Shown here: piece by piece, positions 1 through 64,000 of the stretch
Layout of the letters: each line of letters begins with the position of its first letter
How positions within the stretch are numbered: position 1 is the stretch's first letter
DNA from: Acidobacteriota bacterium
GTDB lineage: Bacteria; Acidobacteriota; Thermoanaerobaculia; Gp7-AA8
Reading direction: 5' to 3'
DNA length: 64,000 bases
Assembly: GCA_019244185.1 (NCBI GenBank)
Contig: JAFATB010000026.1
Coordinates: 96,001 to 160,000 of the forward strand
Notes under the pieces: generated by a model
What the model was told of the DNA's origin: nothing
Databases searched by the model: none
The model's input: the letters and a program-made list of their open reading frames with translations, nothing else
Made by a program: the position numbers and the translations under genes

Positions 1-2
1 AC

Positions 3-836
3 GATTTTTTCGCCTCCGTCTTTCGGCGATCCTCCATCGATGGCAGGGGAATGCGTCTCGACTCCACCGTGCACTACGGCGAGTCCTTCGAGAACGCTCT
101 CTGGAACGGCCGTCAGATGGTCTACGGCCACGCCGATGGACGTATCTTCTCGCGCTTCACCGCGTCCGTCGATGTGATCGCCCATGAGCTCACGCACGGT
201 GTCACGCAGTTCGCTGCGGCTCTCGGGTATCACGGTCAGACCGGCGCGCTGAACGAGCACCTTTCCGACGCCTTCGGAATCATGGTCAAGCAGTGGTTGC
301 TCGGCCAGACCGCGGACAAGTCGGACTGGCTCATCGGCGCGGAAATCTTCGGCCCCGCCGTGAACGGCGTCGCCGTGCGTTCGATGGCTGCACCGGGCAC
401 CGCCTACGACGATCCGCTCCTGGGCAAAGACCCGCAGCCCTCGCACATGCACGACTACGTCGAAACCACCGAAGACAACGGCGGCGTCCACATCAACTCC
501 GGCATTCTCAATCACGGCTTCTACCGCGCGGCGATCGCGCTCGGCGGCAGGACGTGGGAGGTGCTGGGGCGCATCTGGTACGTCGCGCTCACGGACCGCC
601 TTCGACCCGAAGCGGACTTCGCCGACTTCGTTCAAGCCACCGTCGACATTGCCGGGGAGTTGTACGGCATGGGCGGCAAGGTGCAACGGATCGTCGCCGA
701 GGCTTGGTCGGACGTGGGCCTGTTCGTCCTCCACGTCGGGTGTGCGACGCAGCACATCCCCATCAAAAAGCCGCGCCAGCGCGCAGCCGTCGTCGCCGCA
801 CGGACGCTTCCGTCGCGTCGCCGGCCGACGCGCTGA
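3..836 (+). CDS. M4 family (thermolysin/protealysin-like) zinc metallopeptidase, 5'-truncated by window edge
   Basis: NALWNG, HELTH zinc motif, GALNEHLSD, DNGGVHINSGI; frame is open from position 3. Confidence 0.93.
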   Translation, partial: DFFASVFRRSSIDGRGMRLDSTVHYGESFENALWNGRQMVYGHADGRIFSRFTASVDVIAHELTHGVTQFAAALGYHGQTGALNEHLSDAFGIMVKQWLLGQTADKSDWLIGAEIFGPAVNGVAVRSMAAPGTAYDDPLLGKDPQPSHMHDYVETTEDNGGVHINSGILNHGFYRAAIALGGRTWEVLGRIWYVALTDRLRPEADFADFVQATVDIAGELYGMGGKVQRIVAEAWSDVGLFVLHVGCATQHIPIKKPRQRAAVVAARTLPSRRRPTR

Positions 837-889
837 CCGGCTCTCACTTTCCACCATCACCTGACATCTCTCGAAAGGAGATCGCTCAC

Positions 890-1231
890 ATGAGCACGAA
901 TCCCAAGGAACTGAATCCCCTCGAAGCATCCAAAACCATGATCGAGAAGAGCAAGCGCTCGACCGATCGCACACTGCGCGCGCTCAACCTCGACATGGAG
1001 CAGGAGAACACGCTCGTGCAGGACACGCCGAACGGCCGCCTGCAGAAGGTGCTGAAGATCTGGCGCGGCATCAAGCCGGTGTTCGCCGTCATCGGTTCGC
1101 TCCCCCTCATCCCGTCCACCTGGCGCGGCGCCATCGTCGTCTTCACGCAGGCGCTCGACGCGCTGACCGCCATCGGCGGCGACATCACGGCCGAGTTCAA
1201 GGCGGGCAAGGACCTCGCGGAGCAGGAATGA
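890..1231 (+). CDS. Hypothetical 113-aa protein with amphipathic helices and C-terminal EFKAGKDL motif
   Basis: AAGGAG at 875-880, ATG at 890, coding-like codon usage; ATGA overlap with next ORF. Confidence 0.75.
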   Translation: MSTNPKELNPLEASKTMIEKSKRSTDRTLRALNLDMEQENTLVQDTPNGRLQKVLKIWRGIKPVFAVIGSLPLIPSTWRGAIVVFTQALDALTAIGGDITAEFKAGKDLAEQE

Positions 1232-1488
1232 GCACCGTCCGCAAAGTCGCTCGCAGTGCCTCGTCCGGCCGGTTCATTTCCGCTCGCGACGCGCGCCGCT
1301 GGCCGCAATACACGGTCGTCGAGACGATCAGCTATCCGTCTCCTCGTCGTGTCGGCCGCCGGCGCTCCGCGCGTCACCTCACCGAGGAGAACCAGATGGA
1401 GCGGCCGTTCAAAGCCGGCAGAGACCTTCGCACCGGCGCGAAGAAAAAGCGCGCCACGTCCGAGTTCAAAGCCGGCAAAGACATCTGA
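1228..1488 (+). CDS. Small basic protein (RSAxxGRF N-terminal motif; two FKAG[KR]D[LI] motifs)
   Basis: ATGA-coupled to upstream ORF; possible internal start at 1396 with GAGGAG at 1384-1389. Confidence 0.6.
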   Translation: MSTVRKVARSASSGRFISARDARRWPQYTVVETISYPSPRRVGRRRSARHLTEENQMERPFKAGRDLRTGAKKKRATSEFKAGKDI

Positions 1489-1507
1489 CCCATTCACGCA
1501 GTTGACC

Positions 1508-1537
1508 GGTGGGGCGCGCGTTCGCGCGCGCTCCACC
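1508..1537 (+). other. 13-bp GC-rich stem with UUCG loop (RNA-stabilising or regulatory hairpin)
   Basis: GGTGGGGCGCGCG-TTCG-CGCGCGCTCCACC just upstream of the amidase RBS; no U-tract. Confidence 0.55.
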
Positions 1538-1553
1538 ACTTCGGAGGGCAATC

Positions 1554-2213
1554 ATGAACGTTCAGCAATACCCGCTCAAAAAGGGCCAATACTTCTCAGA
1601 CCTCACCGCCAAGAAATTCGTCGTCTGGCACGGCACGGCCGGCCGCACGCTGCACACGCCGGTCTCCGGCCGCCCCGGCAAAGCCACAACGTCGATCGAC
1701 GCGTGGAACCTCAACGCCGATCGCGTCGGCGCTCCGTGGCTCGTCGATCGCGACGGCTCGATCTACCAGACCTTCAACGACTCCGCGTGGATTTTCCATC
1801 TCGGGCTCAAGGGCGTGAAGGGGCTCTACGACAAGCAATCCGTCGCGATCGAGTTCGCGAACGAAGGGCCGCTCGACCTGGACGGCGACCGCCTCTACGC
1901 CTTCGGCATGAACACGCCGAACACCATCTACAACGGGCCGTTCATCAACCACGACTGGCGCGGCTTCAGCTACTTCGCGCAGATGGACGAGGCTCAAGTC
2001 GATGCCGGGATCGCGCTCACGCTCGACATCTGCCAGCGCCACAAGATCGAGCCGGTCTTCTACTACCCGTCAACCACATTCGACTTCCCGCGATGCTTCC
2101 AAGTCGCCACGATCATCTGCCACTCCAACTGCCGCGCCGACAAGACCGATCTCTGTCTGCCGCAATGGGTCTTCGAGAAGATCGAAGCGGCCGGCATTCG
2201 CATCGCCTCATGA
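1554..2213 (+). CDS. N-acetylmuramoyl-L-alanine amidase (Amidase_2/AmpD-like)
   Basis: VVWHGTAG, SVAIEFAN, QVDAGIAL..IC, IICHS..RADKTD motifs; RBS GGAGGG at 1543-1548. Confidence 0.85.
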   Translation: MNVQQYPLKKGQYFSDLTAKKFVVWHGTAGRTLHTPVSGRPGKATTSIDAWNLNADRVGAPWLVDRDGSIYQTFNDSAWIFHLGLKGVKGLYDKQSVAIEFANEGPLDLDGDRLYAFGMNTPNTIYNGPFINHDWRGFSYFAQMDEAQVDAGIALTLDICQRHKIEPVFYYPSTTFDFPRCFQVATIICHSNCRADKTDLCLPQWVFEKIEAAGIRIAS

Positions 2214-2225
2214 AGGAGTCGAACC

Positions 2226-2369
2226 ATGGACGAGATTCTTTGGTTACTCGACCAGGCGATGCGCGACCTTCAGGCGGCACGCCGCCGCGCTGGCAGCAAG
2301 AAGGTCCGCGCGCATCTGCGCCTCGCGATCGCGCGCATCAACCAAATCCATCACATGCTCACCACGTAA
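2226..2369 (+). CDS. Unannotated 47-aa helical protein (MDEILWLLDQAMRDLQAARRR...HHMLTT)
   Basis: GAAGGAG RBS at 2212-2218, ATG 2226, TAA 2367-2369; below the ORF-track length cutoff. Confidence 0.6.
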   Translation: MDEILWLLDQAMRDLQAARRRAGSKKVRAHLRLAIARINQIHHMLTT

Positions 2370-2374
2370 CGAAG

Positions 2375-2408
2375 AGGGGAGCCGCGCGGCCACTTCCCGC
2401 GGCCCCCT
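2375..2408. terminator. Putative terminator hairpin between convergent operons
   Basis: AGGGG(A)GCCGCG...CGCGGCCCCCT stem directly after the 47-aa ORF. Confidence 0.45.
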
Positions 2409-2527
2409 GCACCGCTAACGGTGGTCTCCCCGGTGGGCGATCACATGCCATACGACGATATTGGATGAGGCGTGAAACGGCACGCTGGTCGTCCGGGAAA
2501 CACCACGGTGACACCGGGGCACAGTGC

Positions 2528-4024
2528 TTAGCGCTTGCTATCTCGTTTTAGCAGCGCCCACAGGGACTCGCCTCGCCGGGTCAAACTTTGTTGATTATCA
2601 TGTAGTGCGACAAGGCCGGGTCCCAAACGTTGCAGTATCCTGCCGATGCCGTCCGGATTCTCTGCCCTCGCAATCTTAGACTTTAAGGAGCGTCGGGCCG
2701 CGCTCTCCCGGTGTCGACCAGCGCGAAGCGTGGCAACAGTTTGGTCGATGTTGTTGAGAAACGCCGTAATGTCGGAGTGATTTACAAGGTGAGCGTCGCA
2801 AATTAGTTTACCGAAGACGGCCGCACCATATGCATCGTCTCGCCGCGACGTCTCGTCGAACTTAAGCGGCTCGACCTGTGAGTTATCACGTGAGCGAGCT
2901 TTAGCACGGAGAAGACGAACACTTGACCTTGACGAAACGTTCAATATTGCGAATGGTCGTCCAAGCTCATGCGATGCTCTCATTACAGTCGCGAGCCCCT
3001 CAAGTGTGCGGCAGCCGGTGTATACAATCGGGGAGTAGATCTCGTCTAGAATTGGCGCAACAATCTTGGCTTCAACTATATCCTCACCGGCCATTTCAAA
3101 TAGTGCATCGGCCAGATCGAACATCGACGCGTAATCTGAGGCCGACTGTCCAAGAGCTGTGGCGGCCGCAGCTAGTGCCGTGCTTCCTTCGACGTGATAG
3201 AAGCCTCGATGTAGCGCGAGATAATGACCCAGAGACGTCTTGCCGGCGGCAGTACTTCCGATCACAACTAGAACAATATCGTTCGCGTCTTGCGGGAAAA
3301 TGGTCAACTGCGCAGGATTGCGTCGCGCTGACATTGAAGCATGCCGCGTGCTAGCTGCTGGCAGATTGAGGATCGAGGCATATTCCTCTAGCCGCTCGCT
3401 GAGCTGCTTCAAGCTATTCACACGGAAGTCGTACCGCAACGACTCCTCTAGCTCCAGAGCGGCGAGAACCGTCTTCGCGCCTTCCGGCACGAACCACGAG
3501 CTGAAATCCTGCCGCCCGAGCCATGGATATAATGGATTCTGCCGCACCTCGGGCACCGTATCCGCGACAACACCGCGCGTGGTACCTGAAAAGATAGGAA
3601 AGTCCGGAAATAGACCCGGAACGTATAGTGCGATGTCCGAGGAAACGGTGACACGCTTGTCGCCACCGGCGGCATTCAGTGCTGATAGTAGTTCGTCGTG
3701 TGTTGTTTCGGCGAACCACTCTTTTGTGGCCTGTCCTGGGTAGTCAGCCCCCCTTCCGAGTGCAGGAATGCTGACGGTCGTGTCTTCGATGAACACGATT
3801 CCTGTGGCACCCGCTCGCGATACGACCTCATCTAGACCTGCCTTAAGAAATGCTCGCTTAGGCAAACCGTATGGTTCGACATATGGCTCGCGGTGAGCTT
3901 CCAGCAGTTCAACGTCGAAGCCACTCGACTGGAGAATTAGTCGCGCTTGCAGGAATTTGGGTATATTCGATGTCGAGAACCGAATCGGAGCAAGGCGAAT
4001 CGCGCGACGGAGGTATCGGTTCAT
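2528..4024 (-). CDS. Ham1/ITPase-like non-canonical NTP pyrophosphatase fused to a P-loop nucleotide kinase-like domain
   Basis: N-half: TSNIPK, IEDT, YPG, FSGTTRG, FVPEG..VLAAL (Ham1 pattern; SHR replaced by DFR). C-half: VVIGSTAAGKTS Walker A. Confidence 0.82.
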   Translation of the reverse strand: MNRYLRRAIRLAPIRFSTSNIPKFLQARLILQSSGFDVELLEAHREPYVEPYGLPKRAFLKAGLDEVVSRAGATGIVFIEDTTVSIPALGRGADYPGQATKEWFAETTHDELLSALNAAGGDKRVTVSSDIALYVPGLFPDFPIFSGTTRGVVADTVPEVRQNPLYPWLGRQDFSSWFVPEGAKTVLAALELEESLRYDFRVNSLKQLSERLEEYASILNLPAASTRHASMSARRNPAQLTIFPQDANDIVLVVIGSTAAGKTSLGHYLALHRGFYHVEGSTALAAAATALGQSASDYASMFDLADALFEMAGEDIVEAKIVAPILDEIYSPIVYTGCRTLEGLATVMRASHELGRPFAILNVSSRSSVRLLRAKARSRDNSQVEPLKFDETSRRDDAYGAAVFGKLICDAHLVNHSDITAFLNNIDQTVATLRAGRHRESAARRSLKSKIARAENPDGIGRILQRLGPGLVALHDNQQSLTRRGESLWALLKRDSKR

Positions 4025-4998
4025 GCCGGCCCGTTATAGATTTCCAGCTCGTGACCGGCGTTTTGAAAGTCGTACGGCCCGCTGAGATCAATTCCACGCA
4101 ACACTTCGGTGATTCGCGCAAAAGAGCCACGCCCATGGACGGCAAAGACGGTTGGTCCTAGGCTACTTAACCCGGCGGGAATTCCGGCCTCCCACAGATG
4201 CTCGATTGCTACACGGACCGCCTGCGGCTGTGCTGCAATCTCACGGGCTTTGAACCCCTTAACCTGAAATCGGCGCAAGGACAGCCCGAATTGGTCGAGG
4301 TCAGTCTCAAGCAGCGCCGGAATCATTCCATGGAACACATCTGCAATTTGCTGCAGAGTATCGGTGTCGGCAGTGGGCGTATTCTTCTCAAAGAAGCTGC
4401 GCTCGCTGCCAGGGTTGACGGTTGGTGGGTCGTTGACGAAGGCTAGACTGACGTTCCAGTCGGTCGGCATCTCCCAGCGGCCGAGGAATAGGGATGGTGA
4501 CCGTCCTTCCGGCGCGATCGAAGGAAGGTACGACGTGGTTCGGCTACCGCCTGGCTGTCCGGCGTCTACTATCAATCCACCAAGGAAGAATCCGTTGCAC
4601 CCTATCGCAGATGTTCGTCCGCGCCCGCTCAGTCGGATCAGTTCCCGGCTGTCAATCGTCCAGCGATTTAAAACCGCCAGCGCCTTCATCACCGCGAGTG
4701 TCGTCGCTGTCGTTGAGCCGAGGCCTACGTGGCCGGGTGGTCGTTTCAACACAGTTACACTGCCTGACAGTGGGAGTCCGCTCGCGCGGGCGCGCAGCGC
4801 GGCGTCACCTACCTTCGTTTCCTCGTCGCCGTGACTTGGCCCAAGATCAAGCGCGAAGCTTGAGTCCGCTCGACCCTCGACACGTACTTCCGGCCCGCGA
4901 AAATGCGCGCCGATACCACCGTACGATCGGCCCGTCGCTCCAGCAAGATCTGTGAGCCCGAAATGAAGTCGCGGGTACGCGACCACCGATACCTTCAC
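4021..4998 (-). CDS. Beta-ribofuranosylaminobenzene 5'-phosphate (beta-RFAP) synthase-like C-glycoside synthase (GHMP fold)
   Basis: YPRLHFGLTDL..YGGIG, PGHVGLGSTT (GHMP motif), GRGRTSAIG...GGLIVDAGQ, GLSSLGPTV. Confidence 0.88.
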   Translation of the reverse strand: MKVSVVAYPRLHFGLTDLAGATGRSYGGIGAHFRGPEVRVEGRADSSFALDLGPSHGDEETKVGDAALRARASGLPLSGSVTVLKRPPGHVGLGSTTATTLAVMKALAVLNRWTIDSRELIRLSGRGRTSAIGCNGFFLGGLIVDAGQPGGSRTTSYLPSIAPEGRSPSLFLGRWEMPTDWNVSLAFVNDPPTVNPGSERSFFEKNTPTADTDTLQQIADVFHGMIPALLETDLDQFGLSLRRFQVKGFKAREIAAQPQAVRVAIEHLWEAGIPAGLSSLGPTVFAVHGRGSFARITEVLRGIDLSGPYDFQNAGHELEIYNGPA

Positions 4999-5771
4999 TT
5001 GTGGCTCCCGGGTGCACGAGAGAGCTTCTCGCTCGTAAATATCTCGTCAAAGTGATCGACCAACCGGTCGAACATATACCCGGGCCGCTTTACAATCATT
5101 GTCGGCAAGTTGCGACTGGCTCTTCCGAATCGAGACGAGGACACAAGGTACGGTCCCCAAAATGCCTCATCGTCAATGCGAAACATGTTCACACTGGGAA
5201 GTGTCGTAGCGAGCCGCAACTCGAAATTACTGTCACTCCGAGACCACAGGGGTTGCGTGTCAGTTATGAAGCGTAATACCTCGGCGCGCGTACGGCCCGA
5301 GGTATTCGATTCCTCCATGTCACGTATGTCCACATACCTGCTATTCGATCTCGGAGCGTCTGGATCTACCAACAAGATGCGTACACGTGCACGGGTGGCC
5401 CATTCTGAGAACTGGTCGAGGAAATCCTCTCGCAGTGCGTTTAAACCGAAGCCCATCACATCAATCGACTGCGAGGCTGCACGCAGTCTGCGCTGATACT
5501 CGTCTTTGATCTGGATCGAACGATGCGGGAATGCTGTCACAAAACCAAACGCGTCTAATACTCTTCGACGGTCGGCCTCGGCTTCGTCGAATACGACCCA
5601 ACCAAAGACGACCATGCCACCTACGCCTGTTGCAATCATCGACGTGCCGACAGCGACACCTACAGGCCCCATCGTGGCAATGAGAGCGCCCACCAGGACA
5701 AGAATCAACTGCAGCGCCATATACAGCAAGAACCGTGAGCTCTGCAGTCGTCTGGAAATCCCAACTTTCAT
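4995..5771 (-). CDS. Two-TM membrane protein with C-terminal DUF5919-like (PLD-like fold) domain
   Basis: Two hydrophobic N-terminal helices; IDVMG, VRILLVDP, FRIDDEAFWGPY, P..(F)DEIF pattern. Confidence 0.7.
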   Translation of the reverse strand: MKVGISRRLQSSRFLLYMALQLILVLVGALIATMGPVGVAVGTSMIATGVGGMVVFGWVVFDEAEADRRRVLDAFGFVTAFPHRSIQIKDEYQRRLRAASQSIDVMGFGLNALREDFLDQFSEWATRARVRILLVDPDAPRSNSRYVDIRDMEESNTSGRTRAEVLRFITDTQPLWSRSDSNFELRLATTLPSVNMFRIDDEAFWGPYLVSSSRFGRASRNLPTMIVKRPGYMFDRLVDHFDEIFTSEKLSRAPGSHK

Positions 5772-6763
5772 TCCGGGCTCTCCTCGCTGTGAGTAGTGCT
5801 GGTCATGATTCGATAGCCATCTGTCGTCGTGGTTATTGTCGAGTGAATGAAGCCCGCTCCGTTGAGCAACTCAGCCAACTCGCGATCGGTACGTTCTCTG
5901 CCTCCGAAGAGGATATGCATGTCGAGATCGCGAGAAGAATCAGCCAGATCACGGGGGTTCCAGCGTCGTTCGATGATGAGTAATTCAGAGCTGTGGTCTA
6001 GCGTTTGCCGGCATCGTCGGAGCAGGCCGAGGGCGTCTGCATCATCCAAATTGTGCAGAATGCTTCCAAGTATGTAGATTCCTGCGCCCGTCGGCATGCG
6101 GTCGCTAAAGTCGTCCTGAAGTACGTCGATACGTTCGCGTAGCTCGGGCGATGCCGTCCGCACTAGCCATCCTGCGTCTTCATAGCAATCGAAGACGACA
6201 CCCCGCCAGTCAGCGGGAAGCTGGCTGAGAAGGTCGATGGCGTAGTGACCTGGCCCACCCCCAATATCGGCGATCAGTCGGGCCATTTTTGGCCTTGGAT
6301 ATATCGCGAGTTCTTTGGTCCTGCGCCGGATCATGTGTTCATCGAAGGCTCGCGACAAGATGGGGTCGGACCGGATCTCGCTCCACGTTCGCAGAGCAGG
6401 TTCCGCAGGCGAGCCCCGAGTATCCAGTAGTATTTCGCCGAGTTCTCGACGCTTAAGGTAGAGGTACCTCGTGAGTGGGTCAGGCGATGTCCGATCCGAC
6501 TCCAATCGTGCACGAGCGATCGGGAGCAGCGCTACGATTTGCGGCTGCAGCTTGACGGGCCCGGGAGGAGGGGATTGCACCAACTGCAGGAGTTCGAGAT
6601 GCCGTAGGACAGCGAGTGAAAGTTGCTGCAAAGAGTGGTGCAGAGTGTTAGGCGAATTCAGACGGGTTACCACCTGGCCGTTTTCGAAAGCCAGAACAAC
6701 GTACGGCGCCAACGGATCAACCCGTATGGCACGAATCAACTCCTCAGCATTAACTAGAGTCAC
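5768..6763 (-). CDS. SAM-dependent O-methyltransferase (Methyltransf_2 type)
   Basis: ADIGGGPG motif I, ILHNLDD, LLIIE, DLDM...GGRERT. Confidence 0.88.
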   Translation of the reverse strand: MTLVNAEELIRAIRVDPLAPYVVLAFENGQVVTRLNSPNTLHHSLQQLSLAVLRHLELLQLVQSPPPGPVKLQPQIVALLPIARARLESDRTSPDPLTRYLYLKRRELGEILLDTRGSPAEPALRTWSEIRSDPILSRAFDEHMIRRRTKELAIYPRPKMARLIADIGGGPGHYAIDLLSQLPADWRGVVFDCYEDAGWLVRTASPELRERIDVLQDDFSDRMPTGAGIYILGSILHNLDDADALGLLRRCRQTLDHSSELLIIERRWNPRDLADSSRDLDMHILFGGRERTDRELAELLNGAGFIHSTITTTTDGYRIMTSTTHSEESPE

Positions 6764-6775
6764 GAGAGATCGCTG

Positions 6776-6967
6776 TTAGCTTCCGCGGATCTTCCGGAGC
6801 AACTCGCTCAAAGACTCGACTCCCTCGTCTCTGAGCACGTTTCCCAGTTGCTTATCGCTTCTGACGCCAAGATCCACGTGGTACATCTCCTCGATCGTCC
6901 CGGCCTGTGTGTCGCTTCGCTTCCGCCGGAGCGTCCCTTCGTCGGTGCGGCCGCGCTCGCCGCTCAT
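6776..6967 (-). CDS. Small conserved-looking hypothetical protein (63 aa; RKRSDT...GVRSD..LG...SLSELL)
   Basis: Ends 12 nt before the methyltransferase start; the pattern resembles a small bacterial hypothetical family (recalled, not searched). Confidence 0.55.
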   Translation of the reverse strand: MSGERGRTDEGTLRRKRSDTQAGTIEEMYHVDLGVRSDKQLGNVLRDEGVESLSELLRKIRGS

Positions 6968-7085
6968 GCTCGGATCGTCGTTGCGAACAGATGGCGCTTT
7001 TCGGTGTGACATCTGATTTCCCCTTGAAATTGATGTGTCGGCCACGAGGTGCGAAAGCTGTTCGATTCGATTCACTTCGGGCCGC

Positions 7086-7119
7086 TTGACATCATGCCAT
7101 CCGTCATGGAGAATGTCAA
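7086..7119 (+). promoter_or_regulatory. Sigma70-type promoter with overlapping inverted-repeat operator
   Basis: TTGACA(7086)-N17-GAGAAT(7109); TTGACAT...ATGTCAA inverted repeat, plausible autoregulatory site for the downstream Xre antitoxin. Confidence 0.55.
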
Positions 7120-7162
7120 CGTTCACGTCAATGTGATGATGAACGCGCGAAAGGATCTCCTA

Positions 7163-8428
7163 ATGGATATGCCGCTCACGCCTCGCCTCATCCATGCTGT
7201 TCCGCCGCAACTCGGCACCTATCTTCGGCCGAACCGCGTTGATCACAAAGCGCTGCTGGCGTTCATCGCCGAAGGCACTCCGGCCGGTCTCGAAGGCATC
7301 GTTTTCGACCCGACGCTCGACTCGATCCATACCGAGCTCCGCGACGAGGCTCGAGAGCGGAAGATCGAAGCGGTTCTCGATACGCGTGCGATGGAGCTCG
7401 CGCTCGAGGGCGGATACGTCGGCTCGCGATGCGCGCTGCCGTGGGCAGGTGAGGAGATGCACCGAACGGACAGCCTTCGCGGCGAAGCTGGCCGTGACTG
7501 CGCGAAACGGATCACCGACTGGATGGCGCCGCGCCGCTACTGCAGCGTCCTCGCGCCCACGCACTACCTCGCGGCCGGCGCCGCCGATCCCTGGTTCGCA
7601 GTCGACCGCGACTTGACGATCGCGCTGCGCGCCGCGCTCGATGCCGCCGGCCTCGCTGCCGTCCCCATTTACTATCCGCTCGCGATCAAAGGCGAGGCGT
7701 TTTTCGATGCTCGTCAGCGCGAGCAGTTCCGGCTCGCCCTCACTTCACTTCCGGTCGATGCAATCTGGCTCCGTGTTCAGCCGTTCGGCTCGCGAAGCGG
7801 CGGCAACGTCGTTCGCAAATACATCCGCGCCTGCGCCGATCTCCATTCGTCGGCTCTGCCGCTCGTCGCGGAGAAGTCCGGCACAACCGGCCTCGCGCTC
7901 CTCGCGTTCGGCGCTGTCGGCGGCATCGAAAGCGGCATCACGATCGGTGAGCACTTCGACGCCAACAGTTTGATCTCGCGTCGCGAAGGCGGCAAACCGT
8001 TCACGCCTCAAGCGCGCGTCTACATCACCGCTTTGCAGACGTTCATGTCGAAGCAACAGGCGCGGCCTTTCTTCGATAACCGCACGTTGCGCACCTATTT
8101 CGCCTGCAAGGATCGCTGCTGCCCGCGCGGCTCCGACGACATGATCATGTATCCGAAGCGCCACTTCCTCCTCCGCCGCACCGCCGAGATCAGCCGGCTG
8201 AGCGCTTTGCCGGAAACTGTACGCGCGTCGCGCTACATGGAAGAGATTCTCCGCCCCGCCACTGACCAGATGGCGAAAGCCGTTAAAGCAGCGGAACATC
8301 TGGAAACGACACGTCAGCGCCTCGACATGCTGCGCAGTGTGCTCGGCGCGATCCTCGAAGACTCACAGCCGGTCAGCTTCTCGGCTGTGCCGGAGGGCAA
8401 ACGAATTCAGACACGGCGCGGCGCCTAA
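7163..8428 (+). CDS. Putative TIM-barrel protein (beta-protein/Sce7725/TGT-like) with C-terminal Cys/His cluster
   Basis: AAGGA RBS before ATG 7163; alternating beta/alpha pattern; CKDRCC...RH resembles the zinc site of TGT-like barrels; lies upstream of a RES toxin. Confidence 0.55.
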   Translation: MDMPLTPRLIHAVPPQLGTYLRPNRVDHKALLAFIAEGTPAGLEGIVFDPTLDSIHTELRDEARERKIEAVLDTRAMELALEGGYVGSRCALPWAGEEMHRTDSLRGEAGRDCAKRITDWMAPRRYCSVLAPTHYLAAGAADPWFAVDRDLTIALRAALDAAGLAAVPIYYPLAIKGEAFFDARQREQFRLALTSLPVDAIWLRVQPFGSRSGGNVVRKYIRACADLHSSALPLVAEKSGTTGLALLAFGAVGGIESGITIGEHFDANSLISRREGGKPFTPQARVYITALQTFMSKQQARPFFDNRTLRTYFACKDRCCPRGSDDMIMYPKRHFLLRRTAEISRLSALPETVRASRYMEEILRPATDQMAKAVKAAEHLETTRQRLDMLRSVLGAILEDSQPVSFSAVPEGKRIQTRRGA

Positions 8429-8469
8429 CCATCTATCCAAAATCTGTGAAACGGAAAGGTTGTGTAACC

Positions 8470-8808
8470 ATGGCTTCAGCACTTGCAGAACGCCTCGACA
8501 AAATCAAAGAACTCGGGGGGATCACCGGGCGCGACGTCGCGCAACTGCTGGACACAACGCCTGAAACGGTCTCGCGTTGGAGTACGGGCAAGATTGATCC
8601 ACAACGCGAGAGGCTACAGCGCCTTCTCGAACTCGAATTTTTTCTGACGGAACTCTCGGAATTCTACTCGCCAGAGGAAGCGAAGCTCTGGTTGTTCAGT
8701 CCCCACAAATCGCTCGGCGGTGAAACGGCGGCGGCGCGCATTCAGGCCGGCCGAACGCAAGACGTGTTTACGCTTCTCGATCAGCTTCGTTCCGGTGCCT
8801 ACATCTAG
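8470..8808 (+). CDS. Xre/MbcA/ParS-type antitoxin
   Basis: N-terminal HTH (DVAQLLDTTPETVSRW); C-terminal AKLWLFSPHKSLGGETA...GAYI. Confidence 0.9.
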   Translation: MASALAERLDKIKELGGITGRDVAQLLDTTPETVSRWSTGKIDPQRERLQRLLELEFFLTELSEFYSPEEAKLWLFSPHKSLGGETAAARIQAGRTQDVFTLLDQLRSGAYI

Positions 8809-9327
8809 ATGATCTATCCGCCGGACATGTTGGACATCTTGCAATCCGCACGGGCGTCGGCATGGTCCGGCACCGTGTACCGCCACATGTTCGGCTCGTA
8901 CCCGCCGGCCCGTAGCAACACGACCGGCGCTCGCTGGAACGATACGAACCTCGAAGCCATTTACACGAGTTGCGAGCGAGAAACCGCGTTGGCGGAAGCC
9001 GAGTACCACATCGCGATGCAGCCACTTCGACCGCGCGCGAAGCGAACGCTGTACACCATTAACGTATCGCTCAAAAACGTTCTTGACCTCACCGTACCCG
9101 GCCTGCTCGATCAACTCGGGATCACTGCCGACGTTCTCTCCAGCACCGATCACACTCCATGCCGCACGGTCGGCGGTGCCGTGAACTGGCTCGGCCACGA
9201 TGGCCTGCTAGTGCCGTCCGCGCGGCGCATCGCCGGTACAAACCTAGTGATCTTCCAGCAGGATCTCTCAACGACCGAGTTTGAAGTCACAGCCGAAGAG
9301 GTAGTCGCTGAAGACGCTCGGCTGTAG
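8809..9327 (+). CDS. RES-domain toxin (NAD+-targeting)
   Basis: VYR, GARWN, IYTS, ALAE, DGLLVPSAR, NLVIF; abuts the antitoxin stop codon. Confidence 0.92.
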   Translation: MIYPPDMLDILQSARASAWSGTVYRHMFGSYPPARSNTTGARWNDTNLEAIYTSCERETALAEAEYHIAMQPLRPRAKRTLYTINVSLKNVLDLTVPGLLDQLGITADVLSSTDHTPCRTVGGAVNWLGHDGLLVPSARRIAGTNLVIFQQDLSTTEFEVTAEEVVAEDARL

Positions 9328-9376
9328 GCGCGACTCGTCTCGCCGGTGCGCGCACGAGATCGCGACGGAGCCCAAC

Positions 9377-10102
9377 TTGCCCAGCTACTACAACATTCGC
9401 ATCAACTACACCCGGAATAGCGTTCGCCACTTGCCCGATCCTGTGCTGAAGAGAGCCGTGGCGCGCACCCATGTGAGGCTATTCCTGGCGCCGCCCGATT
9501 CGTCACAGATCATCTCCGACGCGTCGATTCCCGATTACCTCGTCACCGATTCGATGATCGATCGGTATCTCATCATCGAACCGCCGCAGGCTTCGGTCAT
9601 GCCGGAGTTCGATGCAATCGTTAACGAGATCGAACGTGCGTACGTGTTTGGCTTGTATTTCTCGGCGCTATCGGCGGCCTGCGTCTCGATCGAGCGAACG
9701 CTGAACCTGCTGCGCATCAAGTTGCACCCCTTTCACCCAGGCACAGCGACGGAGATTGAAGGCCTAGGACCGATCGACAACTGGAAGAAGAACATCGACG
9801 CGCTCGTGCAATGGGGATATCTGCAAGAGGATGATTCAACCGCATTGCTGCGCAAGCAATACTTCATCCGGAGCAAGTATCTGCACAGCGGCCCGCTCGA
9901 TGAGTTACCGGTCGACACTCTGACCAGCATCAACGTCGCGTACGACCTACTAAAAATGACGTTGGCTTTCCCAAACTCTCTTTTCATGTATTCGAGCGGT
10001 GGTATTCGATGTAAAGACCCTTCGCATCCGCTGTTTGTCGCGTTCTATAAGCCGATCATCGTCACGGCGCCTGATGACACGCCTCAAGCTCCATCTGGTT
10101 AA
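9377..10102 (+). CDS. Hypothetical protein, HEPN/DUF4145-like
   Basis: Helical; LYFSAL..AC.SIE followed by RSKYLH (Rx4H); start codon uncertain. Confidence 0.5.
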   Translation: MPSYYNIRINYTRNSVRHLPDPVLKRAVARTHVRLFLAPPDSSQIISDASIPDYLVTDSMIDRYLIIEPPQASVMPEFDAIVNEIERAYVFGLYFSALSAACVSIERTLNLLRIKLHPFHPGTATEIEGLGPIDNWKKNIDALVQWGYLQEDDSTALLRKQYFIRSKYLHSGPLDELPVDTLTSINVAYDLLKMTLAFPNSLFMYSSGGIRCKDPSHPLFVAFYKPIIVTAPDDTPQAPSG

Positions 10103-10219
10103 TGCGATTGTGGGTTTGCGCATGTCGTGCGTGCTATCGAGCGCCTCGCCCGAGCTATCATCGGAAAGCGATCGCGCGTAGCATCACAGCGGACTCCACC
10201 GCCCGCGCCTCAGGCAGCC

Positions 10220-11032
10220 ATGTTTCGAGCTTTTTTTGATGAATCTGAAGTCGATCCTGTCTACCTGGTAGCCGGCTGGGTGGCATCCGCGGAAGAGTGG
10301 ACTAAATTCGATATCGCGTGGAATGCAGCGCTAGCGGCCGATTCCTCCATCCGATACTTCAGTCATCATGATGCGAAGATGTTGAAGGGCGAGTTTGAAG
10401 GGTGGTCGAACGAAGACACTCAGACGAAGCTCGATGCGCTCGTGAAGGTGATTTGCGATCACGAGATGTACGGCGTTACGACCGGCCTCAACACGACGAC
10501 GTGGAGGCAGGCATTCCATTCAGAGCTCAGTCGTAAGCGGTTAAAGGGCATTCTTAAATTTACGCACCACTACCAGTCATGTTTTCACAGCGCTGTCGCG
10601 ATGGTGATGCAACGGCAGCTAGAGTTGGGCCACACGTCTGACGTCGTTGATCTGGTGTTCGATCAGCAAGACGGCCTCTTGAAAGACAGCATCAAGCATT
10701 ACTCGAGCTTTAAAAGCTCATTTCCTCCCGCAGTGCAAAAAATCGCAGGCGAGATTTCGGTCGGGAACGACAAGAACACCCCTGCTCTCCAAGCCGCCGA
10801 TCTTCTGGCCGGCCAGTTAACGACGATGTTGAAGTCTGGACCGGGCCCGACGTATAAAACGATCGTGAAGTGTCATCAGGTGATACACGCGAAAGCCTAT
10901 CCTCCCCAATTCCAGACGTTCCCCGCGATCATCAAAGCGGTCAGTTGGGCATGGACCGAGAAGCGCACGCTAGATGCACAGATTGCCGCGGAGGACGAGC
11001 ATTCACCCGACAAGAAGAGGAACGACAAGTAG
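10220..11032 (+). CDS. DUF3800 (RNase H-like fold) protein
   Basis: AFFDES, YLVAGW, LVFD, PALQAADLLAG signature. Confidence 0.82.
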   Translation: MFRAFFDESEVDPVYLVAGWVASAEEWTKFDIAWNAALAADSSIRYFSHHDAKMLKGEFEGWSNEDTQTKLDALVKVICDHEMYGVTTGLNTTTWRQAFHSELSRKRLKGILKFTHHYQSCFHSAVAMVMQRQLELGHTSDVVDLVFDQQDGLLKDSIKHYSSFKSSFPPAVQKIAGEISVGNDKNTPALQAADLLAGQLTTMLKSGPGPTYKTIVKCHQVIHAKAYPPQFQTFPAIIKAVSWAWTEKRTLDAQIAAEDEHSPDKKRNDK

Positions 11033-11623
11033 CGTCGTGGTTGCATTCGCACCCGTGGACCAGCCTCTAGGGGAGCCCCACATCACTTATAAGCGACCCG
11101 GCCGCAAAATCGGCTGCGGCGGGCTCGAAAACGGCTACCGTGAGCTCCAAAACACTCCCCGGAGCATCATTTAGGCCTTCCGCGGCATCACCGCGAAGTG
11201 CCCCGCGGCCGAAAAATCGTGCCCGGCATCACCCGCGAGTCCCCGGAGCCGATTTTTACGACCCCGGGGCCCGTTTAGCGATCACCGAGCATCGCCGCGA
11301 CGCCACCACCGCCCACTTAAAAGCGATCCGACATCGATGGCGCGCGAAGCCCGATCTCTGCCATTCATGTCGTCCCGGCTCGAAACCACACCCCATCGCT
11401 TTAATCCGACTCGCGCGCACATCACGCCGGCAACGCGCCGGATCACGCCGACGACGCCGCAAGCGATTACGACGGCCGCTCACTTCATGCAGAGTCCCGC
11501 GCAACGCGAAATCATCGTGCGCGAACGCAAAACCATCGCGCATGACTTCCACGCGATCCGCGATCGATTTCCGATGCCCGGCAATCGAATAGCGCTCGCG
11601 CGACTCCGCCCACCCACGCCGCG

Positions 11624-12193
11624 GCGTCACGCCTCTTGCACGCTCGTACCGCGATGAAGCGGCCGTACTTCGCCCGCAACGGTCGCGCCGCCGCGGCTCC
11701 CGCCCCCGCGAGTGGCACGTTCTGCGCGGATGCCACACCCGCCCGCCCTCGCGTCACGCCCGTTGCATGCTCGGACCGCCATGAAGCCGCCGTACTCGCG
11801 GCAACGGTCGCGCCGCTTTCCCCCGCGCGAGTGGCACGCGCATCGCGGACCGCCCGCCGGCCCGCCCGCCCTCGCCGCGACACGTCCGTTGCCTGCCGCC
11901 AGCTGCGGTTAACGTTCGTGCATCGCGTGCAACCGACGTGTCGCGGCTCCCGCCCGCGCAGATGCCATCTGTTGCGCGATCTGCTCCGGTCCCTGCCGCG
12001 CCGCGTCACGTCCGTTGCCGGCCACCAGCTGCGATTACCGTTCGTTCAGCGCGTGTAACCGACGTGACGCGGCTCCCACCCCGCGAGTGGCGCGTGCATC
12101 GCGACCGCCACCCTCCCGCCCTCGCGCGTCACGCCCGTTGCACGCTCGCGGCTCGCTATCGCTCGCCGCCTCGCGCCGCAACGGTCGCGCCAC
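11624..12193. repeat. Tandem array of five ~126-bp units, each with an inverted pair GCGTCAC-N5-TTGC ... GCAA-N5-G(C/T)G(C/T/A)C
   Basis: Unit starts at 11624, 11751, 11877, 12003, 12126; 34-36-nt inner spacers. Confidence 0.85.
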
Positions 12194-12267
12194 GCTCCCG
12201 CCCCCGCACGTGGGGGAGTTCGTCGCCGAGGATCACCGGAACGCCGCCGCCCTTCACCTCTTTTGCC

Positions 12268-12851
12268 TCACGTCCCGCGACGATGAAACAGGTCCGCCGG
12301 CCCTTTCTTCTGCGAGTACTCCGCATGCTTCACCTTGAACCACTCTGTTGTCATCGCGTACGGGTCAGCGCCACGTCTCGCGACGATCCCCTCGAGGTCC
12401 ATCTTCGTGACTGCGTCAATCAACCGGGGATCGTCGGTAGCCTCGACGGTTTGCACCTGGCCGCTTCTCACAACTTTCTCGAGCTCGTGTTTTCGCCGAC
12501 GCAGCGGCAGCGCTCGAAGGTCACTTCCGTTCAACCACAACACATCGAACGCCACATAACTCGCCGGCTTTCGGTCATCATCAGCGAGGAGAAGTCCGGC
12601 CGCCCTTCTCTCATGACCACAATCTCGCCATCGAGGATTACATCGCGGGCGGGGAGCTCCCGCGCGATCGCGTTCGCCAGCGCATCGAAACGTCTCATCG
12701 GCTTCTTCGTCTTCGACAAGAACCGCCCGCGCTCATCCTCGACATACAACGTTCCGCGGAACCCATCCAGCTTCAACTTATATAGCCAATCACGTCCGCG
12801 AGGGACATCACGAACGAGCTTTGGCAGAATGGGATCGGTCTGCGGCAGCAC
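12268..12851 (-). pseudogene. Frameshifted ATP-dependent DNA ligase adenylation domain (LigD/LigC-like)
   Basis: KLDGFR, LDGEIV in one frame; YVAFDVL, LEGIVAR, WFKVK in the next; 1-nt shift near 12574. Confidence 0.8.
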
Positions 12852-12930
12852 GCGATTACACCCCGATCACTTTTAAGGCACCGGCTATCACTGATGCTTG
12901 TCCCATAGTCACTATCCCCGCGCTGCCTAC

Positions 12931-13302
12931 TGTGCTTTTTTTGTTCCGTCCACAGCCCACCCATCACGCAACTGCTCGTTGCATGGCGGTGTGCCGCGCG
13001 ACGTCGCCCGCTGCGTGCTAACACCTCAGCGGCGTCGCGCGCATCGTACCGAGTTTCGTTTGCGTATCCGCACGCTCTACACGCGGTAGCACGCGCCCCC
13101 TCGCCGCGTCACCGCTTTGCAGAGCGGGTTGTACAAACAGGCGCGGCCCATCCGCAAAAGCGGCGCCGCGGCTGCACGCCCGCCCTCGTCGTTCGGTTCA
13201 CTCGCTCATTCACGTTCGCTTCCCCTCCCATGCGCGGTCACGCCGTTTGCAGCGGGTGTTTCTATCGCGGCTGCACCTCCATCGCGGGCAAACGTCGCGC
13301 CC
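12931..13302. repeat. Diverged direct repeat copy 1 (two paired-box units)
   Basis: TGTGCTTTTTTTGTTCCGTCCACAGCCCACCCATCACGCAAC and units at 13106 and 13235 match 14866-15185. Confidence 0.75.
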
Positions 13303-14365
13303 GCGCCCCGGGGAACCTCAAAGGAATGACATTGCTTTGCCGCCCGCCGCCCGGTCCCGCGAGCTCGCCACGCCCGCGTCCGAGGATCCTCGCGAAGGCC
13401 CGCGGCGCGTCACGCCGTTTGCAGTCGCGCGCGAAAAGGAATGCGTCAGTGCGCGCAGCAAACGGCGCGCCACGCCGCTCCTGCATCGCCTGTTGGTTCG
13501 CGCATCCCGGCATCACGTTTCCGCCCGTTCCCGTGGCTCGAGCGCGCGTCGCCTGTGGCTGCGCCTAAGGCCGCCGCTGAAGCTGTCGTGGCCCGCTTCT
13601 CCGTGGCTTCGCGCGTTTCCACGCGCTCGGTTTTCGCAAGCAGGGTAGGGCACTGCTGCGAATCACTTTCAAGCGGTCCACGCAGCTTAGCGGAGCCTTA
13701 GGCGCGAACGGTTTGTCGCGGCCGCACGTTTCCACCGCCCAACCCTTCGGCTTCACGTGCAGCGTCGCCGCGATACCGCGTCGCGGCTGCACGTTTCCCC
13801 CTCGCCGCGGACGCTGCGCCAGGCAGCGCGCCCACCACACACCCTCCCGCGCGGCTGCCGCGGCGCAGCTCGCGGGCCGCATGCGGCGCTGTCGCTGCCG
13901 CAAGCGTCCCGCGCCGCGGCTCCCACCCGGCGCCGCGCCCTGCTCGCTGGGCCGGGCGGCTAATCGCCGCCCCGGCCCAGCATTGCAGGGTTTCCCATTC
14001 GGCGGCTGCGCTCTTGCGACTTCTTCGTCTTTGCGCAGCAGCCTCGCGGTTGCAACAGCGGCATGCCCGGAACGCCCCGCGCTTCGCGCGTTGCGTTCCT
14101 CGTCGTCGATCGCAACCGCATCGGCGCGGCACGCTCCGCCACCCTCGCCGCGCCGCGTGCGCTCGCCTTCGGCTCGCGCACCGCCGCTCCGCGCGACTGC
14201 GGCCGCCCACCGCCCGCGCCCCCTGCCGCCGCAGTCGTGCTCCGCGGCCCGGCGCTTCCACCCTCCCGCCGCGGAACCCAATTACCGTCCGCACCCCCTC
14301 ACATCCGCGGACGGCAATTCGGTTCCGCGGCCCCCGGCGCCGGCGGCGCGGCTCCCGCCCCGGAG

Positions 14366-14650
14366 CTACGCCACCCGCCCATCCTCCGGTGAGACATCGA
14401 CCCACGAGATGCTCCCGCTTCGATGCTCGATGCGTTTCTTCCCGAGGACGTGATGGCCTGCGATCAACTCGCACGTCTTGCCACCGAACAGGCGCGTCTT
14501 CGCTCCGCACGTTCCGATCCGATCGCGCAGTTGCTCCATCTTTCGTCGCGCCGCGTCTTCGCTGAGGGCTGTTTCGTCGAGGTCCGGCCGGCCGTCGATG
14601 TAGCCGTGCCATTTCGATCCGACCTTCTTCGTCGTGATTTCCGCATTCAT
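14366..14650 (-). CDS. Hypothetical 94-aa protein
   Basis: Protein-like composition, unlike neighbouring Arg/Ala-rich shadow ORFs; Cys/His residues in C-half. Confidence 0.55.
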   Translation of the reverse strand: MNAEITTKKVGSKWHGYIDGRPDLDETALSEDAARRKMEQLRDRIGTCGAKTRLFGGKTCELIAGHHVLGKKRIEHRSGSISWVDVSPEDGRVA

Positions 14651-14865
14651 CGTCGAAAAGCCTGTGGATAAATGGAGCGCGAGGTCAACGATCGCGCGTT
14701 CTGCCGCGGTGTGGAGCGCAATGCACAGCCACTTGTTCTACCGCGAGTGGACGCGCGCGGAGGTGTCGGTCACGTCGAAGGCGCGATCATCGCGCGGGGA
14801 GTGAGGCCGCGGCTCCGCTGATGCGTGACTTGCGCTCGAAGCACATTCGTCGTGAGTGGTTCGCT

Positions 14866-15185
14866 TGTGTTTTTTTGTTTCGCCCACGGCCCGCCCATCA
14901 CGCAACCATTCGTGCCATCGGGCGCGCACCGCAACCCTGCTCGCCTCGGCGCGATCCACCAGGTGTAGATCGCGCGCCCCCTCGTGGCGTCACCGTTTTT
15001 GCAGAACGGTCGGATGAAACCGGCGCGGCCCAGCCGCAAAACCGGCGCCGCCACTTCCCACCCTCCCATCGCCTGTGGGTTCGCATCTCTCGGTCGCACG
15101 TTTCCCCCGCCCATGCGCCGTCACGTCGCTTGCAGCGGGTGTCCGTATCGTGCACGCGCATCTCTCGCGGGCAAGCGCCGCGCCG
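14866..15185. repeat. Diverged direct repeat copy 2 (two paired-box units)
   Basis: TGTGTTTTTTTGTTTCGCCCACGGCCCGCCCATCACGCAAC and units at 14987 and 15118. Confidence 0.75.
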
Positions 15186-15271
15186 GCGCCCCCCCACAAA
15201 AATGTCCTATCGCGGCGCGCACATCGCACGGCGGGGTAGGGAAAACCGCGCTCGAATCACTCCTTAAATAA

Positions 15272-15286
15272 CGACAGATTCTGTCG
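15272..15286. promoter_or_regulatory. Palindromic operator-like site
   Basis: CGACAGA-T-TCTGTCG just upstream of the peptide-gene RBS. Confidence 0.35.
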
Positions 15287-15302
15287 AGGAAAAGAGGGCA
15301 AT

Positions 15303-15407
15303 ATGGGAATCAGTGAGACGCACGAGCTTGAGTTTTCCGAGTTCCCGGATTTCGATCAATGGTTTGTCACCGAGTACGTCCCCCTGGCCGGGGGTTGGCA
15401 ATATTGA
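15303..15407 (+). CDS. Unannotated 34-aa putative precursor peptide MGISETHELEFSEFPDFDQWFVTEYVPLAGGWQY
   Basis: GAGGA and GAGGG Shine-Dalgarno-like sites at 15286-15298; ATG 15303; TGA 15405-15407 abuts the next ATG (15408). Confidence 0.72.
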   Translation: MGISETHELEFSEFPDFDQWFVTEYVPLAGGWQY

Positions 15408-16250
15408 ATGGCGTCGTCCCGCCTCTCGGTCGAGGGGCCGGCGTTTGCACAAGCTGTCAAACATGCTACGAAGCTCGTTGACAAACTCGAGATCAACAAT
15501 TGGGACTTCGCCCTCGCACCGGAGCTGTACGCGAAACAATCACGCGCCGACGTTCTGGCGAAGGAGTTGGTGTTCGTCCACGACGGGAGGCAGCAGACGA
15601 TCTACGGTCGCCTCGTGACCGGCGGCTTTGGTGAAACCTTCAACCTAATGGGGCCCATTCACGCCAACGCCGAGTTCCGCCTCCGTGAGACCGACATCTT
15701 TGATCAGGTCCACCGCCACACCGGGACGAAGGGACTTTCCGATCTCGAAGAGTTCCGAGCGCTACCGCCGGCGCAACCCGTCCACCTTTACAACTACACG
15801 TATTTTTTCACGCTGCGCGACCTCATCTTCTGGCACGCGCTGCACAATTCCGGCTCCTATCCCAGCACGTTGGAGCATATGGCTCGCAATTTCCCGATGG
15901 GGAAGGTGATCCAGAACAGCATGTACTCGCCACCGAAGCCATCGTCCGATGATTCGAACCCGGCGATCATGACCTTCGACCGTCTCACCGTGACCTTTCC
16001 GACTCCGCACGTCGAGTGGATGGAGCAGCCGCTGTTCGGGGGGCTGGTGAAAGAGACGATTCAAGTGGAATACCTCGTTACTCCCGATCGAAGCACTGCG
16101 ACGCATCCTTACTTGCCTCTCGTCAACGAGTCCGCGATGGAATGGAAAGGCTCAAAGTGGAACGTTCGTGTTTTCTCCGGCGTCACGCCGAAGGACGCAC
16201 AGGTGGGCCCGGGATATCTGCCCGAGGGAGGAAAGCGAGCTGATTCATGA
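15408..16250 (+). CDS. Hypothetical 280-aa protein (possible peptide-modifying enzyme)
   Basis: Coding-like; coupled to both neighbours; several His (HRH, WHALH); no family recognised. Confidence 0.75.
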   Translation: MASSRLSVEGPAFAQAVKHATKLVDKLEINNWDFALAPELYAKQSRADVLAKELVFVHDGRQQTIYGRLVTGGFGETFNLMGPIHANAEFRLRETDIFDQVHRHTGTKGLSDLEEFRALPPAQPVHLYNYTYFFTLRDLIFWHALHNSGSYPSTLEHMARNFPMGKVIQNSMYSPPKPSSDDSNPAIMTFDRLTVTFPTPHVEWMEQPLFGGLVKETIQVEYLVTPDRSTATHPYLPLVNESAMEWKGSKWNVRVFSGVTPKDAQVGPGYLPEGGKRADS

Positions 16251-17776
16251 CCGCCGTCGGGTTGAACGTCCGCGGAGAGATTCCAACCGCGGTGCAAGGT
16301 TCATTCATCGTAGCGATGAGCCGTCGCGACAAGCGGCATGACCACTTTTCAAGGTGGCACGACTCGCAAGCAGATCTCGTTCGCATCGACGTGATTCCCG
16401 GCCGCCCGGGACGAGCAAGCGCTCAACTACTCGAGGTTGATCCTAGCGGTGCAAGCGTCGGTGACGGCTTCGCTTCGACAGAGTTCGACCGAGCAAGCTA
16501 TCGCACGGAGCCGCGATACGGCTACGCGACGCAACCAAACCACGGTCTCAACCTGGCCGGAAACACCTTGTGGGCGACGAATCTACTCTTCGGTGCTCCA
16601 CTGGAGATTGATGTTCCGCGCTGGCGTGCCACGCGAATTCTTCGATACGTCACCCCGTCCGTAGGTGCTCCGCGTGTAAGCGGAACGTCCCACTTCGCGT
16701 GGAGTTTGGATGGGCGCTACGCCTACTTCCACCAGTCGCTATTCGCTCAGCGGACAAACGGACCAGTCGCCACCGAGGACCTCCGGCTCGTCCGGCTCGA
16801 CGTCCGCACCGGCGCAGAAAAAATCTGGACGCTTATCCCGCCCGATGCTGATCGCGCGAGCTCCGAGATCAACTTTCATTCAGCGTTCTATTTCGAGGAA
16901 GCCGGGAAACGATTCGTTGGCCTTCTCAAGACCGGTGCGATCGTCGAGAATCTGGCACCGCACACGATGCCGTTTGATCACACCGTCATTCCCATGACTG
17001 CTTCAACGATTTGGATCGTTGAGCTTGATGAGAACCGGTCCGACTTGAAGGCCTCGCTTCTCGCCGGCATTCGCGAAGTCGATGGTCTCGCGCTCTCTCA
17101 CTTGGACGTCGACAACCGATCCGGCGATGGCTTCGTTCTGTTTGCCAATTACAAAGAAGCGGACGTCGCTGAGGAGACTCATGGCTCCAATATCTTCGAC
17201 GAAGCGCCCGAAGTCGTGTCCGAGCACTATGCGGGAATGACCGTGCAGCCTATCAATGTGGGTCAAGTCATCCGCGTGGCTCGGAAGAACGGCACGACAA
17301 CCATCCGGTCGTTCAAGCGTCATTACGACGTGGGACGAACTTCTCTGGGCCACACTTGGATGCCGATCAATATCGAGCTCGACGAATCAAGATCACATCT
17401 CTTCTGCAGTTTTGCGGGATTACGACCACGGCTCGTTCCACGACACATCTCTACGGCATATCCAACGCGAGTATTTGACCCGAAAAACGTGTCGTACGTC
17501 CCACCCGTCCTGATGCGATTCGATGCTGACACGCTCGAGCCGGAGTACAGCAAACGTCGTGACTATCTCAGCTATGCGGAACCGATCGCGATGACTGTGG
17601 TCGGCCGCGTCGGCGACGGCTATGTCTGTACCTTTTCGCCCGAAGTTGGCTTGCGCATGTATCGTGCGGACGACCTTTCGACCATGGTGGCTCACATCAA
17701 CTGTCATCCCATCTGGCAATGGGGCGACACTCACTTTCACCCAGAACCAGCTCACATGATCTTCGCTGCGAGATGA
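16247..17776 (+). CDS. Predicted beta-propeller protein, possibly a His-ligated metalloenzyme
   Basis: Blade-like repeats (FAWSLDGRYAYF, IELDESRSHLFCS); His motifs TSHF, NFHSA, LSHL, C-terminal PAHM. Confidence 0.65.
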   Translation: MTAVGLNVRGEIPTAVQGSFIVAMSRRDKRHDHFSRWHDSQADLVRIDVIPGRPGRASAQLLEVDPSGASVGDGFASTEFDRASYRTEPRYGYATQPNHGLNLAGNTLWATNLLFGAPLEIDVPRWRATRILRYVTPSVGAPRVSGTSHFAWSLDGRYAYFHQSLFAQRTNGPVATEDLRLVRLDVRTGAEKIWTLIPPDADRASSEINFHSAFYFEEAGKRFVGLLKTGAIVENLAPHTMPFDHTVIPMTASTIWIVELDENRSDLKASLLAGIREVDGLALSHLDVDNRSGDGFVLFANYKEADVAEETHGSNIFDEAPEVVSEHYAGMTVQPINVGQVIRVARKNGTTTIRSFKRHYDVGRTSLGHTWMPINIELDESRSHLFCSFAGLRPRLVPRHISTAYPTRVFDPKNVSYVPPVLMRFDADTLEPEYSKRRDYLSYAEPIAMTVVGRVGDGYVCTFSPEVGLRMYRADDLSTMVAHINCHPIWQWGDTHFHPEPAHMIFAAR

Positions 17777-18213
17777 TGTCGCTTCTGATACATGAGCAGG
17801 TTGTACGCGAGATGATTGCCGATTCACGCTCGCTCGAACCCCGCGAAGCCGTTGGCCTGCTGGCGGCGCCCACGCCGGGTTCGCCGGTCACTCGGTGTTT
17901 TCCGCTGCCGAACATTGCAACTGAGGATCACCTGTACTGGGCTGACCCCTTTGCGCAATGGCAGGCATTTCGTAGCATCTTTCAGGAACGTCTTCGGCCG
18001 GTCGCTGTCTATCACTCCCACCCTGGAGGCGGCACTGAGCTGTCTGCTCGCGACATTGCGTTTGCGCGGGAACTGGGCCTCCTGCAGGTGGTGATCGCCT
18101 TGGGAGATCGCGTCGAAAGGCTAGCTGCACATGCAGTCGATCCCGACGGTTCCGCACGACCAGTCGAAATATCGATGGTGATCTCAACACTAAATCCTAC
18201 CGTCACGTCATAG
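17773..18213 (+). CDS. JAB/MPN+ (M67) metalloisopeptidase
   Basis: EAVGLL plus YHSHP-x5-LSARD JAMM motif; ATGA overlap. Confidence 0.9.
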   Translation: MMSLLIHEQVVREMIADSRSLEPREAVGLLAAPTPGSPVTRCFPLPNIATEDHLYWADPFAQWQAFRSIFQERLRPVAVYHSHPGGGTELSARDIAFARELGLLQVVIALGDRVERLAAHAVDPDGSARPVEISMVISTLNPTVTS

Positions 18214-18408
18214 ACACGACTGGAACATCATGTCGTTCTGTGCTCTCGACCGCGTGCCTGCTCGCTCCCGCGCCCGTAGAATCCAACCGTGACATCTGCG
18301 GTTGCGCGCACTCGGTGCCGCCGCCGCGTCGCTGAGTGAGCATCGCGACCAGAACCTCTCACATTTGAGCATCGCTCAAACACGACCGTCGGCCATCGCG
18401 CGAGAACG

Positions 18409-18478
18409 TCGTGTCGTACGCCGCCGTTGTCAAGTCACCCCCGCCACACCGACTTGACAACGGCGGCGTACGACACGA
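18409..18478. repeat. Perfect 28-bp inverted repeat with 14-nt loop
   Basis: TCGTGTCGTACGCCGCCGTTGTCAAGTC (18409-18436) / GACTTGACAACGGCGGCGTACGACACGA (18451-18478). Confidence 0.92.
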
Positions 18479-18577
18479 TGGAAGAAGTGTAGCGACGGCC
18501 GACGGAGCGCGGCGTGCTCTGGCCTCTGGAGCTCGCATCTTCCACCGACCGACCCCGTGGCCTGCACCCCCGGCGGC

Positions 18578-19048
18578 TTACTTGCGACGGCGCGGGCGGA
18601 CCGCCTCGAACTCGTCGTGACGCGCGAGCGCTACGAACCCTTCAACAGCCAGGCCCGCGGCCTCGATGTAGCGCGAGTGCCCGGACGCTTCGAGCGCGCG
18701 CACACTAGCGCGCAGCCGCGGATTGCGCACGTCCTCGCGCACCTCGGGTGCTTTGAGTCCGACCAGTTCGTCGAGTGCAACTTCCAGCACCTCGGCCAGC
18801 TTCGCCGCTTTTTCCAACTGCGGCGTGTGACGGCCGCTCTCGTACTCCGACAAGCGGCCGGAATGCATGCCGGCTTTGTCCGCGAGCTCCTCGAGTGTGA
18901 AGCCGCGCTCCTCGCGCTTCGCTTTCAGCCGCTCGCCGAACTCCTCGCCGAACGTCGTTGCCGTGCCCCTCGGTGTGCGCGTTCCCATTGCTCGGAGTAT
19001 CGCTCCGCTTTTGCCTCGGGGCTTTCTGCTCGGCCGTCGTTTGCGCAT
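18578..19048 (-). CDS. XRE-family HTH transcriptional regulator
   Basis: FGERLKAKREERGFTLEELA...LSEYESGRHTP...KLAEVLEV..DELVG; alternative start at 18988. Confidence 0.88.
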   Translation of the reverse strand: MRKRRPSRKPRGKSGAILRAMGTRTPRGTATTFGEEFGERLKAKREERGFTLEELADKAGMHSGRLSEYESGRHTPQLEKAAKLAEVLEVALDELVGLKAPEVREDVRNPRLRASVRALEASGHSRYIEAAGLAVEGFVALARHDEFEAVRPRRRK

Positions 19049-19074
19049 GATTCTCAATGATGATAGCACTTGAT

Positions 19075-19110
19075 TTCTCAGAAGTGAGAACTTATAATTT
19101 CCCCTTGACA
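19075..19110. promoter_or_regulatory. Divergent promoter/operator region between XRE regulator and integrase
   Basis: TTCTCA-GAAG-TGAGAA palindrome at 19075-19090; TTGACA at 19105. Confidence 0.45.
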
Positions 19111-19203
19111 GGTGATCGATGGTCGAGCGCATTTCAGGAAGAATCGGAACGAAGCGTCGCTCAGTCACTTTCACCCCTGCCGCGCCGAGTAAGGGGAGGC
19201 TGC

Positions 19204-20577
19204 TTGGCTTACAAAGATGAACCGAATTGGGTTTCCGGTCGTCTCGGCCGCCTCACGCTCGAACCGCCCATCACGCACCCGGCCTTCTGCCCGTGCTCGA
19301 TGTGCCCGAAGCACCGCGAGAAGCGCGCGGCGCGTCTCGGCCTGCCGCTCGCGCAGGTGGTAGCCGAGTCGATCGACATCCGCGTCAAGCGAAACTCGCC
19401 GCATCCGCGCAATCGTTCACTGTCGAAGGAAGCCGCGCTCCGCATGAAGGACGCGGAGGAGAAGCGGCTAAACGAGCTTGTTGCAGGTGTGCAGGCCGCG
19501 CAGGTCGCGAAGACCAACGCTGTCCCGTTTTCGCGGGTGGTTGAGCACTACCGGAACTATATGATCGCCCACAAGAAGGGCTACGAGCACGAGCGCTACC
19601 GCATCGACAAGATCGAGGCGTTCATCGGCGCAGATCGCGACGTCGCCACCATCGATTACGATCTCTATCTGGCGCTGCTCGACGAGTACAAAGAGATGAG
19701 CGCGCAGACCCGCCGGCACTACGCAACCACGCTGCTCGCGATGCTCAAGCGCGCGAAGGCCGAACGCGTCATCAAGTCGCACCAACTCTCGGACATCATT
19801 CTTCCGCCGGCGCCGCGCAACGGCGATCCTCAGCCGTGGACGCGCCGCGAGCTCGGCATCATCATGGGGCCGGCCCTCCTCGAGTACGAAGCGGACCAAG
19901 CCGCGTGGAATGCTAAGGTCGCGGAGGAGAAAAAGAACCGCGGTCTTCGCTCGCCGTCCGCCGTTCCTCTCCGCGGTTACTGCCTCATCGGCTACTACAC
20001 GATGATGCGGCCGGACTGCAATCTGCACCTCCGTTGGGATGAAGTGACGCTCGACGCGAAGAACCTCACCGGCTGGTACAAGCTCGACCAACACAAGAAC
20101 GTCAACAAGGGCATCAAGGCGGAAGGGCCGCTCGCCGAGGAGGTTGTCGAATACCTGCTCTCCATCCGGCCGGCGAATCCAGGTAACGCGCCGATCCACT
20201 TCAACCCTGAAACGGACCTGCCGTACGTGGACATCCGCAAGCAGTGGGAGCGGCTGATGGTGATCGCCAGCCGCATGCTCCGCTACGACCTCGAAGACAA
20301 GAAGCGGACGTTCTTCAACTTCCGGCATACCGGCGCGTCTCACATCGCGCAGCGCGGCAAGACGCCCGCTCACTTGCTCGCCGTCGTGCAGATGATGGGC
20401 GATACCAGCGTTGCGACGGTCAACCGCCACTACTTCAAGATGGAGCCGGAGTTGATGCGGGAACTCGTACTCGGGTGGAAGCGCCCGGACGTGGACGTGC
20501 CCTCTGTCGCCGCGGCCGATCTTTTCGGCGCCGAGCACTCACGCATTTGCGAGATCGAGCTTCCACTCGCAAGCTAG
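19204..20577 (+). CDS. Tyrosine recombinase/integrase
   Basis: MMRP (box I Arg), LRWDEV, HKN, FNFRHT, MMGD..VATVNRHY; GGAGG RBS before TTG 19204; adjacent to tRNA. Confidence 0.88.
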   Translation: MAYKDEPNWVSGRLGRLTLEPPITHPAFCPCSMCPKHREKRAARLGLPLAQVVAESIDIRVKRNSPHPRNRSLSKEAALRMKDAEEKRLNELVAGVQAAQVAKTNAVPFSRVVEHYRNYMIAHKKGYEHERYRIDKIEAFIGADRDVATIDYDLYLALLDEYKEMSAQTRRHYATTLLAMLKRAKAERVIKSHQLSDIILPPAPRNGDPQPWTRRELGIIMGPALLEYEADQAAWNAKVAEEKKNRGLRSPSAVPLRGYCLIGYYTMMRPDCNLHLRWDEVTLDAKNLTGWYKLDQHKNVNKGIKAEGPLAEEVVEYLLSIRPANPGNAPIHFNPETDLPYVDIRKQWERLMVIASRMLRYDLEDKKRTFFNFRHTGASHIAQRGKTPAHLLAVVQMMGDTSVATVNRHYFKMEPELMRELVLGWKRPDVDVPSVAAADLFGAEHSRICEIELPLAS

Positions 20578-20596
20578 CGCGCGTCGGGAACATGCC

Positions 20597-20869
20597 ATGC
20601 CGAAACGTCGAGCGCGATTCCCTCACCGCTACACGATGGGGCGCCTTACGCGCGACGGGAAGCGCGTGCCGTTAGTGCGCGTCTCCGGTCGTTGGCTCGA
20701 AGCGTTCGGCTTTAAAGAGGGCGCGAAGTACACCGCGATCGGCGTCGAGGGCGGGCTACTCGTCCTCACCGTCTACGAAGCCGCGCCAGGCGGCGGCACG
20801 TCGCGGCCTGAGACCTCGCGCGCGCTCGATGCGCAGAATGATGCACTTCCGCCCCGCAACCGCACGTGA
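20597..20869 (+). CDS. SymE-family (AbrB-fold) type I toxin-like protein
   Basis: VPLVRVSGRWLEAFGFKEG...LLVL signature. Confidence 0.75.
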   Translation: MPKRRARFPHRYTMGRLTRDGKRVPLVRVSGRWLEAFGFKEGAKYTAIGVEGGLLVLTVYEAAPGGGTSRPETSRALDAQNDALPPRNRT

Positions 20870-21072
20870 CCTTCTCGCGCCAGTAATCGCGCTCCGATCC
20901 GCGCCATGCTAACCCGCCGCACCGCACACCCTCGCCCCGGTCGCGCCCCCGCTCTGCGCTCGCTTTCAAGTGTCGTCGCGGCGCATTTTTTCCGTGGAAC
21001 ACTCACGCCGAATGCGCAACATTTCGCATTTCTGGTCGCGGGTCAGCGCAAATTTTCGCTCGTGAAAATCAC

Positions 21073-21096
21073 GACCTTGCGAGTGACTTTGCGAGT
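21073..21096. repeat. Tandem 12-bp direct repeat, candidate integrase arm-type sites
   Basis: GACCTTGCGAGT-GACTTTGCGAGT about 70 bp from the tRNA 3' end. Confidence 0.5.
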
Positions 21097-21120
21097 CTGC
21101 AATTTTCTAAAGCACCCTGC

Positions 21121-21150
21121 AGAAACACGAAACGCCGCGAAGTCGCGGCG
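21121..21150 (-). terminator. Intrinsic terminator downstream of tRNA-Asp
   Basis: Minus strand CGCCGCG-ACTT-CGCGGCG followed by TTTCGTGTTTCT. Confidence 0.6.
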
Positions 21151-21167
21151 CATGAGAGCTTTAGTTT

Positions 21168-21244
21168 TGGCGGGGCCGACGGGGCTCGAACCCGCGACCT
21201 CCGGCGTGACAGGCCGGCGTTCTAACCGACTGAACTACGACCCC
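21168..21244 (-). tRNA. tRNA-Asp(GTC)
   Basis: GGGGTCGTAGTTCAGTCGG...CTGTCAC...GTTCGAG...CCA; 77-nt cloverleaf. Confidence 0.97.
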
Positions 21245-21342
21245 GCGTTGGGTGGGTGACTCCGCCGAGTTGGGGGGCGGCGGCGTCGGAACCTCGGTAA
21301 CCGGGGGGCTCGGGGGAGCATTCCAGGAGCCGAGGAGGGCGC

Positions 21343-21371
21343 ATCGTAGACGGGTGGGCGGGGGGTGTCAA
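21343..21371 (-). promoter_or_regulatory. Sigma70 promoter for tRNA-Asp
   Basis: TTGACA-N17-TACGAT on minus strand. Confidence 0.7.
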
Positions 21372-21910
21372 GACTCGAAGAGGGCGGCGGCGTCGAGGGT
21401 GGGGGCGTGGGCGTCTTTGTCGGACACGATCGGGGTCTCGACGCGCCAGTCGATGGCGAGGGTGGGGTCGTTCCAGAGGAGGCTGCGGTCGCTCTCTTTG
21501 CTCCAGAGCGTCGTGCATTTGTAGAGCACCTCGGAGTCATCGGCGAGCGTCGAGAAGCCGTGGGCGAAGCGTTCGGGGATGTAGAGCATGCGGCGGTTCT
21601 CGGCCGACAGCTCAACGCCGGTCCATTTGCCGAAGTGGGGGGAGTTGCGGCGGATGTCGACGGCGACGTCGAAGATCGCGCCGCGGATGCAGCGGACGAG
21701 CTTTCCCTGCGGCGCGATGAGCTGATAGTGCAGGCCGCGGACGACGCCGGCGGCGGAGGTCGAGTGATTGTCCTGCAGCCATGTTTCCGGCAGTCCGTGC
21801 TTCCGGAACACGTCGGCATTGAACGTCTCCATGAACCAGCCGCGCGGGTCATCGAAGACGCGCGGCTCGAGGATCAGCACTCCCGGCAATTCTGTCGGTA
21901 CGACGTTCAA
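21368..21910 (-). CDS. rmlC: dTDP-4-dehydrorhamnose 3,5-epimerase
   Basis: PRVFDDPRGWFMETF, QDNHS, VRGLHYQ, FAHGF, WNDP. Confidence 0.95.
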   Translation of the reverse strand: MNVVPTELPGVLILEPRVFDDPRGWFMETFNADVFRKHGLPETWLQDNHSTSAAGVVRGLHYQLIAPQGKLVRCIRGAIFDVAVDIRRNSPHFGKWTGVELSAENRRMLYIPERFAHGFSTLADDSEVLYKCTTLWSKESDRSLLWNDPTLAIDWRVETPIVSDKDAHAPTLDAAALFES

Positions 21911-21948
21911 GCGGCGCGGATGATAGCGCGGAGTAGTAGAGTGCGGCC

Positions 21949-23076
21949 ATGGCAGAAATCGTCGATTCCACGGGCGCATCGCTCGAAGACCGCCCGCAGT
22001 GGCGACTGACGGGCGTGATCTTCTTCGGCATCCTCGCATTGCTGCTGCTGTACGCAGCGTATCTGATCATCGCGCCGTTCATGACGGCGGTCCTGCTTGG
22101 CGCAATTCTGGTCACGCTGACGTTTCATCTCTTCGCGCGCGTGCGGACGCGCATGCACGGCAACTCGACGCGCGCGGCCATCGTGATGCTGCTGTTGATG
22201 ACGGTCATCATCGTGATCCCCGCGGTGATCCTCGGCATCCTGCTCGTCGGACAGGCAAACGTCGTCGTCGAGAAACTGCAATCGGGCGAGGCGCAGCAGA
22301 TGATCGGGCGCATCGATCTCACGCGCTCGCTGGGGTGGATCCGCCGCATCGCGCCGAACTTCGATCCGGCGACGCTCAGCCCGCAGCGGATGCTCCTGCC
22401 GGCGGTCCAGCAGATCCCGGGGTGGGTCGCGCGCCACGGCGGCACGGTGCTCGGTGGCATCGCGGGGATGGTGCTCGGCTTCGCGCTGGTGTTGCTGTCG
22501 ATGTTCTTCTTCTACGTCGAAGGCGAATCGATCGTCGAACAGCTCTCGGTGCTCTCGCCGCTGCCGAAGCAGTACGACCGCGAGTTCGCGGCGCGCTTCA
22601 AGGACGTGATCGACGCGACGTTTCGCGGACAGCTCTTCACCGCGCTCGCGCAGGGGATCGCGACGGGAATCGGCCTCGCGATCGCGCGTGTGCCCGGCGC
22701 CGCCTTCTGGGCCGCGGTCGCGGCGTTGCTCTCGCTCGTGCCGATGGTCGGCGCGGCGGCGGTGTGGGTGCCGGCAGCGATCTATCTCTCGATCGCGGCG
22801 TCGATGGGCGGGCGGCCGTGGTGGCAGGCGATCTTTCTCATCGTGTGGGGCGTGCTCGTAGTGTCGACCGTCGACAACATCGTGCGGCCGTGGGCGATGA
22901 AAGGGAAAGCGCAGCTGCCTGCGATCCCGCTGCTGTTCGCGGTGCTCGGCGGGATGCAGGCATTCGGCTTCGTGGGACTGGTGATCGGACCGCTCGTATT
23001 CTCGCTGCTGATGTCGATCATCGAGATCTACAAGCAATCGTTCCGACTGCCGGCGAGCGGGACGACCATCGCCTAA
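21949..23076 (+). CDS. AI-2E family transporter
   Basis: Multi-TM; DNIVRP and GGMQAFGFVGLVIGP signature. Confidence 0.9.
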   Translation: MAEIVDSTGASLEDRPQWRLTGVIFFGILALLLLYAAYLIIAPFMTAVLLGAILVTLTFHLFARVRTRMHGNSTRAAIVMLLLMTVIIVIPAVILGILLVGQANVVVEKLQSGEAQQMIGRIDLTRSLGWIRRIAPNFDPATLSPQRMLLPAVQQIPGWVARHGGTVLGGIAGMVLGFALVLLSMFFFYVEGESIVEQLSVLSPLPKQYDREFAARFKDVIDATFRGQLFTALAQGIATGIGLAIARVPGAAFWAAVAALLSLVPMVGAAAVWVPAAIYLSIAASMGGRPWWQAIFLIVWGVLVVSTVDNIVRPWAMKGKAQLPAIPLLFAVLGGMQAFGFVGLVIGPLVFSLLMSIIEIYKQSFRLPASGTTIA

Positions 23077-23444
23077 ACCTTCTTCTCGTAGAACTGCTGG
23101 ATGTGCTCGTAGACCTGCTCGGGGAAGTGCAGGTCGCGATAGACGTTGCATTCGTCGGGGTCGGGGCAGATGGGGAACGCCTGCTCGCGCTGCCATTCGA
23201 GGATGCGCTCGCGGCGCGGCGGGTTGTAGTCGCGGCCTTCGACCTGGCGGCAGAGGATGCGCGCGTCGTGATCGCTGACGCCGGGGTTCTTCTGCAGCCA
23301 GGCGCAGAGCTCGTCCTCGCCGAGGAAGTGGCGGGCGACCATGGCGAACACGAGCCGGCCGTAGTGGCCGATGTCTTCGCCGCGATCGAGCGCGTCGAGC
23401 AGGTGGGACATCATCGCGTTGCGTCGGAGTTGTTCGAGTGCCAT
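23073..23444 (-). CDS. Hypothetical protein resembling primase large-subunit C-terminal domain
   Basis: HYGRLVFAMV, YNPPRRERI, CPDPDEC. Confidence 0.65.
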   Translation of the reverse strand: MALEQLRRNAMMSHLLDALDRGEDIGHYGRLVFAMVARHFLGEDELCAWLQKNPGVSDHDARILCRQVEGRDYNPPRRERILEWQREQAFPICPDPDECNVYRDLHFPEQVYEHIQQFYEKKV

Positions 23445-23563
23445 GCACCGATGAAGTGCGGGATGTGTTCCACGAGCTCTACGGTTCGTAGACGCCAAGA
23501 ATCACGGACTTCACGAAACGATCACGAATCTTTGGCAGCTTATTTGTAAGTGTGTTCCCACGC

Positions 23564-24001
23564 ATGGCAGTCGTATCGAGCTCTCGGGTGCTGATCGCCG
23601 ACGGTGATGCGACGCTGCGGCGGCGCTTGTACGCCGCGCTTCTCGAGGCCGACATCTTCTCCGACTGCGTCTCCACGACGGTCGATGCGATGGAGCATCT
23701 GCACGACCGGCCGTACGCGGTGATCGTGGTCGACATCGGACTGCCGGGCGGCGACATCGATCGCGTGGTCGACAGCATCGGCGCGATCGCGCAGCACCAG
23801 CGTCCCGTGGTGCTGGTGCTCGCGGCGAACGCGGAGGCGGCGCGCACGCTCGACGTCGAGATCGTGCAGATCGTACTGCGCAAGCCGGTGCATCTGCGGC
23901 AGCTGGTCGAGCTGATTCGCAGCTGCATCCGCGGCGTCGATACGCGGCTGGCCGAGCCGCCGGAGAAGGGGAACGGAAACGGCGATCACCTGACGTCGTG
24001 A
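23564..24001 (+). CDS. Stand-alone response-regulator receiver
   Basis: VLIADGD, IVVDIGLP, LRKPV. Confidence 0.8.
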   Translation: MAVVSSSRVLIADGDATLRRRLYAALLEADIFSDCVSTTVDAMEHLHDRPYAVIVVDIGLPGGDIDRVVDSIGAIAQHQRPVVLVLAANAEAARTLDVEIVQIVLRKPVHLRQLVELIRSCIRGVDTRLAEPPEKGNGNGDHLTS

Positions 24002-24354
24002 CCGGCGCTTCGCAGGACGCCGGCGGCGTTCTCGAATGATTCGGCTTTCACGAGCACATAGTCGGTATCGTACGTTGCGATCGGGAAGACGCTGATGCGC
24101 GCGTTCGCGAGCGGACCCACTAGCGCTGCGGCGACGCCGGTGACCTCGAACGGAATCGGACCTTCGACCTGAAACGCGCGCCAGCCGCGCTCCGCCTGCA
24201 CGTCGTCAGGCACCGCGTCTTCATCGCAGACGATCGAGAGCTCGTCGCGCGTGCGCGTCACGCACGTGAACGCGCCGCGCGGCCACGACGGGAGCTCCGC
24301 GTCGGACGCGAGCCTGCAGACGGCGAGACGAACGTCGAGCATCGCGATGCGCAT
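23986..24354 (-). CDS. ACT-domain protein (ACT_7 type)
   Basis: TRTRDELSIVC, GPIPF..TGV, ISVFPIATYDTDYVLV. Confidence 0.88.
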   Translation of the reverse strand: MRIAMLDVRLAVCRLASDAELPSWPRGAFTCVTRTRDELSIVCDEDAVPDDVQAERGWRAFQVEGPIPFEVTGVAAALVGPLANARISVFPIATYDTDYVLVKAESFENAAGVLRSAGHDVR

Positions 24355-24364
24355 GACGAACGGC

Positions 24365-24757
24365 TCAAACCTCGTTCGCCGCGAGCAGGCGCGCGATCGC
24401 GCTCGTGAGCTCGTCGGGCGTGAACGGCTTGCGCACGACCTCGAAGACTTCGCCCTCGATCGTTCTCAGCACCGCGTCGGGCGAGCCGGTGACGACGAGC
24501 ACGCGGCGCAGCATCGCGGGACGCGCCTCGCGCAGATGCCGGATGACGGTCATGCCGCCTTCGGTCGGCGTCATGAGATCGAGCAGCAGCGCGTCGTACT
24601 CCTGTTCGTCGAGCCGTTCGATGGCTTGGTTGCCGCCGCTGACAACGTCGACGCGGTGGCCTTCGCGGCGCAGCAGCGTGCCCATGAGCTTCTGCATGGA
24701 GGTGTCGTCGTCGAGGACGAGCAAGCGCGCCTTGGGGCGAAGGAGGGAGAGCACCAT
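24365..24757 (-). CDS. Stand-alone response-regulator receiver
   Basis: LLVLDDD, LLLDLMTP, VVTG, RKPF. Confidence 0.88.
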   Translation of the reverse strand: MVLSLLRPKARLLVLDDDTSMQKLMGTLLRREGHRVDVVSGGNQAIERLDEQEYDALLLDLMTPTEGGMTVIRHLREARPAMLRRVLVVTGSPDAVLRTIEGEVFEVVRKPFTPDELTSAIARLLAANEV

Positions 24758-24784
24758 CGGCGCGCGAGTCTACACGAGGCGTGC

Positions 24785-24859
24785 TGGTGCGGAGTGAGGG
24801 ATTCGAACCCCCGACCCCCTCGGTGTAAGCGAGATGCTCTACCGCTGAGCTAACCCCGC
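24785..24859 (-). tRNA. tRNA-Val(TAC)
   Basis: GCGGGGTTAGCTCAGCGGTAGAGC...CTTACAC...GTTCGAATCCC...CCA. Confidence 0.97.
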
Positions 24860-24887
24860 ACGCGCCGTCGAGAATAGCACGCGCCGA

Positions 24888-25388
24888 TCACGCCTCGTTC
24901 GCGAGCGCATCGAGCGCGTCGCCGGCGAGGCGATAGATCATCCACTGGTCGTTCGGGCGCGCGCCGAGGGAGCGGTAGAAACGGATGGCGGGCTCGTTCC
25001 AGGTGAGCACAGCCCATTCGACGCGGCCGCAGTGGCGCTGCTTCGCGAGCGAGGCGAGATGCGCGAGCAGCGTGCGGCCGTAGCCGCGGCCGCGCATTTC
25101 GGGGCGGACGTACAGATCCTCGAGGTAAATCCCCGGACGTCCGACGAACGTCGAGAAGTTGTGAAAGAAGAGCGCGAAGCCGGCAGGCTCGCCATCGACA
25201 TCGCCGATCACGACCTCCGCGTACGCGCGATTGCCGAAGAGCGTCTCGCGCAACAGTTCTTCCGTGGCGACGACTTCGTGCGCGAGCCGCTCGTATTCGG
25301 CGAGCTCGCGGATGAAGCGGAGGATGAGCGGCACGTCGTCGACGGTGGCCGTGCGAATGCGGAGCGGTGGTGCCGCGGATTGTGTCAC
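24888..25388 (-). CDS. GNAT N-acetyltransferase (SSAT/diamine acetyltransferase-like)
   Basis: IRELAEYE, IYLEDLYV..RGRGYG, WNEPAIRFY. Confidence 0.92.
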   Translation of the reverse strand: MTQSAAPPLRIRTATVDDVPLILRFIRELAEYERLAHEVVATEELLRETLFGNRAYAEVVIGDVDGEPAGFALFFHNFSTFVGRPGIYLEDLYVRPEMRGRGYGRTLLAHLASLAKQRHCGRVEWAVLTWNEPAIRFYRSLGARPNDQWMIYRLAGDALDALANEA

Positions 25389-25435
25389 GGCGGCGCATCC
25401 TACCTCGGCTACAATCGGCGGCGTTCCCCAACGCG

Positions 25436-28231
25436 ATGAACACCAGGCACGTCGTGACGCTTTGCCGGGTCGAGTTCGTCGCCGCGGTCGCGCTCGTTCT
25501 CGTCAACTTCTACAGCCTCGCCACGCGTCCCTCGCTCGGCTTCGACTACAGCACGAGCGACGCGCGCGTGCTGAGCGTGACGCCGGGCGGCCCGGCGGCG
25601 CGCGCGGGGATTGCGCCGGGCGACCGCGTGCTCTCGATCAACGGGGACGTTGTCGCGGCGGACGCGATGCCGCTCTTCTTCGTGCGCGCGGGACAGAGCG
25701 TGCCGGTGATCGTCCAGCGCGGCGAGAACGTGCGCACGATTGCGTTGAGCGCCGTGTCGGCCGAGGAGCAGCGGGAAGAGGCGCTGCGCGCGGGAGGAGC
25801 GCGTGCGGTCAGCGCGATCACGGGATACCTCAACTACCCGCTGCACATCTGGATGCTCGGACTCGCGGCGGCGCTGCTCGTGCTGCGGCCGGGCAACTTC
25901 GACGCGCGACTCGCGGCGCTTTCGCTGACGTCATGGGCGGGGAGTCTCTTTCTCTTCCGCTACTCGGGGATGGGCATCGTGCTCGACGCGCTGCCGGCGC
26001 CGGCGGCGTGGCTGCTGGTGGCGCTCGACGGCACGTTCTCGGCGGGATTCTTCGCGGTCAACCTGCACTTCGCGCTGGTCTTCGCGAGCGAGCGCGCGAC
26101 GCGCGTGTCTCGGACGTGGCAGACGATTCCGTACATCGCGGCGCTGCCGATCTTCATCGAGACATACGCGAACGGGATGCTGCGGCTCCGACACGACGTG
26201 CACGCGGCGGCGCTGCCGTTCGCGAATCTCTACTCGCCGGTCGGCTCGCTGCTGCTCGTGGCGTCGCTGGTCGCGCTGGCGGTGCGTTTCTCGCGGATGC
26301 GCGATGCGAACGCGCGTCGCCGTCTGCTACTGCTGTTTCTGGCGCTGCTGCCGGGCACGATCGCGTTCGCATTCGGATATCTCGTCGACGCGCTGCACCT
26401 CGGCTACGGCTGGGAAGTGACCGCGCGCCTGCTGCACACGCCGACGACGATGCTCGGCTCGTCGATCTTCGCGTACGCGGTCGTGCGCCATCGCATGTTC
26501 AACATCCGCGTGCTGGTGCGGCGCAGCCTGCAGTACGCGCTCGCGCGCGGCACGCTGCTCGCGGTGATGTCGCTGCCGCTGATCGGCTTGGCGCTGTTTC
26601 TCTACGCGCATCGGCGCGACTCGCTGGCGGTGCTGCTGACCGGCACGCCCGCGGTGTACCTGCTCGTCATCCTGCCGCTGCTCGCGGTCGTGCGGTACCG
26701 CAAGCCGCTGCTCGAGGCGCTCGACCGCCGCTTCTTCCGCGAACAGTACGACGCGCGCCGGCTGCTGCTGCACGTCGTGTCGATCATCCGCGGCGGCTCG
26801 GACATGCTCGCGTTGTCGCGCGCGGCGCTCGATGAGATCGACAAGGCGCTGCATCCGAAGCATCTCTCGTTGTGGCAGGCGGATTCGGACGGCGCGGAGC
26901 TGCGCCGCGGGTTCGCGCGCGGCGACGGCACGCATGAGACGCCGCCGCTCGCGGTGAGCGGGACGCTTGCGACGCTGCTGTCTGCCGACGACGAGCCGCT
27001 CGACATCCACAGCCGCCAGACGCGCACGCTGTTGCAGCGATTGCCGGGAGCGGAACGCGACTGGCTGCGGAGCACGGACGCGTATCTGCTCGTGCCGCTG
27101 CTCATCGAGAAGCGGCTCGGCGGACTCCTCGTCCTCGGCGAGCGCAAATCGGAAGAGCCGTACAGCCGCGAAGACCGCGAGCTGCTGCGGATGCTCGGCG
27201 CGCAGCTCGCGCTGACGCTCGACTACTCGCGGCTCAAGCAGTCGCCGTCGCTCGTGTGGGGCACGGCGTCGTCCCCCGCGCCGGTGCATCTCTTCGTCAG
27301 CGACGGACTGCAGCTCTGCCCGCGCTGCGGCCGCTGCTACGCCGCCGACGCGCGCCAGTGCGAGAACGACGAACAGGCGCTCGTCCCCGAGTCGGGCGTG
27401 CCGCGCATGATCGAGGACAAGTACGTCGTCACGCGACTCCTCGGCCGCGGCGGCATGGGCTCGGTCTATCTCGCGACGCAGACGCGGCTCAATCGTCCCG
27501 TGGCGATCAAGGTGCTGCTCTCGCACCTCGTCGGCAGCTCGTCGATGCGCACGCGCTTCGAGCGCGAGGCGCGCATCGTGGCGCGGCTGCGTCATCCGGC
27601 GATCGTGACGATCCACGACTTCGGCGTGCTGCCGTCGGGGCACGCGTATCTCGTGATGGAGTATCTCGACGGCGACACGCTGCGGAAGACGATCACGTCG
27701 GGGCCGCAGGCGCTCGCGCCGGCGCTCGGCATTCTGCGTCCCGTTGCCGAGGCCATCGATGCCGCGCATCGCGCGGGCGTCGTGCATCGCGATCTCAAGC
27801 CGGAGAACATCATGCTCGTGCGCGACGACGCGAACAGCACGCCGCGCGTGCTCGACTTCGGTCTCGCGAAGATGACTGGGCCGATCGGCGAAGACGAGGC
27901 GACGCTCGTACAGTCGAACCACAGCGCGGGCGTGGTCGGGACGCTCATGTACATGGCGCCGGAGGTGCTGAGCGGACATGCGGCGGATGCGCGCGCGGAT
28001 CAGTACAGCCTCGCGCTGATCGCGTACGAGCTGCTCGCCGGCGAGCATCCGCTCGGGCGTTCGACCGACCTCGCGTCCGTCGTGCGCGGGCACACGGAGA
28101 CGGCGATGATGCCGATTCGCTCACGCGTGGACGTCCCGCAGCACGTGTCCGATGCGATCGACCGCGCGCTGTCGAAGAGAGCGGATGCGCGCTTCGCGAG
28201 CGTCGGCGAGTTTCTCGCGGCGCTCGGTTAG
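25436..28231 (+). CDS. Membrane Ser/Thr protein kinase (PDZ - multi-TM - GAF - Zn ribbon - kinase)
   Basis: PGGPAARAGI..GDRVLSING; LGRGGMG, VAIK, HRDLKPEN, DFG, YMAPE; CPRC/QCEND. Confidence 0.92.
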   Translation: MNTRHVVTLCRVEFVAAVALVLVNFYSLATRPSLGFDYSTSDARVLSVTPGGPAARAGIAPGDRVLSINGDVVAADAMPLFFVRAGQSVPVIVQRGENVRTIALSAVSAEEQREEALRAGGARAVSAITGYLNYPLHIWMLGLAAALLVLRPGNFDARLAALSLTSWAGSLFLFRYSGMGIVLDALPAPAAWLLVALDGTFSAGFFAVNLHFALVFASERATRVSRTWQTIPYIAALPIFIETYANGMLRLRHDVHAAALPFANLYSPVGSLLLVASLVALAVRFSRMRDANARRRLLLLFLALLPGTIAFAFGYLVDALHLGYGWEVTARLLHTPTTMLGSSIFAYAVVRHRMFNIRVLVRRSLQYALARGTLLAVMSLPLIGLALFLYAHRRDSLAVLLTGTPAVYLLVILPLLAVVRYRKPLLEALDRRFFREQYDARRLLLHVVSIIRGGSDMLALSRAALDEIDKALHPKHLSLWQADSDGAELRRGFARGDGTHETPPLAVSGTLATLLSADDEPLDIHSRQTRTLLQRLPGAERDWLRSTDAYLLVPLLIEKRLGGLLVLGERKSEEPYSREDRELLRMLGAQLALTLDYSRLKQSPSLVWGTASSPAPVHLFVSDGLQLCPRCGRCYAADARQCENDEQALVPESGVPRMIEDKYVVTRLLGRGGMGSVYLATQTRLNRPVAIKVLLSHLVGSSSMRTRFEREARIVARLRHPAIVTIHDFGVLPSGHAYLVMEYLDGDTLRKTITSGPQALAPALGILRPVAEAIDAAHRAGVVHRDLKPENIMLVRDDANSTPRVLDFGLAKMTGPIGEDEATLVQSNHSAGVVGTLMYMAPEVLSGHAADARADQYSLALIAYELLAGEHPLGRSTDLASVVRGHTETAMMPIRSRVDVPQHVSDAIDRALSKRADARFASVGEFLAALG

Positions 28232-29010
28232 GGAACGATCATCACCGGCACGTTCGCGTGCCGCACGATGTCGAGCTTCCCTTCGCTGAGCGCGCCTTTC
28301 GCGTTGAGGAAGATCGCGTCGATGTCGCGCTTCTCCGCGTACGACACGATCTCTTCCTCGGCGCGCTTGCCGGTGACGATGGCGATGGTCGCGTTGGGCA
28401 GCGTCTGTGCGATCTGCTGCAGATGCGCCTCCGCGCGCGAACGCAACTCGCCGTCGCAGACTGTGACGAGGTGCAGCTCCTTCGCGACCTGCTTCGCGAG
28501 ATCGAGCGCGGTGTGCGCGGTCTGGTCGAGATGCACCGGCACGACGACGCGGCCGAAGACGTCCGTGCGCCTGCGGATGCCGTAGCGGATCGCGAGCACC
28601 GGCGCGGGCGGCGCGTCGAGCACCGAGCGCGTCGTCGAGCCGACGAAGAGATGCGCGACGTGATGCCGCGCGTGCGTGGCGATGACGATGAGATCGACGC
28701 CTTCGTCTTTCGCGACGTGCGCGATCTCGTCGCCGATGCCCGGCGCCTGCCGCACGATGAGGCGCGTCGCGACAGACGAGTTCGCGCGGCGCACGCGATC
28801 GCGCAGACGATCGAGCTCCGACTGTTCGACGTATTCGTAAAGCGAGGGATCGGCCTTGAACCGCAGTTCCTGAGGATGCGAAGGCCACGTCATGCGCACG
28901 TGCAGGATGAGCAGCTCGGCGCGGTCCGCCGCGGCGATGCGGACGGCATCGTCGAACACCCACTCCGACGCGGTGGAGAAGTCGGTCGGGATCAGCAGAC
29001 GGTGAAACAT
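28228..29010 (-). CDS. Universal stress protein (tandem USP)
   Basis: LLIPTDFS, DLIVIATH...GSTT, PVLAI; C-terminal VPVMIVP. Confidence 0.9.
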   Translation of the reverse strand: MFHRLLIPTDFSTASEWVFDDAVRIAAADRAELLILHVRMTWPSHPQELRFKADPSLYEYVEQSELDRLRDRVRRANSSVATRLIVRQAPGIGDEIAHVAKDEGVDLIVIATHARHHVAHLFVGSTTRSVLDAPPAPVLAIRYGIRRRTDVFGRVVVPVHLDQTAHTALDLAKQVAKELHLVTVCDGELRSRAEAHLQQIAQTLPNATIAIVTGKRAEEEIVSYAEKRDIDAIFLNAKGALSEGKLDIVRHANVPVMIVP

Positions 29011-29033
29011 GTCGGTTGCAGCTTCGGCAACCG

Positions 29034-29672
29034 CTATCGTGCCACAGGCGCGGCCGGTTCCGCCGCCGGTTCCGCGGTGCCGACCGTCGCAACGGCGGCG
29101 GCGGGCGCGGTGGGCGAGGGTCCCGGGGTCACGATGTAGCGGATGACGGTCTTCGGCTCCGCCTCGGTCTCGGCGACCTGCAGCGTGATCTGCTGGCCGT
29201 TCGGATCGAGTGCCTCGCCGGGGATGAACGGGTCCTGCATGGCCTGGTTGAGCTGCACCTCGAGCGTGCGCCAGTTCTTCTGCTCCGGCGGATACGGATC
29301 CTGCGCGGGGAAGGCGCGGAACTGCGCGAGGTACGTCGTGTAGTAGTGATAGACCTGCGGGAACGAGTCGTCGGTGGCGAGCGTGTAGACGCGTGCGCCG
29401 GCGCCGTACTTGTTGCGCGTCATCACGGCGTCGCGGCTGGTGAGATCGCTGCGGAACTGCGCGCCGTCGTAGATCGGGATGGCGCGGTTGATGGAGCCGA
29501 GCTCCTGCCTCGCGTCGACGTTCGGCTGCGCCGCGGTGGCGGCGGGCGCCTCACGCGCGGGCTGCTTCTCTTCGGCCGCCTTCGATTCGGTGCCGCCCGT
29601 GCAACCGGCGGCGAGAGCGGTCGAAAGCAGCGTGGCCAGCAGGGTTGCGGCGGCGCTCGTGCGGGTCGTCAT
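29034..29672 (-). CDS. Putative lipoprotein
   Basis: Signal peptide with LAAGC lipobox. Confidence 0.7.
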   Translation of the reverse strand: MTTRTSAAATLLATLLSTALAAGCTGGTESKAAEEKQPAREAPAATAAQPNVDARQELGSINRAIPIYDGAQFRSDLTSRDAVMTRNKYGAGARVYTLATDDSFPQVYHYYTTYLAQFRAFPAQDPYPPEQKNWRTLEVQLNQAMQDPFIPGEALDPNGQQITLQVAETEAEPKTVIRYIVTPGPSPTAPAAAVATVGTAEPAAEPAAPVAR

Positions 29673-29706
29673 CGAGCTTCGATACAGCAATGGGTATGCC
29701 GCTCTC

Positions 29707-30210
29707 TCAATTGTTCTGCGCTTGGAAGGCAACCGAACGGTACCGTTTGGCGTCGCTGCGCAGGCGTTCGAGCGCGGTCTCGCCGCCGTACTTCGCGACC
29801 AGGCGCTCGTCGTAGAGGTCGGAGATGTTGGCCACGCTGTCGAGCGAGGCGATGAGCTGCTCGGGACGGAGGCGGCGGCCGAGGAAGGAGTGCGAGTAGA
29901 AGATGTCGCCGCCGACCATGCTGAACGCGCCGAGCGGCACTTCGGCGTTGAGGCGGAGCAACTCCTGAGCGAGGTCGAACGTCGGCTCGACGCCCTGCAC
30001 GCAGAACGCGAGCACCTCGATCACCGCGTCGTCTTCCTCGAAAGGATCGATCGAGATCTCCAGCACGGTCGAGCCGTACTTGAGGTAGAAGTCACAGTGG
30101 TCGGCATCGTCGAAGTGCTCGTCGACGAGTTCGTCGAGGTACGACTTCACCTGACGATAGACTTCCTCCTGGCACTGGCTGTGGAACTGCTTGGCTCCTG
30201 AGCGCGGCAT
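29707..30210 (-). CDS. YbjN/CesT-like chaperone-fold protein
   Basis: YGST, LLRLNAEVPLGAF, DLYDERLVAKYGG. Confidence 0.75.
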   Translation of the reverse strand: MPRSGAKQFHSQCQEEVYRQVKSYLDELVDEHFDDADHCDFYLKYGSTVLEISIDPFEEDDAVIEVLAFCVQGVEPTFDLAQELLRLNAEVPLGAFSMVGGDIFYSHSFLGRRLRPEQLIASLDSVANISDLYDERLVAKYGGETALERLRSDAKRYRSVAFQAQNN

Positions 30211-30227
30211 GTGCGGCGATTATAGCG

Positions 30228-31418
30228 ATGAAGAGTGACGACGACGCATTTGCGCGAGACCGCAGACGGCAGCTCGTCCTGAAGCGAGGCAAGGAGCGCG
30301 TCGCGGCGAATCGTCATCCGTGGATTTTCGCGGGCGCACTTCACGCGGAGCGCGGACCGGAAGACGCCGCGCTGGCGGACCTCGTCGACGCGTCCGGCGC
30401 GCGCATCGCGTCGGGCTTCTACTCGAAGCAGTCGCAGATCCGCTTACGCGCGCTGACGTTCGGCGACGAAGAGCTGACGCCGGAGCTGCTCGACGCGCGC
30501 ATCACGCGCGCGATCGCGCGTCGCAAGCCGATCTTCGACGACGCGACGAACGCCGCGCGGCTCATTCACGCGGAAGGCGATGACCTCAGTAGCATCGTCG
30601 TCGATCGCTACGACGACGTCGTCGTCGTGGAGATCGGCAGCCGCGGCGCGGAGCGACTGAAGCCGCTCATCGTCGACGCGCTGCGACGCGAGCTCGCGCC
30701 GCGCGTGATCTTCTTCAAGAACGATCTGCCCGCGCGCGCGCTCGAACAGCTGACCACGACCGCCGAACAGATCGGCGACGGCGCGCCGCGCACGACGATC
30801 CGCGAGTCGGGTTTGCGCTTTCACGTCGATCCCGCCGCGGGACAGAAGACCGGCTTCTTTCTCGATCAGCGCGAGAACCGCCGTCTCGCACGGACGCTCG
30901 CGACCGGCAAGCGCGCGCTGAATCTCTTCTCGTACAGCGGCGCGTTCGGCGTTTACGCGGCGGCGGGCGGCGCGAGCTCCGTGACGAACGTCGACGTCTC
31001 CGCGCCGGCCATTGAAACCGCGCGCGAGAACCACGCGCTCAACGGCTTCGACGCGACGCACCTCGTCGCCGACGCGTTTCAGTACGTGCGGCAGACGCGC
31101 GAGCAGTTCGACCTTCTGATCTGCGATCCGCCCGCGTTCGCGAAGTCACGCCACGACGTCGAGCGCGCGGCGCGCGGCTACAAGGACGTCAACCTCTTTG
31201 CGATGCGCCTGGTGTCGCCGGGAGGTCTCATGATGACGTTCTCGTGCTCGGGCCACATGTCGCTCGATCTCTTCCAGAAAGTCCTCTTCGCGGCGGCGCT
31301 CGACGCCGGACGGCGCGTCTCGTTCGTGCGCAGGCTCGGCGCCGGTCCCGATCATCCGGTGTCGATCTACTGTCCGGAAGGGGAGTATCTCAAGGGCTTT
31401 CTGCTCGAGATTCACTGA
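30228..31418 (+). CDS. rlmI: RlmI-like class I SAM-dependent rRNA methyltransferase
   Basis: HPWIF (PUA), GQKTGFFLDQRENR, LNLFSYSG, DPPAF, FSCS, EYLKG. Confidence 0.88.
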   Translation: MKSDDDAFARDRRRQLVLKRGKERVAANRHPWIFAGALHAERGPEDAALADLVDASGARIASGFYSKQSQIRLRALTFGDEELTPELLDARITRAIARRKPIFDDATNAARLIHAEGDDLSSIVVDRYDDVVVVEIGSRGAERLKPLIVDALRRELAPRVIFFKNDLPARALEQLTTTAEQIGDGAPRTTIRESGLRFHVDPAAGQKTGFFLDQRENRRLARTLATGKRALNLFSYSGAFGVYAAAGGASSVTNVDVSAPAIETARENHALNGFDATHLVADAFQYVRQTREQFDLLICDPPAFAKSRHDVERAARGYKDVNLFAMRLVSPGGLMMTFSCSGHMSLDLFQKVLFAAALDAGRRVSFVRRLGAGPDHPVSIYCPEGEYLKGFLLEIH

Positions 31419-32175
31419 CGCGCTCGATCCGCATCTCCACCGAGCGCTCGCTTCCGTCCCAGCGGATTTCCGCCGTTCCGGAAAGCTGGAGCGTGCGCGC
31501 GAAGTCGGTGAAGAGCAGGCCGCAGCGCGGATTCACGGCGAGGTTCCCGAGCGTGTTGAACATGTTGTTGCCCGGAAAGTCGTCCCACGCGACGCGTTGC
31601 GCGTCCGCGCGCACGAAGCCCGCCCGTCCGCCGCGGTGCGACGCGTCCGCGCCGCGTTCGGGATGCGCGGTGCCGATGAAGAACGTGTCCGCGCCGCGAA
31701 TCCACGCCTGCTGTTCGGCGGACAGCGCGTCGCCGCTCGCGCGCACGTCGAGCCGCGGCACGCGCACGTCCTGCGGCGTGATGTACTGCGGACAGTTGCC
31801 GTAGACCTCGCGCGTCGTGACGACGATCGCGTCGCCGTCGAACCGCGCGATGCCGTTGAAGCGCATGCGCCGGCGCGCGGCGAAGTCGATGACGAGCACG
31901 CCGATCGGTCCGGCGAAGACTTCGTTGCGCGCGAGCGGCGCGAGCACGAGCGTCCGCTCGTCGATCGCGCGCGCGAATCCCGGAGCGCCAACGAGCAGCG
32001 ACGTCCAGACGCGCGCGTCGCCGTCGAGCGTCGCGGCGATGGCCACGCGCTGCGCCGCGAGAAACGGCACGGCCGCGGGCGGGATCGTGTCGTTGATGAT
32101 GCGGCCGACGCGCGCAGCGAGATCGGAGACGCCCGCGCGCGCCTGTACGGCCAGCTCGCCTTCGTGAAAGCTCAT
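31390..32175 (-). CDS. Pyridoxamine 5'-phosphate oxidase family protein (tandem FMN-binding domains)
   Basis: FHEGELAVQ, GNCPQYI, ADASHRGG..GFV, GNNMFNTLGN. Confidence 0.88.
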   Translation of the reverse strand: MSFHEGELAVQARAGVSDLAARVGRIINDTIPPAAVPFLAAQRVAIAATLDGDARVWTSLLVGAPGFARAIDERTLVLAPLARNEVFAGPIGVLVIDFAARRRMRFNGIARFDGDAIVVTTREVYGNCPQYITPQDVRVPRLDVRASGDALSAEQQAWIRGADTFFIGTAHPERGADASHRGGRAGFVRADAQRVAWDDFPGNNMFNTLGNLAVNPRCGLLFTDFARTLQLSGTAEIRWDGSERSVEMRIERVSESRAESP

Positions 32176-32241
32176 GAACCTGCCGAAAGTATAGAAGCGC
32201 GGGAGTAGAATCGCCGGACCGGCAGTTTTTCGCCTTCAGTC

Positions 32242-34050
32242 ATGACCACGCTGACGAACGTTCCGGTGCCGCGCGCGTCCCGCGACCTCACGGTGGCGTA
32301 TCTCGGCGAGCTGCTGTTCAACGCCGGCTTCATCGACGAGCGCCAGCGCGCGGACGTCGACGCCGCCGACCGGCAGTTCCGCCTGCAGGCGCGCGCGTCG
32401 AAACTGCGCACCGAGGACGAGGCCAGTCCGATCCGCGTGCTCATGGCGATGAACCTCACCGACGCCAGCGGCAACGGCACGCGCATCGACGACTTCCTCA
32501 TCGCGCGCCTCATCGCGGAGGACGCGCATCTGCCGTTCTTCAAAATCGATCCGCTCAAGCTCGACGTGGCGATGATCGAGGCGAAGATCTCGCGGCCGTT
32601 CGCGCGGCGCCACAAGATGGTTCCGGTAGCCGTGCGCGACGGCAAGCTCGTCGTGGCGGTCGTCAATCCGTTCGATCACGTCGCCGTCGATTCGTACCGG
32701 CCGATGGCGAAGCAGGAGCTCGACCTCGTCGTCTCGTCGGAATCCGACGTGATGGGCGTGATCAACGAGCAGTACGGCTTCCGCGCGTCGGTCACGAAAG
32801 CGGAGCGTGATCTCACGAAGGGCGCGCTCGACCTCACCAACCTCGAGCAGTACGTCAAGCTCAAGTCGGGCGCGGAGATCGAGACCAGCGACGCGCACAT
32901 CGTCAACGCGGTCGACTTCCTCCTGCAGCACGCGTTCGACTCGCGGGCGTCGGACATCCACATCGAGCCGAAGCGCGAGCACGCCACGATCCGCTTCCGC
33001 ATCGACGGCGTGCTCCACGAGATCCAGCGCGTGCCGAAGCTCGTCAACCTCGCCATCACCTCGCGCCTCAAGACGATGTGCCGCATGGACATCGCCGAGA
33101 AGCGCCGCCCGCAGGACGGCCGCATCAAGACCGAGCGCGAGGGCAAAGAAGTCGAACTGCGCGTGTCGACGCTGCCGACCGCATTCGGCGAGAAGGTCGT
33201 GATGCGCATCTTCGACCCCGAGGTGCTCATTCGCGACCTCGGAGGCCTCGGGTTCTACGAGGACGAGCTGAAGACGTTCGCCGACTGGATCAAGCGTCCG
33301 CACGGCATCATCCTCGTCACCGGTCCGACCGGCTCGGGCAAGACCGTCACGCTCTATTCGGCGCTCAAGAGTCTCGCCTCGCCGGAGATCAACATCACCA
33401 CGATCGAAGACCCGATCGAGATGGTGTCCGACGAGTTCAACCAGACCTCGGTGCAGAACAAGATCGGGATCACGTTCGCGTCGGCGCTGCGCACGATCCT
33501 GCGGCAGGACCCCGACATCATCATGGTCGGCGAGATCCGCGACGCCGAGACTGCACAGAATGCGGTGCAGGCCGCGCTGACCGGGCACCTCGTCTTCTCC
33601 ACGCTGCACACGAACGACGCGTCGACGTCGATCACGCGCCTCGTCGACCTCGGCATCCAGCCGTTTCTGATCTCGTCGACGCTCATCGGCGCGATGGCGC
33701 AGCGCCTCGTGCGCAAGATCTGTCAGGACTGCCGCACGAACCGGCCGCTCAGCGTCGAGGAAGCGTCGATGCTCAACCTGCAGGCGCCGGCGGGCAAGCG
33801 CATCATCGTCAAGGAAGGCTCGGGCTGCATCCGCTGCCGCAACACCGGCTACTACGGCCGCACCGGCATCTTCGAGATCCTGCCGGTCGACAACTCCATC
33901 CGCGATCTCGTCGACCGCGGCGAGGACTTCCTCAAGATCAAGGAGATGGCCATCAAGCGGGGCATGCGCACGCTGCGGCAAAGCGCGCTGCGCAAGCTCG
34001 CGGAAGGGCTGACGACGTTCGAGGAAGTAGTGCGCGTGACGGGTCTTTAG
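32242..34050 (+). CDS. GspE/PilB-family secretion ATPase
   Basis: ASDIHIEP, PQDGRI, GPTGSGKT, EDPIE, LRQDPD, STLHTN, CxxC...CxxC. Confidence 0.93.
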   Translation: MTTLTNVPVPRASRDLTVAYLGELLFNAGFIDERQRADVDAADRQFRLQARASKLRTEDEASPIRVLMAMNLTDASGNGTRIDDFLIARLIAEDAHLPFFKIDPLKLDVAMIEAKISRPFARRHKMVPVAVRDGKLVVAVVNPFDHVAVDSYRPMAKQELDLVVSSESDVMGVINEQYGFRASVTKAERDLTKGALDLTNLEQYVKLKSGAEIETSDAHIVNAVDFLLQHAFDSRASDIHIEPKREHATIRFRIDGVLHEIQRVPKLVNLAITSRLKTMCRMDIAEKRRPQDGRIKTEREGKEVELRVSTLPTAFGEKVVMRIFDPEVLIRDLGGLGFYEDELKTFADWIKRPHGIILVTGPTGSGKTVTLYSALKSLASPEINITTIEDPIEMVSDEFNQTSVQNKIGITFASALRTILRQDPDIIMVGEIRDAETAQNAVQAALTGHLVFSTLHTNDASTSITRLVDLGIQPFLISSTLIGAMAQRLVRKICQDCRTNRPLSVEEASMLNLQAPAGKRIIVKEGSGCIRCRNTGYYGRTGIFEILPVDNSIRDLVDRGEDFLKIKEMAIKRGMRTLRQSALRKLAEGLTTFEEVVRVTGL

Positions 34051-34094
34051 GCGTGCAAAAAGCGCCTGGCGAGCGCGTGCTATTCTCTTGAATC

Positions 34095-36407
34095 ATGACC
34101 GCGCAGGCGTCCTCGTCCTCGTCGCTGGAACGGGAGCTGGAGTACCGCAAACGGCTCACCGCGATCGCGAATCAGATCAATTCCGCGGAGTCCATTCCGC
34201 ACATTCTCATGACGCTCAAGGATCGCATCCTGGAGCTGCTGGACGCGGAACGGCTGACGATCTACGCCGTCGACACGAAGAACCAGGAACTGTATTCGCT
34301 GCAGAAAGTCGGCGATCAGCCGAAGGAGATCCGCGTTCCGAAATCGTTCGCGTCGATCGCCGGCTTCACCGCGCTCGCGCGCAAGACGATCAACATCAAG
34401 GATGCGTACGACGCGTCCGAACTGCAGCGCTTCCACGCGAACCTCCGCTTCGATCAGCGCTGGGACAAGCAGACCGGCTTCCGCACGAAGGCCGTGCTCG
34501 CGGTGCCGATCCTCTTCGAGAAATACCTCCTCGGTGTCGTGCAGCTGATCAACAAGCGCCTCGGCGTCGCGTTCACGGCGCAGGACGAAGACGCGGCGGA
34601 AGAGATCGCACGCATCCTCGGCATCGCCTTCTACAACCAGCACCGCGTGACGCGGCAGTCGAAGCCGTCGCGCTTCGGGACGCTGATCGACAAGGGCGCA
34701 CTGTCGGAGAAAGACCTCGAGCAGGCCGTCAGCAACGCGCGCGTCAACAACACCAACGTCGAGAAGGTGCTGATCGAGGACTACAACGTGCCGCGCGAGG
34801 AGATCGGGCGCTCGCTCTCCGCGTACTACTCCGCGCCGTGGTTCGACTACACCGGCACGCAGACGATTCCCGCCGATCTGCGCGATCGCGTTTCGGCCGA
34901 CATCTGGCGCAAACACGGCGCGGCGCCGATCGACCGCAAGCCGGGCATGCTGATCCTGGCCGTGGACGATCCGCAGGACCTCACGCGCCTCGACGGCATC
35001 CGCGCCATGAACCTCGCGCCGCGCTACGAGTTCCACGTCGCGATGAAGCACGACATCCTCGCGTACCTCGCCGCGTCGTACGGCGAGAAGACGGAAGCGG
35101 AGCAGACCGGCGAGTCGACGGAGTGGGCGAAGATCCTCGACTCCCTCGGCGAAGGCGAGCGCGTGGAGCTCGACGACAATCCGACCACCGAGCCGGAGAT
35201 CGACGAGACCGACTCCGGCATCGTGCGCCTCGCGAATCAGCTGATCATCGAGGCCTTCGCGCGCGGCGCGTCGGACATCCACGTCGAGCCCGACGGGCAA
35301 CGTCACCCGTGCACGATCCGCCTCCGCATCGACGGCGACTGCCAGAAGTTCATGGAGATCCCGGGCGCGCACAAGAACGCGCTCGTGCAGCGCCTCAAGA
35401 TCATGGCCAAGCTCGACATCTCCGAGCGCCGCAAGCCGCAGGACGGCAAGATCCGCTTCAAGTATTCGAAGGGGACCATCGAGCTGCGCGTCGCCACGAT
35501 CCCGACCACGAACCAGAACGAAGACGTGGTCATGCGCATCCTCGCCGCGTCGAAGCCGCTGCCGCTCGACAAGATGGGCTTCAGCGACAAGAACCTCGCG
35601 CGCTTCAAAGAGCTCCTCGCGAAGCCGTACGGCATCGCGCTCGTGGTCGGTCCGACCGGCTCGGGCAAGACGACCACGCTGCATTCGGCGCTCGGCTTCA
35701 TCAATACCGAGGACATGAAGATCTGGACCGCGGAGGATCCGGTCGAGATCACGCAGAAGGGACTGCGCCAGGTGCAGGTGCAGCCGAAGATCGACTTCAC
35801 ATTCGCGGCGGCGATGCGCTCGTTCCTGCGCGCCGATCCGGACGTGATCATGGTCGGCGAAATGCGCGATCACGAGACCGCGGCCATCGGCATCGAGGCG
35901 TCGCTCACCGGACACCTCGTGTTCTCCACGCTGCACACGAACTCGGCGCCGGAGACGATCACGCGTCTCCTCGACATGAACATCGATCCCTTCAACTTCG
36001 CCGACGCGCTCCTCGGCATCATGGCCCAGCGCCTCATCCGCACGCTCTGCCCGAAATGCAAAGAGGGCTACAACCCGACGCCGGAAGAGTTCGAGGAGAT
36101 CATCGAGGCGTACGGCTACGACTACTGGAAAGAGACCGGCATCACGTACTCGCCGCAGCTGACGCTGTACCGGCCGAAGGGCTGCCCGAACTGCATGAAC
36201 ACGGGCTACAAAGGCCGCATGGGCGTGCACGAGCTGCTCGTCGGCACCGACGAGATGAAGCGCGCGATCCAGCACCGCTCGCCGATCGACGAGCTGCGCC
36301 GCCTGGCCATGGAGCAGGGGATGCGCACGCTGATGCAGGACGCGATCGAGAAGGCGTTCAAAGGCGTGACCGACGTCAAGCAGGCGCGCGCGATCGCGGT
36401 GAAGTAG
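34095..36407 (+). CDS. GAF-domain-fused GspE/PilB ATPase
   Basis: N-terminal GAF (DKQTGFRTKAVL, QLINK..FT..DE); ATPase motifs as in the upstream paralogue. Confidence 0.92.
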   Translation: MTAQASSSSSLERELEYRKRLTAIANQINSAESIPHILMTLKDRILELLDAERLTIYAVDTKNQELYSLQKVGDQPKEIRVPKSFASIAGFTALARKTINIKDAYDASELQRFHANLRFDQRWDKQTGFRTKAVLAVPILFEKYLLGVVQLINKRLGVAFTAQDEDAAEEIARILGIAFYNQHRVTRQSKPSRFGTLIDKGALSEKDLEQAVSNARVNNTNVEKVLIEDYNVPREEIGRSLSAYYSAPWFDYTGTQTIPADLRDRVSADIWRKHGAAPIDRKPGMLILAVDDPQDLTRLDGIRAMNLAPRYEFHVAMKHDILAYLAASYGEKTEAEQTGESTEWAKILDSLGEGERVELDDNPTTEPEIDETDSGIVRLANQLIIEAFARGASDIHVEPDGQRHPCTIRLRIDGDCQKFMEIPGAHKNALVQRLKIMAKLDISERRKPQDGKIRFKYSKGTIELRVATIPTTNQNEDVVMRILAASKPLPLDKMGFSDKNLARFKELLAKPYGIALVVGPTGSGKTTTLHSALGFINTEDMKIWTAEDPVEITQKGLRQVQVQPKIDFTFAAAMRSFLRADPDVIMVGEMRDHETAAIGIEASLTGHLVFSTLHTNSAPETITRLLDMNIDPFNFADALLGIMAQRLIRTLCPKCKEGYNPTPEEFEEIIEAYGYDYWKETGITYSPQLTLYRPKGCPNCMNTGYKGRMGVHELLVGTDEMKRAIQHRSPIDELRRLAMEQGMRTLMQDAIEKAFKGVTDVKQARAIAVK

Positions 36408-36446
36408 CCCTGCCGCGCCGCGCACGCGACAGGGCTCATAGCACGT

Positions 36447-37661
36447 CTACAACGACTGCAGAAATGCGAGCAGCTTCGCTTTCGCGGATGCGGTGAGCGC
36501 GGCGAAGCGATCGCGCGCGGCGCGTCCCTGTCCGTCGTGCGCGAGGATGGCCTGATCGAGCGTCGTGGCGCGGCCGTCGTGCAGGTAGCTCGTGATGAAG
36601 CGCAGGCCCCACAGAGGACTCGTGCGCATCTCGCGTCCGCTCGCGGCGCCCTGTTCGATGTCGTCGCCGAGCGCGCCCATGTCGTGCAGCAAAAAGTCGG
36701 AGTAGGGGTGATACGTCTGCCGGCTCAGCGCGGCGATCGGATTCGCGGCGGTGCGCAACGTGTCGACGTGACACGCATTGCAGCCGATGCGGTTGAACGT
36801 GTTCTCGCCGTCGGCAGTGTCGGCGTTCTGCGCGCCGCGCGGCGGCGCCGCGAGCATGGTCATGAAATTCGTGAGGAGAATCGGGCCGGAGCCGTCGTCG
36901 TTGAGTCCGGGCGCCGGATTGTGCGCGAGCTCCGCGCAGTTGCCCTGCGGACAATTCTCGGCCGTGAAGTCGGGCGTGGTGATGCCCATCTCGTTGAGGT
37001 ACGCGTCGCCGGAGAACTGGAAGAGCGTCGGCACCTGCGCCTTCCAGCCGAACTTGCCGACGGTCTTCATGCCCGCGCGGATGTTGTCGACCATGCTGAC
37101 GCGCCCCGCCGTTCCATCGCGCCGCATCGCCTCGGTGCGTGCGAGTCCGACGAAGTCGGCGTCGGCGGTGGCGTCGATGAGGCCGAGGCCGAAGAGCGGC
37201 GTGGAGCGGCGATGAATGACGATCGTCGCGGACGCCGGCACCGTCTCCGCGCGAAACACATACGACGAGCCGTCCGCGAGGCCGATGGCGTGATCCTGCA
37301 TCAGCGTGCCGCCGAGCGCGGTGAGCGGATCGAACGTGCCCTTCACGCGCCGCGCGAAACGCGTCACGAGCCGCGTGCTGCCGCCGCCGGTGGCGGGCAC
37401 GCTGTGACACGCGGAGCACGCGCGTTCATTGAAGACGGGGCCGAGACCGTCGACGAGTTCTTCGGCGGAGCTGAAGTCGGCGAGGCCGTCGGCGAAGGAC
37501 GCGCGCTGCGTGGCGGTGAGACCGGCCAGCGGATCGCCCGGTTTCGGGGTGGTGGTGGGCGGCGGCGTGGGGCCGCGTGTCGCGCGGCGGCGGAGTTGCT
37601 GTTGTCCGTACAGCGGAATGGTCAATGTCAGTACCAAAAGAGCGGCGATGATGCGTTGCAT
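36447..37661 (-). CDS. Di-heme oxidoreductase (DHOR) family protein, secreted
   Basis: GLGPVFN, CSACH and CNACH heme motifs, GKFGWKA, YSDFLLHDMG, RTSPLWG, YLHDGRA. Confidence 0.92.
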   Translation of the reverse strand: MQRIIAALLVLTLTIPLYGQQQLRRRATRGPTPPPTTTPKPGDPLAGLTATQRASFADGLADFSSAEELVDGLGPVFNERACSACHSVPATGGGSTRLVTRFARRVKGTFDPLTALGGTLMQDHAIGLADGSSYVFRAETVPASATIVIHRRSTPLFGLGLIDATADADFVGLARTEAMRRDGTAGRVSMVDNIRAGMKTVGKFGWKAQVPTLFQFSGDAYLNEMGITTPDFTAENCPQGNCAELAHNPAPGLNDDGSGPILLTNFMTMLAAPPRGAQNADTADGENTFNRIGCNACHVDTLRTAANPIAALSRQTYHPYSDFLLHDMGALGDDIEQGAASGREMRTSPLWGLRFITSYLHDGRATTLDQAILAHDGQGRAARDRFAALTASAKAKLLAFLQSL

Positions 37662-37815
37662 CGGATCCCCCTTCATCGATTTCCCGGGGCAGACCTCCGG
37701 CCGGTACGCCGGCCGTTCAGGATCAGTTGTGCGATGGTGGAATCGTGCGCGTGCGGGCGGCGCGCAGTCATCACGCGGATGCAATTCGTTTGTAACGCGT
37801 GTAACGCATGACGTG

Positions 37816-38517
37816 TTAGGCGATGAACTTGTAGCCGAGGCCGTGCACCGTGACGATGCGTTCCTGCGATGCCGGTCCGGCTTCGAGCTTGCGGCGCAGC
37901 GACGCGATGCGGACGTCGACCGTGCGCGTGGCCGGCATCGCCTCGTAGCCCCAGACGACGTTCAGCAGTTCGTCGCGGCTGACGACTTCGCCGCGTCGGT
38001 CGATGAGGTAACGCAGCAGCCGTAGTTCGAGCGCCGACAGCCGCACGCTCGCGCCGCCGCAGCGCACCTCGGCACTGCGAAAGTTCACTTCGATGTCGTG
38101 CAGCGCGACGACGCCGCTGTTCGCCGGTGGTCTCGACGTACGGCGCAACAGCGCCTGCAGCCGCGCCGCGAATTCGGTGCCGTGGAGCGGACGTACGACG
38201 AAGTCGTCGGCGCCGGCGCGCAATCCGGCGATGCCGTCGTTGGCGCGGCCGCGTTCCGCGACGAGCATCACCGGCAGCTGCGATCCCGACGCGCGCAGCC
38301 GCGCGACGACGTCGAGCGCATCGCGGCGCGCGCGAAGGTCGAGCAGCGCGCAATCGATGGTATCGCCGCGAACGATGTCGAGCGCGCGGGTATCGTCGGC
38401 GGCGATGACGATCTCGTACGCGTCGGGCAGTTGCGCGAGCGCCTGCGCGGTGAGCGTGCGGTCGGAGCTGGCGAGCAGGATGCGCGCGGAAGGTGGCGTG
38501 GCTTCGACGAGATCCAT
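37816..38517 (-). CDS. OmpR/PhoB-family response regulator (atypical receiver)
   Basis: GADDFV, ELLNVVWG, RTVDVRIASLRRKL, ITVHGLGYKF-type winged helix. Confidence 0.88.
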   Translation of the reverse strand: MDLVEATPPSARILLASSDRTLTAQALAQLPDAYEIVIAADDTRALDIVRGDTIDCALLDLRARRDALDVVARLRASGSQLPVMLVAERGRANDGIAGLRAGADDFVVRPLHGTEFAARLQALLRRTSRPPANSGVVALHDIEVNFRSAEVRCGGASVRLSALELRLLRYLIDRRGEVVSRDELLNVVWGYEAMPATRTVDVRIASLRRKLEAGPASQERIVTVHGLGYKFIA

Positions 38518-38578
38518 GCGTGCCGTTTAGTCACGGCGGGTGCCACGCCGTTCCGGCGGCAACGCGGCGTACGTGCGG

Positions 38579-38608
38579 CAGAATGACGCGGCGTGGCGCG
38601 TCATTCTG
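38579..38608. terminator. 12-bp hairpin downstream of DUF2891 gene
   Basis: CAGAATGACGCG-GCGTGG-CGCGTCATTCTG. Confidence 0.5.
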
Positions 38609-38615
38609 TCCATGA

Positions 38616-39632
38616 TCATTGCGCGGCGCCGCGCCTGGTGACGAGATACGTCGCGAAGCTGCCGAGCCAGTGGCCGCCTTCGTAGTGCTCGCCGGTCACG
38701 GCTTTCAGTCCCGCGTCGGCGTGCGCGCGTGACGCCGCGAGCAGCGTCTTCACGCGCGGATCATTCGCCGGAAGACCGGACGCAATGCCTTCGAGCATCC
38801 ACGCGCGGCTGAGATTGAGCCCGTCGAGATGCGCGAGCTTCGGATCGCTCGGGTCGGTCACGACGGCGGGCGTGAGCGTCATCGAAGGCATGAACTTCGT
38901 CAGCCACCGCGCGAACTCGCTCTTCGGCAGTACGCGCCGCATGAGATCCGCTTCGGCGAGGCAGGGCGAGAGGAAGTCTTCACCCGACGGCTCGTAGGCG
39001 AGCGGGCAATTGCGGTCGCGGCCGTAGAACGCGTTCGCGCGCTCGCGGATCAGCTTCGCGAACTCGTCGCCGCCGGCGCGCGAGTCGAGCATGAGGCCGA
39101 GGGCGAAGGCGGTCTGACTGTGCTCGCCGCTGCGGATCGGCGTGGTGAGCTTCGGGAGCCACGTTTTCAGTCGCGCGACGGCGGCGTCTTCAAGCGGTTG
39201 AATCGTCGGGTAAAGCGGGTCGTGCATCTCGCGCAGTTCGGCCGAGAGTTGCAGTAGCCACGCGAGTCCGTACGGGCGCTCGAAGCTGGCCATGCCTTCG
39301 CGATTCAGGTACGCGACCTCGGCGGCGATGTGCTCGGGCGTGATGCTCTCGGCAAGCGCGGCGCGCGCTTTCGCGGCGAACGGCGCGTCGGGCGAGAGGC
39401 GCACGAGGCGGGCGAGGAGCCAGTGGCCGTGCACGGACGAATGCCAGTCGTAGCAGCCGTAGAACGCGGGCGTGAGGAGGCGCGGCGGCGCGACGTCGCG
39501 ATCGGAGTTGAGCACGTGCCCGATCTTGTTCGGATACTCCTTGTGCACGCACGCGAGCGCGAGGTTCGCGAAGCGGTCGGCGGCGTGCGGATCGAGCGTG
39601 AGCGCGGCGGCGAGGACGATGCCGTGGATCAT
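38616..39632 (-). CDS. DUF2891 family protein
   Basis: EYPNK, FYGCYDWHSSVHGHW, FERPYG, HLDGLNLSRAW, YEGGHWL. Confidence 0.9.
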   Translation of the reverse strand: MIHGIVLAAALTLDPHAADRFANLALACVHKEYPNKIGHVLNSDRDVAPPRLLTPAFYGCYDWHSSVHGHWLLARLVRLSPDAPFAAKARAALAESITPEHIAAEVAYLNREGMASFERPYGLAWLLQLSAELREMHDPLYPTIQPLEDAAVARLKTWLPKLTTPIRSGEHSQTAFALGLMLDSRAGGDEFAKLIRERANAFYGRDRNCPLAYEPSGEDFLSPCLAEADLMRRVLPKSEFARWLTKFMPSMTLTPAVVTDPSDPKLAHLDGLNLSRAWMLEGIASGLPANDPRVKTLLAASRAHADAGLKAVTGEHYEGGHWLGSFATYLVTRRGAAQ

Positions 39633-39642
39633 GCGCCGCAGT

Positions 39643-41583
39643 CTAGCGGAGCCGCTCGCGCAGCTCCTGCGCTTCCGGAAAATCGGGACGAAGTCGCAGC
39701 GCTTCGTCGTCGTTGTGGCGCGCGGCGTCGAGCTGCCCGGTTTGCGCATCGGCGAGCGCGAGCGCGAACAGATCGGCGGGATCGTTCGGCGCGAGACGCG
39801 ACGCGCGCGTCAGCGCGGCGACCGCATCCGCGGCGTCGCCGCGCGCGAGATCGGCCATCCCGAGGTCGTACCAGGCGGAGGCGTCGGCGGGAGCGCGGGA
39901 TGCGGCAGTGTTGAAGAAGCGCGCCGCCTCATCGCCGTCGCGGAGTTGCATCGCGATCCGTCCAAGATGCGACGCACGTGCTGCAGGAAGCGATGCGGCG
40001 TCGATCGAAGCGAGGAGCCGGCGAGCGTCATCGAGGCGTTGCACGCGCACGTACTCCGCCGCCAACTCGTCCGTCGCGCTCGCGCGCAACACCGGCTGCG
40101 CGACCGGCGCGCGCAGCACGCGCTCGAACGCATCGATCGCGCGGGCATCGTCTCCCGCATGCTGATACGCCAGCCCGGCGCGCAGGTAGAGCCGCGCGGA
40201 GTCGGTGTGATGCGGCTCCACGCGCGCGAGGAACGTCGACGCCTCCTCGGCACGATGGTGCGAGATCAGATAGACCGCCATGTTCGTCTCTTCGTACGAA
40301 CGTCCGCTGTCGAGGCCGAACGGCCAGAGCGTGATGCAGGCCGCGACAGCGGCACCGGCCACCGCGACCGGCCAGATGCGCCGGATCTCGAAGATGCCCG
40401 CGGCGCAGACGGCGAACGCGAGCAGCAGCGGCAGGCGATAGCGCGAGGCGACGAAGAACAACGCCACCGACAGCGCGTACACCGGCACGAACGCGACCCA
40501 GATGCGAAAGCGCCGATCGCGCACGCGGCTCATCGCGCCGGCGACGCCGAGCGGCACGAGCAGCCACGGCCCGATCACGAGCAGCTGTAGCGGCGAGTCG
40601 ACGTCCTTGCGAAAGAAGTCGTAGCTCGTGTTCAGCGCGAGATCGGTCTCGTGAATCGTGTACGCGAGCTTGAGAGCGAACAGCCGCAGCGCGTCCAACG
40701 GATGCTCGCGAATCCAGCGGAACGCCTCGCCGTAAAACCACCGCGACACTTCGCCGGCCGTCAGTGGATGTCCAACCGCGGCCGTGGCGACGCGCGCGGC
40801 GTCGACCGACTGTCCGGCGATCGTCGGACGGATTCCGCGCACGGCGTGGTACGTGCCGTCCGCTTCCTCGTTGTTGCCGATGTAGAAGTTGAGCCCTCCG
40901 TGCGACGAGACGAGCACGAGCTCGTGCGCGACGACGTAGTTGCGCAGCACCACCGGCGCGAGCAGCAGCGCGCAACCCGCGGCGAAGGCCGCGGCCTGCC
41001 GCCAGCGTTTCGAAAGAAGCAGCAGCAGTCCCGACGCGGCGAGCCAGATCAGCGCGTTCGGGCGATTGAGCACGAAGAGTCCCGTAGCCGCTCCCGCCGC
41101 GGCGAACCGCAACAGAGTCTCTCGCTGCTGTGCGGCATCCGACTGCAGCGCAACCGTCAACGTCCACAACATCAGCGCGACGAGAAACGGATCGAGCGCC
41201 GACTGCAGGATCTCGATCTCGTCGAACGTCACCACGCCGGTGAGCACGATGAGCAGCGCCGACAGAAACGCGGCGCGCAATCCGAACCAGCGGCGCGCGG
41301 TGTCGAACAGGAGCACGACGCCGATGCTGCCGAGCAGGATCTGAATGAGCGGCGCCACCGCAACGGACGCGCCGGTCAGTTTCAAGAAATAGAGATACAG
41401 CGGCGACACAAAGTACGCGACGGGAGGTGGTCCGCTACGCGCCATCTGCAGGTAGACGGCGCCGTCCATGTCGTCCGCCGGTTGCAGCAGCGGATGCGCA
41501 TGCAGCGACGCGAGCACGAGCGCCTTGACCGCGAGAGAGACCAGAAAAACCAGAACGTGCGACAGGCGTCGTCCGCGGAGCAT
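39643..41583 (-). CDS. GT-C/PMT-like membrane glycosyltransferase with C-terminal TPRs
   Basis: Multi-TM with early D..Y, PLY, RPN, GLNFYIGN, RYRLP; TPR repeats at C-terminus. Confidence 0.82.
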   Translation of the reverse strand: MLRGRRLSHVLVFLVSLAVKALVLASLHAHPLLQPADDMDGAVYLQMARSGPPPVAYFVSPLYLYFLKLTGASVAVAPLIQILLGSIGVVLLFDTARRWFGLRAAFLSALLIVLTGVVTFDEIEILQSALDPFLVALMLWTLTVALQSDAAQQRETLLRFAAAGAATGLFVLNRPNALIWLAASGLLLLLSKRWRQAAAFAAGCALLLAPVVLRNYVVAHELVLVSSHGGLNFYIGNNEEADGTYHAVRGIRPTIAGQSVDAARVATAAVGHPLTAGEVSRWFYGEAFRWIREHPLDALRLFALKLAYTIHETDLALNTSYDFFRKDVDSPLQLLVIGPWLLVPLGVAGAMSRVRDRRFRIWVAFVPVYALSVALFFVASRYRLPLLLAFAVCAAGIFEIRRIWPVAVAGAAVAACITLWPFGLDSGRSYEETNMAVYLISHHRAEEASTFLARVEPHHTDSARLYLRAGLAYQHAGDDARAIDAFERVLRAPVAQPVLRASATDELAAEYVRVQRLDDARRLLASIDAASLPAARASHLGRIAMQLRDGDEAARFFNTAASRAPADASAWYDLGMADLARGDAADAVAALTRASRLAPNDPADLFALALADAQTGQLDAARHNDDEALRLRPDFPEAQELRERLR

Positions 41584-41628
41584 TCGAGCCAGTCTAGTGA
41601 AGGCAGGAAAGCTGCACTAGTGGCCGGC

Positions 41629-42183
41629 ATGATCCAGGTGACCCTGTTCGTCATCGCCTCTCTCTTCGCCACCAACAACTCCACGCCGTCCACTCCGGCG
41701 ACCGGCGTCGTCTCGCTCGCCGCAAGCACGAAGAAGAACATCGTCGAGCTGCGCGTGGGCGGCAAGACCATCCGCCGCTACGACGTCTCGGTCGGAACGA
41801 AAGCGCATCCGACGCCGCAGGGGACGTATCGCATCAACCACATCGTCTGGAACCCGGCCTGGGTGCCGCCCGACGCGAAGTGGGCCAAAGGCGCGAAGCC
41901 GGCCGCGCCGGGCAGCGAGAAGAATCCGATGAAGGTCGTGAAGATCTTCTTCAAGGAGCCCGACTACTACCTGCACGGCACGGGCGACGAGGACGCCCTC
42001 GGCGGCGCGGCATCGCACGGCTGCATCCGCATGTCGCAGAAGGACGCGTTCGCGCTCGGCCGCTATCTGATGGACCACGGCGGCGTGCCGAAGGACGACA
42101 GCTGGTACGCCGGCGTCTTCAACCGCGGCGTGTCGGCGGACATCCGCCTGCCGCGCTACGTCACGATCGTGATCGGGCCGTGA
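41629..42183 (+). CDS. L,D-transpeptidase (YkuD)
   Basis: TPQGTY, NPAW.PP, LHGT, SHGCIRM. Confidence 0.92.
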   Translation: MIQVTLFVIASLFATNNSTPSTPATGVVSLAASTKKNIVELRVGGKTIRRYDVSVGTKAHPTPQGTYRINHIVWNPAWVPPDAKWAKGAKPAAPGSEKNPMKVVKIFFKEPDYYLHGTGDEDALGGAASHGCIRMSQKDAFALGRYLMDHGGVPKDDSWYAGVFNRGVSADIRLPRYVTIVIGP

Positions 42184-42198
42184 GTCCGCGCGCGCGAA

Positions 42199-42354
42199 TC
42201 AGCGCATCTGACTGATGACCCACGCGATCAGCGCAATGGCCACGACCACGATGATGATCATGGTGATGGCGCTCTGACGCGACGAGCTGACGCTCACGGT
42301 CTCGTGCACGACGCGGCGTTCGACGGTATCGTCCTGATGCTCAGGTTCCGGCAT
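42199..42354 (-). CDS. Small single-TM hypothetical protein
   Basis: Hydrophobic C-terminal helix; start overlaps MFS gene end. Confidence 0.5.
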   Translation of the reverse strand: MPEPEHQDDTVERRVVHETVSVSSSRQSAITMIIIVVVAIALIAWVISQMR

Positions 42355-43519
42355 GCTCGGCAGCCGGAGCAACTGCGGTGCCACGAACGCCGCGCGACGC
42401 GGCGATGAAGATCGGAATGGCGAGACAGCTCAGCGCCGCTGCCGCCGCGAACGCGGTGCCGAGGCCGTAGCGCTGGCCGATCGCGCCGGTGATGAGCGAG
42501 CCGACGCCGATGCCGGTGTCGATCGCCCACACCATCGAGCCGAACGTCCGCCCGCGCTGCGCCTCGTCGGTGTGCGTCACGATGAAGGTCATGAACGCGG
42601 GCATGGACGCGCCGATGCCGAGGCCGAAGAGGATCGCGGAGGCGACGAGCTCCGTGCGATCGGACGCGCGCGCGAGCAGCGCGAACGACACCGGCATCGC
42701 CGCGAACGCGGGATAGAGCAGCACCTTCGGACCGAAGCGGTCGCCGAGCCGCGAGGTGAAGACGCGCACGACGATGATCGTGAGCGTGAAGCTCGTGAAG
42801 AAGAGCGAGTCGGGCGTGATGCCACGTTGATGCGAGAGGATCACAACGTAGCTCGTGATGCCGCCGTAGCCGAAGTTCACGACGGCGAGCGACAGCGTCG
42901 CCTTCACGACGCTCCAGTCCCACAGCTCGTGCACGCGCGGGAGCTCGCGGGCGCTGCGCGCGTCGAGTCCCGGCAGCCGCATGCCCCACAACGCGGTGCA
43001 GCACGAGAGCAGCGCGAGCTCGAGACAGAGCGTGAGCCAGCCCCACCTGTAGACGAGCAGGCCGATCGCCGGCGCCACCGCGATCGCGGTTGTCGGCGCG
43101 AGTCCCCAATACGCCAGCCCTTCTGTCCGTCGCGAGACCGGAATGAACTCGGTCATGAGAGCGCTGGCCGACGACAGAATCCCCGACCAGATCGAGCCGT
43201 GCACGACGCCGATCAGCAGCAACAGCGGCAGCCATTGCACGAGGCCGTACGCGACGGAGAAGGCGATGAAGAGCACCGACGCGATGACGAGCATCCGCCG
43301 CCGCCCGATGCGATCGGCGATCGTGCCGGTCATCGGCGCGGAGAACGCGCTGGCGAACGTGTACACCGCGAGGAACGACCCCGCCGCGGCGGTGGTGCCG
43401 CCGAGCTCGAGGATCCGCAGCGGGATCGCGGGAAAGAGCTGGAACGCCGCGAAGAACGTGAAGAACTGGAACAGCCAGAGCGCGGCGAAACGGCGGGTGA
43501 AGAGAGGCTCGCGGGACAC
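42341..43519 (-). CDS. MFS transporter
   Basis: 12-TM pattern; GTIADRIGRRR and LGDRFGPK motif A. Confidence 0.92.
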   Translation of the reverse strand: MSREPLFTRRFAALWLFQFFTFFAAFQLFPAIPLRILELGGTTAAAGSFLAVYTFASAFSAPMTGTIADRIGRRRMLVIASVLFIAFSVAYGLVQWLPLLLLIGVVHGSIWSGILSSASALMTEFIPVSRRTEGLAYWGLAPTTAIAVAPAIGLLVYRWGWLTLCLELALLSCCTALWGMRLPGLDARSARELPRVHELWDWSVVKATLSLAVVNFGYGGITSYVVILSHQRGITPDSLFFTSFTLTIIVVRVFTSRLGDRFGPKVLLYPAFAAMPVSFALLARASDRTELVASAILFGLGIGASMPAFMTFIVTHTDEAQRGRTFGSMVWAIDTGIGVGSLITGAIGQRYGLGTAFAAAAALSCLAIPIFIAASRGVRGTAVAPAAEHAGT

Positions 43520-43566
43520 CGCGACATCTTAGAATGTTCCTCAGTCCGTTCGGGTTACAGCGCGCG

Positions 43567-44409
43567 ATGAAAGTGAAACGCGCAGCCAAGTACGGCTTCT
43601 GTTCCGGCGTCCGTATCGCCGACCTGAAAGTCAAACGCTTTGCCGCGAAAGGCGGCCGCGGCGCGATCCTCGGCCAGGTCGTGCACAACGAGCGCGTCGT
43701 CGAGGAGATGGAGCAGCTCGGCGTGCGTACCGTCAACGAGATCGGCGCCGTCGAGGAGCCGACCATCGTCTTCTCCGCGCACGGCGTGCCGCCGTCGTTT
43801 CACGACACCGCGCGCGGACGCGGGCTCGAGATCCTCGATACGACCTGCAAGTTCGTCTACGACATCCACCGCGAGTCGAAGCAGGCCCTCGCCGCGGGCG
43901 ATCACCTCGTCTTCATCGGCGATCCGAAGCACCGCGAGGTCATCGGCTACACGAACGATCTGGAACCATCGTCCTACCACATCGTCTCAACAATCGAGGA
44001 GGCCGAGTCGATCGATTGGACGCCCTACACGCGCATCAAGATCTTCTACCAGACGACGCTGAACTCCGAGGAGTTCGAGGACGTGGTGCGGATCATCGAG
44101 CGGCGGGCGGGAACCGTCGAGCGCGGCGACACGATTTGCTACGCGACGAAAGAGAACCAGGATGCGGCGCGCGTGCTGGCGCACGATCCCGAAGTGGATG
44201 TGATCGTCGTGATCGGCGGCACGAAGAGTGCGAATACGAAGCATCTGTGGGACATCTGCCGCGAAACGAAGCCCGCGTATCTGGTCCAGGGCGCCTCGGA
44301 TCTCGATCCGGCGTGGCTCGCGGGCGCGAACGTGATCGGGCTGACGGCGGGCTCATCGACGCCCGACTATGTGATCGACGAGGTCGAGCAGGCGCTGGCC
44401 GCGATGTGA
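43567..44409 (+). CDS. ispH: 4-hydroxy-3-methylbut-2-enyl diphosphate reductase
   Basis: GFCSGV, VHN, FSAHGV, DTTC, H.EV, QTT, TICYAT, SANT, GLTAGSSTP. Confidence 0.95.
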   Translation: MKVKRAAKYGFCSGVRIADLKVKRFAAKGGRGAILGQVVHNERVVEEMEQLGVRTVNEIGAVEEPTIVFSAHGVPPSFHDTARGRGLEILDTTCKFVYDIHRESKQALAAGDHLVFIGDPKHREVIGYTNDLEPSSYHIVSTIEEAESIDWTPYTRIKIFYQTTLNSEEFEDVVRIIERRAGTVERGDTICYATKENQDAARVLAHDPEVDVIVVIGGTKSANTKHLWDICRETKPAYLVQGASDLDPAWLAGANVIGLTAGSSTPDYVIDEVEQALAAM

Positions 44410-44444
44410 ATTTCACTCCCTCGCAGCCTGTTAGAAGGGCCGCG

Positions 44445-45263
44445 ATGACATTTATTCGGAGAATTGCAGCGTCCCTGCTCCTCACGCTCGCGGCCGGTTC
44501 GGCGGTGGCGGCGACGCAGGTGAACTGCCATTCTTCCGCGGGCAACGTCGAGGAGTTCCGCTACTCGTGGCGGCTGCGCGGCGGCATCCGCTTTCTCGCC
44601 GGCCTCGTCTTTCCCACCGCCGGCGTCGCCAATCTCCGCACGAGCTTTCCGACCGGCAACGACCATTCGATTCACAGTGAGCTGTTGATCACGGCGCCGA
44701 CCGGCAAGCAGGGCGGCTTCTTCGCGTATGAATCGGAGATGGACAACTCCGGCAAGCGGACGCTGATGACGTACCACGGCTACTCGTGGGGCGACAAAGC
44801 GCGCAACGAGCGCACGAACTTCGATTACGCGAAGGGACTGGCGCGCATCCACCGCGAGAAGTCGGACGACGATCCGGAGTATCGCGTGAAGAAGCTGCCG
44901 TCGGATCACGACGAGGTGCGCGACATCCTCACCGCGATCTACTTCCTCCGCCAGAACGCCGCGACGATCGGCGGCCCCGTGCAGACGAGCATCTTCTCGG
45001 ACGGCAAGGAGTACCCGGTGATCTTTCGGCCGATCAACGAGCGCCGTACGTTCGTGATCGAGGGGAAGACGGTGGCGTCGAACGGCTTCGAGATCGTCGA
45101 CGCGCCGGGCGGCAAGAAGTGGCCGGGCGGCGTGAAGGTGTGGCTGTCCGCCGACGAGCGCCGCATCCCGTTCCGCATCGAGATCCAGCAGAGCGTGGCC
45201 ACGATGCAGCTCGACCTGCAGTCGGTCGAAGCCTGCGCCTTCATGGCCGGCGCCGCCAGCTAG
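44445..45263 (+). CDS. Secreted DUF3108-like protein
   Basis: Signal peptide; DILTAIYFLR, VWLSADERRIP. Confidence 0.72.
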   Translation: MTFIRRIAASLLLTLAAGSAVAATQVNCHSSAGNVEEFRYSWRLRGGIRFLAGLVFPTAGVANLRTSFPTGNDHSIHSELLITAPTGKQGGFFAYESEMDNSGKRTLMTYHGYSWGDKARNERTNFDYAKGLARIHREKSDDDPEYRVKKLPSDHDEVRDILTAIYFLRQNAATIGGPVQTSIFSDGKEYPVIFRPINERRTFVIEGKTVASNGFEIVDAPGGKKWPGGVKVWLSADERRIPFRIEIQQSVATMQLDLQSVEACAFMAGAAS

Positions 45264-45352
45264 CCGGCACGGCCGGCCGCGCTAAGGGCCTAGCCGAGTT
45301 GCACGTGCGGCTGCCGCGCGACTTCATGCAGCGCGGGTGCGCACACGAAGAA

Positions 45353-45769
45353 CTACGTTGTCGTTTCGCGCGGCGTGGCGATCGGGGTTCCGAGTCCGCA
45401 GAAGAGGCCCACCATGTCGAGGAGTTCCGCGACGTCGACCGGTTTGCCGAGGACGACGGCGGGGTGGAGCTCCTGCTCGGAGCTGTCGAACTCGTAGCCG
45501 GTGATGACGATGACGGGCGACTCTTTGCTGCGCGAGCGGAACCAGCGCAGCCACTGGCGGCCGTCCATGCGCGGCATGGCCAGGTCGAGGATCACGAGCT
45601 GGATGTCGGGATTCGTCTCGACGAGCGGAATGGCTTGTTCGCCGTCGTTGGCGACGAGCACCTGAAAGCCGTACGGCGTCAGCAGCTCGCGATACCAGAT
45701 GACGGTCCGCTCATCGTCGTCGATGACCAGCAATTTGCGCAGCTTGAGGGTCTTACGCGCTCGAATCAA
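45353..45769 (-). CDS. Stand-alone response-regulator receiver
   Basis: LLVIDDD, ILDLAMPRMDG, ITG, KPV; start uncertain. Confidence 0.88.
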   Translation of the reverse strand: MIRARKTLKLRKLLVIDDDERTVIWYRELLTPYGFQVLVANDGEQAIPLVETNPDIQLVILDLAMPRMDGRQWLRWFRSRSKESPVIVITGYEFDSSEQELHPAVVLGKPVDVAELLDMVGLFCGLGTPIATPRETTT

Positions 45770-45826
45770 AGGAGACTCCCAGTCCGTCGGCGATTCGGTG
45801 GCGGACGCTGCAAAGAGGCTGCCGAG

Positions 45827-46918
45827 TCAGCGGCTTTCCCGCATTGACGGCACGACATCGGTCGGAACGGTCGTCTGCAGAGGCGCCTGTTCGCGCGGAA
45901 CGAGCGTGAATCGCGCGGGGTCGTACCGCAGCGCGATCAGCCGTCCTTTGTGCACGTTCGCGTCGCGCGGCAGCTCGACGCGCAGCGTCACGCCGCCGCT
46001 GAGCACGCCGCGCACGAGCCAGCGTCCATCGGCAAATCCCGCCTCTTCGATCCCGAAAATGAGATCGGAGTCTTCGCCGGCGCGCGCGGGCGCGAAGTCG
46101 CCCGGACGCACGAGCGCGACGCCGCTGCCCTGAAACGGCGGCGACGCGAGCTCCCACGCGCCGATGACCGACTCGACGCTCGTGCCGCGAATCGTGATCG
46201 GGATCGCGTCGACTTCGCCGATCGCGACGGCCGCCGCTTCGTCGACAGGCCGCGCGAACAGCTCGGCCGCGCTGCCGTGCTGCACGACGCGGCCGTCATC
46301 GAGCACGACGACCGCGTCCGTGAGCGCGAGCTCGTCGCGCGAGGCAGGCGTCGAGAGCACCGTCGCTCCGACGATGCGCAGCATGCGATAGAACGCGTCC
46401 GCGAGCGCCACGCGCGCGGATGCCGCAACGCCTTCGAGCACGCGGTCCGCGATGACGATGCCCGGCCGCAGCAACTCGATCCGGGCGCAATGCACGCGCG
46501 CCGCTTCCGTCGACGAGAGCGAGTCGATGCGGCGCTCGAGCAACGCGCCGAGCTGCCAGGAGTCGACCGCGAGCGCGTACTCACGATGACGGTCTTCGCG
46601 GTCGAGCGTGCGCGTGCGGACGGCGGCGACGAGCGCGTGCTGCACGCTCCAGCGTCCCGGCACGTCGAGCGCCCGCGTCACATAGAGCAGCGGCCGTCGC
46701 GCGGGCTTGAGGTCGTTGACGACGCGCGCGCCGATGAGAATCTCGCCGGTGTCGGGCGTCAGCGTGCCGGCGACGAGCCGGAGCAGCGTCGACGCGCCGC
46801 ACGCGGGCGGCCCCGCAAGGGCGGTATGCGTGCTGCGCGGCACGGTGAAGCTGATCTCGCGCAGCGCGAAGCCGGTTCCGTAGCGGAACGAGACGTTGCG
46901 CAGCGTGAGGTCGAGCAC
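45827..46918 (-). CDS. ABC ATPase-like protein (MalK/PotA-type) with degenerate motifs
   Basis: GPPACGAST (Walker A Lys lost), LSSTE signature, IVIADR Walker B; TOBE-like tail. Confidence 0.8.
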   Translation of the reverse strand: MLDLTLRNVSFRYGTGFALREISFTVPRSTHTALAGPPACGASTLLRLVAGTLTPDTGEILIGARVVNDLKPARRPLLYVTRALDVPGRWSVQHALVAAVRTRTLDREDRHREYALAVDSWQLGALLERRIDSLSSTEAARVHCARIELLRPGIVIADRVLEGVAASARVALADAFYRMLRIVGATVLSTPASRDELALTDAVVVLDDGRVVQHGSAAELFARPVDEAAAVAIGEVDAIPITIRGTSVESVIGAWELASPPFQGSGVALVRPGDFAPARAGEDSDLIFGIEEAGFADGRWLVRGVLSGGVTLRVELPRDANVHKGRLIALRYDPARFTLVPREQAPLQTTVPTDVVPSMRESR

Positions 46919-46931
46919 GACCTCATTGTAG

Positions 46932-47390
46932 TTACTGGCGCAGCCTCGGCCGCTGCGGGTTGTTCTTGCGCAGCTGATTGCGCATCGGGCTGTCGCGGTC
47001 GAGCACCGCGCGCATGCGATTCCACTGCGTCTCGCTCAGCACGCCGCGCATGTCCACGAGCATCATCAGCTCGCGGTCGAACAGTTTCCCGCGCGCCTCG
47101 GTCAGCCGCGCCGCGATGCGCCGGATCTCGTCGCGCCGCAGCTGCGGACGATCGATCTCGCCGCGCAACGCGACCTGCAGCTTCTCGACCGCGGCCTTCG
47201 CGTCGATGAGCTCATCGGCCGTTGTGCGGAAGATGTCGTCGAGCTGCTGCTGCTGTTCGGCCGTGAGCGCGAGCTCCTGGATGATCTCCGCGCGCCGCCA
47301 CCACTTGCCCTGCGGCATCTGCTGCGCATGCGCGGCGAACGCGGACAGCAGCAGCGCGGCGATGACGATCAGCGTTCGCGTCTTCTTCAC
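46932..47390 (-). CDS. Spy/CpxP-like periplasmic protein
   Basis: Signal peptide; KWW, ELALTAEQ, VLSETQW (LTxxQ motifs). Confidence 0.82.
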   Translation of the reverse strand: MKKTRTLIVIAALLLSAFAAHAQQMPQGKWWRRAEIIQELALTAEQQQQLDDIFRTTADELIDAKAAVEKLQVALRGEIDRPQLRRDEIRRIAARLTEARGKLFDRELMMLVDMRGVLSETQWNRMRAVLDRDSPMRNQLRKNNPQRPRLRQ

Positions 47391-47887
47391 GAGCGGTCTC
47401 CATTCTCCGTCGTCCACGATTCCCACGCGACCATCGAATGAAAGTCTTCCAGCTCTTCCGACTTCCACGGATCGGCGGGCACCGCGGTGAGCGTGCTGTC
47501 GCTCGGCGCGGCTGTCGTCGCGGGTGCATGCGTCACGGTCGCGTACGTCGTCGTGGCGGGCGTTGCCTCGTGCTGGCGCAGCGTGATCACGCCGCCGATG
47601 ACGAGCGCGAAGATCGCGGCGGCGGCGACGCGCGTGATGCGCGCCACGGATCCCGAGCGCGTGCGCTGCGCGTCGATCTTCCGCATGACGCCGATGCGCT
47701 GGCGCGCCCAGAACGTCTCCGGCTTCTCCGCGTGACACGTCGCGGTGCCGCGCAGCTTCGCCTCGAGCCGCTCGTAGCGCGCGGCGCAGTCGGTGCAGCC
47801 GGCGAGGTGCATCATCACCGGCATCGAGTCGCCGGGCTGCGTGTAGTACGTCTCCAGCAGATCGGCTTCACTGTAGTGCTGTTTCAT
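47387..47887 (-). CDS. Zinc-finger (HxxxCxxC) transmembrane anti-sigma factor
   Basis: HLAGCTDC, one TM helix; coupled to ECF sigma. Confidence 0.82.
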   Translation of the reverse strand: MKQHYSEADLLETYYTQPGDSMPVMMHLAGCTDCAARYERLEAKLRGTATCHAEKPETFWARQRIGVMRKIDAQRTRSGSVARITRVAAAAIFALVIGGVITLRQHEATPATTTYATVTHAPATTAAPSDSTLTAVPADPWKSEELEDFHSMVAWESWTTENGDRS

Positions 47888-48515
47888 GTCCCGGTTCCTG
47901 AAGCGCGCGGCTGGCGCGCCATTCGGCCAGCTCGCGGCGGATTTTATGAGTCGCGCGGAAGAGGTGCACGCGCACCGTGGCGGCGCTGAGGCCGAGGTGC
48001 GTGGCAATTTCGTCCGGTGTGAGGTTCTCGTAGTGGCGGAGGCGGAAGATCACCAGCTGCTGCGGCGAGAGCTGCCGTTCCGCGCGCGTGATGGCGGCGC
48101 GCAGCTGCGACGACAGATACTGCCGCTCGGGATCGGGCCGCTCGTCGACCGGCTCGAGCACGAGCTCGGAGTCGTCGTCGTCGCGGCGGAAGGTCAACAG
48201 GTTGACGAAGCGGCGGCGGCGCAGCGTGTCGCGCGAGAGATTGATGGCGATGCGCGTCAGCCACGTCTCCAGCCCCGCGCGGCCTTCGAAGCGCGCGAGG
48301 TGCGTGTACGCCTGCACGAAGGTGTCCTGCGCGATGGTGTCGGCCTCGACCTCGTCGCGCACGATGGCGTAGGCGACGCGGTAGATCTTCCGCTGGTAAC
48401 GCTCGACGAGGATCGCGTACGCGCCGCCGTCGCCGGCCAGCGTCCGCTCGATGAGCAGCGCGTCGGCGGGGGCGTCGCTGTCGCTGGTTCGGAACGCGGC
48501 CACGTTGCTTCTCAC
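47868..48515 (-). CDS. ECF RNA polymerase sigma factor
   Basis: LVERYQRKIY, AQDTFV, TWLTRIAIN, EIA..LG...TVRVHLFRA. Confidence 0.93.
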   Translation of the reverse strand: MRSNVAAFRTSDSDAPADALLIERTLAGDGGAYAILVERYQRKIYRVAYAIVRDEVEADTIAQDTFVQAYTHLARFEGRAGLETWLTRIAINLSRDTLRRRRFVNLLTFRRDDDDSELVLEPVDERPDPERQYLSSQLRAAITRAERQLSPQQLVIFRLRHYENLTPDEIATHLGLSAATVRVHLFRATHKIRRELAEWRASRALQEPGHETALQ

Positions 48516-48546
48516 GGAGCTTGGACGGACGAACGCCGGAAGACGT

Positions 48547-49443
48547 TTACATCCGCGGTTCCATGGTACTGCGCGAGCTCGCCAGCGCCACGCCGGCGAC
48601 GATCATCACGCCGGCGAGCACGACCGTGTGCCGGATCGTCTCGCCGAGCAGCAGCGCGCCGAGGAGCGTGGCGATGACCGGCTGGAGATACGTGTACGCC
48701 GCGACCAGCGAGCTGTCGGCGTAGCGCAGCGCCCACGCGTTGAGCAGGTACGCGCCGACGGTCGGCCCGGCGATCACGATCGCGAGCGCGAGCCACGCGC
48801 GCGGCGTGATCGCGCTCCATGGCTCGCGCAGCAGCGACGGCGCGGCGATCGGCAGCATCAGCACCGTGCCGATCGTGAACATTCGCTCGACGACGCGCCG
48901 TGCGGACAGCCGCGCCATGGCCGGCTTCGAGACGACGAGATACAGCGAGAACGACAGGCAGTTGCCGATGACCATCAGCGCGCCGGCGAACGAACGCGAC
49001 GTGCCGTGCACGCCTTCCGCCGCGACGACGAGCAATGCGCCGATGCCGGCCAGCGCGATGCCGCCGAGACGCCGCGCGGTCGCGCGCTCCTGCCGCGCCA
49101 CGATCGCCGCCGCGAGCGCGAACACCGGAATCGTCGTGATCAGAATCGCGGCGACCTGCACGCTCGTCCGCGCGAGTCCTGACAGAAACAGCGTCTGATT
49201 GATCACGACGCCAAGAATCGAGAAGAGCGCTACGCGCCACGTGTCGTCGCGCGCCAGCGGCGGCTCCTTGCGCGCGACGAGCATCAGCACGAGCGCCGCG
49301 CCGGCCACGCGCAGCCACGCGAACGTGAGCGGCGTCAGCTCGCGCATCCCGAGCTTCGAGATGACGTAGTTCAGCGAGAAGAAGAACGCGACGACGAAGA
49401 GCGCTGCGTGAACGCGGAACCGCTCCGCTACTCCTGCTCGCAC
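48547..49443 (-). CDS. DMT/EamA transporter
   Basis: Two EamA repeats, [15 protein letters not shown]. Confidence 0.9.
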
Positions 49444-52400
49444 CAGACGTCCGAATAGCGCACCGGCGGCGGCACGAGCGACGTCCGCACGCCGCGGATG
49501 TTCGGCTTGTGCAGCACGAACAGCCGCTCGTGGAACAGCGGCGCGAGCGGCGCCTCCCGCACGACCATCTGATTCAGCGACCGGTAGATCGTTGCGCGCG
49601 CCTCGGAATCATTGCTCCGCCGCGCTTCGAGGATCTGCGCGTCGACTTCCGGACGGTAGTAGTACAGCCCGCGGATCGACGACGCCTCGCTGTGGAAGAA
49701 GATGTAGAAGAAGTTGTCGGGATCGGGGAAGTCGGCGTACCAGTTCGCGCAGTAGACGACGCCGTGTCCGCGCCGGTCGCGCACCGCGGCCGCCTCGGTT
49801 GCGGAATGGCGCGTGACGTTGACGCGGATGCCGATCGCGTCGAGGTCTTCGATGAGCAGCGGCACGAGCCCGGAGTTGTTGAACTCGTCCGTGTCCCACG
49901 TGCGGTATTCGACACTGAAGCCCGACGCGTAGCCCGCCTGCCGCATGAGGTTGCGCGCGCGCTCGGGATCGTGCTCGAAGCCGCGCAGGTTCGGGTCGTA
50001 TCCGAGGAGGCCGGGAGGGAGAAGCGATTGCGCGGGAAGGGCGAGGCCGGCGTAGACGCGCTCGTTGATGCGCTGCCGGTTGATCGCGTAGTTCACGGCC
50101 TGGCGCACTTCCACGCGATCGAACGGCGCGGCGGAGTTGTCGTAGCCGAAGTACGACGTGTGCAGCTGCACGGTCGTGAGCATGTACGCCGCGTACCGCG
50201 GATCGTCGCGCAGCTCCTTGACCATCTTCGGCGGAATGCCGTGCGCGACGTCGAGCTCTCCGCGGATGAACGCGTCGGCCACTTCGCGGAAGCTGCGCAG
50301 GTCGAGGCGGAACAGCAGCTCGTCGACGTACGGCTCGCCGGGAACGTAGTAATCGCGGTTCTTCACGAGCTTCACGCGCTCGCCTTCGACCGCTTCTTCG
50401 ACCTTGAACGCGCCGGCGCCGACGCCGCGCAGGCGATAGCGTTCCGCGTCCTTGCCTTCTTCCGCCGGCACGATGCCGCACTCGTGCATCGTCATCAGCG
50501 AGAGGAAGAACGCCACCGGCTCGGTGAGCTGAAACTCGATCGTGTGCGGGTCGCGCACGATGATGCCGCTCACCGCGCGCGTCTTTCCTTCGAGCACATC
50601 GTTCGCGCCGCGCACGCTGCGGAGGATCCACGCGCCGGTCGACTTCATCTCCGGCAACAGCAGGCGCAGCATGCTCTCGTAGACGTCGCGCGCCTCGAGC
50701 GTGCGGCCGTTGTGGAAGCGGACGCCGCGCCGCAGATGGAAGCGGTAGACGTGTCCCTGCTCGAGCACTTCCCAGCGCTCGGCGAGATCGGGGATCAGCT
50801 CCGCGCCCTCGCCGTATTTGACGAGCGTTGCGTGGATCGCCTTCGACATGAAGCCGAGCGCCGACGCCGACGTGTACGCGGGGTCGAACGTCAGCCGCTG
50901 CCACAGCACCGTCGCCGTCGTGACGTCGCCGCCGCGGTTCGGCGCCGGCAGCACGAAGCGTCCGAGCTCCTGCTTGAGCAGCGTCGACTCGTGGCTGAGC
51001 GTGTTCGCCATCTGATTGAGGTCGGAGACGCCGAAGCTCGACTCGCGCGAGCCTTGCTTGATGACGTCCATCGACTTGACGATGGCCGAGCTTTCCGCGG
51101 CGAGCACCGACGTCGACTCGAGCACGTTCTGCACGAGCCCCATGATGTTTTCCATCGCGCGGCTGATGGCGCGGCTGCCCGATTCCTGCTCGGTCATGGC
51201 GCGCTTGAGATGCTTGGTGTAGTCGCGCACCATCGCCGCCTGCTCGCCGATCTTCCGCGAGGTGAGCGACTGCTGCTGCGTCGCGGTCGCGGTCTGCTGC
51301 ACCATCTTCGTGACTTCTTCGATGGCCGCCGTCGCTGCCGCGCTTCCGCGTGCCTGCTCCTCGGTCGCGCGCGCGATCTCGGAGATCGAGTTCGTGGAGC
51401 GGTCGGTGAGCTCGAGGATCTTTTCGAGCACCTGCACGGCGCGCGCGGTGAGGCCGACGCCGTCGGCGACGCGGTCCGCGCCGATGGTCATCTGATCCGC
51501 GGCGCGTCCGACGCCCTTCTGCACGTTCTGAATGAGCGTTCTGATTTCTTCCGTGGAGACCGAGGTGCGCTCCGAGAGGTCGCGGATCTCGTCCGCGACG
51601 ACGGCGAAGCCGCGCCCGCGCTCGCCCGCCTGCGCCGCGATGATGGCGGCGTTCAGCGCGAGGAGGTTCGTCTGCCCGGCGATGTCGTCGATGACGCGCA
51701 CGATGTCGCCGATCTCCTGCGAGCGTTCCGCGAGATCGGTCAGCGCGACTTTCGCCTCGTCGACCGCGACCTGGATCTTGCGCATGCCGTCGACGGTGCC
51801 TTCGACCGCGACGCGTCCCTCGTTCGCCGCGTCCTTGACGTACCGCGCGAGCTCCGACGATTGCCGCGCGGACTTGCCGATCTCCTCGGTCGTCGCATTC
51901 ATCTGGACCATCGACGACGCGGTCTGCGTCGCGAACGACGAGAAGCTCTCCGTGTTCGTGGCGACCTCGTTGATCGACGCGATCATCTCTTCGATGGCGG
52001 AGCCGGTCTGCTCGACGAACTCCGCGAGCGTGTCGGCGATGCGGCTCACTTCTTCGATCGACGCCGACATCTCGAGGATGGACGTCGACGTTTCCTCCGC
52101 GTTGCCGGAGAGGTCTTCCATGCTGCGGCGCACGCTGTTGATCGACTGATCGATCTGCGTGACCGACGACGACGTTTGTTCGGTGGAGCTGAGCTGCTCG
52201 GACGCGCTGCGCGCGAGGACGCGCGAGCGGCCGCTGATCTGATCGCTGACTTTCGCGACGTCGGCGGCGAGCTGTCCGAAGCGGCGGATGGTCCGCTCGA
52301 GACTTGCGACCAGCGCGCGCATCGCAGCCGACGTGCGCGCCGACTGCGTCTCACTTTCGATGTCGCGCGCCGACAGCGAGAGGTCGCCGGTGGTCACGCG

Positions 52401-52625
52401 GTCGATCAGCTTGATCACGCCTTCGCGCCTCTGCAGCGCGCGCGCGAGCCAGATCTGAAACATCACGACACAGATCGCGCTGGCGAGGAGCGCCGCCGCC
52501 AGAACTTTCCACCACAGCGCCCACGTCATGTCGGGGATGAACCAGACGAAGACGGCGAACAGAATGACGCAGGTAATCAGCAGGACCCAGGTCTGCTGAG
52601 CCCGTCCCAACTGTCGAAGTTTCAT
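49428..52625 (-). CDS. Methyl-accepting chemotaxis protein fused to a C-terminal family-5 solute-binding domain
   Basis: 2 [36 protein letters not shown]; then [40 protein letters not shown]. Confidence 0.92.
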
Positions 52626-52671
52626 AGAGTTCCCGAAATCGGATGCTAACACGGGGTACGATTCGACCGTC

Positions 52672-53559
52672 GTGTCCGATTACTTCGCGTCGCGCCGCGC
52701 CTCGATCGACGACTACCTCGGGCACCTCGCCGGCGCGACCGGCGCTCCGCGCCCGCTCGACGCGCCACTGCGCCGCGCGCTCGCGTCCGCCGGCAAACGC
52801 GTGCGCGGCATTCTCACGCTCGCGGTGGGGGAGTCGGTCGGCGGCCGCGTCGAAAAGCTCCTTCCCGCCGCCGCGTCCATCGAGATGATTCACGCGTCGT
52901 CGCTCGTGCTCGACGATCTCCCCGCGATGGACGACGCGCTGCTGCGCCGCGGCGCGCCGACGCTGCATCGCGAGTTCGGCGAAGACCTGGCGATCCTCTC
53001 CGCCGTCGCGCTGCTCAATCACGCTTATGGACTTGTGGCAAAAGCGCACGCGGACTGCGCGCCGCGACGCTGGCCGATGCAGCAGGTGCTGCAGCGCGTC
53101 GTCGACGCCGTCGGCTGGGACGGCACGATCGCCGGCGAAGCCGTCGACCTGCACCCCGACTCGTACAAAGGCAACGCGCCGCTCGACTTCGACACGCTCG
53201 AGTTCATTCATTCGCGCAAGACCGGCGCGCTCTTCGTCGCCGCGGCGGCGGTCGGCGGAATGCTCGGCAACATCCATCCGGCGCCGCTGCAGCGCATCGA
53301 AGTCTTCGCGAAGAACCTCGGCCTCGCGTTCCAGATCACCGACGACGTGCTCGACGTGACGTCGAAACCCGAGGTGCTCGGGAAGGACGTGGGGAAAGAC
53401 GAGCAGCGGCTGACGTTCGTCAAGCTCGCAGGTGTCGACGGCGCGCGGAAGCTCAGCGAAGAGCTCGTGGAGACGTCGCTGACGGCGATCGAGCCGCTCG
53501 GAGCGGCCGCGAAGCCGCTCCGAGAGCTGGCGCTGCTCGTGCGCGACCGCGTTCGTTGA
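52672..53559 (+). CDS. Polyprenyl (FPP/GGPP) synthase
   Basis: [33 protein letters not shown]. Confidence 0.93.
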
Positions 53560-53568
53560 TCGCGACGC

Positions 53569-54084
53569 TCAGTGCACGCGCACTTGCTCGACTTCCTCGA
53601 ACCAGCGCTCCTGACCTTTCGCGTACCAGCTCCAGCGCGAGCGCACGTGATCGGCGTCGACGAAGCGGAATTCGACGGCGTCCATGTGCCCGACGTCGCG
53701 CGACTGCATGTTGGTGCCGCTCACGAAGCGGAACACGACCCGCGCGCCGCTCTCGTCGATGGTCGTCGCGGCGAGCGTCGGCTGATTGCCAGCCTCGCAA
53801 TAGTGCGTCAGCAGTAGGCGATCGCCGTCGAGATAGAACGTCGTGACCATGCCGTCGTTCGCCTCGCCGTCGAAATGCGAACGGTTGATGACCGCGGTGC
53901 CTTTCGCCGCGACTTCATAAGAGTTCGTTTCCGTCCAGCCCTTTGTACTGGCGGCGTGCCATTGTCCGGCCATCGCTTTGAAACGCGCGAAGAGTTGTTG
54001 CGCGTCCGCGGGCGTCACGGGGCGTTCGGCCGCCGCAGCACGCAAGGGAAGCAGGAGGAACAGCAGGAGCATCGTTCGTCGCAT
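53569..54084 (-). CDS. Secreted hypothetical beta-rich protein
   Basis: Signal peptide; LLTHYCEAGNQP motif; AAGGAG RBS. Confidence 0.75.
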   Translation of the reverse strand: MRRTMLLLFLLLPLRAAAAERPVTPADAQQLFARFKAMAGQWHAASTKGWTETNSYEVAAKGTAVINRSHFDGEANDGMVTTFYLDGDRLLLTHYCEAGNQPTLAATTIDESGARVVFRFVSGTNMQSRDVGHMDAVEFRFVDADHVRSRWSWYAKGQERWFEEVEQVRVH

Positions 54085-54173
54085 GGGCATCTCCTTTGGC
54101 ATTGAGGGAGGCGCGCGACGGAAAAGGTTGCGTGGACGCAACCGTTCGGGGCAGATTGCGCCCTCATACAACG

Positions 54174-54683
54174 ATGGATGACCAACTGCTCGTGCGCGAG
54201 CTACGCGCCGGCCGCGAGCCGGCGTTCCGGCTCCTGTACGAACGGCACAGTCCCGCGCTCTTCGCCTTTCTCCGGCACCTTCTCGGCGCCGCGCGCGAGG
54301 AGGCCGGCGACGCGCTGCAGGACGTCTGGCTGCGTGCGACGCGCGACCTGCCGCGGTTTCGCGAGCAGTCGTCGTTCCGCACGTGGCTGTTCGGCATCGC
54401 GGTGAACCGCTGCCGCGAGATCCTGCGGCTGGCCGGCCGCTACGAATCGCCTGAGGAAATCGAGGTGACCGCGCCGCCGGTGCCTCTCGTCGAGCGCCTC
54501 GACCTCGGCCGCGCGATTCCGCGGCTGCCGCACCGCTATCGCGAAGTGCTCATCCTGCACGACCTCTATGAACACACGCACGCGGAGATTGCAGCGATGC
54601 TCGGGATCGATGAGGGCACATCGAAGAGCAATCTGTCTCGCGCGCGTGCACGACTGCGCGAGCTGATCGGAGGGCCGTCATGA
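54174..54683 (+). CDS. ECF RNA polymerase sigma factor
   Basis: LQDVWL, FRTWLFGIAVN, EIAAMLGIDEGTSKSNLSRAR. Confidence 0.93.
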   Translation: MDDQLLVRELRAGREPAFRLLYERHSPALFAFLRHLLGAAREEAGDALQDVWLRATRDLPRFREQSSFRTWLFGIAVNRCREILRLAGRYESPEEIEVTAPPVPLVERLDLGRAIPRLPHRYREVLILHDLYEHTHAEIAAMLGIDEGTSKSNLSRARARLRELIGGPS

Positions 54684-55186
54684 CGGACGACCGCGTTGAT
54701 TTGTCGTCGCTGGACCGCGAGACCGCACCGCCGCCGGAGCTCGAGCGTGCGCTCGTGCGCTCCTTGCGCCGCGCGGGATTCCTGCGAACAAAGCCGCTGC
54801 TGGCGCTCGGCGGCTGGGCTGCCGCCGCGGTCATGGCCGGCATTGCGCTGTTTCTGTACGTGCATCCGCCGAGCGCGGCGCGTTCGCCGTCGCCACAGTA
54901 CATTCTGCTGCTCTATGAATCGCCGCAATTTCGAGGCGGCTCGCACAGTGAATACGCGGCATGGGCGCGGCGCCAGCACCCGCGCATTGTGGGCGGCGAA
55001 GAGCTTGCGCAGCCCACTGTGACTGCGATTCCCGGTGCGTCCACGCCGCTGCCGTCCGATCAGCCGCGCTTTGCCGGCTATTTCTTAATCGATGCGCCCG
55101 ATGATGCCGCGGCCGTCGAGCTCGCGCGCGCGTGTCCGCATGTGCGGCATGGAGGTTCCGTCGTCTTACGCAGGATCACGAGGTAA
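54680..55186 (+). CDS. Putative anti-sigma factor with TM helix and YciI/DGPF-like C-terminal domain
   Basis: ATGA-coupled to sigma; FAGYFLIDA..DAAAVELARACPH...GSVVLR. Confidence 0.72.
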   Translation: MTDDRVDLSSLDRETAPPPELERALVRSLRRAGFLRTKPLLALGGWAAAAVMAGIALFLYVHPPSAARSPSPQYILLLYESPQFRGGSHSEYAAWARRQHPRIVGGEELAQPTVTAIPGASTPLPSDQPRFAGYFLIDAPDDAAAVELARACPHVRHGGSVVLRRITR

Positions 55187-55201
55187 CGGCGCGGTTGCGC
55201 G

Positions 55202-55633
55202 TCAGTGCACGTTCGGGCGGCGGTCGCCTGCGGCGCCGCCGGCGAGGGGATGCCCGTCGTGCAGCAGGTTCGCGCAATCGCGCACGACTTCCACGACCTG
55301 CTCGACGTCGAACGGCTTTCGCACGCAGCCGTGCACGAGCGTCGGATCGAGCTGGCGGAAGGCGGCATCGTCGAAGGCCGACATCACGAAGACGACCGGC
55401 TTGACGCGCAGCGGCAGCGCGGGCAGCGCTTCGATGAAGTCGAAGCCGCTCATCCGCGGCATCATGAGGTCGACCAGCAGCACGGCGTACTCGCTCGACT
55501 CCATGCGTTCGAGCGCGGCCACGCCGTCGTTGGCGACATCGACGTCGAGTCCCGCGCGTTGCAGGGCCGAGACGAGCAGCGCGCGAATGGCCGGATCGTC
55601 TTCGACGACCAGGACCCGTGGCAATGTCGGCAT
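55202..55633 (-). CDS. Stand-alone response-regulator receiver
   Basis: VLVVEDD, LVDLMMPRMSG, MSA, RKPF. Confidence 0.9.
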   Translation of the reverse strand: MPTLPRVLVVEDDPAIRALLVSALQRAGLDVDVANDGVAALERMESSEYAVLLVDLMMPRMSGFDFIEALPALPLRVKPVVFVMSAFDDAAFRQLDPTLVHGCVRKPFDVEQVVEVVRDCANLLHDGHPLAGGAAGDRRPNVH

Positions 55634-55689
55634 GTGTAGGCAGCGTAAACGAAGCAGGCTGGAGCTGGTGACGGACGGGTGGAAGTAAA

Positions 55690-56568
55690 ATGACGGACAT
55701 GGCATATGCGATCGAGGCAGGGGAGGCATTGCCCGATGCGCTGCGGCGGATCGTCGCCGAACAGGTGCAGCACGTGCTGGCCCTGCGCGGCGACGGCGAG
55801 GTCGAAATGCGCGTGCACGAGCTGCGCAAACGGATCAAGCAACTGCGGGCGCTGCTGCGGCTCGTCCGGCCGGAGATCGGCGACGCGTTCGGCGCGTTCA
55901 ATGCCCGCCTGCGCGACATTGCGCAACGACTCTCCGGGATTCGCGACGCGCACGTACTCGTCGCGGTCGTAGACAAGCTCTCGCAAGGCGCGCACGACGC
56001 GGATCGCGACGCATTGCTCATTGTGCGCCGTTCCTTGAGCGCATCAGAGCCTGGCGATATTGAAGCCTCAATGACACGCGCCATTGAAGACATTCGCGGC
56101 TTGCAGCCGGTGCTCGCGTCCGCGGTCTGGCCATTGGAGGATCGTTTCCGCGTCATTGGACGTGGATTCCAGCGTACCTACCGCGATGGCCGCCGCTCAA
56201 TGCACAATGCCATCGAATCGCCAAGGCCCGTGAACATGCATCAGTGGCGCAAGCGGGCCAAGGACCACTGGCATCAATTGCAGCTCTTACGAGACGTTGC
56301 GCCCGACGAATTTCACGAACGCGCCGCGCACGCCAAAGAGCTCTCCGACGTCCTCGGCGACGACCACGATCTCGCGCTGTTGTACGAGCGCGTCGCCGCC
56401 GATGCGTCGCTGACCGATGAAACGCGCGACGCCGTGCTCCGCCTCACGATCGCCGCCCAACAGCGTCTTCAGCAGCGCGCCCGCGAACTGGGGGAGGCGT
56501 TGTACGACCACTCGCCGCGTGCGTTCCGCAAGCACGCGCGCAACCGCTGGCGCGCGTGGCGCAGCTGA
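55690..56568 (+). CDS. CHAD-domain (polyphosphate-binding) protein
   Basis: VHELRKRIKQLRA, RDAHV, HQWRKRAK, LGDDHD. Confidence 0.9.
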   Translation: MTDMAYAIEAGEALPDALRRIVAEQVQHVLALRGDGEVEMRVHELRKRIKQLRALLRLVRPEIGDAFGAFNARLRDIAQRLSGIRDAHVLVAVVDKLSQGAHDADRDALLIVRRSLSASEPGDIEASMTRAIEDIRGLQPVLASAVWPLEDRFRVIGRGFQRTYRDGRRSMHNAIESPRPVNMHQWRKRAKDHWHQLQLLRDVAPDEFHERAAHAKELSDVLGDDHDLALLYERVAADASLTDETRDAVLRLTIAAQQRLQQRARELGEALYDHSPRAFRKHARNRWRAWRS

Positions 56569-56648
56569 GGGCGCGCGCGATCCTCTGCTAGAATGCGCCG
56601 CGAGCCGCGCCGGTCCAGCGGGCTCGGCCAAACAGAGAGAGCCCCATC

Positions 56649-58859
56649 ATGCCCAATCCCTTCAGACGCGCGGCCGTCGTCTGCTTCGCCGGAGTGCTGC
56701 TCGCGAGCTCCGGTGCGAGCGCCGAGGCGCTGCGTCGCGTGCCGCTGTACCGTATGGGCAGCGAAGTCGGATATCTCAGTCGAGTCGTCGTTCGCAATGT
56801 CTACGGACCGGCATCCTCGCCCCCGGAGATCGTCGCGTGCAGCAACAGCGGCGGCGCGTACGCGCTGACGTATTCTGGTCCTTCGTCGTACCGCACCGTG
56901 TGGTATTCGCAGCCGGTTCTCTGCGGCGCCCTGGCCGTCGGCGATCTCGACGGCGACGGCCGGAACGAGGTCGTGATGGCCGCGACCGAATACGGCAAAA
57001 TGGAAGCGCTGCAGGTGTACGACCCCGAGGGCTTCGGCGGACCGCGCGCGTCCGTCCAGATTCCCAGCGCGCTTCCCATTTTGTCCATCGCGATCGGCAA
57101 TGCGGACGCCGACCCGGGACTGGAGATCGTCGTCGCCACGAGGTCGGATACGTACATCTACGATGCGGCCACCCTGTCGCTCGAATGGACGGCGACCGGC
57201 CGCGGCGGAGCCTTCGTCGCCATCGCCGATCTCGAGAACGATGGCGTGCCGGAGATCATCCTCAACGGTGCCGGCGACGGACAGGTCCTCAATGGCGTGA
57301 CGCACGCGTTCAAGTGGGGCTACTCCGGCGGGTTCGGCGGCTATGTCGCGGTCGGCGACGTGGATGGCGACGGGAAAGCGGAGATCGTCGGTAGCGATGC
57401 CGGCAACATTCGGGTCTTTCAGGGCGACACGCTCACCTCGTCGTCCTTCGGTACCGACGCGTCTTCGATCGCTGCGATCGCCGTCGGCGACGCGAACGGC
57501 GACGGGCAGAGCGAGATCATCGTCAGCGACATCTACTACAGGACGCCCGTGAGCGGGTATTCGGCGACCGGCACAAAGTTGTGGGCGATCACCAGCACCA
57601 ATTCGGATGCATTGAACCTCGCTGTGGGCGATGTGGATGGCGATCGCAGCGCGGAAGTGGTCTGGTCCTCGAATTCGTACAACCCGGCGGTGTACGTCGG
57701 CAGGCCCGCAACGAACAGTGTGGAGATGGCCGCAGCGGATGTCGTCGGTGCGTTTCAGCCGGTCATCGCCGATCTCAATGGCGACGGCCGACACGAAATG
57801 ATTATGACCGTAGCGGTGAACGGCGGCCGTACGCCCAACCGTGTGGAGATTCACGATCTGGCGGGAGGAGTTTCGTGGTTCTCGACGTTCGTCAACTCGT
57901 ACTCCTCAAATCCAGCGAAGGTCGCGGTCGGACAGTTGGACGCCGATCCCGCGCTCGAGATCGCCGTCCTGCAGGACTCGAGACTCTACGTCTATGATGG
58001 CGTTACGCATGCTCTGGAGTGGACCAGTGCGGCTGCGAATTTCTCGTCATCGTTTTTGATGGTGCGCAACGTCGACAGCGATCCCATGGATGAGATCATC
58101 GTGGCGACGACCGACAATAAGGTCGAAGTGCTCGACGGCGCCTCGCCTTTCGTTCAGAACATTTCTCCCGCGTTGGACTACCCGATCACAGACGTCGCCG
58201 TGGCCGATCTCGACGGCGATCAGACGCTCGATTATGTGGTCGCGAGCTTCTACGACATTTATGTGTTCAAAGCCTCCGATTTCACGGAGCGTCTGCACAT
58301 GCCGGCGCCGTACACCGATGCCGTGGCCGCCACAGAAGGGGAGTTTGCGGTCGCCTCCACCAACGGAGGAGTCACGAGCTATTCAGGAACCACGTTGCAG
58401 CCGCAATGGACTTGTTATACCGATCCGAGGACGGTCTTGCGCTACGGGATACTAGGCGGCAAGAAGTGGCTCGCCGCCGCCGCGCCGGATAACGTGCAGC
58501 TCTTTGCCACCGGCGGCACCTCGTGCCCCGACAAGGCCGCGGCGGAATACGCGTTTCCCGGCGCGTCCATCCTTCAGCTCGCCGACATGAACGGCGACGG
58601 AGCCGCCGAGATGATCCTCGCCGGATCCAGCAGCGCCGAAGTCGATCTCATTGCGCTTGCCAGCGCCCCGCGCGGCGACGCGGACAATGACGGCGTGGTC
58701 GCGGACACGGACATGGACACGCTGGCGCGCTACTTCTTCGGCGACGGCAAAGTCCCCGCCGCGGGTGCCGACGTCAACGGCGATCTGTCGCTGCGCGCGG
58801 ACGATCTGCTCTATCTCATCAATTACCGTCGCGGGACGGGAGCTGCTCCTCCACAATGA
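56649..58859 (+). CDS. Secreted FG-GAP/VCBS repeat protein with C-terminal dockerin-like domain
   Basis: Signal peptide; many GDxDGDGxxE repeats; RGDADNDGVV..D...ADVNGD.....DDLLYLINY duplicated Ca-loop. Confidence 0.85.
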   Translation: MPNPFRRAAVVCFAGVLLASSGASAEALRRVPLYRMGSEVGYLSRVVVRNVYGPASSPPEIVACSNSGGAYALTYSGPSSYRTVWYSQPVLCGALAVGDLDGDGRNEVVMAATEYGKMEALQVYDPEGFGGPRASVQIPSALPILSIAIGNADADPGLEIVVATRSDTYIYDAATLSLEWTATGRGGAFVAIADLENDGVPEIILNGAGDGQVLNGVTHAFKWGYSGGFGGYVAVGDVDGDGKAEIVGSDAGNIRVFQGDTLTSSSFGTDASSIAAIAVGDANGDGQSEIIVSDIYYRTPVSGYSATGTKLWAITSTNSDALNLAVGDVDGDRSAEVVWSSNSYNPAVYVGRPATNSVEMAAADVVGAFQPVIADLNGDGRHEMIMTVAVNGGRTPNRVEIHDLAGGVSWFSTFVNSYSSNPAKVAVGQLDADPALEIAVLQDSRLYVYDGVTHALEWTSAAANFSSSFLMVRNVDSDPMDEIIVATTDNKVEVLDGASPFVQNISPALDYPITDVAVADLDGDQTLDYVVASFYDIYVFKASDFTERLHMPAPYTDAVAATEGEFAVASTNGGVTSYSGTTLQPQWTCYTDPRTVLRYGILGGKKWLAAAAPDNVQLFATGGTSCPDKAAAEYAFPGASILQLADMNGDGAAEMILAGSSSAEVDLIALASAPRGDADNDGVVADTDMDTLARYFFGDGKVPAAGADVNGDLSLRADDLLYLINYRRGTGAAPPQ

Positions 58860-60346
58860 AAACCTTTCGTGCAGTTCTGATCCTCATGTCTCTGTGCGGC
58901 GCGCTCGCGGCGAGTGCCGCCGAGGATGTGGTCACTGTCGGCAGTCTCTCCGCGCCGAAGGGCTCCGTGCTCGTGCCGGTGTATGTGCGCGACCTCAGTG
59001 CGACGCGCCTGGGCATCGATAAGCCTTCGGGACAGCGCATTCAGTCCGTCGGGTTCCGCGTCCGTTTCTCACCCGCCGGCGCGGTGACGTCGGCGGCGTT
59101 CTCGCGTTCGGGAACGCTGCTCAAGACGCCGCTGTATGAGAAGAGCTTTCAGGGCAGCGACTGGCTCGGCTACATCGCCTCGTTCGCGGAAGCGAACAAT
59201 GCGCTGGCGTTCACGTCCAATGCGGCTGCGCCAGGAAATCTCATCGGCTATCTGCAATTGACGACCGCGTCGTCGCTCGCCGCCGGAACGGTCGTCAACG
59301 TCACCATCGATCCCACCGCGGCGCTCCTGGGCGACCAGGCGGGCGCCGTCATCGAGACGTATGCGAACGCGGGGCTCGTGCTGCAGAACGGCACGATCAC
59401 GCTGACCGCGGGCACGTGCACCACTCCGGCGGTTTCCGCGAGCGTCACCGGCACCGCGGCTTCCTGCGTGCTCGGCACCGGCGGCACCGCCAGCGCGAAC
59501 GTGAGCGGCGGAACGGTGGCGGCGTATCAGTGGGGCTATCGCATCACGTCGAACGGCTCCATCACCACGATCAGCGGCGCGACCAACTCGTCGTACACCA
59601 TCACCGGCGCGGACTTCGGCGGCGCGGGGACGAAGTACCTCGTCGTGACCGTGACGCCGTCGTGCGGCGCGCAAGTCGTCTCGAACGAAATCGCGGTCGA
59701 CATCACGACCGCGCCGGCCGTTTCGCTCGTCGCCAGCAGCACCGTCTTCGCGAATTCGCCCGACAATTACGCGTCGGTCGCGGATCAGGGGAACGGCGCC
59801 ACGTACACGTGGTCGATCACCAACGGCACGATCACCAGCGGACAGGGCACGCGGCAGATCCGCTACACGTCGGGCGCGAGCGGCACGGTCGCACTCGGTA
59901 TCACCGTGACGAAGAACGGTTGCAGCGATCCTGCTTCACCGACCGCGAACGTCACGATCGTCGCGCGGCCCGCGGGCGCGGTCCTGTTCTACCTGGTCAC
60001 GCCGTGCCGGCTCATCGACACGCGCGGCCCGGTGGGCACTTACGGCGGTCCTGCATCGCCGAGCGGATCGTTGCGGCAGGTCCCGGTCGCCGGCGTTTGC
60101 GGGATTCCGTCCGGCGCGCGCGCCATCGCCGCCAACGTCACGGCGGTGGCTCCGCAGACGGGCGGCTATCTCGCGCTCTTCGCGTCCGACGTCGCGTGGG
60201 CCGGCACGAGCACGCTCAACTACCGTACCGGCAAGACGCGTGCGAACAACGCGGTGCTGCCGCTGTCCGCGGACGGGCGCATCACGGTGAAGAATGAAGG
60301 CAGCACGCTGAACTTCATCATCGACGTGACGGGATACTTCAAGTAG
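58856..60346 (+). CDS. Secreted protein: cohesin-like domain, Ig-like domains, C-terminal PCRLxDTR domain
   Basis: VTVGS..A..G.V.VPVYV...F.V.F.P...NGTITL; YTWSITNGTI; TPCRLIDTR...IIDVTGYF. Confidence 0.75.
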   Translation: MKTFRAVLILMSLCGALAASAAEDVVTVGSLSAPKGSVLVPVYVRDLSATRLGIDKPSGQRIQSVGFRVRFSPAGAVTSAAFSRSGTLLKTPLYEKSFQGSDWLGYIASFAEANNALAFTSNAAAPGNLIGYLQLTTASSLAAGTVVNVTIDPTAALLGDQAGAVIETYANAGLVLQNGTITLTAGTCTTPAVSASVTGTAASCVLGTGGTASANVSGGTVAAYQWGYRITSNGSITTISGATNSSYTITGADFGGAGTKYLVVTVTPSCGAQVVSNEIAVDITTAPAVSLVASSTVFANSPDNYASVADQGNGATYTWSITNGTITSGQGTRQIRYTSGASGTVALGITVTKNGCSDPASPTANVTIVARPAGAVLFYLVTPCRLIDTRGPVGTYGGPASPSGSLRQVPVAGVCGIPSGARAIAANVTAVAPQTGGYLALFASDVAWAGTSTLNYRTGKTRANNAVLPLSADGRITVKNEGSTLNFIIDVTGYFK

Positions 60347-60371
60347 GCGAGAGCGCCGCCGGCGCTCTCGC
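60347..60371. terminator. Hairpin between convergent genes
   Basis: GCGAGAGCGCC-GCC-GGCGCTCTCGC. Confidence 0.65.
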
Positions 60372-60692
60372 TTACCGATTCACCCAGTCGAGGACCGGGC
60401 CGAGCTCGAGCTTCGCCGTCTTGGCGAGCTCGTTCACGCGCCGGAGGTTTCCGTCCGCGAGCGCGCGGCGAAGGTCGAGGAGCGCGTGCTTGACGTTCAA
60501 CGCGTTGTCGCGAAACGCGCCGCCCTTGACGGACTTGCCGAGCGTTTCGCCGATCGGCTCGAGCTCCGCGTCGACCTTCTTCCAGTCGTCGAGCGTCCAG
60601 CGATTGCCGTCCGCGTCACGGAGAATGCTGGACAGTCGGGTCGCTGCCTGTTTGGCAGCCGGCTTGTCGGGGCCAATCTGACGTTCGGTCAT
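60372..60692 (-). CDS. Hypothetical helical protein (106 aa)
   Basis: AAGGAG RBS; coding-like composition. Confidence 0.7.
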   Translation of the reverse strand: MTERQIGPDKPAAKQAATRLSSILRDADGNRWTLDDWKKVDAELEPIGETLGKSVKGGAFRDNALNVKHALLDLRRALADGNLRRVNELAKTAKLELGPVLDWVNR

Positions 60693-60814
60693 CCGATCTC
60701 CTTCTCGCCGGCTTCGCAGCCGGATCGGGTTCCTGATTGTCTGGGGGTGACCTGCGGAAGGCGGTAGTGTAGCGCTTCAGGCCGTTGCGATGGAAATCGC
60801 GAGAAGGGGAGGAT

Positions 60815-60890
<76 letters not shown>

Positions 60891-61013
60891 AACTGAGCTA
60901 CCGAGGGCTGCGCTCGGAAACAGGGGTTCCGAAAAAGCGCGGCGGAAGATACCACAGCGACGTGGAGTGCAGAATAGCTTTTCGGCGCGGGTTCATTCCA
61001 AAGAAGGGAGCGC

Positions 61014-61041
61014 TTGACAGGCGGCGGAGGGGGCGTAGACT
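61014..61041 (+). promoter_or_regulatory. Sigma70-type promoter for riboswitch leader
   Basis: TTGACA-N16-TAGACT. Confidence 0.6.
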
Positions 61042-61065
61042 CGTCGGTGCCGCCCACCAGGTGGC

Positions 61066-61210
61066 GGCCTTGCCGCCTAATCCTCGGCGCCGAGGAGCGG
61101 GGGAACCGATCAGCGACGGCTTGCCACCGTCCGGGGTGAATCCGGCCGAAAGCCGGTAGGGCTTCCAGCCCGAATCCGACAGCTAACCTCGTAGGCAGCC
61201 GGAAGGCAGG
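61066..61210 (+). ncRNA. Cyclic di-AMP (ydaO/yuaA) riboswitch
   Basis: AATCC...GAGGAGCGGGGGAACC...GGGGTGAATCC...GTAGGG...GCCCGAATCCGACAGCTAACCTCGTAGGC matches the ydaO consensus. Confidence 0.9.
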
Positions 61211-61215
61211 CCAAG

Positions 61216-61249
61216 CAAACGCCGCGAATCTCGCGGCGTTTGTGTTTTC
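61216..61249 (+). terminator. Intrinsic terminator (riboswitch expression platform)
   Basis: CAAACGCCGCGA-ATC-TCGCGGCGTTTG followed by TGTTTTC. Confidence 0.8.
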
Positions 61250-61519
61250 AGGCGGAAATCAGGGGGTGTTCACCTTTTCCTCACATGGTGCTAGAGTACG
61301 CCGCGATTTGGCGGAAAGGCGCTGCGTGAGCCCGGATGCCGGATGGGGTTCAACGATTCAAAAGTAAGAACGCTGTGGAACGGTGATTTGAACGAATCAC
61401 CTGTCTGCGCATAGCTCTTTGCAAGCCGAACTCGATGTGCAGCAACAAGTTGGCAGGATCTGGCATGAACGGCCGGAAACCTGCACAAGGGTCGCCCCGA
61501 AATCTAGAAAGGAGCCGAT

Positions 61520-64000
61520 ATGAAACGGTGCCCTACCATTTGGTCTCGTGCGGTTTGGACCGCACTGCTCGTATCACTGATCGCCGTCGGTGCATATGCG
61601 CAGCTTCAGTCAGGTAACATCTTCGGTACAGTCACAGGAAATGATGGAGCCGCCCTCCCGGGCGTCACTGTCACCCTCTCAGGTATCGGTGCGGCGCAAA
61701 ACACCGTCACCGATTCCGCCGGCCGCTTCCGCTTCATCAACCTCTCCCCCGGAACCTACACGCTCAAGGCAGAACTGGCCGGATACGGCACGGCGACGCG
61801 CAGCGGCGTGACGGTCAACATCGGTCGTAACGCCGAACTGGCGATGACGCTCAATCCGTCCGTGTCGCAGTCGATCACGGTCACGGCCGAAGCGCCTCTC
61901 CTGGACGTGCGCAAGACCGGCACGGGCAACGACGTTCCGCGCGTCGAGCTCGAGAAAATCCCGTCGGCCCGCGACCCGTGGGTCATCCTGCAGCAGACCC
62001 CGGGCGTCACCATGGACCGTAACAACGTCGGTGGTAACGAGTCGGGTCAGCAGTCGGTGTACGTTTCGAAGGGCACGATCGGCACGCAGTCGACGTGGAA
62101 CGTTGACGGTGTCAACATCACCGACTTCGCCGCCACCGGTTCTTCGCCGTCGTACTACGACTTCGACTCGTTCGAAGAAATGCAGATCACGACGGGTGGT
62201 TCGGACCCGCGCATCATGACCCCGGGCGTCCAGCTCAACATGGTCACCAAGCGCGGCACGAACGACTTCAGCGGTTCCGCGCGGTACTTCCGCACGGACG
62301 GCGCCTGGCAGGCGGATCCCCGCGTTCCGGCCGAGGCGACCGCGTATCTCCCGCGTGTCAACGAGATCAACGGCATCAGCGATGCCGGCGGTGACATCAG
62401 CGGTCCGATCATTCGCGACAAGCTGTGGCTGTGGGCTGCCTACGGCAAGCAGAACATCAACATCCTGTCGGCCGCGATCATCGCGGGCGCTCGCTTCCAG
62501 GACAAGACGCTCCTCCGCAACGAGAACGTCAAACTGAACGCGCAGCCGTTCGCCTCGAACAGCCTCACCCTCGTCGACCAGTTCGGTGAGAAGATCAAGA
62601 AGGGCCGCAACGTCGGTCCGACGCGTCTTCCGGAAACCGCCTGGAACCAGGGCAACATCTATGACAACGGCACGGGCAGCCTGACCGACCCGACGCTGTG
62701 GAAGATCGAAGACACGCAGCTCTTCGGACCGAACTTCTACCTCACCGGCATGTACTCGAAGGTCCAGGGCGGTTTCGGCCTCATCGCCGACAACGGCCAG
62801 GGCTGCACGACGTTCGAGTGCGGCGCTGCCGGCCCGGTGGCCAAGTTCAACGAAGCGATCGGCGCGTGGCAGGACAGCTACGTCAGCATCGACTCGCTCC
62901 GTCCGCAGACGCAGTATCGTTTGGACGGTTCGGCGTTCGCCAACACGGGCGCGATGAGCCACGAGTTCAAGTTCGGCTGGGGCTATCGCGAAGCGAAAGT
63001 CACCTCTGACTCCGTCTGGCCGGGTGGCGAATACACCGACCTGTACTCCCTCGTCGGCGGTACGGACCAGGTGCTGTTCACCCGCTTCCCGCTCCTCACG
63101 TTCTCCGCGAAGTCGACCGACGCGTACATCGGCGACACGATGCTCCTCGGCAACCTGACCCTCCAGGCCGCTCTCCGTTACGACCTGCAGAAGGGTGCCA
63201 ACTCCGCCGGCGTCTCGCCTGCGAACTCCGTCGTTCCTGAAATTCTCCCGACCGTCAACTTCCCCGCGGCCAGCGGCCTGTCGTGGGACAACATCTCGCC
63301 CCGCCTCGGTCTCACCTACGCTCTCGGCGCGGATCGCCGCACGCTGCTGCGTGCCGGCTACAACCGCTACGTCAACCAGCTCAACTCCGGTGCAGTCACC
63401 CCGACGTCCCCCGGTGCGTACTCCCGCGTTCTGTACTACTTCAATGACCTGAACCACGATCAGGTCGCGCAGCACAACGAGATCGACTTCGACTACGGTC
63501 CGCTCTTCTTCGATGGATTCGATCCGGCGAACCCCGGTGCCGCCGGCACCGCGTTCACCCGCTGGGATCCGGACCTGAAGGCGCCGATCACGGACGAAAT
63601 CCTCCTCGGCGGCGAGCGCGAAGTGCTCACCAACTTCAGCGTCGGCCTCAACCTCACGTACCGCAAGCTGAAAGACTTCGTCGGCACCTACAACGAGAAG
63701 CACCAGGGTCAGGGTGACTTCTACACGGCGGCCGACTACGTGCAGCGCCACACCAGCGGCACCCTGAACAACAACGTCCCCACGTCGCCGTTCGCGGGTA
63801 CGCCGTTCGACGTCACGTACTACGAACTGGCCGCCGGCGTTCCGCTCCCGGTCTACAGCGTCATCCGCAACATCCCTGACTACGAGCAGACGTACAAGGG
63901 CGCTGAGCTCAACCTCATCAAGCGCATGTCCAACCGCTGGATGATGCGCGGCAACGTGACCCTCCAGGACTGGACGCAGGATTCCGGCGCGAACACGTCG
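61520..64000 (+). CDS. TonB-dependent receptor (carboxypeptidase-regulatory N-domain, Oar-like), 3'-truncated
   Basis: AAGGAG RBS; signal peptide; GAALPGVTVTL..TDSAGRFRF.NL.PGTY, ITVTAEAPLLD, VDGVNITD, NMVTKRGTNDF, ISPRLGLTY; absent from ORF track because it lacks a stop in the window. Confidence 0.92.
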   Translation, partial: MKRCPTIWSRAVWTALLVSLIAVGAYAQLQSGNIFGTVTGNDGAALPGVTVTLSGIGAAQNTVTDSAGRFRFINLSPGTYTLKAELAGYGTATRSGVTVNIGRNAELAMTLNPSVSQSITVTAEAPLLDVRKTGTGNDVPRVELEKIPSARDPWVILQQTPGVTMDRNNVGGNESGQQSVYVSKGTIGTQSTWNVDGVNITDFAATGSSPSYYDFDSFEEMQITTGGSDPRIMTPGVQLNMVTKRGTNDFSGSARYFRTDGAWQADPRVPAEATAYLPRVNEINGISDAGGDISGPIIRDKLWLWAAYGKQNINILSAAIIAGARFQDKTLLRNENVKLNAQPFASNSLTLVDQFGEKIKKGRNVGPTRLPETAWNQGNIYDNGTGSLTDPTLWKIEDTQLFGPNFYLTGMYSKVQGGFGLIADNGQGCTTFECGAAGPVAKFNEAIGAWQDSYVSIDSLRPQTQYRLDGSAFANTGAMSHEFKFGWGYREAKVTSDSVWPGGEYTDLYSLVGGTDQVLFTRFPLLTFSAKSTDAYIGDTMLLGNLTLQAALRYDLQKGANSAGVSPANSVVPEILPTVNFPAASGLSWDNISPRLGLTYALGADRRTLLRAGYNRYVNQLNSGAVTPTSPGAYSRVLYYFNDLNHDQVAQHNEIDFDYGPLFFDGFDPANPGAAGTAFTRWDPDLKAPITDEILLGGEREVLTNFSVGLNLTYRKLKDFVGTYNEKHQGQGDFYTAADYVQRHTSGTLNNNVPTSPFAGTPFDVTYYELAAGVPLPVYSVIRNIPDYEQTYKGAELNLIKRMSNRWMMRGNVTLQDWTQDSGANTS

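Follow-up and report, generated by a model that had tools for sequence, protein, structure and literature searches.

A mobile gene trio in an Acidobacteriota genome that looks like an undescribed nucleotide-based defence signalling system

An operon of atypical composition beside a toxin-antitoxin module

What could a methyltransferase, a two-helix membrane protein, a beta-RFAP-synthase-like enzyme and a Ham1-kinase fusion do together in one operon of an Acidobacteriota bacterium? The question arises from four ORFs on the minus strand of the window, the whole 64,000-nucleotide stretch of DNA that was analyzed, at positions 5768–6763 (P0001), 4995–5771 (P0002), 4021–4998 (P0003), and 2528–4024 (P0004). 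They are joined by four-nucleotide overlaps, ATGA (5771–5768), GTGA (4998–4995), and ATGA (4024–4021), and both coordinates and junctions agree with an earlier interpretation made from the letters alone (the sequence-only reading), whose four gene identities also proved correct in domain and fold searches. As that reading had noted, the operon is less GC-biased than its host, with a GC content of 54–62% versus 62–72% in the surroundings and a GC3 of 0.55–0.61 versus 0.83–0.86 in two adjacent host-like ORFs.

A 63-aa ORF upstream of the operon (6776–6967, minus strand), which starts at an inner ATG of a 116-aa ORF with a GTG start, had been taken as its leader gene. Its GC3 of 0.78 is coding-like, and it has no match in Pfam, NCBIfam, or PADLOC. 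Since it is unconserved, the six related loci inspected all lacking a similar ORF ahead of their methyltransferase gene, we do not count it as a member of the system. A promoter-like site upstream of the operon (TTGACA-17-CATGAT with TG, 7091–7119, minus strand), which comes from a consensus scan alone, is no better than chance, as the region holds three such sites against 2.4 expected.

The operon adjoins the RES toxin-antitoxin module already recognized beside it, made up of an Xre-type antitoxin (8446–8808) and a RES toxin (8809–9327); DUF3800 is also present in the window. The proposed tRNA island holds only in part: a tRNA gene does exist, but this closest one, tRNA-Asp (21168–21244), is separated from the operon by 14 kb, an integrase-like ORF next to the tRNA falls under the Pfam cut-off, and a search for a tRNA-derived direct repeat found none. 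In agreement with the supposed novelty of the operon, none of its five proteins (the 63-aa ORF included) and none of ten island neighbors matched PADLOC-DB v2.0 (E ≤ 0.1 for the operon proteins), and literature searches found no description of the system. Homologues of P0002, P0003, and P0004 were absent from 50,697 phage records, which thus give no sign of phage counter-measures; this, like the lack of PADLOC matches, speaks against a role in defence.

Three of the four genes form an obligate, mobile trio

The effector (P0002), the synthase (P0003), and the Ham1-kinase (P0004) form an obligate trio, found with unrelated flanks in 27 genome loci from at least six phyla. These loci, fetched through the Ham1-kinase, span Actinomycetota, Chloroflexota, Myxococcota, Acidobacteriota, Pseudomonadota, and Verrucomicrobiota, and in 23 of them the trio is colinear and in the same order; the exceptions are L026 and L028, where the effector gene is on the other strand, and L024 and L029, which are at contig ends. 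All-against-all clustering of 388 ORFs left the trio alone as widely shared. With the sensor domain of the effector as the only query, 80 metagenome loci were retrieved; the synthase gene came next in 62 of the 64 that left at least 500 bp for it, and the Ham1-kinase gene in 45 of the 48 that left at least 1700 bp. The association on which the sequence-only reading depended is therefore seen well beyond the window.

Within the genus, the trio occurs in 2 of 24 other genomes, at 30–34% identity only, and a sample of 400 other genomes of the phylum yielded none. Rhizobium plasmids and replicons of Cupriavidus carry it, its tree intermingles the host phyla, and the closest relatives of the operon come from Pseudonocardiaceae. 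The trio is a rare, horizontally mobile cassette. Its flanks include three families of DNA methylases, Type I restriction-modification genes (HsdR/HsdS/YgjP in L010 and HsdR in L028), Cas3 immediately after the trio in L005, DUF499 in L026, integrases, recombinases, transposases, and toxin-antitoxin modules, together with ordinary housekeeping genes in several loci (ALAD, an amino-acid permease, CtaG, and ABC transporters).

One putative sensor domain carries interchangeable N-terminal modules

The 258-aa P0002 is a putative effector composed of a 2TM hairpin (residues ~3–75) and an HKD-less C-terminal domain of the PLD fold (residues ~68–258), a putative ligand sensor. Its AF2 model (pLDDT 87) has two long N-terminal helices, and the best Foldseek match of the C-terminal domain is the C-domain of TrmBL2 (1.7e-7), followed by vaccinia F13, PLD3, and Nuc. 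The HKD residues are missing as in the TrmB-family regulator domains, but the partner of the domain is a killing-type module, membrane or enzymatic, instead of an HTH, and it has no Pfam membership by sequence. Among 24 homologues of P0002, no His and no Lys is invariant, so that the catalytic motif of PLD enzymes, HxK(x)4D, is missing; the invariant positions are R84, R131, R198, and R220, together with an FxGPY motif. The best Pfam match is DUF7931 at 0.065. The DUF5919-like label once given to this protein persists as a weak lead: DUF5919 marks 15% of the proteins in one Atlas cluster and 2 of the 120 listed relatives, but it is not among the Pfam matches of P0002 at E ≤ 0.1.

Of 20 longer proteins with the same sensor domain, 19 carry a DUF676/PGAP1-type α/β-hydrolase domain at the N terminus and one a SEFIR/TIR domain, while in L051 a Guanylate_cyc domain precedes the sensor and the synthase gene comes next. 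The hydrolase-type effectors of L026, L028, and L031–L033 still adjoin the synthase and Ham1-kinase genes. This exchange of N-terminal domains (2TM, α/β-hydrolase, SEFIR/TIR, cyclase-like) is effector swapping typical of signaling defence systems, and one sensor domain with interchangeable N-terminal modules and a genetic tie to the synthase, seen for the 2TM, hydrolase, and cyclase-like forms, is the architecture of a signal-activated effector. It strongly supports the pairing of a signal synthase with a transmembrane effector that had been suggested from the sequence. From its fold and its conservation, we infer that the PLD-like domain binds a ligand.

Taken together, the gene content and its synteny, the swapped domains, the conserved residues, the patchy occurrence, and the neighborhood make the trio look like an undescribed bacterial anti-phage (or anti-mobile-element) signaling system. 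The explanation that we favor, with a probability of roughly 0.55, is a new abortive-infection system whose messenger would be a PRPP-derived non-canonical nucleotide, the biochemistry and the defence phenotype both being predicted from sequence.

The synthase keeps the PRPP-handling residues of ForT

P0003 (325 aa) is a GHMP-fold enzyme of the beta-RFAP-synthase/ForT family and a putative PRPP-using synthase. It scores 154.1 bits against TIGR00144 (beta_RFAP_syn; 153.4 in the genome search), above the cut-off of 113.5, and 164.6 bits against NF040726, the equivalog for beta-RFAP synthase proper, under the cut-off of 328. Its closest solved relative is ForT of formycin biosynthesis (6yqq, 6e-16). 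Across 24 homologues from trios, the counterparts of ForT residues R19, H99, T106, R135, S139, S174, E211, and K263 show little or no variation: R19, T106, R135, and E211 correspond to R10, T97, R126, and E199, and the segment H99–S104 to H90–S95, with R10, H90, R126, and E199 invariant and T97 conserved in at least 90%. Conservation thereby extends to the residues that bind PRPP, to the Glu that serves as general base, and to the Ser in the carboxylate-gating loop. The acceptor pocket differs from that of ForT: S21 and Q266, which hold the retained carboxylate there, are replaced by H12 and E253, both invariant. P0003 is a putative enzyme that would use PRPP to make a non-canonical ribonucleoside 5'-monophosphate, and its context is neither that of methanopterin nor that of formycin-type biosynthesis.

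The names given in databases, "beta-RFAP synthase family" and "non-canonical purine NTP pyrophosphatase", would by themselves suggest housekeeping, either the synthesis of a methanopterin-type cofactor or routine sanitation of ITP/XTP. We give this very little credence: P0003 and P0004 both stay below their equivalog cut-offs (for P0004, 20 versus 145 bits for RdgB), GC3 is atypical, and the distribution within genus and phylum is sparse. Moreover, the 98.9% complete genome has no match to Mch (PF02289) or Ftr (PF01913), in profile searches that were positive in methanogen controls, and P0003 is its single TIGR00144 gene, so the lack of other methanopterin genes remarked on in the sequence-only reading extends to the genome.

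The kinship with ForT also brings to mind a secondary-metabolite or C-nucleoside cassette, with a ForT-like C-glycoside synthase, a tailoring O-methyltransferase, and a kinase, in which Ham1 would confer self-resistance and the membrane protein would serve in export or anchoring. The likeness of P0001 to tailoring O-methyltransferases of antibiotic pathways and the relatives of the operon in Pseudonocardiaceae would suit such a cassette. It appears improbable, however, as no further biosynthetic genes are conserved nearby, the trio is spread over at least six phyla among unrelated flanks, the O-methyltransferase is missing from most loci, and the "membrane protein" is swapped for proteins in which the same domain is joined to a TIR, lipase-like, or cyclase-like module.

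A pyrophosphatase and a kinase in one polypeptide

P0004 (498 aa) comprises a Ham1/ITPase-like NTP pyrophosphatase domain (residues ~12–220), a disordered linker (229–247), an adenylate-kinase-related P-loop NMP kinase (~250–435), and a small winged-helix-like tail (~442–492). The Pfam match to Ham1p_like (PF01725) is at 1.4e-7 (32 bits versus a cut-off of 22.5), that to AAA_33 is weak, and profile searches match the SSO1041/AdkA-like 3lw7 (2.7e-21) and PH1917 (4e-9). The AF2 model (pLDDT 85.9, pTM 0.86) superimposes with TM scores of 0.85–0.89 onto the archaeal NTPases PH1917 and Mj0226 and onto KomB, and of 0.82 onto 3lw7. The kinase thus resembles SSO1041/UPF0200 in profile, fold, and conserved P-loop and lid arginines, and differs from it in being the middle part of a fusion, with Ham1 before it and the winged-helix tail after it. 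Invariant residues are T18, K23, E50, D81, T82, R201, the Walker A residues G256..G261-K262-T263, and the lid arginines. The motifs TsNxxK, YxE, and EDT align with TSNPGK, YPE, and EDSG, the last as found in PH1917 and Mj0226, so that Pfam score, fold, and the catalytic Lys, Glu, and Asp motifs all place the domain in the Ham1/ITPase family. The base-recognition motif SHR reads DFR in P0004, a change that fits a non-purine base. A kinase and a pyrophosphatase fused together and acting on the same nucleotide look futile unless regulated.

Such conserved catalytic residues would also suit the production and sanitation of an unusual NTP as an end in itself. An antiviral nucleotide-analogue factory would poison phage polymerases with a non-canonical NTP, like the products of prokaryotic viperins, Ham1 guarding the host pool and the membrane, hydrolase, or TIR protein being a separate or secondary module. 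The retained Ham1 catalytic Asp, unlike in the sensor-type KomB, and an Ndk gene beside the trio in L009 speak for this. It leaves unexplained why a non-catalytic PLD-fold domain should be obligatory (62/64) and why it should be fused to interchangeable killing-type N-terminal domains, and we regard it as rather unlikely as the whole explanation; the analogue and signal options of the sequence-only reading are not mutually exclusive.

The first slot of the operon is variable

P0001 (331 aa), in the first position, is a putative accessory phenol-type small-molecule O-methyltransferase. It belongs to Methyltransf_2 (PF00891; 8.4e-18, 64.9 bits versus a cut-off of 22.3) and has 72 PDB relatives, of which the best is 3i53 (5e-21) and the top ones, 3i53, Plu4895, CalO6, MmcR, and DnrK, are natural-product aromatic O-methyltransferases; score and likeness to characterized enzymes assign it to the class I natural-product O-methyltransferases. 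Its homologues stand upstream of the trio solely in L006, L007, L039, L040, L063, and L082. Depending on the lineage, the slot holds an O-methyltransferase or a Dam-like/D12, N6_N4, or C5 DNA methylase. The methyltransferase is therefore non-core and confined to the closest relatives: the methylated aryl nucleotide suggested in the sequence-only reading would at most be a feature of the subclade or would need another explanation.

DNA methylases near the trio are frequent. A methylase immediately adjoins it in 15 of 28 genomic loci (the 27 plus the window) and overlaps the effector start by 4 nt in L013, L022, L112, and L115; methylase homologues occur on 31 of the 80 metagenome contigs, 25 of them of the D12 class, and pairs of a DGQHR protein and Dam lie beside the trio in seven metagenome loci. 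These genes, and the full winged-helix tail of clade B proteins, could point to a modification-linked restriction or guard system, in which a DNA methylase marks self DNA or is itself guarded and the effector kills. The trigger, sensed by the Ham1-kinase with its winged helix, would be DNA that lacks the modification, methylated nucleotides set free as host DNA is degraded, or inhibition of the methylase, and the RFAP-like enzyme would be an auxiliary. We consider this unlikely: the window's own clade has an aromatic small-molecule O-methyltransferase and no DNA methylase in the slot, at least nine complete loci lack an adjoining methylase among the families that could be tested, and a strictly conserved, catalytically intact PRPP-utilizing enzyme is left without a role. 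Conversely, a pure small-molecule signaling model leaves the frequent, translationally coupled DNA methylases unexplained.

A possible signaling route

In the favored abortive-infection scheme, the ForT-like enzyme, as its conserved PRPP-binding and catalytic residues suggest, would couple PRPP with an aromatic or hetero-aromatic acceptor that bears a carboxylate and probably an amino or hydroxyl group instead of a second carboxylate, to give a non-canonical ribonucleoside 5'-monophosphate. The adenylate-kinase-like domain would phosphorylate this nucleotide, and Ndk of the host would take it on to the triphosphate. The Ham1 domain, with its catalytic Asp kept, would hydrolyze the triphosphate back to the monophosphate, so that it could act as a built-in threshold or off-switch. 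Binding of the nucleotide to the arginine-rich, HKD-less PLD-fold domain would turn on the N-terminal killing module, presumably the 2TM hairpin in the window and the α/β-hydrolase, SEFIR/TIR, or cyclase-like domain in other versions. As a guess, infection may be sensed by the winged-helix tail or through a changed balance between kinase and pyrophosphatase. The first-slot methyltransferase may modify an exocyclic group of the messenger, or may mark self DNA.

Relation to known defence systems

CBASS, Pycsar, and Thoeris combine a small-molecule synthase with an effector whose conserved ligand-sensing domain is linked to swappable killing modules (TM, lipase-like, TIR). The trio shows the same operon logic, module swapping, and patchy mobile distribution, but has no CD-NTase, Pycsar cyclase, ThsB TIR synthase, SAVED, CARF, SLOG, or CNB; its synthase and sensor belong to other families, and the kinase/pyrophosphatase fusion is an addition.

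Kongming (KomABC), as described in a preprint, unites a HAM1 protein with the SIR2 protein KomC and usually the adenosine deaminase KomA, and signals through dITP (10.1101/2024.12.20.629578). Common to both are three genes, a non-canonical NTP messenger, a HAM1-fold protein, and a nucleotide kinase step (10.1101/2024.12.20.629578), and KomB (8zsg_E) is a structural neighbor of the P0004 Ham1 domain (TM 0.88). The preprint also states that in KomB-type HAM1s, which are always paired with SIR2, a His replaces the catalytic Asp (10.1101/2024.12.20.629578). By that account, the trio falls outside Kongming, as D81 is invariant and neither SIR2 nor a deaminase is found among its conserved neighbors. 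The analogy drawn in the sequence-only reading is accordingly loose; the signaling logic that it proposed is strongly supported and the co-occurrence is seen, but the leader and the methyltransferase do not belong to the core. The trio further differs from Kongming in that its kinase is host-encoded and fused, its presumed messenger would be built from PRPP by a GHMP-fold enzyme, and its presumed sensor is a PLD-fold domain and not HAM1.

Organization of the operon and its conserved trio

The four genes lie on the minus strand and encode an O-methyltransferase (P0001, 331 aa, 5768-6763), a 2TM protein with a PLD-fold domain (P0002, 258 aa, 4995-5771), a β-RFAP-synthase/ForT-like protein (P0003, 325 aa, 4021-4998), and a fusion of Ham1, NMP kinase, and winged-helix parts (P0004, 498 aa, 2528-4024). 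All four ORFs were confirmed, with overlapping junctions reading ATGA, GTGA, and ATGA as the sequence-only reading had described, and so was its remark that the operon is less GC-rich than the host (GC 54-62% inside versus 62-72% outside; GC3 0.55-0.61 versus 0.83-0.86 in two host-like ORFs nearby). The novelty that it proposed agrees with the PADLOC search, which returned no match for any of the four proteins or for a 63-aa ORF placed at the head of the operon. This small ORF is real, but nothing similar precedes the methyltransferase gene in the six related loci examined, and its place as a component is not supported. An Rfam scan of 2000-9000 gave two sub-threshold chance matches only, with no riboswitch or leader RNA, and promoter-like sites occurred at chance level in a promoter and terminator scan (3 found, 2.4 expected).

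The Ham1-kinase fusion is rare, with 28 clusters in a collection of 5.8 billion proteins. An alignment of 24 of them (A1) led to 27 loci on one-genome-per-species contigs, whose hosts belong to the Actinomycetota, Chloroflexota, Myxococcota, Acidobacteriota, Alpha-, Gamma-, and 'Delta'-proteobacteria, and Verrucomicrobiota. Of these 27 loci, 23 have the P0002-, P0003-, and P0004-like genes, hereafter the trio, in this order and on the same strand (tblastn); L026 and L028 have their P0002-like gene further downstream, on the opposite strand, and L024 and L029 are truncated by contig ends. Clustering of the 388 ORFs of these loci left the three trio genes as the only widely common ones (26, 26, and 24 loci), between unrelated flanks. 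As an independent test, 80 metagenome loci were fetched with the C-domain of P0002 alone: of the 64 that leave 500 bp or more of room, 62 continue with a P0003 homologue (misses, L092 and L108), and of the 48 that leave 1700 bp or more, 45 continue to a P0004 homologue (misses, L058, L071, and L102, that of L058 being an insertion within the synthase gene). The sequence-only reading had allowed that the genes might not co-occur elsewhere; given these counts, this objection to it therefore falls. Two metagenome loci are examples of cassette decay: in L058 an insertion of ~2.5 kb (1458-3975) splits the synthase gene, and in L108 a deletion fuses the end of the sensor-domain gene to the middle of the Ham1-kinase gene.

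A full-text literature search retrieved no paper describing the trio in titles or abstracts, and supplementary files could list such systems; the main text of a modularity-network preprint (10.1101/2025.09.30.679545) contains none of six terms looked for.

The P0002 family has the architecture of signal-activated effectors

Family scans assigned P0002 to no family. Its AlphaFold model (pLDDT 87) consists of two long helices (residues 3-31 and 36-75) followed by an α/β domain, in which Foldseek recognized the PLD fold, with the C-domain of the archaeal regulator TrmBL2 as best match (1.7e-7), then vaccinia F13, PLD3, and Nuc. Residues R84, R131, R198, R220, D104, D116, and E154 and an FxGPY motif are invariant in 24 homologues, among which no His or Lys is invariant; the HKD site is hence absent, and the candidate role of a catalytic PLD enzyme was rejected because there is no HKD motif.

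The N-terminal part of these proteins varies. Among 20 longer proteins carrying the sensor domain, as we call the C-domain of P0002, 19 have a DUF676/PGAP1/Abhydrolase_6 hydrolase domain and one (P0042) a Pfam-confirmed SEFIR/TIR_2 domain; L051 encodes a Guanylate_cyc N-domain (8.8e-8), in a gene whose stop overlaps the start of the synthase gene, and the remaining effectors of the metagenome set are 2TM forms. The hydrolase forms of L026, L028, and L031-L033 still adjoin synthase and Ham1-kinase genes. Signal-activated effectors such as those of CBASS, Pycsar, and Thoeris join a conserved sensor to interchangeable toxic modules and are tied to dedicated enzymes. By analogy, a non-catalytic domain combined with swappable membrane, lipase-like, TIR, or cyclase modules and with dedicated enzymes is the architecture of a signal-activated effector. 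Our main reading, to which we give a probability of roughly 0.55, is that the trio forms a new abortive-infection system of the signalling type, with a non-canonical nucleotide derived from PRPP as messenger. The same synthase and kinase could instead produce an antiviral nucleotide analogue, acting directly on the phage; for a locus that keeps a sensor domain with exchangeable effector modules beside these enzymes, we hold this unlikely.

The P0002 family comprises 160 clusters at E<=1e-10 and near length range. Among the 120 of them that were listed, the only name is 'hypothetical protein', many are unnamed, and two have a precomputed DUF5919 match; one Atlas cluster carries DUF5919 on 15% of its members. 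The relation to DUF5919, for which the full-text literature search found no paper, is a weak lead.

P0003 retains the PRPP site of ForT

P0003 matches TIGR00144 (beta_RFAP_syn) at 154 bits, over a cut-off of 113.5, and stays below the RFAP-synthase equivalog (164.6 versus the 328 bits needed). Its closest solved relative is ForT (6yqq, 6e-16). In ForT, PRPP binding is described as depending on R19, T106, and R135, all essential for it, with the pyrophosphate held by the H99-S104 turn (PMC8183095); E211 is described as the essential general base, the S174 loop as binding the leaving carboxylate, and S21 and Q266 as binding the retained carboxylate, with K263 nearby (PMC9832568). Through the pairwise alignment with 6yqq, ForT R19, H99, T106, R135, S139, S174, E211, and K263 map to R10, H90, T97, R126, S130, S160, E199, and K250 of P0003. 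Each of the eight is either invariant across 24 trio homologues or conserved in at least 90% of them, and invariant H12 and E253 stand where ForT has S21 and Q266. The conserved positions together with these replacements thus suggest that P0003 is probably an active PRPP-dependent, decarboxylating ribosyl transferase with an acceptor other than that of ForT, probably one without a second carboxylate.

The genome (98.9% completeness) contains a single RFAP-family gene and neither Mch nor Ftr, in line with the earlier statement that other methanopterin genes are missing, and a methanopterin role was rejected. To our knowledge, the β-RFAP-synthase/ForT family has so far been known from methanopterin and C-nucleoside antibiotic pathways.

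P0004 keeps the catalytic residues of Ham1 pyrophosphatases

P0004 matches Ham1p_like (32 bits, cut-off 22.5) and, weakly, AAA_33. In its model (pLDDT 85.9, pTM 0.86), a disordered linker (229-247) joins a Ham1 domain to a P-loop kinase, which is followed by a tail (442-492) folded as helix-helix-hairpin-helix. Foldseek places the NTPases PH1917 and Mj0226 at TM 0.84-0.89, KomB at 0.88, and, for the kinase, the AMP-bound adenylate-kinase-related SSO1041 at 0.82. A single-sequence PDB search with the Ham1 part returned chance antibody matches only; a profile search was needed, which gave PH1917 at 4e-9 and, for the kinase, SSO1041 at 2.7e-21. The Ham1 motifs TsNxxK, YxE, and ieDT align with TSNPGK, YPE, and EDSG, and the base-recognition motif SHR is DFR in the P0004 family. 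All 24 fusions of A1 keep T18, K23, E50, D81, T82, and R201, together with the Walker A motif and four further arginines.

The defensive HAM1 proteins of Kongming are reported to have His in place of the catalytic Asp, to lack dITP hydrolysis, and to occur with SIR2 in every case (10.1101/2024.12.20.629578), whereas the P0004 family keeps the Asp as invariant D81. Membership in Kongming was rejected on this difference, so that, judged from its residues, P0004 does not belong with the KomB-type sensors; more likely, it combines a working pyrophosphatase with an NMP kinase.

A variable methyltransferase slot

P0001 matches Methyltransf_2 (Pfam, 8.4e-18) and resembles O-methyltransferases of aromatic natural products (best, 3i53 at 5e-21), as a role of the operon in secondary metabolism would have it. 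We regard such a role as improbable; P0001-type enzymes accompany only the closest relatives (L006, L007, L039, L040, L063, and L082), and the position beside the trio that P0001 holds in the window (METHYLTRANSFERASE slot) is elsewhere taken by DNA methylases. Just upstream of the effector gene lies a D12 Dam-like methylase in L016, L022, L025, and two Rhizobium plasmids (PGAP, 'DNA adenine methylase'), an N6_N4 methylase in L013 and L030, and a C5 methylase in L009; methylase stop and effector start overlap by 4 nt in L013, L022, L112, and L115. L011, L012, L014, L015, L018, and L020 have a Dam-like or N6_N4 gene immediately downstream. Altogether, a methylase adjoins the trio in 15 of 28 genomic loci, and methylase homologues were found by tblastn with 11 query methylases, which gives lower bounds, on at least 31 of the 80 metagenome contigs (25 D12, 2 N6_N4, and 4 O-MTase), a set in which L052/54/56/57, L035/36, L047/48, and L039/40 are redundant.

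The slot enzymes may modify the product, at an exocyclic amino or hydroxyl group, or else mark DNA, and we cannot decide between the two. DNA marking would suit a methylation-linked guard or restriction system, for which the frequent Dam-like genes speak; we think such a system unlikely and keep to the messenger reading. In seven loci, a Dam-like gene is paired with a gene for a ~780-aa protein that has plasmid homologues bearing the annotation 'DGQHR domain-containing protein'; the two genes overlap in L084 (1974-5112) and also in L059, L066, L089, L094, L099, and L108, and the pair, which recurs beside the trio, may be a separate modification-dependent module.

A possible mechanism

A tentative joint reading, in which we place clearly less confidence, has the messenger built de novo rather than from a standard NTP. 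The GHMP-fold C-glycoside synthase would join PRPP and an aromatic acid into an aryl (C-)ribonucleotide, whose phosphorylated level the fused kinase/Ham1 'toggle' would set; the HKD-less PLD-fold domain would read this nucleotide and trigger the membrane, lipase, TIR, or cyclase effector, and the variable O-, N6/N4-, or C5-type methyltransferase would tune the messenger's exocyclic group or link the system to DNA self-marking.

If true, bacterial signalling immunity would gain a new chemical class of messenger, PRPP-derived and probably a C-linked aryl nucleotide, along with GHMP-fold enzymes as a new synthase family and the HKD-less PLD domain as a new sensor fold, and the β-RFAP-synthase/ForT family would acquire a third biological role. 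Where Kongming has a catalytically dead HAM1 as sensor, this system would have a built-in set-point device in its kinase-pyrophosphatase fusion. Enzymes that form C-nucleotides, and the nucleotides themselves, also matter to nucleoside-analogue biocatalysis. With three to four genes and clear catalytic residues to mutate, the system makes the question directly testable.

Distribution and neighbours of the trio

The trio is present in 2 of 24 other genomes of the genus, with 30-34% identity of synthase and Ham1-kinase, whereas a wider sample of 400 other genomes from the phylum yielded no fusion (E<=1e-20). The closest copies are in Actinomycetota records (Ham1-kinase, 41-48% identity), apart from one metagenome protein at 93%. 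Host phyla are interleaved in the tree, which separates a four-member clade holding the window from a 20-member clade, and two plasmids of Rhizobium and two replicons of Cupriavidus carry the trio. A housekeeping function is very improbable for so scattered a cassette. Its neighbours include ordinary metabolic genes.

Other neighbours, given here as occurrences and not as an enrichment, are Type I R-M, Cas3, DUF499, integrases, a serine recombinase, and ISL3/IS5-like transposases. The ORFs scanned singly were 20 chosen neighbours, 6 recurrent-cluster representatives, 10 ORFs of L114, and 20 ORFs of the window. The flank tallies, made in alignment mode, are coarse and cover 125 of 250 flank ORFs, the PADLOC tally being swamped by redundant methyltransferase models. 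No homologue or sponge of P0002, P0003, or P0004 was found in 50,697 phage records. One putatively viral IMG/VR contig (L114) carries the trio, with no phage hallmark in the 10 flanking ORFs scanned; at a distance of 4-6 kb (13315-15902), this contig also encodes a NUDIX-domain protein, a transporter of the Vut_1 (YhhQ) type, and a phosphoribosyltransferase. In L005 (Saccharothrix, 9441-11831), a Cas3 frame (HD and helicase) continues from the Ham1-kinase ORF with no stop between them in the ORF call, either by close packing in a high-GC genome or as a fusion. In L009 (Nostocoides, 9569-10075), a convergent nucleoside diphosphate kinase (Ndk) gene immediately follows the Ham1-kinase gene and could complete the triphosphate, or be a coincidence.

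Surroundings of the operon in the window

The RES toxin-antitoxin module reported beside the operon is there, as an Xre/MbcA/ParS-type antitoxin and a RES toxin gene (8446-9327) with adjacent stop and start; the pair and a DUF3800 gene beyond it (10127-11032) share the low-GC block of the operon. Between them and the operon, and divergent from the latter, a 459-aa ORF (7049-8428) has a coding-like GC3 of 0.76 and no Pfam or PADLOC match, nor a homologue in any fetched locus. On the other side, a 431-aa ORF (1256-2551) has a non-coding pattern of codon-position GC (0.76/0.63/0.50), and the overlapping ORF at 1509-2213 (GC3 0.86) is the likelier gene.

The tRNA-island setting suggested earlier does not hold at close range, the nearest tRNA lying 14 kb from the operon. 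A search for a tRNA-derived att repeat bounding an island found none, only GC-rich dispersed repeats at 11.5-15.2 kb; this stretch (11500-15200) reaches 73% GC and holds dispersed and ~125-nt-spaced direct repeats (families D1-D9), and its long ORFs, with no Pfam match, are probably non-coding repeat elements. At 15408-18213, three co-directional ORFs encode proteins of 280 aa, 509 aa (4-nt overlap), and 164 aa, the last with Prok-JAB (1.3e-13) and the first two with no Pfam match; none matched in PADLOC, and together they may be a ubiquitin-like or Cap2/Cap3-like conjugation module. At 19057-21244, tRNA-Asp (21168-21244) adjoins a 506-aa ORF that matches Phage_integrase below threshold (4e-4, 20.5 bits versus a cut-off of 27.1) and may be the anchor of a ~19 kb island ending at the operon.
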